Under the pieces are notes generated by a model. It ran no database searches. It was not told the origin of the DNA and worked only from the letters and a program-made list of their open reading frames with translations. A program made the translations under genes and the position numbers. From a virus (Duplodnaviria > Caudoviricetes), in IMG/VR virus record IMGVR_UViG_3300022752_000089, positions 1-54,532 of that record: a stretch of 54,532 bases of DNA; one strand, 5' to 3'. Shown one piece after another: positions 1 to 54,532 of the stretch. Position 1 is the stretch's first letter, and the number at the start of each line of letters is the position of its first letter.

Positions 1-62
1 AGACCAGTAGTACTCGCCTTTATTGACGGCGTAGAGAAGGACAAATTGTCAATAAAAATTTC

Positions 63-137
63 GGGGGATTAGTCTAATTGGGAAAACACTAGCCTTGCAC
101 GCTTGAGTCAGCGGTTCGATTCCGCTATCCTCCACCA
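63..137 (+). tRNA. tRNA-Ala(UGC)
   Basis: Cloverleaf, acceptor GGGGGAT/ATCCTCC with G3:U70, loop CTTGCAC, TTCGA T-loop, encoded CCA. Confidence 0.93.
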
Positions 138-141
138 ATTC

Positions 142-217
142 GGTGATGTAGCTCAACAGGCAGAGCAACTCCTTCATACGGAGAAGGTTGGGGGCTCGGT
201 TCCCTCCATCACCACCA
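142..217 (+). tRNA. tRNA with CAU anticodon (elongator Met or Ile2)
   Basis: Acceptor GGTGATG/CATCACC, loop TTCATAC, atypical T-loop CTCGGTT, CCA. Confidence 0.88.
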
Positions 218-221
218 ATAT

Positions 222-297
222 GGGTCTTTAGCTCAGTGAACAGAGCTCTTGGCTACGAACCAAGAGGTCGGGGGTTTGAATCCCTCAAGACCCTCCA
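222..297 (+). tRNA. tRNA-Arg(ACG)
   Basis: Acceptor GGGTCTT/AAGACCC, stem CTTGG/CCAAG, loop CTACGAA, CCA. Confidence 0.93.
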
Positions 298-304
298 TAA
301 ATAT

Positions 305-379
305 ACCGAGGTAGCTCAGTGGTAGAGCAGCGTCTTGATAAGGCGTTGGCCAAGAGTTCAATTCTCTTTCTCGGTACCA
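305..379 (+). tRNA. tRNA-Ile(GAU)
   Basis: Acceptor ACCGAGG/TCTCGGT, loop TTGATAA, CCA. Confidence 0.93.
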
Positions 380-382
380 AAT

Positions 383-458
383 ATCTCGCTAGCTCAATTG
401 GCAGAGCGCTGGTCTCCAAAACCAGAGGTTTGCGGTTCGACTCCGTAGCGGGATACCA
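383..458 (+). tRNA. tRNA-Trp(CCA)
   Basis: Acceptor ATCTCGC/GCGGGAT, stem CTGGT/ACCAG, loop CTCCAAA, CCA. Confidence 0.93.
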
Positions 459-479
459 ATTTTATAAAAGGTGATTAAT

Positions 480-962
480 ATGAAAAAGTTCGACATACAG
501 GAAGTAAAAGAATTCCTTGCAAGTCAAGGACCAGACACCAAAGTGTACCTTGGTGCAGACTCTGAACGTATTAGAGTTAACGGTGTTTGGTATGCTGATT
601 ATGCATTGGCTGTTGTAGTTCATATTGATGGCCGTCACGGTTGTAAAATCTTTGGTTTTGTTGACCGTGAATTAGATTACGACCACAAGAAAAGTAAACC
701 TGCAATGCGGTTAATGTCTGAAGTTTATAAAGTTTCAGAATTGTTCCAAAGTTTACAAGAAGTGTTAGAAGATTATCATGTTGAAGTTCATTTAGACTTA
801 AACAAATCCGATGAATTCGGAAGTTCTTGTGTTGTACAGCAAGCGATTGGTTATATCAAAGGTACCTGTAACATGACACCAATGGTTAAACCAGATGCAC
901 CTGCTGCAAGTTTCTGTGCTGACAGATTGAAAAGAATTCTGGCAGAACAAGAAGCCGTGTAA
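480..962 (+). CDS. RNase H-like YkuK/DUF458 family protein
   Basis: Motifs YLGADSE, RLMSEV, EVHLDLN, VKPDAPAASFCAD; SD AAGGTG before ATG 480. Confidence 0.8.
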   Translation: MKKFDIQEVKEFLASQGPDTKVYLGADSERIRVNGVWYADYALAVVVHIDGRHGCKIFGFVDRELDYDHKKSKPAMRLMSEVYKVSELFQSLQEVLEDYHVEVHLDLNKSDEFGSSCVVQQAIGYIKGTCNMTPMVKPDAPAASFCADRLKRILAEQEAV

Positions 963-965
963 TAT

Positions 966-1040
966 GGAGAAATTAGTTTAGTGGTAAAACCACGGGTTGT
1001 GATTCCGTTATCACCAGTTCGATCCTGGTATTTCTCCCCA
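966..1040 (+). tRNA. tRNA-His(GUG)
   Basis: G-1:C73 pair, loop TTGTGAT, TTCGATC T-loop, CCA. Confidence 0.93.
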
Positions 1041-1041
1041 T

Positions 1042-1116
1042 GCCTTGTTAACTCAGCGGTAGAGTGTCTCGTTTACACCGAGAAGGTCGGCAGTTCGATC
1101 CTGTCACAAGGTACCA
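1042..1116 (+). tRNA. tRNA-Val(UAC)
   Basis: Acceptor GCCTTGT/ACAAGGT, stem TCTCG/CGAGA, loop TTTACAC, CCA. Confidence 0.93.
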
Positions 1117-1120
1117 ATAT

Positions 1121-1196
1121 GCCGATATAGCTCAGGTGGTAGAGCAGCGGATTGAAAATCCGTGTGTCGTAAGTTCAACTCTTACTATTGGCACCA
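1121..1196 (+). tRNA. tRNA-Phe(GAA)
   Basis: Acceptor GCCGATA/TATTGGC, loop TTGAAAA, CCA. Confidence 0.93.
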
Positions 1197-1363
1197 TATG
1201 TTGTTAAAACAAATTCATCTTTTTTAGGTGGATTTGTTTTAGGAATAGTAGATAAAACAAACTCGGCTGGTTGACAATAAGAAGAACGTGTTTTATACTC
1301 CTCATTGGAGAATAAACGATATAAAATATCAACTGTAGATTGTTGTGAGTAAGGTATTGTCAT
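1175..1363 (-). CDS. small hypothetical protein antisense to the tRNA array
   Basis: 62-aa ORF fills a 180-nt gap in the array; AATAAATA (late-promoter-like) just upstream on the minus strand. Confidence 0.4.
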   Translation of the reverse strand: MTIPYSQQSTVDILYRLFSNEEYKTRSSYCQPAEFVLSTIPKTNPPKKDEFVLTTYGANSKS

Positions 1364-1377
1364 ATAAGTATTTATTT

Positions 1378-1454
1378 GCCCCGGTGACGGAATTGGTATA
1401 CGTGTTGGTCTTAGAAGCCAAATTTTAGGAGTTCGACTCTCCTCTGGGGCACCA
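1378..1454 (+). tRNA. tRNA-Leu(UAG), short variable region
   Basis: Acceptor GCCCCGG/CTGGGGC, loop CTTAGAA, only ~5 nt variable loop, CCA. Confidence 0.9.
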
Positions 1455-1459
1455 AATTT

Positions 1460-1534
1460 CTGGCGTTAGTATAATGGATAATACAGAAGGCTTCTACCCT
1501 TTTAATGTGGGTTCGATTCCTGCACGCCGGACCA
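1460..1534 (+). tRNA. tRNA-Arg(UCU)
   Basis: Acceptor CTGGCGT/ACGCCGG, stem GAAGG/CCTTT, loop CTTCTAC, CCA. Confidence 0.88.
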
Positions 1535-1538
1535 AGAT

Positions 1539-1621
1539 GCGAGTATGGGGGAATTGGTAGACCCAGCAGACTTAAAATTTGCCGCTTCGGCGTACCGGTT
1601 CGACTCCGGTTACTCGTACCA
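1539..1621 (+). tRNA. tRNA-Leu(UAA)
   Basis: Acceptor GCGAGTA/TACTCGT, loop CTTAAAA, long variable arm CGC-TTCG-GCG, CCA. Confidence 0.93.
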
Positions 1622-1632
1622 AAAAATAATGC

Positions 1633-1661
1633 TTGACTTCTTTAAAAGAAGCATATATAAT
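1633..1661 (+). promoter_or_regulatory. sigma70-type promoter
   Basis: TTGACT-17 nt-TATAAT upstream of tRNA-Gly. Confidence 0.8.
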
Positions 1662-1672
1662 ACACACATGAT

Positions 1673-1747
1673 GCGGGTATGGTGCTAGTGGTAACACAAG
1701 ACCTTGCCAAGGTTTAGTTGAGAGTTCGATTCTCTCTACCCGCTCCA
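1673..1747 (+). tRNA. tRNA-Gly(GCC)
   Basis: Acceptor GCGGGTA/TACCCGC, U73, loop TTGCCAA, CCA. Confidence 0.93.
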
Positions 1748-1767
1748 AGTAACTACAACAAATTTAT

Positions 1768-1841
1768 GCGGGATTAGTTTAATGGTAAAACAGCAGATTT
1801 CCAATCTTCGGTCATCAGTTCGATTCTGATATCCCGCTCCA
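1768..1841 (+). tRNA. tRNA-Gly(UCC)
   Basis: Acceptor GCGGGAT/ATCCCGC, U73, loop TTTCCAA, CCA. Confidence 0.92.
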
Positions 1842-1847
1842 TTATAT

Positions 1848-1916
1848 GCGGTTTGTAATAGTACGATATTGAGGTACCCCCTTTATATTATCTGAGCATA
1901 GCAGACAACCGCTCCA
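1848..1916 (+). ncRNA. non-canonical tRNA-Gly-like RNA
   Basis: Gly-type acceptor GCGGTT/AACCGC + T-CCA; 3-bp mini D-arm; long imperfect central stem with loop GTACCCC; TCTG/CAGA arm with non-consensus loop AGCATAG. Confidence 0.65.
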
Positions 1917-1931
1917 CTTTTTGAGGTCATT

Positions 1932-2177
1932 ATGAATATTAAACCATTGGGGAATAGAATCGTTGTTGAACGCCTTGAGGCTTCTAAAACAACCGAATCA
2001 GGCATCATTCTTAGAAGTACACCTGATCCAGATAGAGCCAAAGTTCTTGCAGTCGGACCATTGGTTGATGAAGTGGCAGTTGATGATGTTGTTCTATTGA
2101 ATTGGAACGCAGCAACAAAATCAGGTGACCATTATGTGGTTCCTATTGACCATGTAATTTTCATTTACGAGGAATAA
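1932..2177 (+). CDS. groES: GroES-family co-chaperonin
   Basis: IKPLGNRIVV...TTESGIIL...VLAVGP signature. Confidence 0.9.
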   Translation: MNIKPLGNRIVVERLEASKTTESGIILRSTPDPDRAKVLAVGPLVDEVAVDDVVLLNWNAATKSGDHYVVPIDHVIFIYEE

Positions 2178-2178
2178 A

Positions 2179-2367
2179 ATGTCTGATGGTGGCAAAGGTT
2201 CAAGTCCAAGGCCTTTTAGTGTTTCACAAGAAACATTTGCAAATAACTATGACAAGATTTTTAAAAAGCCTACTCAACAAGAATTAGATGATGATAAGGC
2301 TGAACAAGAAGAATTTGATAGAATTTTGGAAGAAAACAAAAGGCGCCAAAAAAGTATTGCGGGATAA
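2179..2367 (+). CDS. conserved phage hypothetical protein (GGKGSxPRP motif)
   Basis: SD GAGG, coupled to groES; last codons and stop lie inside the next tRNA. Confidence 0.75.
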   Translation: MSDGGKGSSPRPFSVSQETFANNYDKIFKKPTQQELDDDKAEQEEFDRILEENKRRQKSIAG

Positions 2368-2432
2368 CTCAGGAGTAGAGTAGCGGGCTCATAATCCGAA
2401 TGTCGGTGGTGCGAATCCATCTCCCGCAACCA
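2358..2432 (+). tRNA. tRNA-Met(CAU), initiator-like
   Basis: Acceptor TGCGGGA/TCCCGCA, G-run anticodon stem, loop CTCATAA, T-loop TGCGAAT, ACCA end. Confidence 0.87.
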
Positions 2433-2434
2433 AT

Positions 2435-2578
2435 TCAATGTTTTGTGTACCACCATACAAATGATAGTACCATAATTACTGCAATCAATCCAAAAGCCAA
2501 ATAATATAGAAAAAACTTCAGTAGGCCTATTACATCAAATACCCATTCCAAAAATGTGTATTCTTTTTCTTTTTTCAT
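2435..2578 (-). CDS. 47-aa membrane protein (not in ORF track)
   Basis: MKKEKEYTFLEWVFDVIGLLKFFLYYLAFGLIAVIMVLSFVWWYTKH; ATGA overlap with the upstream minus-strand gene. Confidence 0.7.
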   Translation of the reverse strand: MKKEKEYTFLEWVFDVIGLLKFFLYYLAFGLIAVIMVLSFVWWYTKH

Positions 2579-3396
2579 TTTGGTGTTATTAGTTCTTTAT
2601 TATTTTCGTATGCTTTTTCATCTAAATATTGGATGGCTTTTCTAATCTTTTCAGCTTCATATCTTTTTTGCTTTACTAGTTCTTCTCGGTAAGTTCTATC
2701 TTTCCATCTTTCTTGTTTGTCTAGATATAACCAGTACCAAAATATACCTAAAAAAATACATATAATCAACGCTGCTATAGCTAATCCAAATTCTAATTTA
2801 TATGTTTCAATTCTGTCAGTTCTTTTTTTGACTCTATCTTCTTCCTCTTTCATTTGTTTAGCAATAAGAACTTTTTGTTGAACACCCAACTCTTTAGTCA
2901 TTTCTTCAACTTCAGTAAATAAGGCACCAAGTTCTGGTGGACTTTGATATATCATCAATTCACGGAGTTCTGTACCCATTTGTTCTAATTGTTTTTTCAT
3001 TAGAACCCGTTTCAAAGCTCGTTTAGCTAAACTATCACCTCCAGAATATACTTCAGTTTTACTACGTTTTTCTTCTTCTTCTAAAACTGCTATACACTTA
3101 AAATAATTATCATAGTATTGACCAAGATAATCACCAATATCTGCATAGATATTAATAGTATCTTCACTCTTTTTATTCAATTCAACCACACGAGCTTTTT
3201 CTTCCACTAACTGTTTCTTTGCTGCGGGAGTTGCTGGTTTATCTGGTGGGTGTGCCTTGTGGAACTGGTCGTCCAAATCCTTGAGGACTGCTTTCACATC
3301 CCCAGCGGCACCTTTGATATCTTTATATAACTGACAACCTTTTTTCACAGCGGCAACTGCACCGTTGGCCAAGGCAAAGAGTGTGAACGGATCCAT
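2575..3396 (-). CDS. helical/coiled-coil protein with one transmembrane helix
   Basis: 273-aa ORF, amphipathic N-terminus MDPFTLFALANGAV, TM FGLAIAALIICIFLGIFWYWLY. Confidence 0.8.
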   Translation of the reverse strand: MDPFTLFALANGAVAAVKKGCQLYKDIKGAAGDVKAVLKDLDDQFHKAHPPDKPATPAAKKQLVEEKARVVELNKKSEDTINIYADIGDYLGQYYDNYFKCIAVLEEEEKRSKTEVYSGGDSLAKRALKRVLMKKQLEQMGTELRELMIYQSPPELGALFTEVEEMTKELGVQQKVLIAKQMKEEEDRVKKRTDRIETYKLEFGLAIAALIICIFLGIFWYWLYLDKQERWKDRTYREELVKQKRYEAEKIRKAIQYLDEKAYENNKELITPK

Positions 3397-3414
3397 TTTG
3401 TACCATTTTTTCTA

Positions 3415-3443
3415 TTGACAACATAATAAGAAAATGATATAAT
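3415..3443 (+). promoter_or_regulatory. consensus sigma70 promoter (extended -10) of the replication operon
   Basis: TTGACA-17 nt-TATAAT with TG at -15/-14. Confidence 0.88.
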
Positions 3444-3468
3444 GTTCGTTCAAGTCAAACTATATAAT

Positions 3469-3476
3469 TATTTATG
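3469..3476 (-). promoter_or_regulatory. T4-type late promoter candidate
   Basis: CATAAATA on the minus strand upstream of 3396 (T4 consensus TATAAATA). Confidence 0.55.
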
Positions 3477-3507
3477 TGGTATAACATATTAACACCAAAA
3501 GGATATT

Positions 3508-3819
3508 ATGAAAATTCTTGCTTTTAAACTCATTACCAACGAAGAACTTATTTCCGAAGTTGAATCAGAAACCGAAACCGAATTCGTATTGTGTAATCCA
3601 TTGGGTATTGCAATTGTACGTGGCAAAGACGGGCAACCTAACGTAGGTTTTGCACCATTTCCAATCCACTCAGAACAAAAAACAGGTTCTACTATTGCCA
3701 TTTCTAAGAAACATATAGTATACTCTTATGTGCCGGCAGAAGATTTCATTAAAAACTATGACCAAATCTTTGGTGCAGGCATTATTCTTCCAGGTCAACA
3801 ACAAATTATTACAGGTTAA
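3508..3819 (+). CDS. Sm-like fold conserved T4-like phage protein
   Basis: KLITNEELI...NP...GFAPF pattern; usual position before gp43 in aquatic T4-like phages. Confidence 0.7.
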   Translation: MKILAFKLITNEELISEVESETETEFVLCNPLGIAIVRGKDGQPNVGFAPFPIHSEQKTGSTIAISKKHIVYSYVPAEDFIKNYDQIFGAGIILPGQQQIITG

Positions 3820-5108
3820 TGTCAAGTTTCTACACAAATGTCCAGTCTATCGCTGGCAATATTCTCTATCGTGGTGTTCTGGATGGTAAAAGAGTAAAAC
3901 AGAAGATTGAATACTCACCATCATTATACATTTCAACCAACAAGAAAACTGAATATCGTTCACTTGATGGTGAACCACTCATGCGTAAACTTTTTGGTAA
4001 TATCTACGAAGCCAAAGACTACCTAGACAAATTCAAAGATGTAAGTAATACCAGAATCTTTGGTAATACAAGGTATGAATATGCCTATATTGCTGAACAT
4101 CATCCTGACATGGTTGAATGGGACCAAGATAAGATTCTTGTTGCTGTAGTTGACATTGAAGTGGGTTCGGAGAATGGTTTTCCTGACCCCTACAATGCGA
4201 ATGAACCAATCACAGCTATTGCTATCACTTATATTGGTCAACCACCAATTGTTCTTGGATGCGGTGACTATGAGGTTCAAGGTAATGAGACTTATATCAA
4301 ATGCCGTGATGAATGGACACTCTGTAAGAAATTTATTGAATTATGGTCACGCAAATGTCCAGATGTTATCACTGGCTGGAATACCAAGTTCTTTGATATT
4401 CCATATTTGATTAACCGATTCAATAAGATTCTCGGTGAAGATGAAACAAAAAAATTATCTCCTTGGAACTTCATCAAAAATCGTACAACTAACATCAACG
4501 GGCGTCAACTGATTGCATATGAAATTGTTGGTGTTGCTTCACTTGATTACATTGAACTATACAAATGGTATGCTCCTGGTGGAAAGTCACAAGAATCCTA
4601 TCGTTTGGATAATATCGCACAAGTGGAACTTGGTGATGGCAAAATTTCTTATGATGAATTTGAAAACTTACATCAACTTTACAAACAGAATTACCAGAAG
4701 TTTATTGAATACAACATTAAAGACGTTGATTTGATTCTCCGTTTGGAAGATAAGTTGAAGTTGATTGAGTTGGCTTTGACTTTGGCATATGATACAAAAT
4801 CAAACTACGAAGATGTATTTGCACAAACTCGTATGTGGGATTCTATGACGTATTCCTATTTGCTCAAACAAAACATTATTGTTCCGCCAAAAATTACACA
4901 AGAAAAAGATTCTGCTTTTGAAGGTGCATATGTTAAAGATGTACAAGTTGGTCTACATGATTTTGTGGCCAGTTTTGACCTAAATTCACTTTACCCCCAC
5001 CTTATGATGCAATATTCCATTTCACCCGAAAATCTTGTGGAAAGAAGTTATATTGAAGATAGAAAACAAAAACTAATTCAGGAGTTAAAGTCGAGAAATA
5101 CTAAATAA
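3819..5108 (+). CDS. gp43: DNA polymerase B, N-terminal half (gp43A: exonuclease + start of palm)
   Basis: Exo motifs DIEV, GWNTKFFD, YNIKD; pol motif A SFDLNSLYPH; ends shortly after SISPEN. Confidence 0.95.
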   Translation: MSSFYTNVQSIAGNILYRGVLDGKRVKQKIEYSPSLYISTNKKTEYRSLDGEPLMRKLFGNIYEAKDYLDKFKDVSNTRIFGNTRYEYAYIAEHHPDMVEWDQDKILVAVVDIEVGSENGFPDPYNANEPITAIAITYIGQPPIVLGCGDYEVQGNETYIKCRDEWTLCKKFIELWSRKCPDVITGWNTKFFDIPYLINRFNKILGEDETKKLSPWNFIKNRTTNINGRQLIAYEIVGVASLDYIELYKWYAPGGKSQESYRLDNIAQVELGDGKISYDEFENLHQLYKQNYQKFIEYNIKDVDLILRLEDKLKLIELALTLAYDTKSNYEDVFAQTRMWDSMTYSYLLKQNIIVPPKITQEKDSAFEGAYVKDVQVGLHDFVASFDLNSLYPHLMMQYSISPENLVERSYIEDRKQKLIQELKSRNTK

Positions 5109-5131
5109 GTATATGTGGTTACTTATTAGGA
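5100..5131 (+). promoter_or_regulatory. late promoter plus SD-sequestering hairpin for the HNH gene
   Basis: ACTAAATA overlaps the gp43A stop; CTAAATAAGTA/TACTTATTAG inverted repeat reaches into SD AGGAG. Confidence 0.65.
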
Positions 5132-5137
5132 GAATCA

Positions 5138-5671
5138 ATGAAATACAATATTACCAAAGATAAACTCTACGATTTGTTTATTACCAAAAATATGAGAAGA
5201 AGTGAGGTTGCTGAATATTTTGGTTGTTCGGATGCCAATATTAAAAAATACCTACAAAAATTTGACATAAAGAAACCTTTTGTGTTAGAATGTAAGAATA
5301 AAGAACGAAAAGCTTTATTAAATTGTTTGCATTGTGGTAACGAATATGAAACGCAGAAGTTTCGGACTGAAAGTGAGAAATATGATTCAAAATATTGTAG
5401 TTATTCATGTGCTCAAAAAAGTAGGTATTTGGGTGAAGAACATAAACGTAGAATTAGAAATGAGATTGCCGCAAGGCGTAGAGCGAGAATACGGAATCAA
5501 ACTCCAAAATTAAGTAAAAAAGAAAAGAAGAAATTACAGGAATATTATTTGATTTGTCCTAAAGGACATGAAGTAGACCATATACATCCTATTGCAAAAG
5601 GTGGTTTACATCATCCTGATAATTTACAGATATTGACTAAAACCGAAAACAGAAGGAAATGGATAAAATGA
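5138..5671 (+). CDS. free-standing HNH homing endonuclease
   Basis: N-terminal HTH-like segment, CLHCG...YCSYSC Zn motif, HEVDHIHPIAKGGLHHPDNLQILTKTEN. Confidence 0.92.
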   Translation: MKYNITKDKLYDLFITKNMRRSEVAEYFGCSDANIKKYLQKFDIKKPFVLECKNKERKALLNCLHCGNEYETQKFRTESEKYDSKYCSYSCAQKSRYLGEEHKRRIRNEIAARRRARIRNQTPKLSKKEKKKLQEYYLICPKGHEVDHIHPIAKGGLHHPDNLQILTKTENRRKWIK

Positions 5672-5775
5672 CAAAACTTGAAATGGAATTTATGTGGGAA
5701 GGAATTTTTGCTATCGGTAAAGGTGTGACTTATCTTTTGGCAATGGCGTGTATGGTCAAGTATTTGTGGAATTAA
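5668..5775 (+). CDS. 35-aa hydrophobic micro-protein (not in ORF track)
   Basis: MTKLEMEFMWEGIFAIGKGVTYLLAMACMVKYLWN; ATGA overlap with HNH, ends 1 nt before the gp43B ATG. Confidence 0.65.
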   Translation: MTKLEMEFMWEGIFAIGKGVTYLLAMACMVKYLWN

Positions 5776-5776
5776 A

Positions 5777-7135
5777 ATGTTTAATGATGTAAAAAAATTA
5801 ACTACTGAAGAACTACAAAAAGAACTTCAGGCTATAGAATTATTCAAACAAGAAATTGATAAGGTTAATGTGGATAGTTTATTATCCAAATCAATTAATA
5901 CTTCTTTTCTCGGTCCAATGAAATGCACTATCACACCTAATGGTCAACTGTTCAGAATTGACAAACAAGGCTTCTTACCTGCTATGATGGAAGAAATGTA
6001 TGAAGATAGAAAGAAGTTTAAGAATCTGATGATTCAGGCCAAAAAAGAATATGAGGTCGAAAAAGATGAATCTAAAAAATATGAAATTGAAAAACGTATT
6101 GCCAGATATGACAACTTACAGTTGGCTAAAAAGGTATCACTTAACTCTGCTTACGGTGCTCTTGGTTCTCAATATTTCAGGTTTTATGATTTACGTATGG
6201 CCTTGGGTGTAACCACTGCTGGTCAATTAAGTATTCGTTGGATTGAAAACAAAATCAATGAGTACATGAACAAACTATTATCTACAGAAGAAATTGATTA
6301 TGTTATCGCCTCGGACACAGACTCTATATATCTCAAGCTTGGTCCACTTGTTGATAAAGTGTATTCTAAAAAGACGGATGTTAATCAGCTTATCTCCTTC
6401 ATGGATCGTGTCTGTGAAGATAAGATTCAACCGTACATTGACAAGAGTTATCAGGAGCTTGCTACGTATGTCCATGCATACGACCAAAAAATGCAAATGA
6501 AACGAGAAGGTCTTGCCAACAAAGGTATCTGGATTGCCAAGAAACGTTACATTCTAAACATCTATAATAACGAAGGCGTTCAGTATGCAGAACCTAAGAT
6601 GAAAGTCATGGGTCTTGAGATGGTTAAATCATCTACACCTGCTGCCATTCGTGCCAAGATGAAAGATTCTATCAAGTTGATTATTAATGGTACAGAAGAA
6701 GATATCCATAAATTTATCGCTGACTTCAGAGAAGAATTCAGAAAGATGCCACCAGAAGAAATCTCTACACCACGTGGCATGAACGGATTAAAAACCTATA
6801 CTGATGCGGTATCAATGTATAAAAAAGGTACACCAATTCATGTGAAAGGTGCCATTCTGTATAATCACCACTTGAAACAACTTGGTTTAACCAAGAAATA
6901 TGAGTTGATTAAAGAGGGTGAGAAAATCAAATATACGTATTTGAAGATGCCAAATCCATTTAAAGAAACCGTTATCTCATATCCATCCAGATTGCCGAAA
7001 GAATTTGAGCTTGACAAGTATGTCGATTATGATTTACAATTCGATAAAACTTTCTTGGATCCAATTCGTGGTATTTTGGATTGCATCGGATGGAAAACTG
7101 AGAAAGGTAATTCTTTAGAGGACTTCTTTTCATGA
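5777..7135 (+). CDS. gp43: DNA polymerase B, C-terminal half (gp43B: fingers, palm, thumb)
   Basis: KVSLNSAYG, ASDTDS, KKRY motifs; C-terminal clamp-binding SLEDFF. Confidence 0.95.
   Translation: MFNDVKKLTTEELQKELQAIELFKQEIDKVNVDSLLSKSINTSFLGPMKCTITPNGQLFRIDKQGFLPAMMEEMYEDRKKFKNLMIQAKKEYEVEKDESKKYEIEKRIARYDNLQLAKKVSLNSAYGALGSQYFRFYDLRMALGVTTAGQLSIRWIENKINEYMNKLLSTEEIDYVIASDTDSIYLKLGPLVDKVYSKKTDVNQLISFMDRVCEDKIQPYIDKSYQELATYVHAYDQKMQMKREGLANKGIWIAKKRYILNIYNNEGVQYAEPKMKVMGLEMVKSSTPAAIRAKMKDSIKLIINGTEEDIHKFIADFREEFRKMPPEEISTPRGMNGLKTYTDAVSMYKKGTPIHVKGAILYNHHLKQLGLTKKYELIKEGEKIKYTYLKMPNPFKETVISYPSRLPKEFELDKYVDYDLQFDKTFLDPIRGILDCIGWKTEKGNSLEDFFS
7011..7040 (+). promoter_or_regulatory. internal sigma70-type promoter candidate
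   Basis: TTGACA-18 nt-TACAAT near the end of gp43B. Confidence 0.45.
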
Positions 7136-8097
7136 TTTTTTTGACTTTTCTAACTGCAATAGCATTATCAGCCGTTGCAGCCTATTATTCTGTTATTGGT
7201 TTGGCTGCAATTTTTCCTGGTTCATTTTTGCCTGTTGTTGTTATGGGTTCTGTGCTTGAAGGATCAAAACTTGTAACAGTATCTTGGTTGTATAATAATT
7301 GGAAACAATGTCCAATTCTTATCAAAACATATCTATGTATGGCGATAACTATTCTGATGCTTATTACATCCATGGGTATCTTTGGTTTCTTATCAAAGGC
7401 ACACCTTGAACATTCATCCGATAATGCACCACTTCTAAACAAGATTGCAATCCTGGATGAAAAGATAAAAACGGAGAAAGAAAATGTGGATGCAAACCGC
7501 AAGATACTCAAACAATATGATGAGATTGTGGACCAGACGATGGGTCGCACAACAGATGAAAAAGGTACCGATAAAGCACAAGCGATACGCCGCACCCAAC
7601 AGAAAGACCGTAGTAGAATATTACAAGAAATTAACCAGTCGCAAACCACCATTGCCGCATACTCCGAGGAACGTGCGCCTCTATCTAATGAGCTTAAGAA
7701 AACAGAAGCGGATGTTGGGCCAATCAAATATATTGCCGCCTTACTCTACAGTGAAACTCTTAATGCTGACATCCTTGACAAGGCGGTACGACTGGTAATT
7801 CTATTGATTATTGTGGTATTTGATCCATTGGCAGTGTTGTTATTGATTGCTGCTAATATGTCAATGAGAAAACCAGAACCACCAAAACCGGTTGTTAAAG
7901 AAACAATAGTAACAGAAGAAATGGACATTCCAGTTTTTGTTCCAAAAGATAATTCAATACACGTTGAGAGAGATAACTTGGCAAATATTGTTATAGATGA
8001 GGCTTCAGGTGAAAGTATTCCGCCAATCAGTGGAACAAAAAAACTTCAACCTAAGTATGATTACAGTGAACCATTTTCGTTTAAGGAAAACAAATGA
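7132..8097 (+). CDS. multi-pass membrane protein with coiled-coil
   Basis: Three N-terminal hydrophobic helices, central heptad-rich region, further TM with FDPLAV. Confidence 0.8.
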   Translation: MIFLTFLTAIALSAVAAYYSVIGLAAIFPGSFLPVVVMGSVLEGSKLVTVSWLYNNWKQCPILIKTYLCMAITILMLITSMGIFGFLSKAHLEHSSDNAPLLNKIAILDEKIKTEKENVDANRKILKQYDEIVDQTMGRTTDEKGTDKAQAIRRTQQKDRSRILQEINQSQTTIAAYSEERAPLSNELKKTEADVGPIKYIAALLYSETLNADILDKAVRLVILLIIVVFDPLAVLLLIAANMSMRKPEPPKPVVKETIVTEEMDIPVFVPKDNSIHVERDNLANIVIDEASGESIPPISGTKKLQPKYDYSEPFSFKENK

Positions 8098-9167
8098 GTA
8101 TATTAGATAAAATTAAAAAGAACAGCAGCATCAAAGATTCTGCTATCTTAGCCAAATCAAAATTCTTTAATGATAAAGATATGATTCCAACCGCAGTGCC
8201 AATTATTAACGTGGCACTTTCTGGTAAGTTAGACGGAGGTCTGACACCAGGTCTTACAATGTGGGCTGGTCCATCCAAGCATTTTAAGACTGCTTTCTCT
8301 TTGTTGATGGCCAAATCTTATTTGGAGAAGTACGATGATGCAGCGCTTTTATTTTATGATTCTGAATTTGGTACACCGCAATCTTATTTTGATTCTTTTG
8401 GTATTGATACCAACCGTGTTTTACATACTCCCCTTACTGATATTGAACAGCTTAAATTTGATATAATGGCTCAGTTGACACAATTAGAACGTGGTGATAA
8501 ATTGATTATTGTCATTGATTCGATTGGTAATCTGGCATCTAAAAAAGAAGTTGAAGATGCCTTGGCAGAAAAATCAGTTGCTGATATGTCAAGAGCAAAA
8601 CAAGTTAAGAGTTTGTTCCGTATGGTAACACCTCACTTGTCATTAAAAGATATTCCAATGATTGTTGTCAATCACACATACAAAGAGATTGGTATGTTCC
8701 CAAAAGATATCGTTGGTGGTGGTACAGGTTCATATTACTCTGCCGATAATATCTTTATTATTGGTCGTCAACAAGAAAAAGATGGTACAGAAGTTACCGG
8801 TTACAATTTTATTATCAACGTAGAGAAAAGTCGTTATGTTAAAGAAAAATCTAAAATTCCTGTCAGTGTATCTTTTGATGGCGGCATCAGCACTTGGTCT
8901 GGCTTACTTGACCTTGCTCTTGAATCTAAACACGTAGTCAAACCAAAGAATGGTTGGTATCAACGTGTTGATGCAGATGGTGTTATTGAAGAAAAGAATT
9001 ACCGTGAGAAAGACACCGATACCAAAGACTTCTGGATGCCTATTTTGAAACAAAAATCATTCCGTGATTTCATTGAGAACAAGTACCGTGTGGCATCTGG
9101 TGAAATTATGACCAGTAACATTGATGAAACATTTGATGTTGAAACTATGAACGGAACAGAAGCATGA
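8094..9167 (+). CDS. uvsX: RecA-like recombinase UvsX
   Basis: AGPSKHFKT P-loop, YDSEFG, IDSIGNLASKKE, GGGTG. Confidence 0.96.
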   Translation: MSILDKIKKNSSIKDSAILAKSKFFNDKDMIPTAVPIINVALSGKLDGGLTPGLTMWAGPSKHFKTAFSLLMAKSYLEKYDDAALLFYDSEFGTPQSYFDSFGIDTNRVLHTPLTDIEQLKFDIMAQLTQLERGDKLIIVIDSIGNLASKKEVEDALAEKSVADMSRAKQVKSLFRMVTPHLSLKDIPMIVVNHTYKEIGMFPKDIVGGGTGSYYSADNIFIIGRQQEKDGTEVTGYNFIINVEKSRYVKEKSKIPVSVSFDGGISTWSGLLDLALESKHVVKPKNGWYQRVDADGVIEEKNYREKDTDTKDFWMPILKQKSFRDFIENKYRVASGEIMTSNIDETFDVETMNGTEA

Positions 9168-9484
9168 TTGAAGGAATAGATTACTGCTTCATCTATCCAA
9201 AGGATGATAAAACAGCAGTCAACATTAAACTTTTGGAAGGACCATATAAAGATACTATCTTTAAATATGGTAAGGTAAAATTTAAAGAAGAAAATGAGCA
9301 GGTCTATTTACTTTTTGCTTACGATGTGTTAGAATCACCTGTAATGAAGCCAGCAAAGCTGGAAAAAAATGACACATTTAAGAATTATATTGGTGACTTA
9401 TTGGTAGAAATAATGTCATCTAACATTGAACAGGAAGTAATTGATGAAGCTGGAACAGACGATATTAAAGAACCTAATCTATAA
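9164..9484 (+). CDS. conserved hypothetical protein at the T4 gp40 position
   Basis: Between uvsX and gp41, overlaps both. Confidence 0.7.
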   Translation: MIEGIDYCFIYPKDDKTAVNIKLLEGPYKDTIFKYGKVKFKEENEQVYLLFAYDVLESPVMKPAKLEKNDTFKNYIGDLLVEIMSSNIEQEVIDEAGTDDIKEPNL

Positions 9485-10832
9485 TGATGATTACCTACGT
9501 AAAGTATTACCATTTCTAAAGACAGAATATTTTACCGATAGAACTGATAGGACACTTTTCAATGAAATTACATCATTCACAGAATCTTACAATTCTCCGC
9601 CAACGATTGAAGCACTTGTATTGGCCGTCAAAGAAAAACGAAATCTCACAGATGATGAAGTGGAAAAGTGCGAAACTTATCTACAAGAGATTGAACAAAC
9701 TAAAGACACAGAATCCAAGGTTCAATGGCTTGTTGACAAGACCGAACAATTTTGCCAAGAGAAGGCCATATACAACGCAGTATTGGGGTCTATTTCTATT
9801 CTCGATGGAAAAGACAAAACGAATGACAAAGGTTCGATTCCCAAAATACTATCGGACGCCTTGGCGGTAACGTTTGATACATCCGTTGGCCACGATTATC
9901 TTGAAAACTCCGATGAACGATATGAATTCTATCATAAGAAAGAAGAAAGAATTCCATTCGACCTTGACCTATTCAACAAGATAACCAAAGGTGGTTTGCC
10001 TAAGAAAACACTGAATATTGCTCTTGCAGGAACTGGTGTTGGTAAATCATTGTTCATGTGCCATGTTGCTGCAGGTGCTATGGTACAAGGCAAAAATGTT
10101 TTATATATTACCATGGAAATGGCTGAAGAAAAAATTGCTGAACGTATTGATGCTAATATGTTGAATGTAACTATTGATGACCTTATGGATTTACCGAAAG
10201 AGATGTATGATAGAAAAATTACGAAACTCCGTGAAAAGACTGTTGGAAAACTTATCATTAAAGAGTACCCAACAGCGTCTGCAAGCAGCATACATTTTCG
10301 TACCCTACTCAACGAACTCAATCTTAAAAAGTCTTTTGTACCTGATATTATTTTCATTGACTACCTCAATATTTGTTGTTCTTCTCGCATCAAAGCAGGA
10401 GCCAATGTCAACTCATATTCCTACGTTAAATCCATCGCCGAGGAGTTGCGAGGTCTTGCCGTTGAGTTCGGAGTACCTATTGTTTCTGCGACACAGACAA
10501 CTAGAAGTGGATTTACTTCTTCCGATCCCGGACTTGAGGACACAAGTGAGTCTTTTGGTTTGCCGGCAACCGCTGATTTAATGTTCGCATTGATTTCTTC
10601 CGAAGAACTAGAAGAACTTGGTCAGATTATGGTGAAACAGTTGAAGAATCGTTATAATGATCCAACATTTCATAAGAGATTTACTTTGGGTATTGACAGG
10701 TCTAAAATGAGACTGTATGATATTGAACAATCAGCACAACAAGGTTTGGCTGATGCGGGCCACGATAAACCATTAAATACATTTGGTGACCGTGAAAAAT
10801 CACAGAAGAAATTTACTGGATTTAAAGTATGA
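9444..10832 (+). CDS. gp41: replicative DnaB-like helicase
   Basis: AGTGVGKS, YITMEMAEE, IFIDYLNI, ATQTTR, QLKNRY. Confidence 0.96.
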   Translation: MKLEQTILKNLIYNDDYLRKVLPFLKTEYFTDRTDRTLFNEITSFTESYNSPPTIEALVLAVKEKRNLTDDEVEKCETYLQEIEQTKDTESKVQWLVDKTEQFCQEKAIYNAVLGSISILDGKDKTNDKGSIPKILSDALAVTFDTSVGHDYLENSDERYEFYHKKEERIPFDLDLFNKITKGGLPKKTLNIALAGTGVGKSLFMCHVAAGAMVQGKNVLYITMEMAEEKIAERIDANMLNVTIDDLMDLPKEMYDRKITKLREKTVGKLIIKEYPTASASSIHFRTLLNELNLKKSFVPDIIFIDYLNICCSSRIKAGANVNSYSYVKSIAEELRGLAVEFGVPIVSATQTTRSGFTSSDPGLEDTSESFGLPATADLMFALISSEELEELGQIMVKQLKNRYNDPTFHKRFTLGIDRSKMRLYDIEQSAQQGLADAGHDKPLNTFGDREKSQKKFTGFKV

Positions 10833-11026
10833 ACACAAGAGATATTAAAGAAATAAAAATTAATTTTAATAATAAAAGTTGGGATCCACAAAAATCCAAT
10901 ATATTATTAAAGTATGATCCAAAATCCAAAATGGGTTTTAGTGTATCTATTATTTCTGTTGATTCAGAACCAAAGATTATCAGTTTAGATGAAGCAAACG
11001 AAGTATTAAAGAAATTTAAATTATGA
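10829..11026 (+). CDS. hypothetical protein
   Basis: ATGA overlaps on both sides. Confidence 0.6.
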   Translation: MNTRDIKEIKINFNNKSWDPQKSNILLKYDPKSKMGFSVSIISVDSEPKIISLDEANEVLKKFKL

Positions 11027-12129
11027 AGTTAGAATTTAATGATGCAGTACATTGTGCTAAAGTATTTGAAGATTACTTTGGTAACTTTGACCGGATTGAT
11101 GAATATATGCGTGACCAGAAATTGAATTCTCTGGCTGAACTTCCATCTAATCCTTTGTTTGCAATTGAAGATGAATTGTTTCAGAATTTCACGATGCATC
11201 CAAAAGATATGGATTTTGAAGTATTGGAAATACCATCAGAAACATGGGAAACATTATTGAATATAACTTCTTCACACATTAATATTTCACCAGTCGGTCG
11301 TCAGATTAGATTGGCAGTACGTGAGAAGAACACAGGAAAGTACGTAGGATTCATCCGTCTTGGTTCACCTGTAATCAATATGAAACCTCGTAATGAAATG
11401 CTTGGCCAAGTGTTTACGCAACAAACTGAATGGGGTAAACGATTCAATGATTCTTCAATGATGGGTTTTGTTATTGTACCTGCACAACCATTTGGTTTTA
11501 ATTATCTTGGCGGTAAACTTCTGGCTGCAATCTGTACATCACATGAAGTACGTGAGATTATTAACAAGAAGTATGGTATGAATCTATGTCTATTTGAAAC
11601 TACCAGTCTCTATGGAAGTTCCAAGACTGTTTCACAATATGATGGTATGAAACCATATATCAGATATAGAGGTCTTACTGATTCTGATTTTCTACCTATG
11701 ATGCACGGTAAACCATATTCTGATTTACGTGATTTTGTGGAAAGTAAAGTTGGTAAAATTGTAGAAGATGATATTTCTAGCAAAAAGTTAAAAACATCCA
11801 TGAAGATTATATCACTCACTAAAGCAGCACTTAAAGGTACTCCTGAAGGTGGCACATTCCAAGCAACGATTGAGAAGGCTAAAGGGTTGACAGAGCAGAA
11901 AAGATATTATATCAGTGACTATGGTTTTAAGAACATGGTTGACTATGTAAATTGTAAGACGGACGTGCTTATTCCTGGTGAAAACTATGAAAAACACAAA
12001 TTGGTAAACTTGATTGAGTGGTGGAGAAACAAGTCCATAAATAGATATGAAACACTTAATTCTGAGCGTAGATTGAGGTCTGAATTGGAAATCTGGACCT
12101 CTGGTAAAGATATACAAATTATCAGGTAA
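11023..12129 (+). CDS. DUF4338/DruA-like protein
   Basis: PVGRQIRL, VPAQPFGFNYLGGKLLA, ETTSLYG resemble DUF4338 (Druantia DruA) motifs. Confidence 0.7.
   Translation: MKLEFNDAVHCAKVFEDYFGNFDRIDEYMRDQKLNSLAELPSNPLFAIEDELFQNFTMHPKDMDFEVLEIPSETWETLLNITSSHINISPVGRQIRLAVREKNTGKYVGFIRLGSPVINMKPRNEMLGQVFTQQTEWGKRFNDSSMMGFVIVPAQPFGFNYLGGKLLAAICTSHEVREIINKKYGMNLCLFETTSLYGSSKTVSQYDGMKPYIRYRGLTDSDFLPMMHGKPYSDLRDFVESKVGKIVEDDISSKKLKTSMKIISLTKAALKGTPEGGTFQATIEKAKGLTEQKRYYISDYGFKNMVDYVNCKTDVLIPGENYEKHKLVNLIEWWRNKSINRYETLNSERRLRSELEIWTSGKDIQIIR
12036..12043 (+). promoter_or_regulatory. late promoter candidate
   Basis: CATAAATA ~105 nt upstream of the nuclease gene. Confidence 0.45.
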
Positions 12130-12148
12130 ATTTTTTTATTGGAAAAAA

Positions 12149-13264
12149 ATGGAAAAACAATTAAAATTCAATAGAGGAGATGTAGCTGAAGGTATACTTG
12201 GTGCAGCTATGGCCGCCAAATTTATTAATCGTCCTAAATCTTTAAAAGATAAAAATATTAAACTAACAAAACAAATGATTGATAAAGTTTTAGATGACGT
12301 TTTTAAAAACTCAATGAATCATAAAGAATACAAAGTAAAAGATATTATAGTAAAACAAGGTAAAATATCAATTGATAAAATAGATTTTACAATAAATCTT
12401 CCTATTGCTGCAGCAGATTTATTATCATCTAAAGAAGATAGAAGAATTGTTTATGATTTATATGAATCTTCAATAGAGTATATTGAAGAAACCTGGATAA
12501 ATGAAATACTTATCTTTGCAATCAATGGAGAAATAGATAAAATTGGTATAAGTTCGGATGGTGTTGGTGACCAGAAAGGAACAAAAGCGGATATTAAATT
12601 AAAAGTTAATGGAAAAGATTATTCTAGGCAAATATCTTTAAAAGTTAAAGGTGGCGACCAATTTTTTCAAGTTAGTGGTCATGAATTTGAAAAACAAATA
12701 ACTTTATGGAGTGATATACTTAAATTAGATATCTCAAAGATGAAAAAAAAATATGACGATGCATTATCAAAATATGATAAATCGGAATTTTTTTTGAGTC
12801 GTGAAGATAAGAGAGTTGAAGCTGTTAAAGATATGTTAAAAAACGCAACGTCTATTGTTTATCGTGAAGCTGCAAAACAAATGCAAGCAAAAGTCAAATC
12901 CAAAGACGATATTTTTTTTACTAATTTAGCAACCATTATATTTCATGGAGCTACAAAAGGAAATGAAACGATTGAATTAGTTAAATTGGAAAAAGGCAAA
13001 TTTAAACAATTAAAATTCAATAAAGATTTTGTGAATTCATATTCTGATGTTTTAAAAAAAAATAATTTAAAGATTATGTTTGTTGAGGGTATAGATCCTG
13101 TTGTTAGAGTGTATGCTAATTCGGTTGTTAAAGATAATTTAATAATACAATTCAGGACTAAAATCGCAACGGAATCAACAACAACAAAAGCTGGTAAAAA
13201 ATATTCTCCGTATTTAAGAAATATTGTTGAATCAGGCCCATCAATGTTTAGTTTATCGAAATAA
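12149..13264 (+). CDS. putative PD-(D/E)XK endonuclease
   Basis: GDVAEG helix, KADI...QISLK catalytic pattern; very AT- and Lys-rich. Confidence 0.65.
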   Translation: MEKQLKFNRGDVAEGILGAAMAAKFINRPKSLKDKNIKLTKQMIDKVLDDVFKNSMNHKEYKVKDIIVKQGKISIDKIDFTINLPIAAADLLSSKEDRRIVYDLYESSIEYIEETWINEILIFAINGEIDKIGISSDGVGDQKGTKADIKLKVNGKDYSRQISLKVKGGDQFFQVSGHEFEKQITLWSDILKLDISKMKKKYDDALSKYDKSEFFLSREDKRVEAVKDMLKNATSIVYREAAKQMQAKVKSKDDIFFTNLATIIFHGATKGNETIELVKLEKGKFKQLKFNKDFVNSYSDVLKKNNLKIMFVEGIDPVVRVYANSVVKDNLIIQFRTKIATESTTTKAGKKYSPYLRNIVESGPSMFSLSK

Positions 13265-13267
13265 AAT

Positions 13268-13549
13268 ATGCCACTAACAGAATTTGATAAAATTATGAAA
13301 GAATACCAGGATCTGGAAGATGATTTTGGATTCTCTGCTGTATCTGAAGAAGAATACAATTCAGTAATCAACAAAACAGCAGAAACTGCTGATGATTATA
13401 AACATCGTTTGATGGAAGTGGAGAAGATGATTGTCCCTTTCCTAAACAAACTACATAGTACAGGTGATAAGGAATATATCTACTGGCCTAACCGTAAACC
13501 TGCAATTGAAAAACAAATAGAGAAGATACTAAAACTGACTAGAGGTTGA
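13268..13549 (+). CDS. conserved hypothetical protein
   Basis: DFGFSAV...YIYWPNR motif, in operon. Confidence 0.75.
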   Translation: MPLTEFDKIMKEYQDLEDDFGFSAVSEEEYNSVINKTAETADDYKHRLMEVEKMIVPFLNKLHSTGDKEYIYWPNRKPAIEKQIEKILKLTRG

Positions 13550-13551
13550 TT

Positions 13552-14262
13552 ATGACTGCTACTGTGATTATACCAACTACGGGTTCACCGGAGTTGAAAG
13601 ATGCTGTTCAATCCGTACTTGAACAAACCTATGAAACAAAATGTTATGTTGTTGCTGATGGTATTAAACACCATTCAAAAACAAGAATCATTACTGATGA
13701 CTTTCTTTCCAGAAAGAATTTGGAAAGATGTTATCTACCCATCAATGTCGGTGCCAGCGGATTCTATGGCCACCGAGTCTATGCTGGATTTACTCATCTA
13801 ATTGATACTGAATATGTTTTATATTTGGATCAAGACTGTTGGATGGAACCAGAACACGTAGAAACGTGTATCAACACAATCAAAGAAAAAAAATTAGATT
13901 GGACATATTCTCTCAGAAAAATCTGCGATAAAGATGGTAACTACATCACCAATGATGATTGTGAATCGCTTGGTAAATGGCAAACTTATCATGGAGTTAA
14001 TCATATAGATACTAATTGCTATTGCCTTAAAACAGAAATTGCGATAAAATTAGCACAAGTTTGGCATGGTGGTTGGGGACAAGATAGAGTTTGGTTACAA
14101 GCCTTATCTCAATACTTTCCGAATTTTGATTGTACTGGTAAGTACACAGTAAACTATAGAGTAGATGGAAATCCAGGTTCTGTTAACGCAGAATTTTTCC
14201 ATAATGGTAATAATATAATGAAACAAAAATATAATGGAGTTTTCCCATGGCGAAAAATTTAA
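13552..14262 (+). CDS. GT2-family glycosyltransferase
   Basis: VIIPT...SVLEQT...YLDQD (DxD). Confidence 0.88.
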   Translation: MTATVIIPTTGSPELKDAVQSVLEQTYETKCYVVADGIKHHSKTRIITDDFLSRKNLERCYLPINVGASGFYGHRVYAGFTHLIDTEYVLYLDQDCWMEPEHVETCINTIKEKKLDWTYSLRKICDKDGNYITNDDCESLGKWQTYHGVNHIDTNCYCLKTEIAIKLAQVWHGGWGQDRVWLQALSQYFPNFDCTGKYTVNYRVDGNPGSVNAEFFHNGNNIMKQKYNGVFPWRKI

Positions 14263-15116
14263 TCATCGGTGCTTTTACAGGATACAACTACAATCAATTA
14301 AAACCTTGGGTTGAATCTATTGAAACTTGTGGTTTCAAAGGTGATAAAGTAATGATTGTTGGTGATGCAGATGATGATACTTGTGCGGAACTTATACATC
14401 ATGGTTTTGAATTGGTTGCTATGCCAAAAATCAATGCACCAATTCATGTTGCAAGATTCTGGTCAATATATGATTACCTACATCGGACTCCAATATATGA
14501 TATCGTTGTAACCACCGATGTTAAAGATGTTTATTTCCAAAGAGACCCATGTAAATGGATTACTGATAACATGGGTGATAAATCTTTGGTGGCTGGTTCA
14601 GAATCTATTCGTTACCAAGATGAACCATGGGGTAACGATAACTTACTTCAGACATATGGGCAAGAAGTATATAATAGGTTCAAAGACAACATCATTTACA
14701 ATGTAGGAACCTTTGGTGGTAAATGTGAATATGTTAAAGATATGTGCTTCAACATATTCACTAATGCAACCAACAGGCCAATTCCTATCGTTGACCAGGC
14801 GGTCTATAATGTGTTATTGAATATACAACCGTACAAAGATAATGTATTGTTTACCAATCAGGAAGATGGATGGGCAGTACAACTTGGTACTACAGGCGAC
14901 CCAAAAAAGATGGGTCAATTCAGACCATTCTTAACTGAACCAGAACCTGTATTCAACTATCATTCAAAGACAATTACCACAACAGCTGGAATACCACATT
15001 GTATTGTACATCAATATGACCGTGTACCAGTTTGGAAGAGTTTGATGATGAATAAATTTGGCCAAGAAGAGGTGACATTATCTGGCCCAGAATATTTTAC
15101 TTATAGGACAACTTAA
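14247..15116 (+). CDS. GT-A fold glycosyltransferase
   Basis: TTDVKDVYFQRDP, NVG, DQAVYN, IVHQYDR. Confidence 0.8.
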   Translation: MAKNLIIGAFTGYNYNQLKPWVESIETCGFKGDKVMIVGDADDDTCAELIHHGFELVAMPKINAPIHVARFWSIYDYLHRTPIYDIVVTTDVKDVYFQRDPCKWITDNMGDKSLVAGSESIRYQDEPWGNDNLLQTYGQEVYNRFKDNIIYNVGTFGGKCEYVKDMCFNIFTNATNRPIPIVDQAVYNVLLNIQPYKDNVLFTNQEDGWAVQLGTTGDPKKMGQFRPFLTEPEPVFNYHSKTITTTAGIPHCIVHQYDRVPVWKSLMMNKFGQEEVTLSGPEYFTYRTT

Positions 15117-15117
15117 C

Positions 15118-15684
15118 ATGAAAACATTAGTCGATATTATTATTGAGAAAAATTTAAATAATGAAACACATATTGAATTTGGTACAGATAAAGAACACTC
15201 ACATAGGTACTGTACTGGTTTCTATGATAAAGAATTCTTAAAGTATAAAGAAAAACAAATTATTATTACTGAAATTGGTATTGCTAAAGGTGGTAGTTTA
15301 GCTCTATGGCACGAATATTTTGATGATGCTTTTATTCTTGGAATAGATAACCGTGAACAAGGCGCTAAAGAAAATACTAAACACCTTTCAAATGTACATA
15401 TCATTTATGCTCAAGCATATAGTGAAGAATTTGTTCTATCATTACCCATGTCGGATATTATCATTGAAGATGGTTCACATCATTTTGAGGACCAAACAAG
15501 AGCAATTCAACTCTACCTGCAAAAATTGAAACCAGGTGGTGTCTTTATCATTGAGGATATTGCCAAAATGGAATATTGTGATGAATTTAAAAAGTATGTT
15601 CCTGACTCAATGACTTATGAAGTGGTTGATGTTAGAGATATTTCTCCAAATTTTGATAGTATTTTATTTGTTGTGAGAAATTAA
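15118..15684 (+). CDS. class I SAM-dependent methyltransferase (sugar O-methyltransferase-like)
   Basis: GTDK..H.Y, EIGIAKGGSL, IIEDGSH, LKPGGVFIIED. Confidence 0.88.
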   Translation: MKTLVDIIIEKNLNNETHIEFGTDKEHSHRYCTGFYDKEFLKYKEKQIIITEIGIAKGGSLALWHEYFDDAFILGIDNREQGAKENTKHLSNVHIIYAQAYSEEFVLSLPMSDIIIEDGSHHFEDQTRAIQLYLQKLKPGGVFIIEDIAKMEYCDEFKKYVPDSMTYEVVDVRDISPNFDSILFVVRN

Positions 15685-15685
15685 A

Positions 15686-16435
15686 ATGGCTGATTTATCA
15701 TTTATTCATATGGCCACGCCACATAAAACAGTGGCCACTAATCATATCATAAGTAATCTGAGAAAATATCATCCTGATGCCTATTATTTCTTGTCATCCG
15801 ATGGCATTGATGATTTATCTGATATAGCCAAAAAATATAATTGTGAATATAAATTTTACGAAAATAGATTTGGTTCATGTAATGTAAATGGTGGTTATGG
15901 TTATCCAGTAGAAAAGATTATTGCTTGGTTGACCAGATTCTATGAAGTTTGTTTGCGGTGCAAAACATCACATATACAGATGATGGAAGATGATGTTTGG
16001 TTGTTAAAACCAGTTACTGTCAAAAATGAATGGGAAATGGCTGCACATTTAAATAAACCTGGTGATAATTTGATATCTGAGGTTGTGCATGATATGATTG
16101 AACAATATTCAGGTAAAAGGCCTTTGACAAAATATTTTGGTGCTGGTGGTGGAACAATATTCAAGGTATCTACATTCATCGAGAATTATCATAATATTGT
16201 AGAGTTCTTAAATGAGTATGGTGACCGGATGAGAGATTCATATCCACCATTTGGTTCAATAGATGTGTTTATGGTTGTATATTATTTTTTATGTGGAAAA
16301 GATTATACAGTAAATCCATATATGGTTGATGCTCATGCACACCGACCTGGATTTAATTTTGAAGATTTTGTAAGTAAGTTATCTCCAGAAATAGAAATTA
16401 TTAACAACTATAAGAAGTGGTATTGGAATGAGTGA
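15686..16435 (+). CDS. putative GT-A glycosyltransferase
   Basis: LSSDG, MMEDDVW, GAGGGTIF; in glycan island. Confidence 0.7.
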   Translation: MADLSFIHMATPHKTVATNHIISNLRKYHPDAYYFLSSDGIDDLSDIAKKYNCEYKFYENRFGSCNVNGGYGYPVEKIIAWLTRFYEVCLRCKTSHIQMMEDDVWLLKPVTVKNEWEMAAHLNKPGDNLISEVVHDMIEQYSGKRPLTKYFGAGGGTIFKVSTFIENYHNIVEFLNEYGDRMRDSYPPFGSIDVFMVVYYFLCGKDYTVNPYMVDAHAHRPGFNFEDFVSKLSPEIEIINNYKKWYWNE

Positions 16436-17252
16436 TATTAGTATTGTAACAGCATTTTTTGATATTGGCCGTGGTGATTGGACACCTAGTAAAGGTCTTC
16501 CACATTATCTGGAAAGAAGTAACGAAACATACATTGAAAGATTTTCACACCTGTGCAAATTGGAAAATGAAATTATTGTATTCACTTCTGAAGATTTAGT
16601 TGAAAGACTAGAAAAAGTTTGTGCTGATAGAATGGATAGAACCAAGATTATTGCATTTGATGTGCAGAAACAGTTTGCTTCGATGAGGCAACAGATTGAA
16701 CGAGTACAGAAAAGTTCTGAATTCAAAAATGCCGTTGTGCCATCACAAGCAAAGAATCCAGAATATTGGAATCCTGATTATGTTTTGGTAACTGACTTGA
16801 AGGCTTACTTCACACATTATGCAATAGGAAAGAATCTAACATCCAATGATATGGTGGCGTGGATTGACTTTGGTTATTGCAGGTCAGAAAAGAATATTCC
16901 ACCAAGTAAGAAGTGGTCTTATGATTTTGATCCTGAAAAGATTCATCTATTCTCATACAAAGACTTTGATAGAAGAACACCTGTATCACAAGCAATCCTG
17001 TCAAATGATGTTTACATTCTTGGTGCCAAAGTTGTTGCACATAAAGATAATTGGCCAATCTTAGAAGGATTGATGCGTGAATCTTTCAATCAATTGTTGG
17101 ATAATAATCTGGTAGATGATGACCAAGGACTTTGGTTAGTTTCATATTTGTTACATCCGCATATATTTGAATTGCATAAGATACCTGACCATCAATTCGG
17201 ACACGATCCATTTGTTTTATTTAATGATTTTAATTTGGAGGTAACATTATAA
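16428..17252 (+). CDS. HtrL/YibB (WlaTC) family glycosyltransferase
   Basis: IVTAFFDIGRGDW, AWIDFGY, VDDDQ. Confidence 0.88.
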   Translation: MSDISIVTAFFDIGRGDWTPSKGLPHYLERSNETYIERFSHLCKLENEIIVFTSEDLVERLEKVCADRMDRTKIIAFDVQKQFASMRQQIERVQKSSEFKNAVVPSQAKNPEYWNPDYVLVTDLKAYFTHYAIGKNLTSNDMVAWIDFGYCRSEKNIPPSKKWSYDFDPEKIHLFSYKDFDRRTPVSQAILSNDVYILGAKVVAHKDNWPILEGLMRESFNQLLDNNLVDDDQGLWLVSYLLHPHIFELHKIPDHQFGHDPFVLFNDFNLEVTL

Positions 17253-17938
17253 TGAATCTAGTATCACAAGATACAGCAATATTAATTACGGCTTATACTG
17301 GCGGTAACGATCCATCTCATTATAATTGTGGTAATGATAATGTTATAATGAGTAAAAGAAAAATGGCCAAAACTCTGGTAAAATATTTAAGAGAAACTGG
17401 TTATTATATTTGTTTATCTTCACATTCAACCTTAGATGAAGAAACTCAGAATCTATGTCATTCTTTTATCTATGATTCGGATAATCGTTGGCAAATAGAT
17501 GGAATTCCTAAACGACCAAACCATGGTGTTGCGGAATTATCTGCCATACATAATGGAGTAAATATGCTCAGTCGTTATGGTTTTAAAAATATATTTAAAC
17601 TTTGTTATGACCAACACCCAGATTTGGATTACACAAAATTGATTAAAAAATATGAATCGTTAGATAAAAAATTAGTCACATTTAAATATCCAGGTGTTTT
17701 AGCAACTATGTGTTTTTATAGTAATATCGAATTCTTTAAAGAAACATTTCCTATGACTGAGATATATCGTGCTGAATCAGCATTAGAGAATGCCTGGCAC
17801 GATTCTGTTAGAGACCGTGGAATGATGGATTCAGTTTATGGTTATTCTTCTTTTAATGAAATGTTAGAATTGCCTGCTGGTGAATCACCACATTTTTCAA
17901 TATTAGGTAGTAATTTAAATGAATACAATTATCAATAA
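17252..17938 (+). CDS. hypothetical protein, possibly GT-like
   Basis: 228-aa ORF in glycan island; NHGVAE, FKLCYD. Confidence 0.65.
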   Translation: MNLVSQDTAILITAYTGGNDPSHYNCGNDNVIMSKRKMAKTLVKYLRETGYYICLSSHSTLDEETQNLCHSFIYDSDNRWQIDGIPKRPNHGVAELSAIHNGVNMLSRYGFKNIFKLCYDQHPDLDYTKLIKKYESLDKKLVTFKYPGVLATMCFYSNIEFFKETFPMTEIYRAESALENAWHDSVRDRGMMDSVYGYSSFNEMLELPAGESPHFSILGSNLNEYNYQ

Positions 17939-17947
17939 AAGTTTACT

Positions 17948-18568
17948 ATGATAAGTATAATAATTATTGATTCATTGTATTATGATTTAAGAGCACTTAA
18001 AAAAACAATGGAGACACTAGGGGACAAAGTTACTAAAATTTATTGGTTCTCTGACCTTCCTTTTCCTGAAGAAAACTTTTCTATACCTGTTGTATGGACC
18101 AAGATAGATAAAATAAAAAATTATAATGATGATTATGGTTATATAAGTTTAAAAATATGTCCACATGTGTGCATAGAACCTTATAATCTAACTATACATA
18201 ATGATGGGTTTGCAGTTAATCCAGAAGCTTGGACGGACGAGTTCTATGAATATGATTATATTGGAGCTGTTTGGGGTGATGGTGTTATTGGTAATGGTGG
18301 GTTCACTTTAAGATCCAAAAAGTTATATGATGCTTTGAGGGATATGGATGTATCGTATACCACATTGCCTGAGGACGATATTATATGTAGAGTACACAGA
18401 AGTACATTGGAATCGAAATACGGAATTAAATTTGCTCCGGAACCTATTGCCAATAGATTCAGTATAGAGTATAATCTGAGTTCGGAGTGGTTAGGTAAGA
18501 GTTTAGGTTTTCATGGGAAACATGGAATTCACAAATATTATGGAGATGGTTTATGGGAAATAAAATAA
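17948..18568 (+). CDS. DUF5672-like glycosyltransferase-fold protein
   Basis: YDYIGAVW, GNGGFTLRS, PEDD, FSIE, GFHG. Confidence 0.82.
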   Translation: MISIIIIDSLYYDLRALKKTMETLGDKVTKIYWFSDLPFPEENFSIPVVWTKIDKIKNYNDDYGYISLKICPHVCIEPYNLTIHNDGFAVNPEAWTDEFYEYDYIGAVWGDGVIGNGGFTLRSKKLYDALRDMDVSYTTLPEDDIICRVHRSTLESKYGIKFAPEPIANRFSIEYNLSSEWLGKSLGFHGKHGIHKYYGDGLWEIK

Positions 18569-19848
18569 ATTCTAATGAAATGGTTGATTATCTTTCTAGA
18601 GAAAAAATCAAGTATGTAAAAAATTATGATAATTATGTAGATGGAGAATTTGTTCAGTATTCTGGACAACTTTGGGATCATAAAGAAATGGCGGCCGCCA
18701 TTGATACATTAATATATGGTGCTTGGATAGTTTCTGGTGAAAAGGTTGAAAAATTCCAAAATGAATTTAGTAAACGGTTCAATGTAGGTTATTCACATAT
18801 GGTGAACTCTGGTAGTTCGGCCAATCTGGTATTAATTTCTTCTATGAAAAAGAAATTTGCATGGCAACCAGGTGATGAGATTATTGTATCTCCTGTTGGA
18901 TTCCCCACAACTATTGCACCAATTGTTCAGAATGAATTGAAGCCAATCTTTATTGACATTGAATTGAATACCTTAAATTTTGATGTTAATTTAATTGAAG
19001 AAAAAATCACACCAAGAACCAAAGCAATATTTGTGTCGCCTGTTTTAGGCAATCCTCCAGACATGGACAAAATTGTTGCTCTATGTGAAAAGTACAATAT
19101 AGTTCTATTAGGTGATAATTGTGATTCTTTGGGAACTAAATGGAACGATAAATTAATCACCGACTTATATTATGCTTGGACAACATCTTTCTATCCAGCA
19201 CACCACATCAGTACGGGTGAAGGTGGTATGGTATGTTCAAATGATGAAGAATTTATTAAACTTTCCAGAAGTATATCTTGGTGGGGCCGTGATTGTTATT
19301 GCATTGGCGCAAATAATATGCTTGAGTGTGGTACTTGCGGCAAACGATTTGATAATTGGATACCAGAATATGATGGTACTATTGACCACAAATACTTGTT
19401 TACAAATATTGGGTATAATTTAAAACCTTTGGATTTGCAAGGTGCTATTGGTTCGGAACAACTGTTGAAGTTTGATATGTTGGAATCTAAACGCAGAGAA
19501 TACAAAAATCAAATTCAGAAGATACTTGAAGATAACATCAAAGATGTTAGGGTTATCAACTCATTGGAATCAGGTGATCCATCATGGTTTGGTGTTCCAA
19601 TTTATTGCGAATCACAAGGCCTCAAAGAATTCTTGGTTTCTCATTTTGAATCTAATAAGATCCAAACAAGAAATTATTTTGCTGGCAATATTCTTGTACA
19701 TCCTGGTTTCAAACATTTGGATGATGCCAAAAAATATCCAAATTCAAACCTTGCTTTGACAAATGTATTCTTTATCGGCTGTTCACCACTATACAATGAT
19801 AAGATTTTGAGTTACATTGAAAAGGTTTGTAAAAAATGGAACGATTGA
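18553..19848 (+). CDS. rfbH: RfbH/DdhC-like NDP-4-keto-6-deoxyglucose 3-dehydrase (DegT family)
   Basis: NSGSSANL; SFYPAHH (His replacing the Schiff-base Lys); WGRDCYC...TCGKRF Fe-S cysteines. Confidence 0.85.
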   Translation: MGNKINSNEMVDYLSREKIKYVKNYDNYVDGEFVQYSGQLWDHKEMAAAIDTLIYGAWIVSGEKVEKFQNEFSKRFNVGYSHMVNSGSSANLVLISSMKKKFAWQPGDEIIVSPVGFPTTIAPIVQNELKPIFIDIELNTLNFDVNLIEEKITPRTKAIFVSPVLGNPPDMDKIVALCEKYNIVLLGDNCDSLGTKWNDKLITDLYYAWTTSFYPAHHISTGEGGMVCSNDEEFIKLSRSISWWGRDCYCIGANNMLECGTCGKRFDNWIPEYDGTIDHKYLFTNIGYNLKPLDLQGAIGSEQLLKFDMLESKRREYKNQIQKILEDNIKDVRVINSLESGDPSWFGVPIYCESQGLKEFLVSHFESNKIQTRNYFAGNILVHPGFKHLDDAKKYPNSNLALTNVFFIGCSPLYNDKILSYIEKVCKKWND

Positions 19849-20651
19849 TTAGTATATTAGGTCCTGGATTTGTTGGAGGTCGTTATCACGAATTAACATC
19901 AAATTCAGTAACCAATGACAAATATGATTATGAACCTAAATCCGATGAGATTGTTTATTTCATTTCAACCATTGATAATTATAATGTACATACTAATCCT
20001 TATTTGGATATAGATACAAATTTAACGGTTCTTATAAAAACATTGGAACACTGTAAGGGTAAAACTGTAACATTCAATTTTATAAGTTCTTGGTTTGTTT
20101 ATGGTGATGTAGAATTACCAGCAAAAGAATCTTCATATTGTGATCCAAAAGGATTCTATTCCATTACTAAACGTGCCGCTGAACAATTGTTGATATCATA
20201 TTGCGAAACTTTTGATATTGAATATCGTATCATTAGATTAGCTAATGTTTTAGGTAAATCTGATTCTAAAGTTTCCAAGAAAAAGAATGCTCTACAATAT
20301 ATGATTGAAGAAATTAAAAATGGTAGAGATGTTGATATGTACGATGGTGGAAAAATCTTTAGGGATTATATCCATGTCGATGATGTGGTACAAGCAATTA
20401 ATCTTATAATTGATAATGGTGAATTGAATACCATTTATAATGTTGGTAATGGTAAAGAAATATACTTAAAAGATGCTTTGTCTTATGTTAAAAATAAAAC
20501 AAATTCTACCTCTATGTTGAACAGTATAGAATCAGCAAAGTTTCACCAAAAAGTTCAGACAAAAAATATGGTATTGGATATTTCAAAAATACAAAGTTTG
20601 GGATACAAACCTAAATTTGATATCTACCAAGCTTTGGATACCTTGATATAA
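19836..20651 (+). CDS. NAD-dependent epimerase/dehydratase/reductase
   Basis: GPGFVG, YSITK (YxxxK), RDYIHVDD. Confidence 0.9.
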   Translation: MERLISILGPGFVGGRYHELTSNSVTNDKYDYEPKSDEIVYFISTIDNYNVHTNPYLDIDTNLTVLIKTLEHCKGKTVTFNFISSWFVYGDVELPAKESSYCDPKGFYSITKRAAEQLLISYCETFDIEYRIIRLANVLGKSDSKVSKKKNALQYMIEEIKNGRDVDMYDGGKIFRDYIHVDDVVQAINLIIDNGELNTIYNVGNGKEIYLKDALSYVKNKTNSTSMLNSIESAKFHQKVQTKNMVLDISKIQSLGYKPKFDIYQALDTLI

Positions 20652-21469
20652 TGTCTCAAGGTTACTTTTTAATTGCCATAGGTCAAAGATACATTCTTGA
20701 GGCCTCACTTCTAGCCAATACAATTAAGAAACACGATCCAACAAGACCTATTTGCTTGTTGATTAATCCAGAAGATTTGGACTATGCAAAGTCTTTTGGT
20801 TGTTTTGATGAATATGCACCATTTGATCCGACAGTAGATGAAGAAACTTATAAAAACTGTAATAATAGTTTTGAAAAGTTTTGTATCTATGCCAGAATAA
20901 ACTTTGATAAGATTCTGCCTTACGATGAAACAATCAATTTAGATACTGATGTATTATGTCAATATAATCCAGACCATCTTTGGGATTACTTGTCACAATC
21001 TGAGTTTCCTGTCAGAACGTTAGGCAAGAAAAGATGTGATGCACATTGGCATTGGAATCAAGGATACAATATATCAAACATTGTAGGTAAACATATACCT
21101 GCTGTCCATTGCGGGTTCATATATATTAGAAAGAGTAAAAATACAAATAGGTTTTATGCATCGGTTAGAGAAAAGTTTTTGAATTACGACAAGTACGGAT
21201 GCAAAAGATTGTTCAGAGGATCCAGAACAGAAGAAGCTTGTTATTCGTTGGCATTTTCTGAGTTTGATGCCAGTCCAATTGAGTATCATGAATATCCTGT
21301 GATGACATTTAACTTTGACAAGAATGAAGTTCTACCATCAAAGAAACAAATATTGATTGATGATAACAATGTTCCTTTTGAAATGAATAACTATATTCCA
21401 TTTATACATATGTGGGAAAAAATGGAAGGTGATAATTTTAAATCGTTATATGAAAGAATTATGAAATGA
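20651..21469 (+). CDS. GT8-like glycosyltransferase
   Basis: PYDETINLDTD DxD motif. Confidence 0.75.
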   Translation: MSQGYFLIAIGQRYILEASLLANTIKKHDPTRPICLLINPEDLDYAKSFGCFDEYAPFDPTVDEETYKNCNNSFEKFCIYARINFDKILPYDETINLDTDVLCQYNPDHLWDYLSQSEFPVRTLGKKRCDAHWHWNQGYNISNIVGKHIPAVHCGFIYIRKSKNTNRFYASVREKFLNYDKYGCKRLFRGSRTEEACYSLAFSEFDASPIEYHEYPVMTFNFDKNEVLPSKKQILIDDNNVPFEMNNYIPFIHMWEKMEGDNFKSLYERIMK

Positions 21470-22206
21470 ATTTTTATGTAAGACAAACTGACGCCTTAGG
21501 TGATTTTTTGAATTGTATTCCGGTATTGGCTGGCCTTCACAACAGATTTGGTAAATACAATTTAATTGTTAAACATCAAACAGAAAAATTCAAAGGATTT
21601 AAAGACTTTTTGATGTACCAAGATTTGTTTTATGGTGTGTACTTTGACAATGAGTTTCAAGGTGAAGTAATTAATATGGATAATTGGGGTACTGAAAGGG
21701 AATACAAAAGAAATCCTAATAGACCAATTGAAACTTGCAAATATGAAAACTTCCTAAAAGATGTTTATAAAATTGATTTTGAAGTTGATGATAAATTTGT
21801 ATTGAAATATCCAAAGTGTGATGTTGAAATCAAAGATACTTATTATGTTGGTGATAGATGGAATCACTTCAGTACCGACAATAGAAGAAAAACAAACATT
21901 CTATCCCATCTCAAAGATTTTGAATTCATTGACTTCAACAATGACCTGTTGACCAATTGTTACATCATCAAAGAATCTAAAAAACCATTCATTACAAACT
22001 TTACTGGTGTCGGTATGATGGCTGATTTACTTGATAAGGAATTGTTTTGTGTTTGGAAACCAGAAGATTGGAATCCAGAATGGATTGTTGGTGATGGCAT
22101 TACATGGGACAATGGAAAAAATATTGAACAAGTATTTGAAAAACACTTCTACTTGGACCGTAAAGCAAAATTAGTTCATGCAAAAGACTTGGAGAAGTAT
22201 CTATGA
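21466..22206 (+). CDS. GT9 (heptosyltransferase)-like GT-B protein
   Basis: ALGDFLNCIPVL; FITNFTGVGMMA. Confidence 0.6.
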   Translation: MNFYVRQTDALGDFLNCIPVLAGLHNRFGKYNLIVKHQTEKFKGFKDFLMYQDLFYGVYFDNEFQGEVINMDNWGTEREYKRNPNRPIETCKYENFLKDVYKIDFEVDDKFVLKYPKCDVEIKDTYYVGDRWNHFSTDNRRKTNILSHLKDFEFIDFNNDLLTNCYIIKESKKPFITNFTGVGMMADLLDKELFCVWKPEDWNPEWIVGDGITWDNGKNIEQVFEKHFYLDRKAKLVHAKDLEKYL

Positions 22207-22913
22207 TTTTAAACATAGAACGAGGTGTCTTTGGGGATGAAGTAAAAAATGGTGATTTGATAGGTGTTGCCAACGTTGTGGCTTATCTCAGAAAAGAAAA
22301 TCCAGGTATTAAATTTCATATGTTGCCAGGTTCTGTTAGTTCAGTTGGTTACATACAAGAGTTCTATCAATTTCTTTTAAAGAATACAGATTATTTTTCT
22401 GAAACTCCAGGTGAATCTTACATGCAATGGCGTAGAGTTAATCTTTGGGACTTCCGTGATGTTATTGGTGACAATGTTATCATAAAAAATCCACTGATAA
22501 CAGAGAAGAAGATTGTGATATGTCCAGTTTTTGATGCACCATATAACATTTATAGAAACTGGCCTCAACCTGTATTTGATAAAATAATTGCGGAGTATTC
22601 AACAAAAGAATATAATGGTTATGAAAAGATTATATGTGGTATGGAACAATTTAAAGATAGATGTATTTCTCCAGATTGGCAGTATTCATCTGATTTTATG
22701 GCAAACATACAACACATAATGACCACAGAAATATTCATTGGTGGTGATACTGGTACTAGCCACTTTGCATGGTCGCTTGACAAAGGACCTAAAACTTTGT
22801 TATACTATAACTCTGGCCGTGGTATGATGCATTGTATGCCACCTTATTTGTTAGAAGGTAAAGGTCGTATAGTTAGATATTGGTTAGATTTTGAAGGCAC
22901 AACTTGGGGATAA
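22203..22913 (+). CDS. GT9-like GT-B protein
   Basis: NGDLI, RNWP, FIGGDTGTSHFA. Confidence 0.7.
   Translation: MILNIERGVFGDEVKNGDLIGVANVVAYLRKENPGIKFHMLPGSVSSVGYIQEFYQFLLKNTDYFSETPGESYMQWRRVNLWDFRDVIGDNVIIKNPLITEKKIVICPVFDAPYNIYRNWPQPVFDKIIAEYSTKEYNGYEKIICGMEQFKDRCISPDWQYSSDFMANIQHIMTTEIFIGGDTGTSHFAWSLDKGPKTLLYYNSGRGMMHCMPPYLLEGKGRIVRYWLDFEGTTWG
22777..22806 (+). promoter_or_regulatory. internal sigma70-type promoter
   Basis: TTGACA-18 nt-TATACT with TGn extension, upstream of the HAD-nucleotidyltransferase gene. Confidence 0.55.
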
Positions 22914-22914
22914 A

Positions 22915-24285
22915 ATGAATAAATTGGTTATTTTTGACCTTGATGGTGTGATGATAGATTCCCGTGAAATGCATTATGAAACACTTAATGCAGCTCTACA
23001 TAAAGTTACAGGCACTCCAAAATTTGTAATTACCCGTGAAGAACACCTATCAAGATATGATGGATTAAACACCACCAGAAAATTACAGATGTTGACAGCA
23101 GACAAAGGACTACCAGTTGAATACTATAATGAAATCTGGAGAGAAAAACAGGAAGAAACATTCAAGTTGATTCCTGGTTGTCCAAGAAATAGTTCTGTTT
23201 CGTGGTTGATGGAACAATTAAAGAACAGAGGATGGAAAGTTGCTGTTGCTTCTAACAGTATCCGTGAGACAGTTAAGATTGCTCTTAATTCAATGAATGT
23301 AATTCAATATGTGGATTATTTTGTAAGTAACGAAGATGTTTTTAATCCAAAACCATTTCCAGAAATGTATTGGCAGTGTATGACAAAGATGAAATCTTTG
23401 CCTAAGAACACTATCATTATTGAAGATTCACATATAGGTCGTGAAGGTGCATTGAATTCTGGTGCTCACCTATATCCTGTAAAAGATGCATATGATTTAG
23501 AAGGGACTAAGTTTTTAGAAATGATTGATAATTTTGACATTAAAGACACAACAATTCCATGGCGTGATGAGAAATTGAATGTTCTTATTCCTATGGCAGG
23601 TGCAGGTTCTAGATTTGCTCAGGCAGGTTACACATTCCCTAAACCACTTATTGAAGTTAATGGTAAACCCATGATTCAGGTGGTTGTTGAGAATTTGAAT
23701 ATTGAAGCAAATTATATTTTCTTGGTTCAACGTGAACATTATGAAAAGTACAATCTAAAATACTTGCTTAACTTGATTGCACCTAATTGTACAATCGTTC
23801 AAGTTGACGGCATAACAGAAGGTGCAGCCTGTACTACATTGTTGGCCAAAGAGTTCATTAACAATGATGCACCATTGATTATGGCAAACTCAGACCAATA
23901 CGTTGAATGGAACTCAAATGAATGTCTATATGCTTTTAAAGCAGATTCAATTGATGGTGGTATTCTTACATTCAAGGCAACACATCCTAAATGGTCTTAT
24001 GCAAAACTAGATGACAATGGTTTTGTTTCAGAAGTTGCCGAGAAGAAAGTCATTTCAGACCAAGCAACAGTCGGTGTTTATTATTGGAACAAAGGTTCTG
24101 ATTATGTCAAGTATGCCGAACAGATGATTGACAAGAATATCCGTACAAACAATGAATTCTATGTTGCACCTGTATTCAATGAAGCAATTGAAGATGGTAA
24201 AAAGATTCGTGTTAAACAAGTTACTGGTATGTGGGGTATCGGCACTCCAGAAGATTTGAATTACTTTTTGACACATAAGAAATGA
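22915..24285 (+). CDS. HAD phosphatase fused to sugar-phosphate nucleotidyltransferase
   Basis: FDLDGV, KPFP, IEDS (HAD); PMAGAGSRF...PKPLI, GTPEDL (NTase). Confidence 0.9.
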   Translation: MNKLVIFDLDGVMIDSREMHYETLNAALHKVTGTPKFVITREEHLSRYDGLNTTRKLQMLTADKGLPVEYYNEIWREKQEETFKLIPGCPRNSSVSWLMEQLKNRGWKVAVASNSIRETVKIALNSMNVIQYVDYFVSNEDVFNPKPFPEMYWQCMTKMKSLPKNTIIIEDSHIGREGALNSGAHLYPVKDAYDLEGTKFLEMIDNFDIKDTTIPWRDEKLNVLIPMAGAGSRFAQAGYTFPKPLIEVNGKPMIQVVVENLNIEANYIFLVQREHYEKYNLKYLLNLIAPNCTIVQVDGITEGAACTTLLAKEFINNDAPLIMANSDQYVEWNSNECLYAFKADSIDGGILTFKATHPKWSYAKLDDNGFVSEVAEKKVISDQATVGVYYWNKGSDYVKYAEQMIDKNIRTNNEFYVAPVFNEAIEDGKKIRVKQVTGMWGIGTPEDLNYFLTHKK

Positions 24286-24965
24286 AAGTAGCTCTTGTTT
24301 TAACTGGCCATATGCGCCATTGGAGAGAAGTTCTACCAAATTTTAAAGAACGATTTATTGACAAATACAATCCAGATATCTTTATCAACACTTGGAGTGA
24401 AGAAGGTTGGTACGGTTTAACTGCTGGTAATGATGAAGAAGGCTTTATTGAAGGCACACCTGGAGTAGAACATAGTGCTATTGCAGAAGCCTATGGCGCC
24501 AAGGCAGTTTCCATACAACGCTTTGATGATTATAGGGAGAATTTCTTACAACAGATTAAGAGATATCCAAACTACAATCATAGGTCTTTGAATATACTTT
24601 CAATGTTTTTTAAGATGGGTCAAGGCATTTTGATGCTTGAGGACTACATTATGAAAACAGGAACACAGTATGATTTGGTAATAAGAACACGACCAGATAT
24701 GTTGGTACACCAAGAACTTCCAGACTTTGACCCCAGATATTTCTATACCGTTTTTCATCCGAATCATACAGGACAAGGTACTGGTGATATGTTACAGGTC
24801 GGTAATCAATTCAATGTCATCAATTTCTGTAAAGCTATTTGTTATCTACCGATAATATATGATAGAAATAATCTATTGTGTCCACATACGGCATCAACAA
24901 CTTTTATTGAAATGCTGAATCTTCCGTGGCAACAAATACACTTGAATAAGGAATTTTACAGATGA
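24282..24965 (+). CDS. putative glycosyltransferase-like protein
   Basis: KVALVLTGHMR, DIFINTW, YDLVIRTRPD. Confidence 0.65.
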   Translation: MKVALVLTGHMRHWREVLPNFKERFIDKYNPDIFINTWSEEGWYGLTAGNDEEGFIEGTPGVEHSAIAEAYGAKAVSIQRFDDYRENFLQQIKRYPNYNHRSLNILSMFFKMGQGILMLEDYIMKTGTQYDLVIRTRPDMLVHQELPDFDPRYFYTVFHPNHTGQGTGDMLQVGNQFNVINFCKAICYLPIIYDRNNLLCPHTASTTFIEMLNLPWQQIHLNKEFYR

Positions 24966-25420
24966 TAGTTATAGCCCACCGTGCTTTATTGGATGGACCA
25001 GACAAAGAACTAGAAAATAATCCAAAACAAATACGATATTGTTTGTCGGAGGGTATTCCTTGTGAGATTGATGTTTGGTGGTATCATGACCGCTGGTGGT
25101 TGGGACATGACAAACCAGAATATGAAACAACTCTTGAATTCCTGTCACAAGATGGCCTATGGATTCACTGTAAGAACCTGGATGCATTAAACTTATTAAG
25201 GGAAGAAGGTATACATTGTTTCTGGCACCAAGAAGATGATGTTACTTTGACCAGTTGGGGATACATCTGGACCTATCCTAAGATAAGAGAATTGTTTCCA
25301 AAAAGCATCGCAGTCTTACCAGAATTGGACAGAGACTATTGGGATTATGCCAAAACAATGCTTATCACAGGAGTTTGTACCGATTTTGTTAATAAATGGA
25401 ACTCCGAAACATATAAATAA
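24962..25420 (+). CDS. glycerophosphodiester phosphodiesterase-like protein
   Basis: IAHRA, EN, EIDVW, LGHD, WIHCKN, GVCTD. Confidence 0.8.
   Translation: MIVIAHRALLDGPDKELENNPKQIRYCLSEGIPCEIDVWWYHDRWWLGHDKPEYETTLEFLSQDGLWIHCKNLDALNLLREEGIHCFWHQEDDVTLTSWGYIWTYPKIRELFPKSIAVLPELDRDYWDYAKTMLITGVCTDFVNKWNSETYK
25412..25419 (+). promoter_or_regulatory. T4 late promoter
   Basis: Perfect TATAAATA ~50 nt upstream of the His-rich operon. Confidence 0.8.
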
Positions 25421-25466
25421 GCCCATTGACAACCAAAGTGTGTTGCATATCTAGGGGTAAATATTA

Positions 25467-26657
25467 ATGTTAACTTTTCAATCGTTTTTAAAAGAAGAAG
25501 CTGAAGGCGGAGAACTTAAGCACATTCATCATGCTGAAGACCGCCCATTAATGCACGGTCATGCCGGTTTTGAACACGCACATGAAGCACTAATGAAGGC
25601 TCATGCTCATATGACCTCTGGTGCAAAAAGCAGTAATCTAACAATGAAATATGATGGTTCTCCATCACTTGTTTTTGGTCATCATCCTTCAAATGGTAAA
25701 TTCTTTGTTGCAACTAAATCGGCATTCAACAAAAATCCAAAGATTAATCACACGGAAAAAGATATTGATAGGAACCACGGCCATGCGCCTGGTCTTGCAA
25801 GAACACTTAAACACGCACTCAAACACCTACCAAAAGTAACACCTAAAACTGGTGTATATCAAGGTGATTTGATGCACCATGCAGAAACCAAACATTTACA
25901 TGAAGGTTTTATTGTAGAAGCAAAAGACAGTAAAGTGTCTTTCACACCAAATACAATCACTTATACTGCTCATGGTGATGCGGCAAAAAAAATTAAAAGG
26001 TCTAAGGTTGGTATAGTTGTTCATCAAAAATACAGTGATGACATGAAAAGTGCTTCTCCTCATGTTGACCACCACAATTTTAAAGAACATCCAGATGTTC
26101 ATATTCATGGTGCTGAACATGATACAAGTAAAGTTAAACATTCTCCTGAGAATGAGAAGAAGTTTCAAACTCACATGGCTGCAGCAAAAGAAATTCACGA
26201 CACGCATGGCCATAAAATGTATGATGCTATGCATCCAAAACATACTGGTGAATCAGGTCATCTTTCTACATACATTAATAAAACTGTAAGACACGATGAA
26301 GTACCATCTGTTAAAGGTTTCAAAGAACATTTAAAAGATGTACACGAAAAACAAGCCGCAAAGGTAAAAACAGAAAAAGCCAAATCAGAAAAAACTGGTG
26401 AAGGCGTTAAACAAATTGCTCATGTTGAAAAGAACAAGTCACATTATGGCAATCTATTTGCTATGCATCACCATTTACATCAAGCCAAAAATGCTTTAGT
26501 AAGTTCTTTAGAAACACATGAAGGACACTACCAACACCACATTGAAGGTAAAAAATCTAAACCAGAAGGTTTCGTTGTGCATCATAATAATGAACCAACT
26601 AAATTGGTTAATCGTGCAGAATTCGCAAAACAAAATTTGTTAAAGGTAAGAAAATGA
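25467..26657 (+). CDS. His-rich ligase-superfamily nucleotidyltransferase (DUF6267-like) with capsid-targeting-like N-terminus
   Basis: TMKYDG (motif I), QGDL, EGFVV (IV), KLV (V); N-terminus MLTFQSFLKEE; ~52 His in 396 aa. Confidence 0.75.
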   Translation: MLTFQSFLKEEAEGGELKHIHHAEDRPLMHGHAGFEHAHEALMKAHAHMTSGAKSSNLTMKYDGSPSLVFGHHPSNGKFFVATKSAFNKNPKINHTEKDIDRNHGHAPGLARTLKHALKHLPKVTPKTGVYQGDLMHHAETKHLHEGFIVEAKDSKVSFTPNTITYTAHGDAAKKIKRSKVGIVVHQKYSDDMKSASPHVDHHNFKEHPDVHIHGAEHDTSKVKHSPENEKKFQTHMAAAKEIHDTHGHKMYDAMHPKHTGESGHLSTYINKTVRHDEVPSVKGFKEHLKDVHEKQAAKVKTEKAKSEKTGEGVKQIAHVEKNKSHYGNLFAMHHHLHQAKNALVSSLETHEGHYQHHIEGKKSKPEGFVVHHNNEPTKLVNRAEFAKQNLLKVRK

Positions 26658-27634
26658 TAACATTTAAAAGTTTTTTAATCAATGAAGGCCGTGGAAAACT
26701 TACTGCGTCTGGTGCAATTGGTGATGAACATAAAAAGAAATATGTTGACCCCCATGTAGGATCTGGAAAATTTTCACACGCATTAGCATCTGAACATGAT
26801 GATTTGCCAAAAGGTTCTTCTGTAAAAATTCATAAAGTTGAACATATTAATGGAAAAATACACGTTCACGCTGAAGATGAAACAGGTAATCATCATACTA
26901 TTCCAATATCCAAATTACACAAACCTGGCGAAGCACCACCAAACAAAGGTCATGAATATGAAAGTAAATTTGTTGATAGAATGAAAAAACATGGAATTAT
27001 GCCTCACCATTTATCAGGTGCAGGTTCAACTAGCGGTACGGATTTTGCTGTAGAACATAAGAAAAAAGGATCAAAAAGTCACTTTCATGCCGGTATCGTA
27101 TCTGGACATTTGCTTAATGGTGAAACAAAAAATGGTGTTACTGCTGCTATGGGTCAGTTGACAATACATCATACAAAAGAAAAAGGTTGGCATATTAAAG
27201 ATTCACAAAGAGAAAAAAGACCAAAATATGCTAAAGCAATTGAACATGCTGGCATTTTGGATCATATGAACGCACACCATCACAATCCAGAAAAATCTGA
27301 AACTACTGCTTCTGGTAGAGCAAAGTCTATTGAAATTCATCATCCAGATTTAAAACCGGCAGAATCATATTTACAGGACCATCATGTACATGTACTACAA
27401 GTTGGTGGACATGGAACTTATAGAGTCGGTACAAAAGATGAAACTGGCCACGGATTGCCAAGAATTTCAGGTGAAGGTAAATGGAGAATCAGAGAAAAAC
27501 AAAAAGGTAATAAAAGCGCTAGAACCGTTGCTTTTCATCCTGCTAGTGTAAAAGCTTTGAAAAAGAGTCATGTTGATTTGGACAAAGATGACCATCTAGA
27601 AGCATTTAAGAAAACATTAGGACATAAAGATTAA
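26654..27634 (+). CDS. His-rich protein, possible PD-(D/E)XK nuclease fold
   Basis: GHEYE...GTDF...NGETK pattern; N-terminus MITFKSFLINE; ~38 His in 326 aa. Confidence 0.6.
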   Translation: MITFKSFLINEGRGKLTASGAIGDEHKKKYVDPHVGSGKFSHALASEHDDLPKGSSVKIHKVEHINGKIHVHAEDETGNHHTIPISKLHKPGEAPPNKGHEYESKFVDRMKKHGIMPHHLSGAGSTSGTDFAVEHKKKGSKSHFHAGIVSGHLLNGETKNGVTAAMGQLTIHHTKEKGWHIKDSQREKRPKYAKAIEHAGILDHMNAHHHNPEKSETTASGRAKSIEIHHPDLKPAESYLQDHHVHVLQVGGHGTYRVGTKDETGHGLPRISGEGKWRIREKQKGNKSARTVAFHPASVKALKKSHVDLDKDDHLEAFKKTLGHKD

Positions 27635-29434
27635 ATGAAATCATTTTTAGATATACTACAAGAGGAAAAGAATGGTGAAAAACACCATGTTTTTACCTTT
27701 GGTAGAATGAATCCGCCTACTACTGGCCACTTGAAGTTAATTGACAAAGTTAAAGAAGTTGCTGCAAAACATAATGCTGGTCATACAGTTGTCACATCAC
27801 ATTCACAAGATGCAAAGAAAAATCCTTTATCTGCCGGTGAAAAAGTAAAACATCTAAAGAGATATTCTCCTGGTACTAATTTTCAATCTTCATCAAAAGA
27901 ACATCCATCGTTCTTACATCATGCAGCTCAATTACATAAACAAGGTGTTTCACATCTTCATATGGTAGTTGGTTCTGACCGTGTACATGAAATGAAAAAT
28001 ACATTAAACAAATATAATGGACCACATGAAGGTGCATTGTATCATTTCAAAAAAATAACTGTACATTCTGCTGGTGAACGTGATCCAGATGCAGAAGGTA
28101 CAACTGGTATGTCTGGTACCAAGATGCGTGAACATGCCAGAAATAAAGACCTTGGAAAATTTAAACAAGGTGTTCCTGGCCACGTTTCTGGTGCTCATGC
28201 AAAAGAGTTGATGCATGACACAAGAAAAGGTATGGGATTACACGAATCTTACAATCGTGGTATGTTTAAGGCTATTTTTGTGACGGGCGGACCAGGTTCT
28301 GGTAAAGATGTTATCATCCGTGAAGCAATTGCTGAATCAAAGGCAGTAGAGTTAAATTCAGTACAAGCTTTTGATTACCTGATGGACAAACAAAGATTGT
28401 CTGAAAAATCTAATGACTTTCGTAGAGAATCAATCAGAAATCGTGGACCTTTGATTATCAATGGACCTGCTGATGACCATTCTCGCATAATTACAATTAG
28501 AGAAGAATTAGAAGAACTTGGTTACGAAACAATTATGGTATTTGTTAATACCACAGACAGAGCCAGCCAAGAAAGAAATCTAAGATTGACAAAAATGATT
28601 GCCGAATCAATCAGACGAGAAAAGTGGGAACTTGCCCAATCTTGTAAAGAATCTTACGTACAAAATTTTGATAACTTCATATATTTTGACAATAGTTCCG
28701 AAATCGAATCTATTGAAGAAGATATTACTGAGACCTATAAAAAAATAAATACATTTATAGACAGTAAAAACTATGGCGAAATTTCTTATTCGTGGTTGGA
28801 AAATCATGGTAGATTGGGTGCCAATGAATCATTTAATTATTTTAAGGAAAATTATCATGCTAAAGAAAATAGTAGATTGGTTGAAAATAAAGCCAAAGGA
28901 CCAAGACTCCAAAGTGGAGGAGGTCCAAAAGCCGATGGTCCAGGAGACATTACCCCAGACAACAGAGCAGGTGACCCCAACTCCGGTGATATCAAGTGGG
29001 ACGGAAACAAAAAAAGAGGTAGTTACACCTTCAAAACGTACAGCGAAGAAAACAACGGCCCCAAAATCAAAATCTACCCAGAGCCAAAAGAAAGCAACTT
29101 CTCCAAAGACAAAGAAACAATAAAAAAGAAAAAGAACACCGATGTTCCTACTGTAAGTCAAAGACTTAGAAATGTAACGACCATCGGTCCAGAATTCGAT
29201 ACACGCCAACAGGGAACAGTATACCCTATGTCTGGTCTAGGCGATGTAACATACAGAGAACAGATAGACTTTAAGAATTTTAGAAGAAAAGTTGTAGAAG
29301 CAATAGACGATCCAGGTGCAAATGATATGGGTGTTGGTGGAACTTTAGGTGGTGCAACCAATAAAGAACCGATGCAGTCATACAAAGACCAAGATAAGAA
29401 CATAACAACTGTAATTAAAAAGAAGAAGAAATGA
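27635..29434 (+). CDS. HIGH-family nucleotidyltransferase (His-rich) fused to a P-loop kinase and low-complexity tail
   Basis: TFGRMNPPTTGH, VVGSDR, MSGTKMR; GGPGSGKD Walker A; N-terminus MKSFLDILQEE. Confidence 0.85.
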   Translation: MKSFLDILQEEKNGEKHHVFTFGRMNPPTTGHLKLIDKVKEVAAKHNAGHTVVTSHSQDAKKNPLSAGEKVKHLKRYSPGTNFQSSSKEHPSFLHHAAQLHKQGVSHLHMVVGSDRVHEMKNTLNKYNGPHEGALYHFKKITVHSAGERDPDAEGTTGMSGTKMREHARNKDLGKFKQGVPGHVSGAHAKELMHDTRKGMGLHESYNRGMFKAIFVTGGPGSGKDVIIREAIAESKAVELNSVQAFDYLMDKQRLSEKSNDFRRESIRNRGPLIINGPADDHSRIITIREELEELGYETIMVFVNTTDRASQERNLRLTKMIAESIRREKWELAQSCKESYVQNFDNFIYFDNSSEIESIEEDITETYKKINTFIDSKNYGEISYSWLENHGRLGANESFNYFKENYHAKENSRLVENKAKGPRLQSGGGPKADGPGDITPDNRAGDPNSGDIKWDGNKKRGSYTFKTYSEENNGPKIKIYPEPKESNFSKDKETIKKKKNTDVPTVSQRLRNVTTIGPEFDTRQQGTVYPMSGLGDVTYREQIDFKNFRRKVVEAIDDPGANDMGVGGTLGGATNKEPMQSYKDQDKNITTVIKKKKK

Positions 29435-29916
29435 AAACTTTTAAAGAATACTTAAATGAAGTTGATGCACAAACCTTGCACCAAGATGCTGAAGAAATTA
29501 AGCGTCAGAAAAAGCATTTAAAAGATAAAGCCAAAGAATACCAAGACCAAGCAGATAGAGAAAAATCAGTAGGTGAATTTGGCGGCGCAGCAGATGCTAA
29601 AGGAAAAGGTTTTGAATTAGCTGCAAAAAATATTAAAGAAGATTCACCTGCATGGCAACGTTCTGCTGGAAAAGATCCAAAAGGTGGCTTAAATAGAAAA
29701 GGTATTGCTTCGTATCGCAGAGAACATCCAGGTTCTAAACTTTCAATGGCTGTTACAACAAAGCCATCTAAGTTGGATCCAGATAGTAAAGCTGCAAAAA
29801 GAAGAAAGTCGTTTTGTGCCAGAATGTCTGGTATGAAAAAAAGGTTAACATCTGCTAAGACAGCTAATGATCCTGATTCTAGAATCAATAAGTCTTTGCG
29901 TAAATGGAATTGCTAA
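29431..29916 (+). CDS. putative internal head protein with basic DUF6321-like module
   Basis: MKTFKEYLNE; KDPKGGLN...RRKSFCARM...SLRKWNC. Confidence 0.75.
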   Translation: MKTFKEYLNEVDAQTLHQDAEEIKRQKKHLKDKAKEYQDQADREKSVGEFGGAADAKGKGFELAAKNIKEDSPAWQRSAGKDPKGGLNRKGIASYRREHPGSKLSMAVTTKPSKLDPDSKAAKRRKSFCARMSGMKKRLTSAKTANDPDSRINKSLRKWNC

Positions 29917-29929
29917 ACGGAGAACAACA

Positions 29930-30877
29930 ATGATAAATTTTAATAAAAAAGACCCAGTTGCTGACGTAATCAGAGGAATCATGGAGAAAGAATTGTCTCC
30001 AGCCCAAAAGAAAATCGCTGCACTTGCTGGTGATAAAAAAGCAATTGATGCTTTAGATTTGGCAGCTCTACGTGCTGGTAAAAAACCAACATCTGAAGAA
30101 ACAGTTGAAGAAAATGCTTTTGATTACAAAAGTCCACGTAAACCTGAACCTAATGGTGGTTCTGGTGTAAAACAAGGTTCACGTTATGGTGGTTCTAAAC
30201 AAAAAGAAAAACCAGAACAAGAAGAACCAAAAGAAAAGATGAAAGAAGAAATTGATCCTTCAGATAGAACAGAAGATACTCTTTCTGGCCGTGTAAAAAC
30301 GAAAAGAAAAGATGATGTTGGACCTGGTTCAGATAGTAAAAGTACTAAAGTCAAATATCACCCAGGTCCTATGACATTAAAGGGTATGAAAGAAAAATAT
30401 GAAGAACCAATTCTTGATGAATTGATTAATGAAGTTCTTTCTAAAGATGCAGATGCTGGTGATTATATTCATGATTTTATACATTCAGATAATCCAAAAT
30501 TTGCTGGTAAGTCTAAGGCTGAACGCAAGAAAATGGCTCTTGGTGCTTACTATGGAAAAAAGAATGAAGAATATGTTGAAGAAAACATGATGAAGAATGC
30601 TGCAAAAAAAGCATTTAAGGCCTTGACTGGTGGTTCCGATGAGGATCAACGTAAAGACCTACAACGCAAGATGGGTGTACCACAAACTGGTAAAAAACCA
30701 ACTCAAAAAGAAGAAGTTGTAGTAGAAGGTCGTACACCAGTATCATCTCCTGGTATGGACACTCCTTTTGTTACCAATGCAGAAAATAAACCCTTGAACA
30801 ATGCAAAAGAACTTGCTGCAAAAACTATGAAAAGAATGAAAAATGAAATGCTTGGAAAAACAGGCACATCCGAATAA
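29930..30877 (+). CDS. putative internal head protein (modular, charged)
   Basis: SD GGAG; DYIHDFIHSDNPKFAGKSK module; many xEE linkers. Confidence 0.7.
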   Translation: MINFNKKDPVADVIRGIMEKELSPAQKKIAALAGDKKAIDALDLAALRAGKKPTSEETVEENAFDYKSPRKPEPNGGSGVKQGSRYGGSKQKEKPEQEEPKEKMKEEIDPSDRTEDTLSGRVKTKRKDDVGPGSDSKSTKVKYHPGPMTLKGMKEKYEEPILDELINEVLSKDADAGDYIHDFIHSDNPKFAGKSKAERKKMALGAYYGKKNEEYVEENMMKNAAKKAFKALTGGSDEDQRKDLQRKMGVPQTGKKPTQKEEVVVEGRTPVSSPGMDTPFVTNAENKPLNNAKELAAKTMKRMKNEMLGKTGTSE

Positions 30878-30885
30878 GGTACAAA

Positions 30886-32277
30886 ATGAGCAGAGCACAA
30901 TTACTTAAATCATTAATTAAGAATACGGACATTTCCGAGGATGCAGCTTTGGACAAATATCTATTGTCTAGAGGTATTAATCCAAAGTTTGCCACAAAAG
31001 ACCAAAAAGTTGCTCATTCAAAAACAAATCAGTTCATTAATTGGAAAAATAGCAGACTTAATGAAATGACTGATAAGAAAGATACTGTTACATTGGATAT
31101 TCCATTGCTTATTCGTGTTTTAGAATTGGCTCGTGAAGATATCAGAACAGATATGGATTTGCACCGTGTTGTGGAGAAGTTGATTAACATTCGTAAAAAA
31201 GGAATGTTGACAATGAAAGATTATAATTACATTTCTAAAATCCATGAAGAAATTATGCCACAAATATCAGAAAATCATGTCGCTATCGCCATGGGCAAAA
31301 TGTTGGATGATGAAGGCAGTATGGTTCTAAATCAATTGGATGATATTGACCGTTGTTCAAAAATGATTCGTGATTATGTTGGTAAAGATTACGAAAAACA
31401 AATGCCTGCTTGGGTACAATCAAAAGTAACTTTGGCTGCGGACTACATCAATACTGTTGGTTCTTATTTGTCAACTAAAAATGAAGAAGTTGAACCTATT
31501 GATGAAATATCAACTACTGGATATCATGCAGCTGCCGTAAAGAGCAGACAAGATGCTGCTGTTAAAGTAATGTCCAGTATGGGTCAAGACAAAGCAGCAA
31601 AAACAAAGTTGAATGCTCGTAATGCTGGTCTAAAAAGACTTAGTGACAGAACATCAACTGAAATGAAGAAAGCCAATTCTGGTCCACAAAAACAACCAGT
31701 CGGAAAAGAACCTACTGAAGCCGAACGCCGTGGTTATGGCCAAGGTCGCTACATGGGTGACTCTGTTGAACATGATGATGAAACAATGGTTGAGGCACAA
31801 TCTGCTGCAGTTCGTTGGCAAAAGGCTTTAGAAGCTGCCAAAAAGAAGCGTGAAGAAGAAGAAAGAAGAAACGCAGAAAATGCCAAGCGTGCTCTTACAC
31901 CAGTCAAAGAAGATAAGTTTCAAGATTCAATGGCTGCAACACAAACAGTAGGTATGGAAGTAGATAATCCATCAGATGCTGAAAGAAAAAGTCAAAGGTC
32001 CAAGTCTGCTCGTATAATCAAATCCATATATAAAAGAAAAAATATGAAGGAAGAGTTATACGACCATGAAAAGGAAGATAAACCAACAACATCTTATGGC
32101 AAGAAACCAAAGATGAGTATAACAAAACCAACAGATAATGTCGGTGAGAATAAACCAGATGCGGCAGCTGTCTTGACTGGTGGAAAGACATTAACAGGTC
32201 AAACAAGAGATACTATTGAGATTGATCCAATGATGAAGAAGCGTCCAGGATCTGATCCTACTGGTAAAAACAAATAA
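30886..32277 (+). CDS. putative internal head polyprotein
   Basis: Modules LDIPLLIRVLELARED and PAWVQSKVTLAADYI separated by L/I/V-x-E sites. Confidence 0.7.
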   Translation: MSRAQLLKSLIKNTDISEDAALDKYLLSRGINPKFATKDQKVAHSKTNQFINWKNSRLNEMTDKKDTVTLDIPLLIRVLELAREDIRTDMDLHRVVEKLINIRKKGMLTMKDYNYISKIHEEIMPQISENHVAIAMGKMLDDEGSMVLNQLDDIDRCSKMIRDYVGKDYEKQMPAWVQSKVTLAADYINTVGSYLSTKNEEVEPIDEISTTGYHAAAVKSRQDAAVKVMSSMGQDKAAKTKLNARNAGLKRLSDRTSTEMKKANSGPQKQPVGKEPTEAERRGYGQGRYMGDSVEHDDETMVEAQSAAVRWQKALEAAKKKREEEERRNAENAKRALTPVKEDKFQDSMAATQTVGMEVDNPSDAERKSQRSKSARIIKSIYKRKNMKEELYDHEKEDKPTTSYGKKPKMSITKPTDNVGENKPDAAAVLTGGKTLTGQTRDTIEIDPMMKKRPGSDPTGKNK

Positions 32278-32279
32278 CA

Positions 32280-32287
32280 CATAAATA
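32280..32287 (+). promoter_or_regulatory. late promoter
   Basis: CATAAATA in the intergenic gap before SD AGGAG. Confidence 0.75.
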
Positions 32288-32320
32288 AGCAACATAACCA
32301 AAGGTTAAAAGGAGACACAA

Positions 32321-32923
32321 ATGTCAGCATGGTCAAATACAGATTTATATGCAAATACAAAACCAAAATTTCCGGATTTAAGACAAGTCCGTGAAGTTTA
32401 TCAGACAACAACAGCAAATAGTACTGCTTCGGGTGCTGCTACTATCACTTTTGTTTATAATGATGGTGGTCAAAATAACATAGCAAACGCTGGTGTAATA
32501 GTTGGAAGTTATGCCTACGGATCAGGTTTAACAGCTAATGGTACATCAAACTTCTTTGCTGGAAACACAAGAGTTACGAATGTCGTTGGTAATACAGTTA
32601 CATTCAACGCAGGTACAACTGCTGTTGTAGCATCTGGTACATTAATTGAGTTTGACCAACAAATCAAATGGCAAACTGGAGTGGCGAATACTTATAACCA
32701 AGATACAGTTTTAGTTACTGCTACCCGTGCTGCTAATGCTTCTTGGGGTGCAGCAAATCATGGAGAAGGCGCACACACTGGTTGGGTTCACGTTGTTTCT
32801 GGTACAGGCGGCCGTTTAGGACGTAAACAAGTAGAAACATTAGTTTGTTTGGCTAATGCGGTTGCTTACAACGCACTATCTGGTAATACAAGTAATAGCG
32901 GAACATATTACGCAGGTCTATAA
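32321..32923 (+). CDS. putative virion structural protein
   Basis: Thr/Ala/Gly/Asn-rich; HTGWV...GRKQVETLV motif; own late promoter and terminator. Confidence 0.7.
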   Translation: MSAWSNTDLYANTKPKFPDLRQVREVYQTTTANSTASGAATITFVYNDGGQNNIANAGVIVGSYAYGSGLTANGTSNFFAGNTRVTNVVGNTVTFNAGTTAVVASGTLIEFDQQIKWQTGVANTYNQDTVLVTATRAANASWGAANHGEGAHTGWVHVVSGTGGRLGRKQVETLVCLANAVAYNALSGNTSNSGTYYAGL

Positions 32924-32926
32924 TGA

Positions 32927-32952
32927 AAATAGGCACTTTCGGGTGCCTATTT
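32927..32952 (+). terminator. intrinsic terminator with UUCG loop
   Basis: AAATAGGCACT-TTCG-GGTGCCTATTT. Confidence 0.8.
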
Positions 32953-32959
32953 CTACACT

Positions 32960-33346
32960 ATGTTTGATAATTTGAATGAAGATAATTTCTTAATGTATGC
33001 TGTGAAGTGTTATACATCACCGCATTGCATTTTGTCGGAATTTGAGGGAGATATTAAAAGAACAAAATACCTGAAAAGGTTATTTCGTAGATATAAAATC
33101 ACCAAGACAATCAAAGAAAGACTTATTCTAAATCATATTATCTTATTGAATAATGTTTTTGGTTCTGAAGCAACAGCAAGAATATTATTCTATAAGACTG
33201 ATGAACGAGATTATGATATATTGAAAACGTTTTTATCTTATTTAAACATTGCACCAGATATGGTGTATGGAATTAGAGGTAAAAATATATCAGTAGCAGA
33301 AATTCCATTAGATTTAAATGTCGCAGAGATATTAATACAAATATGA
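32960..33346 (+). CDS. conserved T4-like hypothetical protein
   Basis: LNEDNF...KYLKRL...ERLILNHIILLNNVFG. Confidence 0.8.
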   Translation: MFDNLNEDNFLMYAVKCYTSPHCILSEFEGDIKRTKYLKRLFRRYKITKTIKERLILNHIILLNNVFGSEATARILFYKTDERDYDILKTFLSYLNIAPDMVYGIRGKNISVAEIPLDLNVAEILIQI

Positions 33347-33822
33347 AAACTTTTAAACAATACATAGATGAAAAAGGAAGATGCTGGCCAGGTCATAAGC
33401 CTGTACCAGGAAAGAAACCTTTTTCTCCAGGAAGTTGTATGAAAGAATCAGCTGCAGCCGCTATTGCAGCTGCAACAGCAATATCTAAAAAGAAATCTGG
33501 AGATTATGATTCAAAAGGATTTCGTAAAACAAAATATAAAAACCCAAACAATCCTAATATAAAATCAAACGAGCAAAGAAGAAAAGAACTTGCTGAAGAT
33601 TTAAGAAAATGGTTTGCTCAGAAATGGGTTCGCATGGATACCAAAGGTAATATCAAAGGGGATTGTGCTCGTGATCCTGGTGAAGGCAAACCTAAATGTC
33701 TTCCACAAGCAAAAGCACAAGCTTTAGGTAAAGAGGGAAGAGCTTCAGCTGCTAGAAGAAAACGCAGAGAAGATCCAAATCCAGAACGCCGTGGTGCACC
33801 AATTAATGTTAGGACAAAATAA
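33343..33822 (+). CDS. putative internal head protein
   Basis: MKTFKQYIDE; CWPGH module; EDLRKWF...KPKCLP module. Confidence 0.75.
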   Translation: MKTFKQYIDEKGRCWPGHKPVPGKKPFSPGSCMKESAAAAIAAATAISKKKSGDYDSKGFRKTKYKNPNNPNIKSNEQRRKELAEDLRKWFAQKWVRMDTKGNIKGDCARDPGEGKPKCLPQAKAQALGKEGRASAARRKRREDPNPERRGAPINVRTK

Positions 33823-34343
33823 TGAAATCATTTAAAGTATTTAGAGAAGAACACTTAGAAGAAAAAAATGTTCCAACAAGTCCAGAAAAATGGGCTAGAG
33901 CCAAATCTGCTGCAAAATCTAAATTTGCTGTATATCCATCTGCATATGCAAACGGTTGGGCATCAAAGAAATATAAAGCTATGGGTGGTGGTTGGAGAGC
34001 AACATCAGAAGATGTTGGACTAGAAGAAGGTTCATACATGGATACTGTGAAAAAAAGGATTGCTGGTCGTAATGCAGAAAAATATTCACAGTATTCTAAA
34101 GCCGATAAAGAACAAGACCGACCAGTAAGTTCAAAATTGTATGCCAAAATGGCCAAAAACCAAAAGAAACTTTCTGAAGATGGTATGGGTGTGGGTGCCA
34201 TGAGTGCTGCACCTACCAATACTGTTGGTAGTGGAAAGATTGCTGGTTCTGGTGGCCAAGGTGGTGAACCTGGTGTCAATCCAAAGAAGAAAAAAGGTCC
34301 TGTACTAATACAGATGGCCAAAAGAAAAACACCGATGGCATAA
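33822..34343 (+). CDS. putative internal head protein
   Basis: MKSFKVFREE; KFAVYPSAYANGW...GGGWR module. Confidence 0.75.
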   Translation: MKSFKVFREEHLEEKNVPTSPEKWARAKSAAKSKFAVYPSAYANGWASKKYKAMGGGWRATSEDVGLEEGSYMDTVKKRIAGRNAEKYSQYSKADKEQDRPVSSKLYAKMAKNQKKLSEDGMGVGAMSAAPTNTVGSGKIAGSGGQGGEPGVNPKKKKGPVLIQMAKRKTPMA

Positions 34344-34346
34344 ATT

Positions 34347-34802
34347 ATGTGGTTATTACATTGGTTACCTAATTGGATTTTTTACGCCGTCTTAATTGCC
34401 GGCGTTGTCGGTTTGGTCGTATCTTATTTTGTAAGATTCTTGTCATTTATTCCATTTGTTTATGTTTATAAAACTCCCATACAACTTGGTTCTATTATTG
34501 CAATTGCAATAGGTACTTTTATGGCCGGTGCAATACATGATAATGATGCATGGGAAGCAAGAGTAAAAGAAATGCAAGATAAAGTTGCTGCAGCTGAAGT
34601 ACAATCAAAAGAAGAAAATGTAAAGATTGTTCAAAAGTTAGTAATTAAAACTCAAGTAATTAAGACCCGTGGTGAAGATATTGTTAAATACGTTGACCGT
34701 GAGATAGTTAAATATGATGAGAAATTTGCAAAAGGTGGAGTCTGTGAAATTCCACAAGAATTTATTAAAGCACATAATGATGCAGCAGAGGCACCAAAAT
34801 GA
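34347..34802 (+). CDS. inner-membrane spanin-like protein
   Basis: Two TM helices, periplasmic coiled-coil, C-terminal Cys; adjacent to lipoprotein and endolysin. Confidence 0.72.
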   Translation: MWLLHWLPNWIFYAVLIAGVVGLVVSYFVRFLSFIPFVYVYKTPIQLGSIIAIAIGTFMAGAIHDNDAWEARVKEMQDKVAAAEVQSKEENVKIVQKLVIKTQVIKTRGEDIVKYVDREIVKYDEKFAKGGVCEIPQEFIKAHNDAAEAPK

Positions 34803-35056
34803 AATATCTTTTACCTTTATTGATGGTTGGTTGTTCTACCACTGTTCCAGTTACGATGAAGTTTCCAGAAGCACCAGGTAGTATTGTAATGATGCCTTGT
34901 CCACAATTGCAAAAAGTCCAAGATGACGCTAAATTAAGTGATGTTACTAAAACAATAACAAATAATTATGGTACATACTATGAATGTGCTGTGAAAAATG
35001 ATGCATGGATTGAATGGTATCAAAAACAAAAACAAATTTTTGAAAGTGTAAAATAA
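34799..35056 (+). CDS. outer-membrane spanin lipoprotein
   Basis: Lipobox LMVGC, Pro-rich linker, PCP...YYEC. Confidence 0.78.
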   Translation: MKYLLPLLMVGCSTTVPVTMKFPEAPGSIVMMPCPQLQKVQDDAKLSDVTKTITNNYGTYYECAVKNDAWIEWYQKQKQIFESVK

Positions 35057-35679
35057 TGGAACTAACAAAAGAACAATTAAAACAATTACTGCCAAAGAAC
35101 CCATATATTGACCATTGGTTTCATGCTTTGTCACAATTGTTGCCTGACTACGAAATCAATACACCAAAAAGAATAGCAGCATTCATAGCTCAATGTGCTC
35201 ATGAATCTGGTAGTTTTACTGCACTTAAAGAAAATCTAAATTACAAACCTGCAACCTTACGTAAACTGTTTGGTAAATATTTTCCAACAGATGCGTTAGC
35301 GGAAGAATATTGTTCTAAGCCAAATAAACAAGCGGCTATCGCTAATCGTGTCTATGCAAGCCGTATGGGTAATGGTGATGAAGCATCTGGTGATGGTTAT
35401 AAATATTGCGGCCGTGGACTAATTCAATTGACTGGTAAATCTAACTATGTTGCATTTGCTGATTCTTTAGAAATTACACCAGAAGAAGCATCAGAATATC
35501 TTTCTACTTTTGAAGGTGCAGCCCAATCAGCTTGCTGGTTCTGGGAAACAAATAACTTGAATGCTTTGGCAGACAAAGGTGATATTTTAAACATGACCAA
35601 ACGTATCAATGGTGGTACAATTGGACTTGAAGATAGAATCAAACACTATGAACACGCATTAGATGTTTTGGGAGCTTAA
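35056..35679 (+). CDS. GH19 endolysin
   Basis: FIAQCAHES, ENLNY, GRGLIQLTGKSNY, TKRINGG. Confidence 0.93.
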   Translation: MELTKEQLKQLLPKNPYIDHWFHALSQLLPDYEINTPKRIAAFIAQCAHESGSFTALKENLNYKPATLRKLFGKYFPTDALAEEYCSKPNKQAAIANRVYASRMGNGDEASGDGYKYCGRGLIQLTGKSNYVAFADSLEITPEEASEYLSTFEGAAQSACWFWETNNLNALADKGDILNMTKRINGGTIGLEDRIKHYEHALDVLGA

Positions 35680-35681
35680 TC

Positions 35682-35969
35682 ATGTCAGATAAAAAACTTT
35701 TGTATATAGCGCTTGCAATAATTGTTTTACCATTAACATTAGCATTTTGTGCTGGAGATAGATTCCGTTATCCGTGCCAAGACCCAGCAAACTGGGATAA
35801 AGACTTTTGTAAATTTCCAATATGTGATGTAACAAGAACTTGTCCAGAACATATTTTTAAAGGTCAGAGAGACCCAAGATTAGGTCCACCAAAAGAAGCG
35901 CAAAATGTTTTAGAAGAACAAAAAACAAAATCAATATCTTGCCAACAAGGAGTAAATTGTGGAAAATAA
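35682..35969 (+). CDS. membrane-anchored Cys-rich exported protein
   Basis: Hydrophobic N-terminus then DRFRYPCQDPANW...C...C...C. Confidence 0.7.
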   Translation: MSDKKLLYIALAIIVLPLTLAFCAGDRFRYPCQDPANWDKDFCKFPICDVTRTCPEHIFKGQRDPRLGPPKEAQNVLEEQKTKSISCQQGVNCGK

Positions 35970-36408
35970 TAATACTTTCATGTACACAGAAGAGCAGTTG
36001 ATGGCTCGTTTGAAATTTTTTATCGGTATCTGTTTAGCATTGACACTAACAGGTATTGTGTTTGTTGTATTATTCTCCATCATCTTTGTTACTCAACCAT
36101 TAAACGCTATTAGTCCAATTGATTCAAAATTCTTTGAATTGATTATTCCTATTGCAACATTCTTAACAGGTACATTGTCTGGTATTATGTTGGCTGGTAA
36201 CGATAAAGATTTAAGAGCAAAAGCTCTAGACTCAGCAAATCGTCCATATACTCCACCACCAGCACCACCATCACCACCTCCTGCACCGGCACCAACACGC
36301 AGTATATCATCACCTATTGGCGATGTACAACCAACAGTAACGTCACAAGTAGTAACAGGCTTCGGTGGTAAACCTGCACCTGCACCTGCACCTCAACCAG
36401 AAATTTAA
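35959..36408 (+). CDS. two-TM holin-like protein with Pro-rich tail
   Basis: Two hydrophobic helices, in lysis cassette. Confidence 0.65.
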   Translation: MENNNTFMYTEEQLMARLKFFIGICLALTLTGIVFVVLFSIIFVTQPLNAISPIDSKFFELIIPIATFLTGTLSGIMLAGNDKDLRAKALDSANRPYTPPPAPPSPPPAPAPTRSISSPIGDVQPTVTSQVVTGFGGKPAPAPAPQPEI

Positions 36409-36417
36409 GGAGTTATT

Positions 36418-36636
36418 ATGAAGAATACATTTTGGTCTTTCTGTTTAATTTTAGGTCTTTGGTTTCCAGCATATAACAACCATGTATTTGCTTCTGAAAC
36501 AAAACAAGTTTGCCATGACAAAGTTGACAAAGCCGGTAAGCCAGTTATGGGTAAAGATGGCAAACCAAAGCAAGATTGTAAAACAATTAAAATCCACAAA
36601 AAACTAGAAGGCACAGAAGTACCTGTGAAGAAATAA
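36418..36636 (+). CDS. small exported basic protein
   Basis: SD AGGAG, signal peptide ending VFA, Cys pair. Confidence 0.7.
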   Translation: MKNTFWSFCLILGLWFPAYNNHVFASETKQVCHDKVDKAGKPVMGKDGKPKQDCKTIKIHKKLEGTEVPVKK

Positions 36637-36942
36637 ATGGCAACTACAGTAGAGAGAATAGGTATCGTTGAGACAAAGGTAGAAAATCTCAACGAAAAGA
36701 TGGATGAACTTAAAGTTGATGTCAGAGATATGCACGATTGTCTGGATAAGACCCGTGATGAAATTAAAGACCAACTAAAGGAAATGTATGATGCATCATG
36801 CACCCAACATGCCTCCTTGTCCAAGGAAATATCTGCCATCAAATCTCAAAGAGATAAATTGATTTGGACATTTGCCGGAGTTGTTGGCGCTGGAGGTTTC
36901 TTTGCCGGCCATGCCGACAAGATATTGGCATTATTTACCTAA
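36637..36942 (+). CDS. coiled-coil protein with C-terminal TM (holin/XhlA-like architecture)
   Basis: Heptad repeats followed by LIWTFAGVVGAGGFFA. Confidence 0.65.
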   Translation: MATTVERIGIVETKVENLNEKMDELKVDVRDMHDCLDKTRDEIKDQLKEMYDASCTQHASLSKEISAIKSQRDKLIWTFAGVVGAGGFFAGHADKILALFT

Positions 36943-36949
36943 TCTCTAC

Positions 36950-36978
36950 TTGACAATATATTAAGGTTCTGTTACAAT
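36950..36978 (+). promoter_or_regulatory. sigma70 promoter for the primase operon
   Basis: TTGACA-17 nt-TACAAT with TGn extension. Confidence 0.8.
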
Positions 36979-37006
36979 CACAGAACTTTAATCACATGGT
37001 TTCGTT

Positions 37007-38017
37007 ATGTCCGTTTACATTGATAGAACTTTTTTGCTGAGGCTTTCTCCAAAGCTGAACAAATTCACACAGAAGAAGGAAGACCTGTACAACTTCAGGT
37101 GTCCTCTCTGTGGCGATTCACAAAAACACAAATCCAAATCCCGTGGTTATGTTTACCGCAAGAAGAATGACTATTTCTATATGTGTCATAACTGTGGTGT
37201 CTCTACCACTTTTTATAACTTGCTTGACAAAGTTGATCCAAACTTGTCAAAAGAATATTCATTAGAACGTTACAAGGATTCTGCCAGTGCAAACAATTAC
37301 GTTAAACCAACCTTTGAAGAATTCAAAACAGAAACTCCCAAATTTAAGAAATCTTTGGGCATCCCATCAATCAAGTCTTTACCAAAAAAACATTATGCTA
37401 AAGTGTATGTTGAGTCACGCAAAATACCCGAGGGATTTCATTCGGAGTTATACTTTGCAGAAGATTTCAAAGGTTTCGTGGAATCCTTGCAGATTGAAAA
37501 AGAAGGTCTCAAAGAGAATGATCCGAGACTTGTAATACCATTCTATGATGCCGATAAAAACTTGATTGCGTTTCAAGGTAGAGCACTTGGTGAATCCAAA
37601 CTGAGATATATAACTGTCAAGTTATCTGATGACAACAGTAAGGTCTTTGGTCTTGACCGAATCAATCAGGAAGAGACTATCTACGTAGTGGAAGGTCCTA
37701 TTGACTCCATGTTCTTGGAGAACGCTGTGGCAACTGCGGATTCTAATTTGTCATCAATCAGTAAGTTATTTGACAAAACTAAAGTAGTTCTTGTATATGA
37801 TAATGAACCACGGAACAAAGATATATGTAAACAGATTGACAAATGCATTGAAGAACATTATAATGTTGTTATTTGGCCTGAATATATTGAAGAAAAAGAT
37901 ATTAATGACATGGTATTGAATGGTTTCTTACCTGATGAAATCCAAGATATCATAAGTAAGAATACCTTTGTGAATCTCAGAGCTAAGATGGAATTTATTA
38001 ATTGGAAAAAGGTTTAA
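37007..38017 (+). CDS. gp61: DNA primase
   Basis: NFRCPLCGDS...CHNC zinc ribbon; VEGPIDS, YDNEPRN, KDIND TOPRIM motifs. Confidence 0.95.
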   Translation: MSVYIDRTFLLRLSPKLNKFTQKKEDLYNFRCPLCGDSQKHKSKSRGYVYRKKNDYFYMCHNCGVSTTFYNLLDKVDPNLSKEYSLERYKDSASANNYVKPTFEEFKTETPKFKKSLGIPSIKSLPKKHYAKVYVESRKIPEGFHSELYFAEDFKGFVESLQIEKEGLKENDPRLVIPFYDADKNLIAFQGRALGESKLRYITVKLSDDNSKVFGLDRINQEETIYVVEGPIDSMFLENAVATADSNLSSISKLFDKTKVVLVYDNEPRNKDICKQIDKCIEEHYNVVIWPEYIEEKDINDMVLNGFLPDEIQDIISKNTFVNLRAKMEFINWKKV

Positions 38018-38019
38018 TT

Positions 38020-38682
38020 ATGAATGTAAAATTGATATCATACACACAGGGTATAGACGGTAAAGATTTGTTAGAACAGGTTGCTTTTGTGGCCAGAGTC
38101 TCAAATCCTGCCAATCAAAATAATACCGAAACATCTGAAAAGTTGGTTCGGTATCTTATCAAAAACCAACATTGGTCACCATTAGAAATGGTGAGCATTT
38201 GTTTAGAGGTAAACACCACAAGAGATATAGCAAGACAAATTTTAAGGCATCGTTCATTTTCCTTTCAGGAATTTAGTCAGCGGTATGCTGATGCGTCCCA
38301 GTTAGAATTTGAATTGAAAGAGTGTCGGTTACAGGACACAAAAAATCGTCAGAATAGTATAAAACCGGATAATTTAATTGATAGTAATGCATTTTTGATT
38401 TGGGAATGGGAACGTAAACAAAATGAATTACTTGATTTGGCTCGTTCTCATTATCTTTGGGCACTCGGTGCCGGTATTGCTAAAGAACAAGCGAGAGCAG
38501 TGCTGCCAGAAGGTATGACTGGTTCACGTTTGTACATGAATGGAACACTTCGTTCTTGGGTTCACTATATACAACTCAGGTCAGCAAATGGTACACAGAA
38601 AGAACATCAAGATGTTGCGTTGGCTTGTGTTGATGCAATTGAACCAATATTTCCGATGATTAAAGAATTTATAACAAAATAA
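38020..38682 (+). CDS. thyX: FAD-dependent thymidylate synthase
   Basis: HWSPLE, QILRHRSFSFQEFSQRY, ARAVLP, TQKEH. Confidence 0.96.
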   Translation: MNVKLISYTQGIDGKDLLEQVAFVARVSNPANQNNTETSEKLVRYLIKNQHWSPLEMVSICLEVNTTRDIARQILRHRSFSFQEFSQRYADASQLEFELKECRLQDTKNRQNSIKPDNLIDSNAFLIWEWERKQNELLDLARSHYLWALGAGIAKEQARAVLPEGMTGSRLYMNGTLRSWVHYIQLRSANGTQKEHQDVALACVDAIEPIFPMIKEFITK

Positions 38683-38697
38683 TAATAAGGCAAAAAT

Positions 38698-40485
38698 ATG
38701 GAAGAATATCTAGGTATTAAAATAGATTTAGAGAAAGATAAACTGTTCGATGAGTTAGGCATCAAGCGACTTAAAGAAAGTTACATGAAAGAAGATGAAC
38801 AATCACCACAACACCGATTCGCCTTTGTATCAAAAAGTTTTGGAAGTAATCCTGAACACGCTCAGCGCCTTTACGATTACGCCTCTAATCATTGGCTTAG
38901 CTATTCCACTCCAATTCTTAGTTTTGGGAGGTCTAAGCGTGGCCTTCCTATTTCATGTTTTCTTAACTTCATTGAAGATACAGCGGAGGGATTAGTTGAT
39001 AATTTATCTGAAACTAATTGGCTTAGTATGCTCGGCGGTGGTGTTGGTATTGGTTTCGGCATCCGCTCTACTGATGATAAATCCACAGGCGTTATGCCCC
39101 ACCTCAAGATTTATGATGCTTCATCGTTGGCTTATCGCCAAGGACGAACACGCCGTGGTTCGTATGCTGCTTACCTCGATATCAGTCACCCTGATATTAT
39201 TGCTTTCTTAGAGATGCGTAAACCAACAGGTGATCCTAATGTTCGTTGCCTGAATCTACATCATGGTGTTAATATCACCGATGACTTTATGAACATCATT
39301 GAAAAGTGTATGTTAGATCCAAATGCAGATGATTCATGGAACTTGGTTGATCCACATTCAAAAGAAATAAGAGAAACAGTATCAGCAAAACATTTGTGGC
39401 AACAAATTCTAGAATTGCGTATGCATACAGGTGAACCTTACATTCACTTTATTGATACAAGCAATAGGGAGATGCCAGCATTTCTAAAAGATTTAGGATT
39501 GAGAATTCACCAATCTAATCTTTGTTCTGAAATCATTTTACCAACGAATGAAGAAAGAACTGCTGTATGTTGTTTATCATCTTTAAATTTGGAGTATTAT
39601 GATGAATGGAAAGATAATAAGTTATTCCTTAATGATGTTGCTGAAATGCTTGACAATGTTCTTCAGTATTTTATTGATAATGCTCCTTCCACCATTGAAC
39701 GTGCAAGGTATTCTGCCATACGTGAGCGCAGCATTGGTGTCGGTGCTTTGGGCTTTCATGCTTACCTACAACGAAAGGGAGTGGCTTTTGAAGGAGTGAT
39801 GGGCAAGGTTCTAAACAACCAAATCTTTAAACACATTAGAATAGGATTAGATGATGCTAACCAATCTCTTGGACAAATACGAGGTCCCGCTCCTGATGCT
39901 GCTGGCACTGGTCAACGCTTTAGTCATCTTATGGCTATTGCTCCAAATGCTTCTTCGTCTATCATCATGGGAAATACTAGCCCTAGTGTCGAGCCTTATC
40001 GGGCTAACGCTTACCGTCAAGACACTCTTTCAGGATCATTTTTAAACAAGAATCGTTGGTTAGATAAAATTATCAAAGAGTTGACGAAAACGGAAGAAGA
40101 ATATAATGATACTTGGTCATCAATTATTGCAAATGATGGTTCAGTACAGCATTTAAATCTTTTGGATGAAAATCAAAAAGCAGTATTTAAAACATCCATG
40201 GAAATTGACCAACGTTGGGTTATTGAGTTGGCTGCTGACCGTCAACAATATATTGACCAAGCACAGTCATTAAATTTGTTCTTCCGTCCAGATGCACACA
40301 TTAAATACATTCACGCCATTCACTTTATGGCATGGAAAAAAGGATTAAAAACACTTTACTATTGCCGTTCAGAAAAGATTGGTAAGGCAGATAAAGTATC
40401 TAAGAAGATTGAACGTCAAGTAATTAAAGAACTTGATATGGTTCAAGTTGCTCAAGGTAACGATTGTATAGCTTGTGAGGGATAA
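38698..40485 (+). CDS. nrdA: class I ribonucleotide reductase alpha subunit (no ATP cone)
   Basis: PISCF, SNLCSEI, AVCCL, APNASSS, KTLYY, C-terminal CIAC. Confidence 0.95.
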   Translation: MEEYLGIKIDLEKDKLFDELGIKRLKESYMKEDEQSPQHRFAFVSKSFGSNPEHAQRLYDYASNHWLSYSTPILSFGRSKRGLPISCFLNFIEDTAEGLVDNLSETNWLSMLGGGVGIGFGIRSTDDKSTGVMPHLKIYDASSLAYRQGRTRRGSYAAYLDISHPDIIAFLEMRKPTGDPNVRCLNLHHGVNITDDFMNIIEKCMLDPNADDSWNLVDPHSKEIRETVSAKHLWQQILELRMHTGEPYIHFIDTSNREMPAFLKDLGLRIHQSNLCSEIILPTNEERTAVCCLSSLNLEYYDEWKDNKLFLNDVAEMLDNVLQYFIDNAPSTIERARYSAIRERSIGVGALGFHAYLQRKGVAFEGVMGKVLNNQIFKHIRIGLDDANQSLGQIRGPAPDAAGTGQRFSHLMAIAPNASSSIIMGNTSPSVEPYRANAYRQDTLSGSFLNKNRWLDKIIKELTKTEEEYNDTWSSIIANDGSVQHLNLLDENQKAVFKTSMEIDQRWVIELAADRQQYIDQAQSLNLFFRPDAHIKYIHAIHFMAWKKGLKTLYYCRSEKIGKADKVSKKIERQVIKELDMVQVAQGNDCIACEG

Positions 40486-41136
40486 ATGTCTCATATTGTT
40501 GCTAACCTTCCACCTATAAAGTGTTTTGTTCGCAAAGAATTTCTCTATGATTTTGAAAAAGGTCATGGAGAATTTGAACCTTGTTGGTGGATAAGTATCA
40601 AATCATTACGAGGCCAAGCCTTTCGTATTGAGTCTTATCTAAACAACTATGGTGCATTGTACGACAAATTACCATTACATGCATATTGTTGGAAACCAAT
40701 TGAAGGTGAACCATTACCATTAGATTATCTACAACTATGGGACAGTTTATCTTATGACATAACAGTTATAAAAAAAGCACAATTACAATCAATGAGATGT
40801 AAATTCAAATTGAAAAACGGAGATTGGCAATATGGTGTTTATATGTTTACAGTTGATTCTGCTCATCCTGATTTTAACGTACTTGATACAGGGTTTTCTG
40901 AAGATGTCGAGGATCACAAGTCTTATAATTTCATCATGTGTGATAATGGTCAGTTTGCTGCTCAGCCAAATAATCGTTTAATCGTATTTGAGCCAAGTAG
41001 TAATCCAAAAGAATTGAAGATGCCTGACTTTAGGGTTGCAACAAAAAAATGGTCAGTTGAAACGGATTCAAAATGGGCATTAGGTGATACAAACACAGTA
41101 ATGTACGAACAAGTAGAAAAGAAAGAAAATAAATGA
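40486..41136 (+). CDS. conserved hypothetical protein in the nrd operon
   Basis: 216-aa ORF abutting nrdA; GQFAAQPNNR motif. Confidence 0.8.
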   Translation: MSHIVANLPPIKCFVRKEFLYDFEKGHGEFEPCWWISIKSLRGQAFRIESYLNNYGALYDKLPLHAYCWKPIEGEPLPLDYLQLWDSLSYDITVIKKAQLQSMRCKFKLKNGDWQYGVYMFTVDSAHPDFNVLDTGFSEDVEDHKSYNFIMCDNGQFAAQPNNRLIVFEPSSNPKELKMPDFRVATKKWSVETDSKWALGDTNTVMYEQVEKKENK

Positions 41137-41378
41137 AAAAGATATTAAGATTTACAGCATCATGGTGCCAACCATGTAAAGGTTTAGCAATGACACTAAC
41201 AAATATTGAAACAAATATTCCTATTGAAGTTATTGATATTGACGTACTTCCAGAAATTGCAACAGAGTATGGTATTCGTTCTGTACCAACTCTGGTAATG
41301 ATACAAGATAATATTGAAGTTAAAAGAATGACTGGTGCTCAAACTGAAAATGTCATAAAGGAGTGGATAAATGGTTAA
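41133..41378 (+). CDS. thioredoxin
   Basis: WCQPC active site, IRSVPTL. Confidence 0.93.
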   Translation: MKKILRFTASWCQPCKGLAMTLTNIETNIPIEVIDIDVLPEIATEYGIRSVPTLVMIQDNIEVKRMTGAQTENVIKEWING

Positions 41379-42360
41379 AAAAGAAGTACTTCAAAAACTA
41401 ACGGAAGATAGAAACTATTTTAAGCCATTTAACTATCCATGGGCATATGATGCTTGGTTAAAACACGAACAATCACATTGGCTTCACACAGAAGTACCAA
41501 TGGCAGAAGATGTAAAAGATTGGAAGAAAAATCTAACTGATAGTGAGAAACAATTTCTTACACACATCTTCCGTTTCTTCACACAAGGTGATATTGACGT
41601 TGCTGGTGGTTATGTAAAGAATTATCTTCCATACTTTCCACAACCAGAAGTTCGTATGATGCTAATGGGTTTTGCGGCAAGAGAAGCATTACACGTTGCT
41701 GCATATTCACATTTGATTGAAACACTTGGTCTACCTGAAACAACATATAACCAATTCTTAGATTATCAAGAAATGAAAGATAAACACGATTATGTGTTAG
41801 ACATTTCTTCTAAAAATGGTGATGCCGCTTCAACTGCAACCCACATCGCCGTGTTCAGTGCTTTCACTGAAGGGATGCAGTTGTTCTCCTCTTTCATTAT
41901 GTTGCTTAACTTTCCACGTACAGGCAAAATGAAAGGTATGGGACAGATTGTTACATGGTCTATTGTTGATGAAACAATGCACGCTGAATCAATGATTAAA
42001 TTATTTCGTACCTACATAGAAGAAAACAAAGAGATATGGAATGATGAACTTAAAGGACGAATCTACACCATCGCCGAAAGAATGGTTGAACTTGAAGATA
42101 AATTTATTGACTTGGCATTTTCTATGGGTGCTATGGATGGTTTGTCTAGTGATGATGTTAAAAAATATATACGTTATATTGCTGATAGACGCCTTATATC
42201 TCTTGGTCTTAAAGGCATTTTTAAAGTGAAAAAGAATCCTCTTCCATGGGTTGAGGAAATGATTAACGCACCAACACACACTAACTTTTTTGAGAATCGT
42301 GCCACTGATTATGCTAAAGGTGCATTGTCAGGAAATTGGGGTGATGTTTGGGCTAACTAA
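41371..42360 (+). CDS. nrdB: ribonucleotide reductase beta subunit
   Basis: GD, EALH..AY, TEG, DETMH, NFFE..ATDY. Confidence 0.95.
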   Translation: MVKKEVLQKLTEDRNYFKPFNYPWAYDAWLKHEQSHWLHTEVPMAEDVKDWKKNLTDSEKQFLTHIFRFFTQGDIDVAGGYVKNYLPYFPQPEVRMMLMGFAAREALHVAAYSHLIETLGLPETTYNQFLDYQEMKDKHDYVLDISSKNGDAASTATHIAVFSAFTEGMQLFSSFIMLLNFPRTGKMKGMGQIVTWSIVDETMHAESMIKLFRTYIEENKEIWNDELKGRIYTIAERMVELEDKFIDLAFSMGAMDGLSSDDVKKYIRYIADRRLISLGLKGIFKVKKNPLPWVEEMINAPTHTNFFENRATDYAKGALSGNWGDVWAN

Positions 42361-42371
42361 AAGGAAATCAA

Positions 42372-42566
42372 ATGACAACAAAAACAATAACAGCAGAATG
42401 TCATAGTTGTGAATCCAGTTACGACATAGTTTACATGGAAGAATTAGTTTCTGAACATTATCCAGAAATTTGTCCGTTCTGTGGTGAACACATTGAAGAA
42501 TTGTCCGAGGAAGATGAATACATAGAGGACGATGAACTCAATGATGATGAAAAATGGAACGACTAA
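42372..42566 (+). CDS. zinc-ribbon protein with acidic tail
   Basis: CHSC...CPFCG. Confidence 0.75.
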   Translation: MTTKTITAECHSCESSYDIVYMEELVSEHYPEICPFCGEHIEELSEEDEYIEDDELNDDEKWND

Positions 42567-42970
42567 ATTGGATATATGATAATAAAGATTTTACAGAAGA
42601 TTTAATTGGTGAAAATTATGGGTTTGTCTACCGGATTACCAACATGGTAGATGGTAGACAATACATTGGTAAAAAATTCTTTTATACATCCAAAACAAAA
42701 CAAGTTAAAGGTAAGAAGAAACGTTTCAAAATTTCCTCGGACTGGCAAACTTACTACGGTTCTAGTGACATTTTACAAAAAGATGTTATACTACATGGCC
42801 AAGATAACTTTAAGAGAGAAATCATCCACTTATGCAAAAGCAAAGGTGAGTGTGGTTACCTTGAGGCGAAAGAACAGTTTGTAAATGGTGTGTTAGAAAG
42901 TGATATGTACTACAATAGCTGGATTATGGTTAGAGTAAGAAAGTCACATATAAAAGGATTGCAATGCTAG
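42554..42970 (+). CDS. GIY-YIG (Seg-like) nuclease
   Basis: GFVYRIT...RQYIGKK, YYGSS, YYN. Confidence 0.85.
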   Translation: MERLNWIYDNKDFTEDLIGENYGFVYRITNMVDGRQYIGKKFFYTSKTKQVKGKKKRFKISSDWQTYYGSSDILQKDVILHGQDNFKREIIHLCKSKGECGYLEAKEQFVNGVLESDMYYNSWIMVRVRKSHIKGLQC

Positions 42971-43299
42971 AGTATTTTAAAGACATGACAGATTTTGATG
43001 TTTTGTTTTGGTTGCCTACAAATGAAGAAGATACAATGAAGGTTGAGTGTTGCAAATACAAAAAACCTGGTGAACAAATTGGTGGAAGTCAATTAGGTCC
43101 CGAATATCACATTGTAATATTTAAGTTTAATCCAGAAACCGGTACATATGCACACGATAGATGGGATGCCATTTTATCGGATCCTAGGGTTTATGTTTCT
43201 GGATTAATTCCACAAGATTGGTATGGTTTGGTGGCCAGAAAAACCACAGAGTCACAAGAATTTGTGGATAACATACTTGACAAGATTAAAAGTATCTGA
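42964..43299 (+). CDS. hypothetical protein
   Basis: 111-aa ORF coupled to the upstream gene. Confidence 0.7.
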   Translation: MLEYFKDMTDFDVLFWLPTNEEDTMKVECCKYKKPGEQIGGSQLGPEYHIVIFKFNPETGTYAHDRWDAILSDPRVYVSGLIPQDWYGLVARKTTESQEFVDNILDKIKSI

Positions 43300-43305
43300 T
43301 ATAAT
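43277..43305 (+). promoter_or_regulatory. consensus sigma70 promoter for rnh
   Basis: TTGACA-17 nt-TATAAT with TGn extension. Confidence 0.85.
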
Positions 43306-43336
43306 ACTATTTTATTGAAACTATTGAAAGTTTATT

Positions 43337-44194
43337 ATGATTCTCGTTGACCTTAACCAGGTTTTATTGGCTGGCCTCATGGCACAAATTGCCAATGCAA
43401 AAAATGTGAAATTGGAAGAAAGTCTTATTCGACATATGATCCTGAATATCATCAGGAGTCACCTAAAGAACTTCCGCAAAGAATATGGTGAGGTTGTACT
43501 GTGTTCTGACAATCGTAAATACTGGCGCAAGGAATTCTTTCCTTTCTACAAAGCTGGTCGTAAAAAATCACGTAAGAACTCAGACCTAGATTGGCACCTT
43601 ATTTTTGATATGTTGGCCAAGTTTAAGGTTGAACTCAAAGAAAATTTCCCATACAAAGTAATTGATGTTGAGGGTGCAGAAGCTGATGATATTATTGGTA
43701 CGCTTGTGCCTCGTCATATCATGCATGAAAATATCCTGATTATTTCCAGTGATGGTGATTTCTTGCAATTGCAAATGTATAATGGTCGTAGCAAATACAC
43801 TGTTAAACAATACAATCCAACACAAAAGAAATTCTTGATTTCGGAAAATCCATTGGATGAACTGAAACAAAAAATTATCAATGGTGATAAAGGTGATGGC
43901 ATCCCAAACATTCTTTCACCAAGTGATACATTTGTACGTGAAATTCGTCAAAAAGTTATGACAGAAGCCAAACTTACAAAATTCATGTCGGAGAATTATA
44001 CCGAGTATGATGAAAACGCTAAGATTGGTTTTTCACGTAACCAGACTCTAATTGACTTACGAAACATACCAGACGATATACAGTCTAAAATCATAAATAC
44101 TTATGAAGAAACAGTACCAGTTAAAGGTAAATTACTGGATTATTTTATTGCAAATAAATTATTTAACCTAATGGAAGTAATTGAGGAATTTTAA
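43337..44194 (+). CDS. rnh: T4-type RNase H / 5'-3' flap exonuclease
   Basis: YWRK..FPFYKA.R, EADDII, SSDGDF, GDKGDGIPN. Confidence 0.94.
   Translation: MILVDLNQVLLAGLMAQIANAKNVKLEESLIRHMILNIIRSHLKNFRKEYGEVVLCSDNRKYWRKEFFPFYKAGRKKSRKNSDLDWHLIFDMLAKFKVELKENFPYKVIDVEGAEADDIIGTLVPRHIMHENILIISSDGDFLQLQMYNGRSKYTVKQYNPTQKKFLISENPLDELKQKIINGDKGDGIPNILSPSDTFVREIRQKVMTEAKLTKFMSENYTEYDENAKIGFSRNQTLIDLRNIPDDIQSKIINTYEETVPVKGKLLDYFIANKLFNLMEVIEEF
44092..44099 (+). promoter_or_regulatory. late promoter candidate
   Basis: CATAAATA ~95 nt upstream of ORF 44194. Confidence 0.4.
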
Positions 44195-44619
44195 TGAAAC
44201 CCCTATATGAAGTATTCGATGAATTTGATGAAGCAAAGAATAAAAAAGAACGGATGAATGTAATTCAAAAGAATTTATCCAACACACTGGTAAAAGTTTT
44301 AGAGATGGCTTATCATCCAAATATTCAGTGGAAGGTAAGCGAACTACCACACAACTATAAATTACCAACCGACACATTACCTGGAATAACTTACGATAGT
44401 TTGGAATCTCAACTACGCCGAATGTATGTGTTTAGTCAAGGTAATGAAACTGCTGAGAAACTAACACCGAAAAGGCGAGAAGAACTGTTATCACAAATTC
44501 TGGATTCAATTGAACCCCGTGAAGCAGAAATCATCTTAGGTATTTTCCAAAAAGATTTAGGTGTAAAAGGTCTTGACTATAAATTTATCAAAGAAGCCTT
44601 TCCTAATTTATTACCGTAA
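44194..44619 (+). CDS. conserved T4-like hypothetical protein (DUF6433-like)
   Basis: KRREEL..QIL..I...EAE...KEAFP pattern after rnh. Confidence 0.75.
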   Translation: MKPLYEVFDEFDEAKNKKERMNVIQKNLSNTLVKVLEMAYHPNIQWKVSELPHNYKLPTDTLPGITYDSLESQLRRMYVFSQGNETAEKLTPKRREELLSQILDSIEPREAEIILGIFQKDLGVKGLDYKFIKEAFPNLLP

Positions 44620-44634
44620 CTACAGGAGTATTAA

Positions 44635-44817
44635 GTGTCAAAGTTTGTGGCTAAGTTTCGTAAAAATGATTATGATGATGATTTTTCACCAAAGCGTAAT
44701 AGACGTAAAGATGAAAAGGCAGAAAAAAGAAAAATAAAGCATAATTATGAAGATTATGATTATGGATCAGGTTATGAATCAACAAAAAGAAGCAATAAAG
44801 TAAGAAAAAGTTACTAA
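44635..44817 (+). CDS. small charged hypothetical protein
   Basis: SD AGGAG, GTG start. Confidence 0.65.
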   Translation: MSKFVAKFRKNDYDDDFSPKRNRRKDEKAEKRKIKHNYEDYDYGSGYESTKRSNKVRKSY

Positions 44818-44836
44818 TGTTGTAATCCTACAACAT
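44817..44836. promoter_or_regulatory. palindromic operator candidate
   Basis: ATGTTGTA-ATCC-TACAACAT, 3 nt upstream of a -35 box. Confidence 0.5.
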
Positions 44837-44839
44837 CGC

Positions 44840-44868
44840 TTGACATTTGACTAAAAAACGAGTATACT
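44840..44868 (+). promoter_or_regulatory. sigma70 promoter
   Basis: TTGACA-17 nt-TATACT. Confidence 0.82.
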
Positions 44869-44891
44869 TATCATTCGTTTGGAGTAATATT

Positions 44892-45230
44892 ATGATGTTT
44901 CATGTGAATCTACGCAAGTCAAAGCAAAAAAATGTGACAAAAGCCGCTCGTGAGCAATATGAGCAGTGGTTGGCTTCGCATCAAAAACCCATAATCAAAA
45001 AACTACATACTCCAAACACCAAATTATCAGGATATTCTTTGTCGGCGCCTCCAGGTCGTGAGACAAAGCACTATCCATCATTAGATACAGGCCTTGGCAA
45101 CGCTACAAAAGCGGCACCAAAGGTTTACACAGGCACAAAAGTGATGGGAATTGCAACAATGCACAAATCCAACGCTGTTCCTGTGTTTAACAGCGAGGAA
45201 GCTGTAGAAATTTCAAGTATGAGGCGTTAA
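44892..45230 (+). CDS. conserved basic phage protein
   Basis: YTGT...GIATMHKSNAVPVF motif; SD GGAG before ATG 44892. Confidence 0.8.
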   Translation: MMFHVNLRKSKQKNVTKAAREQYEQWLASHQKPIIKKLHTPNTKLSGYSLSAPPGRETKHYPSLDTGLGNATKAAPKVYTGTKVMGIATMHKSNAVPVFNSEEAVEISSMRR

Positions 45231-45231
45231 A

Positions 45232-45372
45232 ATGAAGAAAGATTTAAAATTTATCGTTGAACTTAAGCGTCCGGTTTGCCGGACACCCATTAAACCTGTG
45301 CAAAAACATAAAATTGACACAAAATTCAGCCGGAAAAATAAACATCCACTGAAAAATCCACTGGAGAATTAA
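45232..45372 (+). CDS. 46-aa basic micro-protein (not in ORF track)
   Basis: MKKDLKFIVELKRPVCRTPIKPVQKHKIDTKFSRKNKHPLKNPLEN; SD GAGG. Confidence 0.65.
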   Translation: MKKDLKFIVELKRPVCRTPIKPVQKHKIDTKFSRKNKHPLKNPLEN

Positions 45373-45374
45373 AA

Positions 45375-45533
45375 ATGACACAAATAGATGAACAAATAGT
45401 GCCTGCCGACTTGGTCTGTGATGAATTGCAACCTTGGCAGCGACTGGAAAACGTTATAAAAATATGGGCAGCACAAACCGGATTTGAAAATGACGAAGAT
45501 TGGTACAGAAAAATGAAGGAATACTATGAATAA
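45375..45533 (+). CDS. 52-aa hypothetical protein (not in ORF track)
   Basis: MTQIDEQIVPADLVCDELQPWQRLENVIKIWAAQ...; SD GGAG; overlaps the next start. Confidence 0.65.
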   Translation: MTQIDEQIVPADLVCDELQPWQRLENVIKIWAAQTGFENDEDWYRKMKEYYE

Positions 45534-45708
45534 AGTATATAATTACGAAGATTTGTTCCAGGATATTCCTGGTGACCCCGATAATTTCCTTTTTACTCTT
45601 CCTCCAGAGATGATAGAAGAAACCGGATGGAAAGATGGTGATATCTTAAATATATCCGTGGAAAACGGATCAATAGTGTTGTCAAAAAAAGACACAACCG
45701 TAACATAA
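45526..45708 (+). CDS. AbrB/MazE-fold DNA-binding protein
   Basis: FTLPPEMIEETGWKDGDILNISVENGSIVLSK. Confidence 0.8.
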   Translation: MNKVYNYEDLFQDIPGDPDNFLFTLPPEMIEETGWKDGDILNISVENGSIVLSKKDTTVT

Positions 45709-45710
45709 AT

Positions 45711-45740
45711 TTGACAATCTAACATCTACTATGTTACAAT
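45711..45740 (+). promoter_or_regulatory. sigma70 promoter
   Basis: TTGACA-18 nt-TACAAT with TGn extension. Confidence 0.75.
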
Positions 45741-45764
45741 ACATTATATTGTTAAGGAAGTAAC

Positions 45765-47852
45765 ATGGAACTAATTGATACAAAATCACTTTTGGCCAAA
45801 CTGATGGCCACAGAAAACATTACCATTGAACATCGTAATGTTCGTACAGCATCCTTTGATGTTAAGAACCGTATTTTGGTTATTCCCACACTAGATAAAA
45901 ACCTATCGGCAGCTTTGTATGACCTTTTTACTGGTCATGAGGTTGGCCATGCTCTCTACACTCCTATGGACGGAATGCTTGAAGCAAAAAAACAAAAAAT
46001 TAACATGAGTGTTACCAATGTGGTTGAAGATTGCCGCATTGAACGCAAAATCAAATACAAATACCCAGGTCTTAAATTACCTTTCCTCAAAGCATACCAA
46101 GAATTGATTGAAAAAGACTTCTTTGGTACTAAAGGCAAAAACATAAACTTGCTAAACTTCCTTGACCGCTTGAACCTTTATACAAAAGGTGGCGTATCCT
46201 TGGGTATCAAATTCAATGAGATTGAACGTGGTTTGGTGAATGATGTTGAAAAAACAGAAACCTATGATGATGTTATTGAAGTTTCCAAACGTATCGTTGA
46301 ATACATGAAACAGGAAATGGAAGAACAAAAAGCCAAAGAAAAACTTCAGCCACAAGAAGATGATGGAGATGATTATGAGGAAGACTTTGACTTTGATTTA
46401 GATTCAGATGCATCAAATCAATCTGGTGATCCTGATGATGATGTTGAAACCGAAGATTCAGACTCAGATGAAGATTTTGATGAATCTGGTGATTTGGCGG
46501 ATGAAGATGATTTCAAAGATTCCAAAACTGAATCAGAAATCCGTTCTTTCACTGATGAAGCATTCCGTGAGAATGAAAGCCGACTGTTTGAGTTTGGTGA
46601 AGATTATTTGTATGCCAATGTTCCTAAAATGGAAGTTGAAAAAGTTGTCTACGATTACAAGCCTTTGTGGAAACGTTACAAAGAAGAAGAATTTTGTTCA
46701 GTAAAAACTGATGTTTACCTAAATCTCCGCCGTGAATCAAACAAGGTTGTTTCTTATCTTGTCAAAGAATTTGAAATGCGTAAGAACGCTGACCAACTAA
46801 AACGTGCCACCACTGCAAAAACTGGTGACTTGGATATGAAGAAACTTTTCTCATATGGTTTCAGTGAAGATATCTTTAAGAAAGTTACAGTTGTTCCTGG
46901 TGGTAAATCACATGGTCTTGTAATGTTCTTAGATTGGTCTGGTTCTATGGTTGACCATATGAGCAACACTATGAAGCAATTACTTAACCTTACTTTGTTC
47001 TGTAAGAAAGTAAACATTCCTTTTGAAGTGTATACATTTGTTGATGATATTGATTATGAATATAATTATCAACCTAAACCTAAAAAAGGTGATTTATTCG
47101 CCAGAAAATTTGGTATATGTAATATTCTTTCAAGTAGAATGTCTGCCGCTGAATTCACTTATGCTGGTTCTGCTCTTGTCTCTATGGCAGGTTGTGGACC
47201 TAATGGTAGAAGAAGTAAACAACCATATTGGATGTCCATGGCTGGAACTCCTTTGAATGAAGCAGTTATTGCCGCTATGGAAATTGTTCCGTACTTTCAA
47301 AAGAAATATAAATTGCAAATTGTAAACACTGTGTTTCTGACTGATGGTGAAGGATCTACTATTTCTGAAGTATATGAAGATGAAATTGGAAATACCAATT
47401 ACAATTCAAGATACAACAAAAAACATATGGTGATTCGTGATCCAATCACCAGACACCAAGAAATGGTCAGAAGTAATTCAAATTCTTTTGGTCAAACAAG
47501 TGCATTGATTCGTTTGTTGAAGAAACGTACAAATTCCAATATTGTTGGATTCTATGTTTTGAAAACTAGAGACATTACTGGTTCTGCTGGCAATATGTTC
47601 TTTCCAGATTATTCTGAAAGATATAAAGTCAAAGAACAATTTACAAAAGATAAATTCTTTGTGGTTCAAAACACTGGATTTGATGAGTACTATTTGCTCC
47701 GGTCAAACGGCCTAGATACTGAGGATGATGTAGCCTTTGAGGTTAAGGAAAATGCCACTAAACGTGGTATCGTTTCCGCATTTACTAAGTATGCAGGTAA
47801 CCGAATTAACAATCGTGTTATTCTAAACCGTTTTATCAACATGATTACATAG
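45765..47852 (+). CDS. CobT-like HExxH metallopeptidase-vWA protein
   Basis: GHEVGHALYT, NVVEDCRIE, acidic linker, MIDAS LDWSGSM, GTPL, FLTDGEG. Confidence 0.88.
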   Translation: MELIDTKSLLAKLMATENITIEHRNVRTASFDVKNRILVIPTLDKNLSAALYDLFTGHEVGHALYTPMDGMLEAKKQKINMSVTNVVEDCRIERKIKYKYPGLKLPFLKAYQELIEKDFFGTKGKNINLLNFLDRLNLYTKGGVSLGIKFNEIERGLVNDVEKTETYDDVIEVSKRIVEYMKQEMEEQKAKEKLQPQEDDGDDYEEDFDFDLDSDASNQSGDPDDDVETEDSDSDEDFDESGDLADEDDFKDSKTESEIRSFTDEAFRENESRLFEFGEDYLYANVPKMEVEKVVYDYKPLWKRYKEEEFCSVKTDVYLNLRRESNKVVSYLVKEFEMRKNADQLKRATTAKTGDLDMKKLFSYGFSEDIFKKVTVVPGGKSHGLVMFLDWSGSMVDHMSNTMKQLLNLTLFCKKVNIPFEVYTFVDDIDYEYNYQPKPKKGDLFARKFGICNILSSRMSAAEFTYAGSALVSMAGCGPNGRRSKQPYWMSMAGTPLNEAVIAAMEIVPYFQKKYKLQIVNTVFLTDGEGSTISEVYEDEIGNTNYNSRYNKKHMVIRDPITRHQEMVRSNSNSFGQTSALIRLLKKRTNSNIVGFYVLKTRDITGSAGNMFFPDYSERYKVKEQFTKDKFFVVQNTGFDEYYLLRSNGLDTEDDVAFEVKENATKRGIVSAFTKYAGNRINNRVILNRFINMIT

Positions 47853-47860
47853 GAGAACAA

Positions 47861-48091
47861 ATGAACATATATTCAGAATTTGTTAATGAAAACAAAAAAG
47901 CTACAGTAACAAAAATGAAATTAGAAGGTCTTGACCCAAGGTTTCAAAAGTGGGAAGTTACTTTATTCATTGAAGGTCGGATGATTCAAAAAATCACCAC
48001 ACATAGTGAAGAAAAAGCCGAACACATTGCTGAAGATTTTGTGCAGAATGAGAATGGTGGTGCTTCATCACTATTGAGTGAGTATGTCTAA
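47861..48091 (+). CDS. hypothetical protein
   Basis: SD AGGAG; KAEHIAEDFV motif. Confidence 0.75.
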   Translation: MNIYSEFVNENKKATVTKMKLEGLDPRFQKWEVTLFIEGRMIQKITTHSEEKAEHIAEDFVQNENGGASSLLSEYV

Positions 48092-48335
48092 GCGTGACAA
48101 AGACTATCAAGCCGCAAAAGATGTGCTTGATGACCTTATTGACCGATGCAAGAATGTACGAGAGTATAAAATCTCTTGCTACTTAGACGAAGCTTGGGTT
48201 CCTGCTGGTTCAATGCCTTTTGATATTATTATTAGAAATGGTATTGTGACCTGTAGGGTTTTGGCGGAGAGTAAATTGGAAGCAGCCTTAATGATTGCTA
48301 ACGAATTACCTGTTATTATGTTTATAGATGATTAA
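48084..48335 (+). CDS. hypothetical protein
   Basis: Overlapping ORF in operon. Confidence 0.65.
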   Translation: MSKRDKDYQAAKDVLDDLIDRCKNVREYKISCYLDEAWVPAGSMPFDIIIRNGIVTCRVLAESKLEAALMIANELPVIMFIDD

Positions 48336-48609
48336 TATGGATAAAAAGACTAAAGAGATTTTTTGTATTACGCAGGAAGAATGTGCTGAGGTTACACAGG
48401 CTATTTCTAAAATTTTTAGATTTGGATTTAACTCAGTACATCCTGTTACCGATAAAAGCAATATGCAAAGCTTAGAAGAAGAAGTTGGTGACCTTCTAGC
48501 GATGATTGATATTATGGTAGAGAAGTGTATTGTTTCTGATTCTAATATCAATGCTGCTAGAATTGCAAAGAAAGAAAAACTGAAGATTTGGTCCAGTATC
48601 TATGAGTGA
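48328..48609 (+). CDS. MazG-like NTP pyrophosphohydrolase
   Basis: QEECAEV...KIFRFG...LEEEVGDLL. Confidence 0.85.
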   Translation: MINMDKKTKEIFCITQEECAEVTQAISKIFRFGFNSVHPVTDKSNMQSLEEEVGDLLAMIDIMVEKCIVSDSNINAARIAKKEKLKIWSSIYE

Positions 48610-48739
48610 TGAAGAAGTTTTAGCAATCTATGAGGACATGAAACGAATTTACGGAGAAAAATTACCGAATCCTGACCATGAACCTATAAGATTCAGATAT
48701 TATTATACATTATATAAACATTATCATGGAGTGAAGTGA
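48602..48739 (+). CDS. 45-aa hypothetical protein (not in ORF track)
   Basis: MSDEEVLAIYEDMKRIYGEKLPNPDHEPIRFRYYYTLYKHYHGVK; overlaps both neighbours. Confidence 0.65.
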   Translation: MSDEEVLAIYEDMKRIYGEKLPNPDHEPIRFRYYYTLYKHYHGVK

Positions 48740-49101
48740 TGGCAGCTATTTCAACCGGTACAGATTTTCCAACAGATGGTAACATCGTTCCAGATTCTAA
48801 TTGGAGGTGGCATCCATCAACATCACCATTAACATACGAACACCCCATACAAGGCAAGATGTTTATGGTAAGTTTCACTGCATCTGATATTCTTATGATT
48901 GATAAAACTGAAGATGTATGGAAACAAGAAATTAAAAAACAATTAGCCATAGATTTAGCAGAGAAAATGTTAGAAGAAGGTGCAATTGAATTTACACAAA
49001 TACAAGACTCTGCTTGGGGACATAAGATAATTAAGGCTCGTTGTTTCCTTATTCCAGATAATCAAGTAAGAATACTGAGGACACTATATAAGGATAAATG
49101 A
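48739..49101 (+). CDS. hypothetical protein
   Basis: SD GGAG, TGATG coupling. Confidence 0.7.
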   Translation: MAAISTGTDFPTDGNIVPDSNWRWHPSTSPLTYEHPIQGKMFMVSFTASDILMIDKTEDVWKQEIKKQLAIDLAEKMLEEGAIEFTQIQDSAWGHKIIKARCFLIPDNQVRILRTLYKDK

Positions 49102-49114
49102 ATAAGAGGTCAAA

Positions 49115-49402
49115 ATGAAAAAACTACTATTACTTTTATTATTCACCACATCGGCATATGCTCAACAAGAGATTCAAATATTTGACCTCACAAGACCATT
49201 GAAATGTGCCGCAGTAGAAGATATTATGCTTTTCATCAATCAGAATTTTGGTGAAACAATGGCATGGGTTGGTAAAGATGAAAACAATTCTTCTTATCTA
49301 TCAATATACAAAAACAAGGAAACTGGAACTTGGTCTTTGATTCAATATGATTCTAAAGTTGGATGTTTCTTAGGTTCAGGCTCACAAGGATCGCCAGTCT
49401 AA
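49115..49402 (+). CDS. exported protein with signal peptide
   Basis: MKKLLLLLLFTTSAYA signal, Cys pair. Confidence 0.8.
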   Translation: MKKLLLLLLFTTSAYAQQEIQIFDLTRPLKCAAVEDIMLFINQNFGETMAWVGKDENNSSYLSIYKNKETGTWSLIQYDSKVGCFLGSGSQGSPV

Positions 49403-49471
49403 ATTGTGACAGGAATATTACGAAGTGTTGATTATTATAGATAATGGAGACACCACAATTAATATTCCAAA

Positions 49472-50251
49472 ATGCAAAAAACATATAGAACTATATTCGT
49501 TAGTGATGTACACCTTGGCACTAAAGACAGTCAAGCTGACAAACTCAATAATTTCTTAAAACATAACAGTTGCGAAACACTGTACCTTGTTGGTGATATT
49601 ATTGATGCGTGGAGAATCAAACAAAACAAATGGCGTTGGAAGCAATCACATACAAATGTGGTACGCAGAGTACTAGGCCATGCCAAACGTGGAACTAAAG
49701 TCATCTACGTTGCCGGCAATCACGATGAATTCCTCAGGCCATTTATTCAATATAACATTGGATTTGGTCTGATAGAAGTAGTCAATCAAACAGAACACGT
49801 TGGTGCAGATGGTAAACATTATCTGGTCACACACGGAGACCTATTTGATGGTATTACAAGACTAGCACCATGGTTATCAATGTTAGGAGACAAAGCATAT
49901 GATTTCATACTTAGCCTCAACAGTAAATATAATTGGATTCGTCATAAGCTGGGTTTTGGTTACTGGAGCCTTAGCCTGTTTCTTAAGCAGCGTGTTAAGA
50001 AAGCTGTAGACTTCATATTTCAGTTTGAAAAGAACTTATCAGATTATTGCAAGAAACGTGGATTTGATGGAGTTATCTGTGGACATATACATCATGCAGA
50101 AATAAAAGAAATAAATGGTGTCACATACATGAACGATGGTGATTGGGTAGAATCATGTACTGCGTTGGTAGAACACCATGATGGTACTTGGGAAATAGTA
50201 ACATGGATTAAGGAGAGTGATAATGACAAAGACGATATTGATAGTAACTGA
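49472..50251 (+). CDS. PlcP/LpxH2-family metallophosphoesterase
   Basis: SDVHLG, GDIID, GNHDE, THGD, CGHIH, NDGDWVES. Confidence 0.88.
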   Translation: MQKTYRTIFVSDVHLGTKDSQADKLNNFLKHNSCETLYLVGDIIDAWRIKQNKWRWKQSHTNVVRRVLGHAKRGTKVIYVAGNHDEFLRPFIQYNIGFGLIEVVNQTEHVGADGKHYLVTHGDLFDGITRLAPWLSMLGDKAYDFILSLNSKYNWIRHKLGFGYWSLSLFLKQRVKKAVDFIFQFEKNLSDYCKKRGFDGVICGHIHHAEIKEINGVTYMNDGDWVESCTALVEHHDGTWEIVTWIKESDNDKDDIDSN

Positions 50252-51218
50252 TAATTTACCAGAGCAAATAAATGGTGTCGTTACAACTTACAAGAATCTG
50301 GAAGCGCAGGCTGTTGCTGACGGTTATAATATTGTGTATCTTGACCCCTCTCGATTTCCCCATATTAACGCTCCTCGTTATCCGGAAGTTAAACTCTCTT
50401 GGGTTCGTAAAATCGGTAGAAAGATTAAAGAGATACAGCCGGACCATATTCATATCGCAACAGAAGGTCCAGTGGGGCTTGCTTGCCGTGTGTGGTGTGA
50501 CCGTAAGAATCTTACTTACAATACCGCTTATCATACTAAGTTTCCCGAAGGGATAAAGAAACTGCTTGGTATTCCAGAATTTATCACATGGTCTTATGTC
50601 CGTTGGTTTCATAAACATTCTGGTAAAGTACTCACTACGACCGAAACAATGGTGAATGACCTGAGATACCATGGCTTTGATGGTACAGTCATTCCATGGA
50701 CTAGAGGTGTTGACCGTGATATTTTCAATCCAAATCATCGTGTAGAAACAACCAGTAAATATTTGGTCTGTGTCAGTCGTGTCAGCAAAGAAAAGAATTT
50801 GGAAGATTTCTTAGAAATGGACTTTCCAGGTTATCTCAAAGTCATGGTCGGTGACGGGCCTATGTTAGAGACATACAGAAAGAAATACCCTGATGTACAC
50901 TTTACTGGTTTCAAAACTGGTATACAGTTGGCTCAGTATTATGCCAATGCAGAAGCATTTGTATTCCCATCCCGTTGGGAAACATTTGGTATTGTTATGA
51001 TTGAAGCCATGGCTTGTGGTACTCCTGTTGCCGCATTTCCGACTGCCGGTCCTATGGACGTAATTGAAGAAGGCAAGACTGGTTTTATGGACAAAGACCT
51101 AAGTACAGCAGTATACCGCTGCTTAGGCCTTGACAGGGACAAGGTACTAGAGTATAGTATAAAGTGGAGCTGGGAACATTGTTGGAAGATATTTAAGGAT
51201 AATCTAGTACCTGTATGA
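50223..51218 (+). CDS. GT4 glycosyltransferase, Agt-like (DAG glycosyltransferase candidate)
   Basis: QINGVVTT, HIATEGPVG, YHTKFPE, WTRGVD, FPSRWETFGIVMIEAMACG. Confidence 0.88.
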   Translation: MTKTILIVTDNLPEQINGVVTTYKNLEAQAVADGYNIVYLDPSRFPHINAPRYPEVKLSWVRKIGRKIKEIQPDHIHIATEGPVGLACRVWCDRKNLTYNTAYHTKFPEGIKKLLGIPEFITWSYVRWFHKHSGKVLTTTETMVNDLRYHGFDGTVIPWTRGVDRDIFNPNHRVETTSKYLVCVSRVSKEKNLEDFLEMDFPGYLKVMVGDGPMLETYRKKYPDVHFTGFKTGIQLAQYYANAEAFVFPSRWETFGIVMIEAMACGTPVAAFPTAGPMDVIEEGKTGFMDKDLSTAVYRCLGLDRDKVLEYSIKWSWEHCWKIFKDNLVPV

Positions 51219-51862
51219 AACCAAAGATAGCATTATTTCTACACCAACCAAAATGTTCAGTACAATCTGGTAATGGTATCATGCAATCTCTTTCCAAGTA
51301 TTATGACTTTAAGATATTCACTAAGCATAAAGTAGAAGATGACTTCTTTGACGATATCCAAATCACTGCGTTCCCCGGTGGTATTGGCGATTCCGAATCC
51401 TACCAATTCCTATTCAAAGAAAACGGAAAGACCATAAAACAATTTGTACGCCGAGGTGGTAAATACCTCGGTATTTGCATGGGCGGCTATTGGGCAACTA
51501 ATCACTACTTTAATCTCCTTGATGGAATTCATGCTGAGCAATACATCAAGCGTCCTAACACAGACACCAGGAGACCTCACGCCAAGAACCAACGAGTCCT
51601 GTGGGCTGGCGAAGAGCAGAGAATGTTCTTCTATGATGGGCCTGCATTTACTGGTCCTGGTCTTGCATCGTCAGAGATAATCTCCTTATATCCCAATGGC
51701 GATCCGATGGCTCTTATACAGGACAATGTAGGGGTTATCGGCTGTCATCCAGAAAGTACACCACACTGGTACAATACATACTCATGGATGAAGCCTCATT
51801 ATCACGGTGGAGAGCATCATAAATTACTATTAGAGTTCACTGACCAACTAATAAGGAAATAA
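51215..51862 (+). CDS. BPL_N-like class I glutamine amidotransferase-fold protein
   Basis: FPGG, GGKYLGICMGGY, GCHPE. Confidence 0.82.
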   Translation: MKPKIALFLHQPKCSVQSGNGIMQSLSKYYDFKIFTKHKVEDDFFDDIQITAFPGGIGDSESYQFLFKENGKTIKQFVRRGGKYLGICMGGYWATNHYFNLLDGIHAEQYIKRPNTDTRRPHAKNQRVLWAGEEQRMFFYDGPAFTGPGLASSEIISLYPNGDPMALIQDNVGVIGCHPESTPHWYNTYSWMKPHYHGGEHHKLLLEFTDQLIRK

Positions 51863-51863
51863 A

Positions 51864-51995
51864 ATGTCTTGGTTCAAACATAGTCCACCAAAATATCCAC
51901 CGAACCACACACCAGTACCACCGCCACAGAGAACCAGTCCGGCCACAGAGAAAAGTCTAAAGGCAGCAAAGAAAAAAGGACCTAAGAAAAAATGA
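51864..51995 (+). CDS. 43-aa Pro/Lys-rich micro-protein (not in ORF track)
   Basis: MSWFKHSPPKYPPNHTPVPPPQRTSPATEKSLKAAKKKGPKKK; SD AAGGA; ATGA overlap. Confidence 0.6.
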   Translation: MSWFKHSPPKYPPNHTPVPPPQRTSPATEKSLKAAKKKGPKKK

Positions 51996-52198
51996 GAGTT
52001 ACCTATCCTTTTCTTGCGGCACTCCGAAAAAACGAGATGGACCATCATTACCTAAAGTGGTCACAGAACAGAATGAATTATGTTGACCATCTGCACAGAA
52101 AAGGTGACCATTTCAAATCGGATATGATTGCTCTGTACAACAAACGTGGTGACCTAAAACGGTATCAGGACAGGACAACTATTGACATTTTTCTTTGA
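51992..52198 (+). CDS. hypothetical protein
   Basis: ATGA-coupled ORF. Confidence 0.6.
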   Translation: MRVTYPFLAALRKNEMDHHYLKWSQNRMNYVDHLHRKGDHFKSDMIALYNKRGDLKRYQDRTTIDIFL

Positions 52199-52210
52199 AT
52201 GTAATATAAT
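52182..52210 (+). promoter_or_regulatory. sigma70 promoter
   Basis: TTGACA-17 nt-TATAAT, followed by SD AGGAG. Confidence 0.8.
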
Positions 52211-52232
52211 TTCGTTATAGGAGAGAATTATA

Positions 52233-52442
52233 ATGTCTGAAGAAACACAATACAAATACGAAGGCCAGTATTCGTCTGGAGGAACATTCTCAATAGCCAA
52301 CAACTGGCCAAAACCAGTGGGTTATTGGGTATTATATCCAGGAGCTTTTCGTACATCATTTGCCATGTATAAGAAACCTCATAGAATACAGATTTGGTTT
52401 ACAGAGAAACTGTTAGGATGGAAGTGGGAGGATGCAAAATGA
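52233..52442 (+). CDS. hypothetical protein
   Basis: Promoter and SD upstream; LLGWKW C-terminal motif. Confidence 0.75.
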   Translation: MSEETQYKYEGQYSSGGTFSIANNWPKPVGYWVLYPGAFRTSFAMYKKPHRIQIWFTEKLLGWKWEDAK

Positions 52443-52663
52443 AATATTACAGAATATCTTTTGAAGGTGAATGTGGCCAGCATGTAGAAGAAACGTGGTC
52501 AGAGAAACAAATCCTTGGATCATCATGGTATCGCAATTGGGTATTGATGATGGTACAGGCGGACAAAGCCTTTTTGATGGCTGATGAAACAGCCATTGAT
52601 GACTGGTGTGTTGTACATTGGGCTGTAGAGGTAGAGAAACCCGATTGGATTGATGAAAAGTGA
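52439..52663 (+). CDS. hypothetical protein
   Basis: ATGA-coupled; IDDWCVVHWA motif. Confidence 0.75.
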   Translation: MKYYRISFEGECGQHVEETWSEKQILGSSWYRNWVLMMVQADKAFLMADETAIDDWCVVHWAVEVEKPDWIDEK

Positions 52664-52749
52664 ATTTTTCTCTTGGAGCCACCTGAAAAAAATTTTGAAT
52701 CCTTGGGAACCGGCCGAGAAAATAAAAAATAGGAAAAAAGAGTTTGACC

Positions 52750-52803
52750 TGGTGGGGCTTTTTATATAAACACATACCACCACCCCACCAACCCCACCAC
52801 CAA
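52750..52803. repeat. CCACC / GGTGG repeat with an inverted copy
   Basis: TGGTGGGG at 52750 is complementary to CCCCACCA at 52783 and 52792, within ACCACCACCCCACCAACCCCACCACCAA. Confidence 0.7.
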
Positions 52804-52821
52804 CTGCTCTCCCACTGAGCC

Positions 52822-52855
52822 AAAAAAAAAGACCGAGAGCACAGCTCAATCGGTC
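52822..52855 (-). terminator. intrinsic terminator of the minus-strand early transcript
   Basis: GACCGA-TT-GAGC-TGT-GCTC-TCGGTC hairpin followed by T9 on the minus strand. Confidence 0.8.
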
Positions 52856-52897
52856 CGAAAGCAGCACGGTTTTCAGTGCCATACCTGTCCTGTCAAA

Positions 52898-53548
52898 TTA
52901 TGCGGCAACCGCCTGTAATTTAATAACCTTGGCCATTTTGCGGCCGTGAGCAATATATGCCACAACCGGCACATCCTTAGAATAACAAGCACGGCAGCCA
53001 GAGCACTTGCCGCCATTATCGGGTGCCGTACAAGCAACCACACCAGCAGGCAGAGGCATACCAGCAGGCACAATGGTACTGCCATGCACACCAGCAGTAT
53101 AGGTGCCATCCACGGCATCGCTACTACGGCGGACCATGACATTCGGCAGAGCCTCCATTTGAGCCAGTATGGACTCAAATTTAGCAAATTTATACATACG
53201 GGTCGGTAACCAGTGCTTGGTGTTAGGTGTAGCCACCATGACAGCGTACATTTTAACAGCAAGGGAAAGCGAGTACATATCGCCGCTGTCAAACCAACGG
53301 AAGAAGCGTTGCTTGGAGAGAGCGCTTACCATGGTGTCAACCCAGCCAGCTTCCTGCCATGCAGCTTTATTGTCAGCGCGGACTGCTTTTGTGCCTTTGA
53401 AGGAGTAGCAGCCGGTGGTAGCGTAGCAACCAGAGCAAGCATCCACAAGCACGCCGGAGGCAGAGAGCGATCCGGGGCAAGTCTCCAACGCTTGCAGAGA
53501 CCAGCTCAGAATATTATCGAGCTTGCTGGTTTTTGATAATTTATTCAT
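52898..53548 (-). CDS. Gp88-family Cys-rich (Fe-S/radical SAM-like) protein
   Basis: TCPGS...ACSGCYA, FRWFDSGD, HWLPTR, C-terminal C...CSGCRAC. Confidence 0.82.
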   Translation of the reverse strand: MNKLSKTSKLDNILSWSLQALETCPGSLSASGVLVDACSGCYATTGCYSFKGTKAVRADNKAAWQEAGWVDTMVSALSKQRFFRWFDSGDMYSLSLAVKMYAVMVATPNTKHWLPTRMYKFAKFESILAQMEALPNVMVRRSSDAVDGTYTAGVHGSTIVPAGMPLPAGVVACTAPDNGGKCSGCRACYSKDVPVVAYIAHGRKMAKVIKLQAVAA

Positions 53549-53623
53549 TTTGCTTTCCTTTTTTGATTTGATGGAAGGAGTATATCATTCCTGGTTAAAA
53601 TGGCAACTGTAAACTTTTTTCTT
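53549..53623 (-). promoter_or_regulatory. early promoter cassette, copy 1
   Basis: AAGAAAAAAGTTTACAG-TTGCCA-16 nt-TATACT, leader TCCATCAAATC, SD AAGGA. Confidence 0.8.
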
Positions 53624-53754
53624 CAAGCAAGCAACTGGAGTATTCTCTGAGCCGCTACGTGTACACCATGCACGGTTTCGCTTGCCAAAGCCAGCACAAT
53701 TGTATTATAATATGCGCCCACTAAAGCTCCAACCACAAAAAAGACTACTTTCAT
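53623..53754 (-). CDS. 43-aa membrane micro-protein
   Basis: MKVVFFVVGALVGAYY..., SD AGGA; the longer track start would run through the structured RNA. Confidence 0.55.
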   Translation of the reverse strand: MKVVFFVVGALVGAYYNTIVLALASETVHGVHVAAQRILQLLA

Positions 53755-53790
53755 TCTAATTCCTAAAATGTTAACTTCTGTTTTCAATTT

Positions 53791-53898
53791 GCCAGTGATT
53801 TTCCAACTGGCGGCCTCGGGGATCCGATCCCTCTGCCTTACATCCGGACGCCGGTGTTCCTCACCGGCTGGAGCTGTGTTCCTCACAGCATTCGGATG
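53791..53898 (-). ncRNA. structured RNA with four GGA-loop hairpins
   Basis: GCTGTG-AGGAA-CACAGC, GCCGGTG-AGGAA-CACCGGC (both closed by CATCCG/CGGATG), GGGA-TCGGA-TCCC, GCCAGT-TGGAAAATC-ACTGGC. Confidence 0.65.
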
Positions 53899-53900
53899 GT

Positions 53901-54242
53901 TTAAATTGTGGAAACGCCTGCCTTGATTTTAGCAGCAAGGTCATTCGCTTCAGCACCAAAGGTCACGCCCTTGGAAGGACGCTTGTTTGCTTTCACTGCT
54001 TTGGAACCCACAGGACCCACGCTTTTAGCGAGCAGCTTCTCCAAGCGAGCTTGTGCCTTAGCAATTGCGGCTTCACGCTTTGCAGTGGCAGCGGCACGCT
54101 TCGCTTCGGCAGCGGCAATTTTATTTGCCTGTGCCTGCTCACGGTCAACGATAAGCGAAGCACGGAGAGCAGCAATAGCAGCACGCTTTTGGTTTGTGGT
54201 CAAGCCGTTAACTGAAGCGCAGGGGAAGGTGTAATTTGACAT
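53901..54242 (-). CDS. Ala/Lys-rich early protein
   Basis: ATG 54242 follows the promoter cassette and SD AAGGA; long basic helix. Confidence 0.75.
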   Translation of the reverse strand: MSNYTFPCASVNGLTTNQKRAAIAALRASLIVDREQAQANKIAAAEAKRAAATAKREAAIAKAQARLEKLLAKSVGPVGSKAVKANKRPSKGVTFGAEANDLAAKIKAGVSTI

Positions 54243-54316
54243 TTTGTTTCCTTTTCGATTTGATGGACAAAGTATACTGGATTTTGGTGGTTTTGGCAAC
54301 TGTAAACTTTTTTCTT
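54243..54316 (-). promoter_or_regulatory. early promoter cassette, copy 2
   Basis: Same 23-nt AAGAAAAAAGTTTACAGTTGCCA, 17 nt, TATACT, same TCCATCAAATC leader. Confidence 0.8.
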
Positions 54317-54332
54317 CCAGTTGCCTGTGTGG

Positions 54333-54532
54333 TTATTCTACTTGGTCAAGGTGAGCAGCAGAATCCAAATAATCGGAGTCTGTAGTACTTTTGTTTTCAA
54401 GCATTTCCGATAGAATGAATTTAGCAATATTCAATTGCTTGCGGATGGTTACAGGCATTCCGTTTGATTTACCAGCGGGAAGCAATTCCTGGCAGTCCGA
54501 TAAAATACCCATTACAACCATTTCCAGACCGG
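54333..54532 (-). CDS. hypothetical protein, probably 5'-truncated by the window edge
   Basis: Frame open to the window end; GILSDCQE...RKQLNIAKFIL. Confidence 0.65.
   Translation of the reverse strand, partial: GLEMVVMGILSDCQELLPAGKSNGMPVTIRKQLNIAKFILSEMLENKSTTDSDYLDSAAHLDQVE

Follow-up and report, generated by a model that had tools for sequence, protein, structure and literature searches.

Three histidine-rich, leader-bearing putative enzymes in a T4-like phage

Among proteins with a very high histidine content, Hpn and the His-rich tails of HypB, SlyD, and UreE bind metal through His tracts or tails, often together with Cys. In the diphtheria toxin T domain and in viral fusion proteins, a few histidine residues form a protonation switch that is triggered by endosomal acid. 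The T4 RNA-repair pair Pnkp and Rnl1 and the NadR-type fusions of NMNAT and kinase are known enzyme combinations. The internal proteins (IPs) of T4 contain 1–2% His; ipII and ipIII begin with the leader MKTYQEFIAE, and ipI begins with MKTFKEF. According to a review (PMC9026906), leader residues 4 and 7 serve in targeting and residues 8 and 10 in processing, and packaged GFP refolds once it has been injected.

The window analyzed here, a 54,532-nucleotide (54.5-kb) fragment that lacks head genes, comes from a lake T4-like phage. Its relevant features are as follows.

967..1040, + strand: tRNA-His(GTG), one of 14 clustered tRNAs
25412..25419, + strand: T4 late-promoter-like motif TATAAATA, placed 48 nt before gene A and overlapping the stop codon of the preceding ORF
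25467..26657, + strand: gene A, 396 aa, 52 His (13.1%)
26654..27634, + strand: gene B, 326 aa, 38 His (11.7%)
27635..29434, + strand: gene C, 599 aa
27635..28246, + strand: C residues 1–204, leader and HxGH domain, 22 His (10.8%)
28235..28246, + strand: GLHE junction, C residues 201–204, end of the His-rich domain
28247..29434, + strand: C residues 205–599, P-loop kinase-like part and Lys-rich tail, 3 His in 395 aa
29431..29916, + strand: gene D (DUF6321), with a leader very near that of T4 ipI and a normal 1.9% His
33343..33822, + strand: leader-bearing ORF 33343, 0.6% His

These His counts are identical to those of the first-pass annotation. With 2.2% taken as background, binomial tail probabilities are 1.6e-24 for A, 1.3e-16 for B, and 1.3e-09 for C residues 1–204. 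The remaining ORFs of the window (65 of the 68 in a greedy ATG set) contain 0–6.7% His, and in a complete 172-kb relative, G001, with 1.59% His overall, only the two module genes are His-rich among 212 ORFs; both surveys bear out the earlier impression that the neighboring genes are normal. The tRNA-His, which had been offered in support of a His module, says little as one of 14 tRNAs. A, B, and C appear to form one tightly coupled operon that is probably late. With two copies in the window relative to a shuffle mean of 5.4, TATAAATA is no commoner than in shuffled sequences, and the motif alone is therefore weak evidence.

The His excess in A, B, and C residues 1–204 is not a mutational bias. 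In-frame CAY codons reach 13.1, 11.6, and 10.8% in the three His-rich regions, whereas CAY in the other two sense frames stays at 0.3–4.9%, and base composition predicts 2.7–3.2%; one of the antisense frames is elevated too, at 9.5–10.8%, but normal neighbors show 5.0–9.4% there. Fourfold-degenerate sites carry 7–9% C in the His-rich regions, similar to the 7–12% of the normal comparison genes (the remainder of gene C has 18%), so that no local bias extends to synonymous positions. Local base-composition bias, reassignment of the CAY codon, and relaxed selection on genes in decay have only the odd composition itself in their favor and are scarcely credible as origins: the excess is confined to the reading frame, His sites are conserved, catalytic motifs are intact, and the structural models are confident. 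Five His residues of A (19, 22, 104, 186, and 334) are also His in low-His homologs, which indicates that CAY is decoded as His. Relatives of A are encoded at more than 590 IMG/VR loci, and all of the ≈140 nearest ones that were scored (loci with a long-enough A homolog, drawn from the nearest 80 per scan) contain 8.0–16.3% His.

The product of gene A belongs to DUF6267 (Pfam PF19782, E 6e-95), and its model has a pLDDT of 91.1. A search of PDB sequences with protein A gave no match. RNA and DNA ligases dominate both its VIA list (Z 8.8 to 5.5) and its Foldseek list, led in VIA by NgrRnl (5cot, Z 8.8), T4 Rnl2 (2hvq, Z 7.9), the Trl1 ligase domain (Z 7.8), and T4 Rnl1 (Z 7.2), with REL1 also listed; the best Foldseek E is only 0.033, and best scores near Z 8 are common. 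Across 76 sequences, conservation is 90% or higher at K61, D63, G64, E367, G368, V370, and K379. We take the KxDG to hold the motif I lysine of ligases, and E367-G368-V370 and K379 to represent motifs IV and V. A is thus predicted, from sequence and model together, to be an RNA-ligase-like covalent nucleotidyltransferase with intact catalytic motifs. It shares the KxDG, the EG.V, and the later Lys with the ATP-dependent RNA ligases (NgrRnl/Rnl5, T4 Rnl2, Trl1, and T4 Rnl1) but differs from them in its middling structural Z and a large helical insert at residues 227–348.

The model of protein B (pLDDT 86.2) combines an SH3/Tudor-like barrel (residues 20–93) with an HhaI-like PD-(D/E)XK nuclease fold (residues 97–321). 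The latter matches HhaI (6uke) with Z 10.9 and an rmsd of 3.7 over 180 aa; the second-best row has Z 6.6, and Hjc has Z 6.0. No sequence similarity between B and HhaI or the PD-(D/E)XK nucleases was detectable. D130, E157, and K159, which would form the D...(D/E)xK triad, are invariant in 44 sequences, and B is a putative nuclease-like enzyme of this class. The fold is common to HhaI, Hjc, and I-Ssp6803I; the N-terminal barrel is an addition in B. Gene B is accessory, in that many close relatives are without it, and in one relative (L023) gene C comes immediately after A.

The first 204 residues of C form a cytidylyl/adenylyltransferase-like HxGH domain (PF01467, 27.8 bits with a cut-off of 21; TIGR00125, 34 bits with a cut-off of 27.7). 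Assignment as an NMN adenylyltransferase was considered and rejected (TIGR01527, 15.4 versus a cut-off of 181.2; TIGR01526, 12.8 versus 341). Taken with the structural matches of A and B, these family models uphold the earlier view that the three His-rich domains are unrelated folds. The kinase-like part of C carries a GGPGSGKD motif and is net acidic, and its family matches are at the P-loop level only, all under cut-off. The first-pass annotation placed the His switch exactly at GLHE and read it as a T4-type cleavage site. The boundary is indeed exact, and the motif GMG[LIV][HN]E, with its [LIV]-x-E, is conserved in 62 of 62 fused homologs, followed by a variable linker. Because stand-alone NTase homologs end near this point (as read in the 40 C-termini listed, out of 87 proteins, the commonest being ...HDVQHGSK and ...RKGMGHND), the boundary is first of all an ancestral gene-fusion point. 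GLHE is in addition a candidate prohead-protease site, and C may also be cut there.

We scanned the starts of all 161 ATG ORFs with 50 or more codons' worth of protein (≥50 aa) for the leader pattern M..[FYW]..[FYWIL].{0,2}[LI].E. Only five fit, namely A, B, C, D, and ORF 33343. Four of them fit strictly (positions 4 and 7 aromatic, 8 L/I, 10 E); in B, the I-x-E is one residue out of register. The complete relative G001, whose A homolog is 87% identical to A, encodes a gp21-type protease (PF03420, 111 bits, E 3.4e-33). As each of A, B, and C has a T4-type leader, they are most likely loaded into the prohead as T4-type capsid cargo and injected with the DNA, and the co-packaged module proposed earlier is plausible to that extent, on a sequence basis. 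It is unlikely that the three domains instead form one cytoplasmic complex, in which His-rich surfaces accommodate a common ligand or partner, for instance nucleic acid, polyphosphate, or one another, and the leaders have some other function. That arrangement would suit the position of the module in relatives, within the replication region between the gp41 helicase and the gp61 primase, as well as the frequent DUF6267-NTase fusions (42) and the existence of homologs without a leader. Against it, the leader is retained in 108 of 116 full-length clade homologs of A, and in the models of A and B it extends from the N-terminus outside the fold and is modeled with low confidence (pLDDT <50 at residues 1–3, 5–10, and 12–14 of A, whose leader spans residues 1–10, and at residues 1–10 of B). 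The five clustered genes also follow, by position, the rules for T4 capsid-targeting sequences (CTS) given in the review (PMC9026906).

The leader and the His content are separable properties. Packaging does not need His, given the normal content of leader-bearing D and ORF 33343, and leader-bearing homologs in Melnitz and C48C1 have 1.2–2.4% His. Across 118 representatives, the leader is barely predictive of His (medians 6.9 versus 6.2, p 0.07). By homolog comparison, the His-rich trait is lineage-structured and conserved. For A, 6255 clusters of homologs were found. Homologs are far from equally His-rich: those from marine cyanophage, pelagiphage, and Melnitz contain 1–2.5% His, versus 10.5–15.1% in 120 close metagenomic relatives. 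At related loci, the DUF6267 domain has 8.0–16.3% and the true NTase domain 7.2–14.5% His, versus 0–3.1% in the kinase domain and a background of mostly 1.3–4%. The trait shows 15 state changes among 18 rows with at least 10% His. A pressure shared across domains, as suggested in the first pass, is supported by covariation: the His content of the DUF6267 domain tracks that of the remainder in 42 fusion proteins (Spearman 0.74), and A and the NTase domain covary over 78 locus pairs (rho 0.42). In an alignment of 117 A sequences (71–94% identity), conservation is 0.87 at His sites versus 0.80 elsewhere, with His reaching 90% or more in 36 columns; B shows no such advantage for its His sites (0.66 versus 0.69). 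A His-rich NTase domain is also present in DLP6, a cultured Stenotrophomonas phage.

Metal binding by scattered His residues that are joined in three dimensions (Zn, Ni, Co, Fe, or Mn), either to stabilize the fold or to carry metal to the host, is an improbable account of the trait. At 11–13% His, adventitious multi-His sites are almost certain; cross-links could offset a low hydrophobicity (22–23.5%), and the patchy lineages would fit a habitat-dependent availability of metal. However, HxH, HxxH, and HxxxH show no enrichment relative to shuffled sequences, Cys is absent from A and B and correlates negatively with His content (rho −0.55), and profile searches matched no metal-binding family. 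Among spacings from i+1 to i+8, only two depart from the shuffles, i+6 within the C domain (z 2.8) and i+8 within B (z 2.1); the residues are therefore dispersed and form no tag, as had been noted by eye.

His content rises as hydrophobic content falls in DUF6267 (rho −0.75, slope −0.91, n = 133), in the NTase domain (rho −0.71, n = 87), and in the B family (rho −0.76, n = 116), with hydrophobics down to 22–23.5% in the His-rich proteins. In DUF6267, the trade is against L/I/F/Y, with K slightly up and net charge the same; the residues that became His are hydrophobics rather than Lys or Arg, a misfit with the replacement of permanent cations. Over 15 phylogenetically independent pairs, 8.3 go in the expected direction and 1.1 in the opposite one, a borderline result (median p 0.039, range 0.006–0.29). 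Sixteen of the 49 A His sites align with positions where hydrophobic residues predominate among 30 low-His homologs, and His makes up 19.5% (A) and 19.8% (B) of strand residues in the models. These patterns point to a selected, site-conserved recoding, with His mainly in place of hydrophobic residues. Such recoding might serve to protect injected, transiently unfolded chains by reducing the hydrophobic and aromatic segments available for aggregation, host proteases, and chaperones, with pH irrelevant. T4 makes a Lon inhibitor, PinA, and the same trade is seen in three unrelated families, both of which agree with this idea. According to the review (PMC9026906), packaged proteins regain their fold once injected. 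We consider protection of this kind quite unlikely to be the explanation, as it accounts neither for the choice of His over other polar residues nor for the exemption of the kinase domain and the other leader genes.

The reading that we favor, at a probability of roughly 35% as a whole, combines cargo enzymes, leader trimming, injection, and a His recoding that acts through pH and folding. A, B, and the N-terminal domain of C would be loaded into the prohead as intact nucleic-acid or nucleotide enzymes, their leaders would be trimmed after [LI]-x-E by the gp21-type protease, and the proteins would be injected with the DNA. We infer that the recoding yields a weakly hydrophobic fold with a titratable core. 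Imidazoles beside the packed DNA polyanion would be protonated, leaving the protein cationic, loosened, and inactive; the calculated net charge of A goes from +16 at pH 7.5 to +68 at pH 5. The loosened protein could then pass through the tail, and cytoplasmic pH would let it refold. One point against the proposal is that the fused kinase domain, with its three His, would sit in the same capsid. As a general phage strategy, His-for-hydrophobic recoding might store enzymes safely with respect to the phage's own genome, protonated and inactive in the capsid, then deprotonating, freeing the DNA, and refolding in the cytoplasm, to a degree tuned by the ionic strength of the habitat; we regard this extension as doubtful. 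Under such tuning, the capsid pH offset would grow in dilute lake or soil water. The idea of a low-ionic-strength driver in lakes and soil is based on very few isolates.

If the leaders act as in T4, aquatic T4-like phages of a large and abundant group would inject a ready-made kit of ligase, nuclease, and nucleotidyltransferase, and in some lineages these enzymes have been rebuilt with about one residue in eight as His. Our literature search found no published account of His-rich phage cargo enzymes of this kind, and we know of no described mode of protein adaptation that consists of convergent, site-conserved His-for-hydrophobic replacement in three unrelated folds. An explanation would show how proteins endure storage in, and ejection from, a DNA-filled capsid and would yield a sequence signature for injected phage enzymes; because DLP6 has been cultured with its His-rich NTase domain, the question is open to bench testing.

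Among described systems, the T4 IPs and the packaged Alt are the most similar: IPI, IPII, IPIII, and Alt share with the present genes a ten-residue leader (positions 4 and 7 aromatic, 8 L/I, 10 E) and a clustered, mosaic arrangement, and the complete relative has a gp21-type protease. The T4 IPs are small and basic, however, whereas the candidate cargo here comprises nucleic-acid enzymes of 37–68 kDa with 11–13% His. Very high His content is shared with Hpn, HypB, SlyD, and UreE, although here it runs throughout enzyme folds; membership in this classical metal-storage and chaperone class was considered and rejected, with spacings similar to those of shuffles apart from the two offsets (z 2.8 and 2.1) and no Cys in A or B. 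The diphtheria toxin T domain offers the same idea of titratable His residues that bring about partial unfolding for a narrow conduit, but in the present case each domain holds tens of His, and the acid step is hypothetical. Finally, the combination of a ligase-fold enzyme, a nucleotidyltransferase, and a P-loop kinase recalls Pnkp/Rnl1 and NadR, with the differences that no phosphatase domain is seen here, that NMNAT models score far under cut-off, and that these enzymes would arrive in the host ready-made.

The DNA is a 54.5-kb piece of a T4-like (Kyanoviridae-type) phage, with its nearest isolate matches among marine cyanomyoviruses and the Pelagibacter phage HTVC008M. Three tightly coupled genes in it, referred to here as A, B, and C, encode the histidine-rich units. 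Four-base overlaps occur at the A/B junction and at the junction of C with the next gene, D (DUF6321), and B and C abut.

Genes A to C and the word upstream of them
25412-25419, late-promoter-like word TATAAATA, 48 nt before A
25467-26657, + strand, gene A, 396 aa
26654-27634, + strand, gene B, 326 aa
27635-29434, + strand, gene C, 599 aa

The window has two copies of TATAAATA against 5.4 expected from shuffles, so the word is not enriched and, taken alone, is weak evidence that the A-B-C operon might be expressed late. Elsewhere in the window, 14 tRNA genes are clustered at 63-2432, including two each for tRNA-Met(CAT), tRNA-Gly, tRNA-Arg, and tRNA-Leu; the ORF at 12149-13264 is very AT-rich (GC 0.28 in that kilobase) and 15% Lys; and at the right end (51000-54532) GC rises to 0.42-0.49, compared with about 0.35 elsewhere.

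Protein A contains 52 His (13.1%) and B contains 38 (11.7%), whereas C has 22 within residues 1-204, which end in GLHE, and 3 across the other 395. The first-pass annotation had counted these residues by hand and placed the boundary at GLHE, in both respects exactly to the residue. Of the 68 greedy ATG ORFs of the window, the other 65 range from 0 to 6.7% His. In the complete 172-kb relative G001, whose A homologue is 87% identical to A, His is 1.59% overall across 212 ORFs; the only outliers are that homologue (13.4%) and, in the C homologue, the first domain. Mutational bias as the cause of the excess is ruled out, because among the sense frames the surplus of CAY codons is in-frame only (10.8-13.1% in the His-rich units, against 0.3-4.9% in the other two frames and 2.7-3.2% predicted by base composition) and the composition of 4-fold sites is that of the neighboring genes. 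One antisense frame is also CAY-high (9.5-10.8%), yet it reaches 5.0-9.4% in normal neighboring genes as well. Since His 19, 22, 104, 186, and 334 of A are His in low-His homologues also, CAY is read as His, and about 47 of the histidines of A are extra.

The trait varies with lineage. The nearest 120 of 6255 protein-cluster hits of A (71-94% identity) have 10.5-15.1% His, whereas the marine isolates S-MbCM7 and HTVC008M have 1.7% and 1.0% in DUF6267, the family of A, and 2.5% and 1.0% in the nucleotidyltransferase (NTase) that corresponds to the first domain of C. His spans 1.0-14.3% (median 6.8%) across the 133 DUF6267 domains taken from the top 150 representatives clustered at 50%. On a FastTree phylogeny of these domains, the state of at least 10% His (18 rows) takes 15 changes; therefore, either the His-rich trait shifts repeatedly or the resolution of the DUF6267 tree is poor. 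For the IMG/VR loci in which a homologue could be measured, His makes up 8.0-16.3% of A, 7.2-14.5% of the true NTase domain, and 0-3.1% of the kinase domain, over a background of mostly 1.3-4%. Where the background is higher, the locus is short and the slot around A and C also contains His-rich ORFs unrelated to them, such as those of 258 aa (10.5%) and 203 aa (14.3%) at 10191-11582 of L010 and of 392 aa (10.5%) at 739-1917 of L032; the other His-rich ORFs of L010, L032, and L097 had no Pfam family match. B is accessory, being missing or replaced in many close relatives, and in locus L023, C directly follows A. Three loci carry a second cytidylyltransferase paralogue of 282-292 aa, with 1.0-1.7% His, beside the His-rich copy. 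This paralogue serves as an internal control, showing that neither fold nor genome dictates His content.

Low-His cytidylyltransferase paralogues
L103, 7149-8015
L112, 7719-8567
L131, 7687-8565

Protein A belongs to Pfam DUF6267 (E 6e-95), and its predicted model is of high confidence (pLDDT 91.1, pTM 0.89). Foldseek against the PDB returned no match for A or B at E 0.001 or better (the ligase rows for A are weak, with a best E of 0.033), and phmmer of A against the PDB gave 0 hits; a VIA-wide structural search was used for both proteins in its place. This full search placed RNA ligases on top for A, led by NgrRnl (5cot; Z 8.8, rmsd 4.2, 189 aa) and followed by T4 Rnl2 (Z 7.9), Trl1 (Z 7.8), REL1 (Z 7.7), and T4 Rnl1 (Z 7.2), with DNA ligases ranked after them at Z 6-6.8. 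Residues K61, D63, G64, E367, G368, and K379 show at least 90% conservation among 76 sequences and fit motifs I, IV, and V of ligases. B was assigned to no protein family. In its model (pLDDT 86.2), residues 20-93 form an SH3/Tudor-like barrel, and residues 97-321 have HhaI endonuclease as their best structural match (Z 10.9, rmsd 3.7, 180 aa), well ahead of the next row at Z 6.6, and Hjc matches as well (Z 6.0). D130, E157, and K159 do not vary among 44 sequences. B showed no significant similarity to a 352-aa protein of HTVC008M (E 0.13) or to the window ORF at 12149 (E 1.2), and tblastn over the isolate phage collection found no match. Residues 1-204 of C are a cytidylyl/adenylyltransferase-like domain, with PF01467 and TIGR00125 both above cut-off; the NMNAT equivalog models score far under their own cut-offs. 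Residues 205-400 are kinase-like, recognized at the P-loop level only (the single PDB match of C is a weak one to an adenylate kinase P-loop, E 0.19), and a Lys-rich tail follows residue 400. These fold, family, and conserved-residue data thus describe three His-rich units of unrelated fold, each of which still looks catalytically intact.

What the three proteins appear to share is a leader. In the T4 record, MKTYQEFIAE starts ipII and ipIII, and MKTFKEF starts ipI. A review describes the ten-residue T4 capsid-targeting sequence (CTS) as enough for packaging, with residues 4 and 7 acting in targeting and 8 and 10 in processing, and describes an apparent refolding of packaged GFP after injection (PMC9026906). 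We searched the starts of ATG ORFs of at least 50 aa for the pattern M..[FYW]..[FYWIL].{0,2}[LI].E and found it in only 5 of 161 window ORFs, namely A, B, C, D (29431), and the ORF at 33343, all in one cluster. The leaders of A and B are low-confidence appendages outside the folds in the predicted models. Of the 116 full-length homologues of A in the clade, 108 retain the leader, and G001 carries a gene for a gp21-type prohead protease (PF03420, 111 bits). Cluster, retention, and protease gene together lend support to the first-pass proposal that these proteins may be packaged together. That A, B, and C are capsid cargo is the best-supported part of our interpretation, with a probability that we put at roughly 0.7 from sequence comparison. 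The freshwater Synechococcus phage S-SRM01 has two adjoining paralogues (6388-8231) with a leader nearly identical to that of T4 ipII/ipIII, and nearby a leaderless DUF6267-like gene with 2.7% His.

The GLHE boundary in C had been read as a gp21-type cleavage site; judged from its homologues, it is a gene-fusion junction. Stand-alone NTase homologues (87 proteins, 195-215 aa, His 5.9-13.9%, median 9.2%) end near the GLHE point in the 40 of 87 whose C-termini were examined, mostly as ...HDVQHGSK or ...RKGMGHND. All 62 fused homologues (44 distinct junctions) have GMG[LIV][HN]E, then a variable linker, then the P-loop. Conservation of [LIV]-x-E right at this joint is compatible with a protease site, but the motif could equally have a structural role; C contains 11 [LI]xE words, against about 5 by chance. 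The ligase-like A may also be cut or split around residues 144-151 (window 25896-25919), because LHE and IVE words fall there within its only internal stretch of pLDDT <50 (146-152) and half-gene representatives either start at query residue 155-156 (P0268, P0325, P0339, P0344) or end near 140 (P0352, P0306). Residues 143 and 145 are without counterpart in the family alignment of A.

The main new result of our analysis is that histidine trades against hydrophobic residues. As His rises in DUF6267 domains, LIVFYWMC content falls (rho -0.75, slope -0.91, n=133), and the same relation holds in the NTase (rho -0.71, n=87) and B (rho -0.76, n=116) families. Hydrophobic residues make up 22.1-23.5% of the three His-rich units versus 32.1% of the kinase domain. 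For 15 phylogenetically independent pairs, 8.3 went in the expected direction, 1.1 in the opposite, and 5.6 showed no difference (median p 0.039, range 0.006-0.29). With phylogeny ignored, the His content of the DUF6267 domain tracks that of the remainder in 42 fusion proteins (Spearman 0.74, p 2e-8), and the His content of A correlates with that of the NTase domain across 78 distinct locus pairs (rho 0.42). Conservation is 0.87 at His sites versus 0.80 elsewhere in the A clade (117 sequences, 36 columns with at least 90% His) and 0.69 versus 0.61 in the NTase domain; B has no His advantage (0.66 versus 0.69). As proxies for burial, we took the alignment columns occupied by hydrophobic residues in low-His homologues and the secondary structure of the models. 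By the first, 16 of 49 scorable His of A lie in columns mostly hydrophobic in 30 low-His homologues, a share similar to that of other residues (92 of 318); by the second, strand residues of A and B are 19.5% and 19.8% His, compared with 8-12% in helices and loops.

This pattern differs from the pH-switchable charge put forward at first pass, under which Lys or Arg should have given way to His. Replacement of Lys/Arg or of Glu is rejected for DUF6267 (slopes of +0.14 for K, -0.12 for R, and 0.01 for E; rho 0.24 for net charge); the calculated charge of A goes from +16 at pH 7.5 to +68 at pH 5. A specific metal site would be expected to show spacing motifs or Cys. However, A and B have no Cys, and no His-spacing motif stood out from shuffles in A, B, or the C domain save single spacings in the C domain (z 2.8) and B (z 2.1). 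The exchange of His for hydrophobic residues instead points to fold stability or solubility. A weakly hydrophobic, titratable core might become protonated and loosened beside the DNA polyanion, so that the protein could thread the tail, and would refold in the cytoplasm. Three observations weigh against this titratable core: leader presence barely predicts His content, with no clear link among 118 representatives (p 0.07); the fused kinase domain is exempt; and packaging clearly does not require His, judging from the T4 internal proteins, from gene D, and from Melnitz (English Channel) and C48C1, where the leader is present with just 1.2-2.4% His.

Apart from the two possible source runs, the window DNA is found at half or more of its words in 9 runs, six labeled freshwater metagenome and three plain 'metagenome' (studies P2-P5); no RNA run is among the listed runs at that level. 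Because these lake and freshwater runs and the soil phage DLP6 stand against the marine isolates, it is suggested that low ionic strength drives the trait, an idea from a handful of cases that we hold loosely. In the literature searched, we found no paper on DUF6267 and none that connects a high histidine content with the internal or ejection proteins of phages. DLP6, a cultured phage of a Stenotrophomonas host, offers a bench model for the His question: in its cytidylyltransferase (6724-8892), 24 His fall within the first 300 residues and 14 within the other 422, and its leader-bearing DUF6267 has 3.4% His. The next gene (8919-10220), annotated as exodeoxyribonuclease VII large subunit, has 7.4% His.

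Overall, the compositional anomaly is real, conserved, and selected, and only certain domains of these probable capsid-cargo enzymes show it. Compared with the CTS-directed cargo of T4, A, B, and C would represent a variant on the same theme, set apart by a histidine anomaly in particular domains.

Follow-up and report, generated by a model that had tools for sequence, protein, structure and literature searches.

Many freshwater T4-like phages carry a structured RNA that belongs to no family in Rfam 15. The RNA lies on the minus strand of the window, by which we mean the whole stretch of DNA analysed (54,532 nt; an IMG/VR phage contig with an estimated completeness of 27%), and had been described in an earlier note as four GGA-loop hairpins resembling a sponge for the translational regulator CsrA. 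Compared across the family, the extra GGA loops are lineage-specific substitutions and not a designed array of CsrA sites. In our estimate the chances are about even that the element is a stable non-coding RNA of small size, which is cut out of early or tRNA transcripts and acts through its fold, probably with a protein partner.

The RNA element and its surroundings in the window

Folding of the minus strand from 53898 to 53791 gave a minimum free energy (MFE) of -47.1 kcal/mol, compared with a mean of -34.2 kcal/mol (sd 3.9) for shuffled sequences (z -3.35), and 2 of 200 shuffles reached an MFE as low. The fold and closing helix drawn in the earlier note were recovered at the same positions of this strand, together with two hairpins, H1 and H2, that present the same GUG-AGGAA-CAC apex on different stems. 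Exact copies of this 11-nt apex, GUGAGGAACAC, occur in the 54.5-kb window only in H1 and H2, with the two AGGAA loops 22 nt apart. Two further GGA-loop hairpins had been proposed; H4 indeed carries the triplet in its loop (UGGAAAAUC), but in H3 the GGA spans a CGG triloop and the 3' stem and is not a loop motif. That the element is more than a chance fold follows from covariation at the level of the family, presented below. The features of the element and its surroundings are listed here.

53785..53906, minus strand: whole RNA element, the sole copy in the window (114.6 bits with the covariance model R1)
53841..53898, minus strand: 5' module, a three-way junction in which helix P1 encloses H1 and H2 (fold and family alignment)
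53898-53893 (CAUCCG) paired with 53846-53841 (CGGAUG), minus strand: closing helix P1 (fold)
53873..53889, minus strand: hairpin H1, with pentaloop AGGAA (53883-53879), an invariant closing G-C pair and a covarying stem
53850..53868, minus strand: hairpin H2, with loop AGGAA (53861-53857), a lineage-specific swap for the YCAA tetraloop of the family
53812..53837, minus strand: hairpin H3, with a 3-bp outer helix, an internal loop, a GGGA/UCCC inner helix and a variable apex
53791..53811, minus strand: hairpin H4, with a 6-bp fully covarying stem and a 9-nt A-rich loop
53901..54242, minus strand: upstream gene of 113 aa, rich in Ala and Lys, its stop codon 2 nt before P1
53623..53754, minus strand: downstream hydrophobic ORF of 43 aa with its own Shine-Dalgarno (SD) sequence, AGGAA
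54271..54299, minus strand: sigma70-like early promoter TTGCCA-17-TATACT of the unit containing the RNA
53579..53606, minus strand: second copy of the promoter cassette, 3' of the RNA, driving a GP88-like gene
52851-52831, minus strand: terminator of the transcription unit of the RNA, about 1 kb downstream

The element is intergenic, as had been claimed, being placed between the 113-aa gene and the 43-aa ORF. It had also been said to lie just downstream of an early promoter; it does belong to an early unit, but the nearest upstream sigma70-like promoter is some 370 nt away, with the 113-aa gene in between. No family was found for this gene in Pfam, PHROGs or a protein atlas. The two promoter cassettes (53579-53619 and 54271-54312, minus strand) have in common an 18-mer, identical in both, that lies 5' of TTGCCA-N16/17-TATACT, and their leaders are similar; this repetition is reminiscent of the promoter/stem-loop cassettes (PeSLs) of T4-like phages. 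A search for terminator-like sites within 53785-53906 returned none, H4 being followed by AAAU with no U tract. Ribosome-binding sites of the phage read AAGGAA.

The GC content of the element is 56%. That of the window is mostly 30-37%, rising to 45.5% in the minus-strand early region (52001-54532), and related complete genomes have a mean of 36-39%. The window also contains 14 tRNA genes at 63-2432 on the plus strand, while the RNA lies at 53.8 kb on the minus strand. The split family-B DNA polymerase of the window is closest to gp43 of T4-like cyanophages (53-56% identity), matches of its ribonucleotide reductase (RNR) and GP88-like proteins point to various proteobacterial and Pelagibacter phages, and psbA was found in none of five phage records. 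Freshwater and lake metagenome DNA runs from 10 studies, one of which may be where it came from, contain the window stretch, with no RNA run listed among the 24 sequencing runs that do so.

A scan of 53000-54532 against Rfam 15 at E<=10 gave no family match, with nothing at gathering thresholds, and four related loci scanned at E<=0.1 returned tRNAs and chance matches only. A DNA search of GenBank phages found no match, and no description of the RNA was found in a full-text literature search.

A conserved fold with a single family-wide GGA loop

The search started from relatives of both flanking genes, among whose listed matches the same RNA was already visible with different stems. Pattern scans anchored in H3 or H4 covered viral contigs, species-representative genomes and metagenome contigs, and the scan results were screened with R1, a covariance model of 127 positions and 36 pairs. 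Since every copy was retrieved through an H3 or H4 anchor, the conservation of these two hairpins is overstated. Alignment to R1 yielded at least 68 distinct full-length copies, besides shorter forms, from freshwater phage and metagenome contigs; at least 27 distinct full-length copies come from viral contigs. R1 was run on 100 of at least 120 metagenome loci (L407-L426 lying outside this set) and matched all 100, in 85 cases at full-length scores.

The double-apex pattern was found at three loci in viral contigs, one of which (L082) is a chance match in unrelated sequence, and a 19-mer scan of the genome collection gave four matches, of which L198 and L199 are due to chance, with only 20 nt matching. 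The other two are true copies of the RNA with phage-type promoters, on a 3.3-kb contig in a Bacteroidia bin (L200) and on an 8.9-kb contig in a Ca. Planktophila bin (L201). These are likely binning artefacts, in which phage contigs were placed in bins of different phyla, and we do not take them as evidence of the host.

Support for the fold is strong across the 68 copies. The paired cells amount to 96.3%, versus 32-38% for partners displaced by 1-3 columns; 24 of the 36 pairs change on both sides, and none of 500 shuffles reaches the observed covariation score, the pair counts leaning towards the model because the alignment was fitted to R1. RNAalifold applied to a plain MAFFT alignment of 17 copies returned the same six helices, with 33 pairs, 18 of them showing compensatory changes. 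The covariation among relatives that the earlier note had named as a check is thus present. G-U wobbles occur on the gene strand only and would be A-C on the opposite strand, which places the RNA on the gene strand, here the minus strand, as originally proposed. Taken together, compensatory changes in the stems, conserved loops and strand-specific G-U pairs indicate selection on an RNA.

The same evidence bears on two readings that would dispense with an RNA function, namely a DNA-level recombination cassette of the PeSL type and a protein-coding role for an 87-aa ORF that spans the region in the window. The flanking early promoter is repeated, with its 18-mer identical at two sites as in PeSLs, and would suit the former. 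However, the RNA is single-copy and PeSLs are multi-copy simple stem-loops, and a DNA cassette would account for neither the compensatory changes and conserved loops nor the strand-specific wobbles. As to coding, the homologous frame is interrupted by one or more stop codons in 21 of 27 relatives, and the length of the element varies from 122 to 130 nt by differences that are not multiples of 3; on this comparison the 87-aa ORF is not conserved. Either reading seems to us scarcely credible.

The anatomy of the family, in 5' to 3' order and as taken from the alignment of 68 copies, is as follows.

P1: about 8 bp, often with one bulge
H1: 7-bp covarying stem with an invariant G-C pair closing a pentaloop
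H1-H2 junction: about 9 nt, ACCACAAAR
H2: 7-bp stem with a G-YCAA-C tetraloop
Linker after the 3' strand of P1: UGUAAG
H3: 3-bp outer helix; internal loop with 5' ARA opposite 3' NGAG, tandem G-A-like; invariant GGGA/UCCC; free apex
H4: six fully covarying pairs and the loop UGNAAAAUU
Tail 3' of H4: usually AAAU

In the window lineage the H1-H2 junction is UCCA, shorter than in the family. The 3' module (H3 and H4) can also be found without the 5' module, immediately behind a stop codon or a promoter, at L002, L025, L028, L101, L128, L159, L160, L164 and L200 and in about 12 metagenome matches.

Conservation differs markedly from loop to loop. The H1 loop reads GAGGAAC in 62 of the 68 copies, the others being GAGCAAC (3), GAGAAAC (2) and GAAGCAC (1). 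That of H2 is GYCAAC in 60 copies and GAGGAAC in just 3, which comprise the window lineage and L207. For H4, UGAAAAAUU was found in 54 copies and UGGAAAAUY in 14, and the variable N is G only in those 14. The H3 apex takes the forms CGG, CGA, CGU, CGC, CAA and GAAA, in a region biased by the anchors used. All three conserved loops terminate in AA, and the variable N of the H4 G-N-A-A recalls GNRA-type loops; these two features would suit tertiary packing or protein contacts rather than CsrA capture.

Judged on the aligned copies, the set of four GGA-loop hairpins is therefore a quirk of the window lineage and not a feature of the family. This bears directly on the sponge of the CsrB/Rsm type, or alternatively the mimic of the SD sequence, that the earlier note had put forward, in which the hairpins would use their GGA loops to sequester a translational regulator of the host that binds GGA, or else the 30S subunit. 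Some observations do favour it: 62 of the 68 copies have an AGGAA loop with a closing G-C pair in H1, the window itself has two identical AGGAA apexes in close succession, one 20-nt hairpin aligns to the CsrB repeat in Rfam, and AAGGAA is the ribosome-binding site of the phage. Yet only one of the four GGA loops is family-wide; those of H2 (3/68) and H4 (14/68) are rare, that of H3 is variable, and even H1 lacks GGA in six copies, in three variants. The CsrB alignment covers just those 20 nt and reaches 9.2 bits (E 8.2), where the gathering score is 71, a 3' terminator is absent, and the 3' module occurring alone carries no conserved GGA loop. As a decoy for the ribosome, AGGAA matches the complement of the standard anti-SD over only 4 nt.

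The CsrA family PF02599 was likewise absent from the five phage records, the control search having found it in 3 of 14 known genomes. It was also absent from the two metagenome bins with L200 and L201, although bins are weak evidence. Altogether, the multi-GGA sponge did not survive comparison with relatives, and we regard either version of this reading as very improbable. A GGA-reading protein of the host may still bind H1. More generally, GGA loops repeated within one sequence are a poor predictor of a CsrA sponge, as comparison with the family removed three of four.

Three further candidates were discarded. RegB, the GGA-cutting nuclease of T4 according to the available part of a 2010 review (PMC3014915), had been considered as an enzyme for which the RNA might be a substrate, and its Pfam family was absent from nine phage records and detected in the T4 control. 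A T-box-like reading, with GGA as a Gly codon and UGGA in H4, was dropped with UGGA present in 14 of 68 copies and no T-box match in Rfam. Loop-loop pairing between H2 and H4 proved, on inspection, to be inconsistent across lineages.

Genomic contexts and possible modes of action

R1 detected one copy in each of five related phage records, including three with a completeness of 95% or more (158-180 kb), and gave no match in five of five other related records, three of them 100% complete (168-175 kb). With one copy or none per related genome, the RNA is an accessory single-copy element. Its surroundings were tabulated for 36 loci, which are viral contigs only, among the matches listed. In 22 of these a homologue of the 113-aa gene ends at the 5' edge of the RNA. 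Of the 36 loci, 12 have a promoter-like site upstream, at a distance of up to 160 nt, and 11 have one downstream; at least 11 have a ribosome-binding site and an ORF of at least 25 aa within 25 nt downstream. The downstream ORFs differ among relatives and fall into a number of small-protein families that are not related to one another.

Among the matches listed, the RNA lies within a tRNA array in 19 of 122 distinct contexts, in the same orientation as the tRNA genes. Most often tRNA-Cys precedes it by about 100 nt and tRNA-Glu follows at 25-400 nt, and in some cases the RNA has a promoter of its own in between. Placement thus varies among the 113-aa gene, promoter-like sites and tRNA arrays and is independent of context. 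A boxA-like decamer, UGUUCUUUAA or UGUUCGUUAA, was seen in 6 of 111 contexts, within about 50 nt 3' of H4 and in tRNA arrays without exception, against a background of 0.017 per 128 nt. It follows H4 directly in L159, L207 and L313 and lies about 35 nt downstream in L205, L218 and L223, in each case between the RNA and the next tRNA gene.

Other elements were observed at the same sites. In L007 and L180 an intrinsic-terminator hairpin stands between the upstream gene and the RNA. Hairpins of this sort (L007:2430-2480, L010 and L180) have a C-rich stem and a U tract inside an inverted repeat, CCAAU...AAUUGG, and are found after the 113-aa gene either in place of the RNA (L010, L011) or before it (L007, L180), resembling another shuffled cassette. 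A second candidate structured RNA directly follows H4 in one lineage (L213:8478-8592; also L222, L292, L323, L325, L337, L349, L354, L364 and L368). It has a closing helix of about 19 bp, compensatory changes in 5 of 28 predicted pairs and an invariant interior, stops 2-4 nt short of the ribosome-binding site of various small genes, a riboswitch-like placement, and has no match in Rfam.

In the reading that we prefer, the element is a non-coding RNA of about 120 nt and six helices, which freshwater T4-like phages carry as an accessory cassette in single copy. It has two modules, a 5' three-way junction (P1, H1 and H2) and a pair of 3' hairpins (H3 and H4) able to stand alone. Host RNA polymerase would transcribe it from early sigma70-type promoters, either its own or that of the preceding gene, and host RNases would cut it out of longer transcripts, early ones or those of tRNA operons, to leave a small stable RNA. 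The RNA would then work through a defined tertiary fold, in which invariant unpaired nucleotides may either pack the fold or contact a protein partner. Four stretches are candidates: GAGGAAC in the H1 loop, ACCACAAAR in the H1-H2 junction, the H3 internal loop with its arrangement like tandem G-A pairs, and the A-rich H4 loop of GNAA-like form. The comparison establishes the family with its fold, strand, copy number, contexts and conserved loops, whereas processing to a stable RNA, a role in trans and the protein partner are the steps that we infer.

Some observations weigh against a stable RNA. The terminator ahead of the RNA in L007 and L180 would limit transcription into it. In at least 11 of the 36 loci a start codon with its ribosome-binding site comes no more than 25 nt after the RNA, an arrangement that would fit a cis-acting leader too. 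Comparison of gene content between three complete genomes with the RNA and three without it produced one weak partner candidate only. This is a 273-aa coiled-coil protein with a C-terminal hydrophobic segment, encoded at 2575-3396 on the minus strand beside the tRNA cluster (family range 258-273 aa), which has a counterpart of 26% identity in one genome with the RNA and a partial match in one genome without it.

An element acting in cis on the early or tRNA transcript, either in processive antitermination through a modified RNA polymerase, as with put and nut, or as a processing or stability signal, would agree with the position of the RNA directly behind promoters or behind the opening gene of a unit, and ahead of long untranslated tRNA arrays. 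The put RNA consists of two adjacent hairpins, as do H3 and H4 together, and the boxA-like decamer found 3' of H4 (in 6 of 111 contexts) would be a further point of agreement. Against this, there is one copy per genome despite many early units, the unit in the window ends at a terminator only about 1 kb downstream, and the RNA may follow a terminator (L007, L180) or be followed by a new promoter (11 of 36 loci). The boxA-like sequence is missing from most contexts, and a simple stabiliser would not need conserved loops. We consider a cis-acting role unlikely, though clearly less so than the remaining alternatives to a stable RNA.

A new riboswitch aptamer or self-cleaving ribozyme, which we judge to be improbable, would explain a multi-helix junction with covarying stems and highly conserved junction and loop nucleotides. 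The context-independent placement, including sites near tRNAs, is shared with many phage ribozymes, and in at least 11 of 36 loci the RNA lies 5-25 nt before a ribosome-binding site. For a riboswitch, however, the RNA lacks an expression platform and has no stretch complementary to the SD sequence that follows, and the genes that follow are mutually unrelated or are replaced by promoters and tRNAs. Occurrence of the 3' module on its own argues against a single catalytic core, and no ribozyme or riboswitch of Rfam was matched.

Significance and relation to known systems

Returning to the small stable RNA, its wider meaning can be put tentatively. It is possible, though on balance doubtful, that the family represents a new class of phage small RNA, a compact single-copy cassette moving between the early region and tRNA arrays, which acts on a host protein, as its decoy or scaffold, while infection is still at an early stage, or else embodies a new ribozyme or aptamer fold. 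Targets of such a decoy or scaffold would be, for example, a regulator that reads GGA or A-rich loops, or a defence ribonuclease. Should it prove to be a decoy, it would count as the first RNA sponge from a lytic phage of the T4 type and would offer a functional answer for the small stable RNAs in phage tRNA clusters. The available part of the 2010 review (PMC3014915) records no functionally characterised riboswitch or trans-acting regulatory RNA from T4. The family is in addition a tractable case, with more than 100 natural variants, a defined six-helix fold, invariant nucleotides to mutate, natural half-size forms, and natural presence or absence in otherwise similar complete genomes.

Among known regulatory RNAs, CsrB, RsmY and RsmZ (Rfam clan CL00106) share with the lake-phage RNA an A(N)GGA in a hairpin loop. 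Those sponges, however, have many conserved GGA sites and a terminator, whereas the phage RNA has one conserved, non-invariant loop, and they have no counterpart of its three-way junction, GA internal loop or A-rich loop. The element also differs from an intrinsic terminator in lacking a G+C-rich hairpin with a U tract.

The RNAs rnaC and rnaD of T4 (species 1 and 2) are likewise non-coding, 119-139 nt long and located among tRNA genes on the same strand, as the lake-phage RNA is in the 19 of 122 contexts that are tRNA arrays; the copy in the window differs in lying behind an early gene, outside the tRNA cluster. T4 rnaC ends in a tRNA-like T arm and acceptor, which the lake-phage RNA does not. 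Across the T4 tRNA region, with filters off, the best R1 hit reached 5.7 bits (E 0.41) and fell on neither rnaC nor rnaD; the resemblance is one of position alone, which counts against the stable-RNA reading. In our own folding, rnaC (L427:1909-2047) folds strongly, with a z of -4.57, and has at its end a hairpin like a canonical T arm together with a helix resembling an acceptor, and rnaD folds no better than its shuffles (z -0.83). The roles of these two small stable RNAs are given as unknown in the available part of the same review (PMC3014915).

The PeSLs, described in the available part of their report as multi-copy promoter/stem-loop cassettes of T4-like phages (PMC4122927), resemble the element in being intergenic in the early region, beside repeated sigma70-like promoters and within a hyperplastic region of varying neighbours. 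A PeSL is nevertheless a simple terminator stem-loop present in many copies, whereas the lake-phage RNA has six helices and occurs once, with only the promoter repeated.

HK022 put and lambda nut, compared by description, share adjacent hairpins after an early promoter or first gene and A-rich purine loops, and a boxA-like sequence follows the RNA in a few relatives. In contrast to them, the lake-phage RNA is single-copy, often stands after a terminator or before a new promoter, and has no N-like protein identified with it. A parallel in source and in kind of evidence is the catalogue of candidate structured RNAs drawn from IMG/VR, which in its available part holds 8,495 unnamed candidates with no function assigned (PMC10690425), and among which the lake-phage RNA may already be included.
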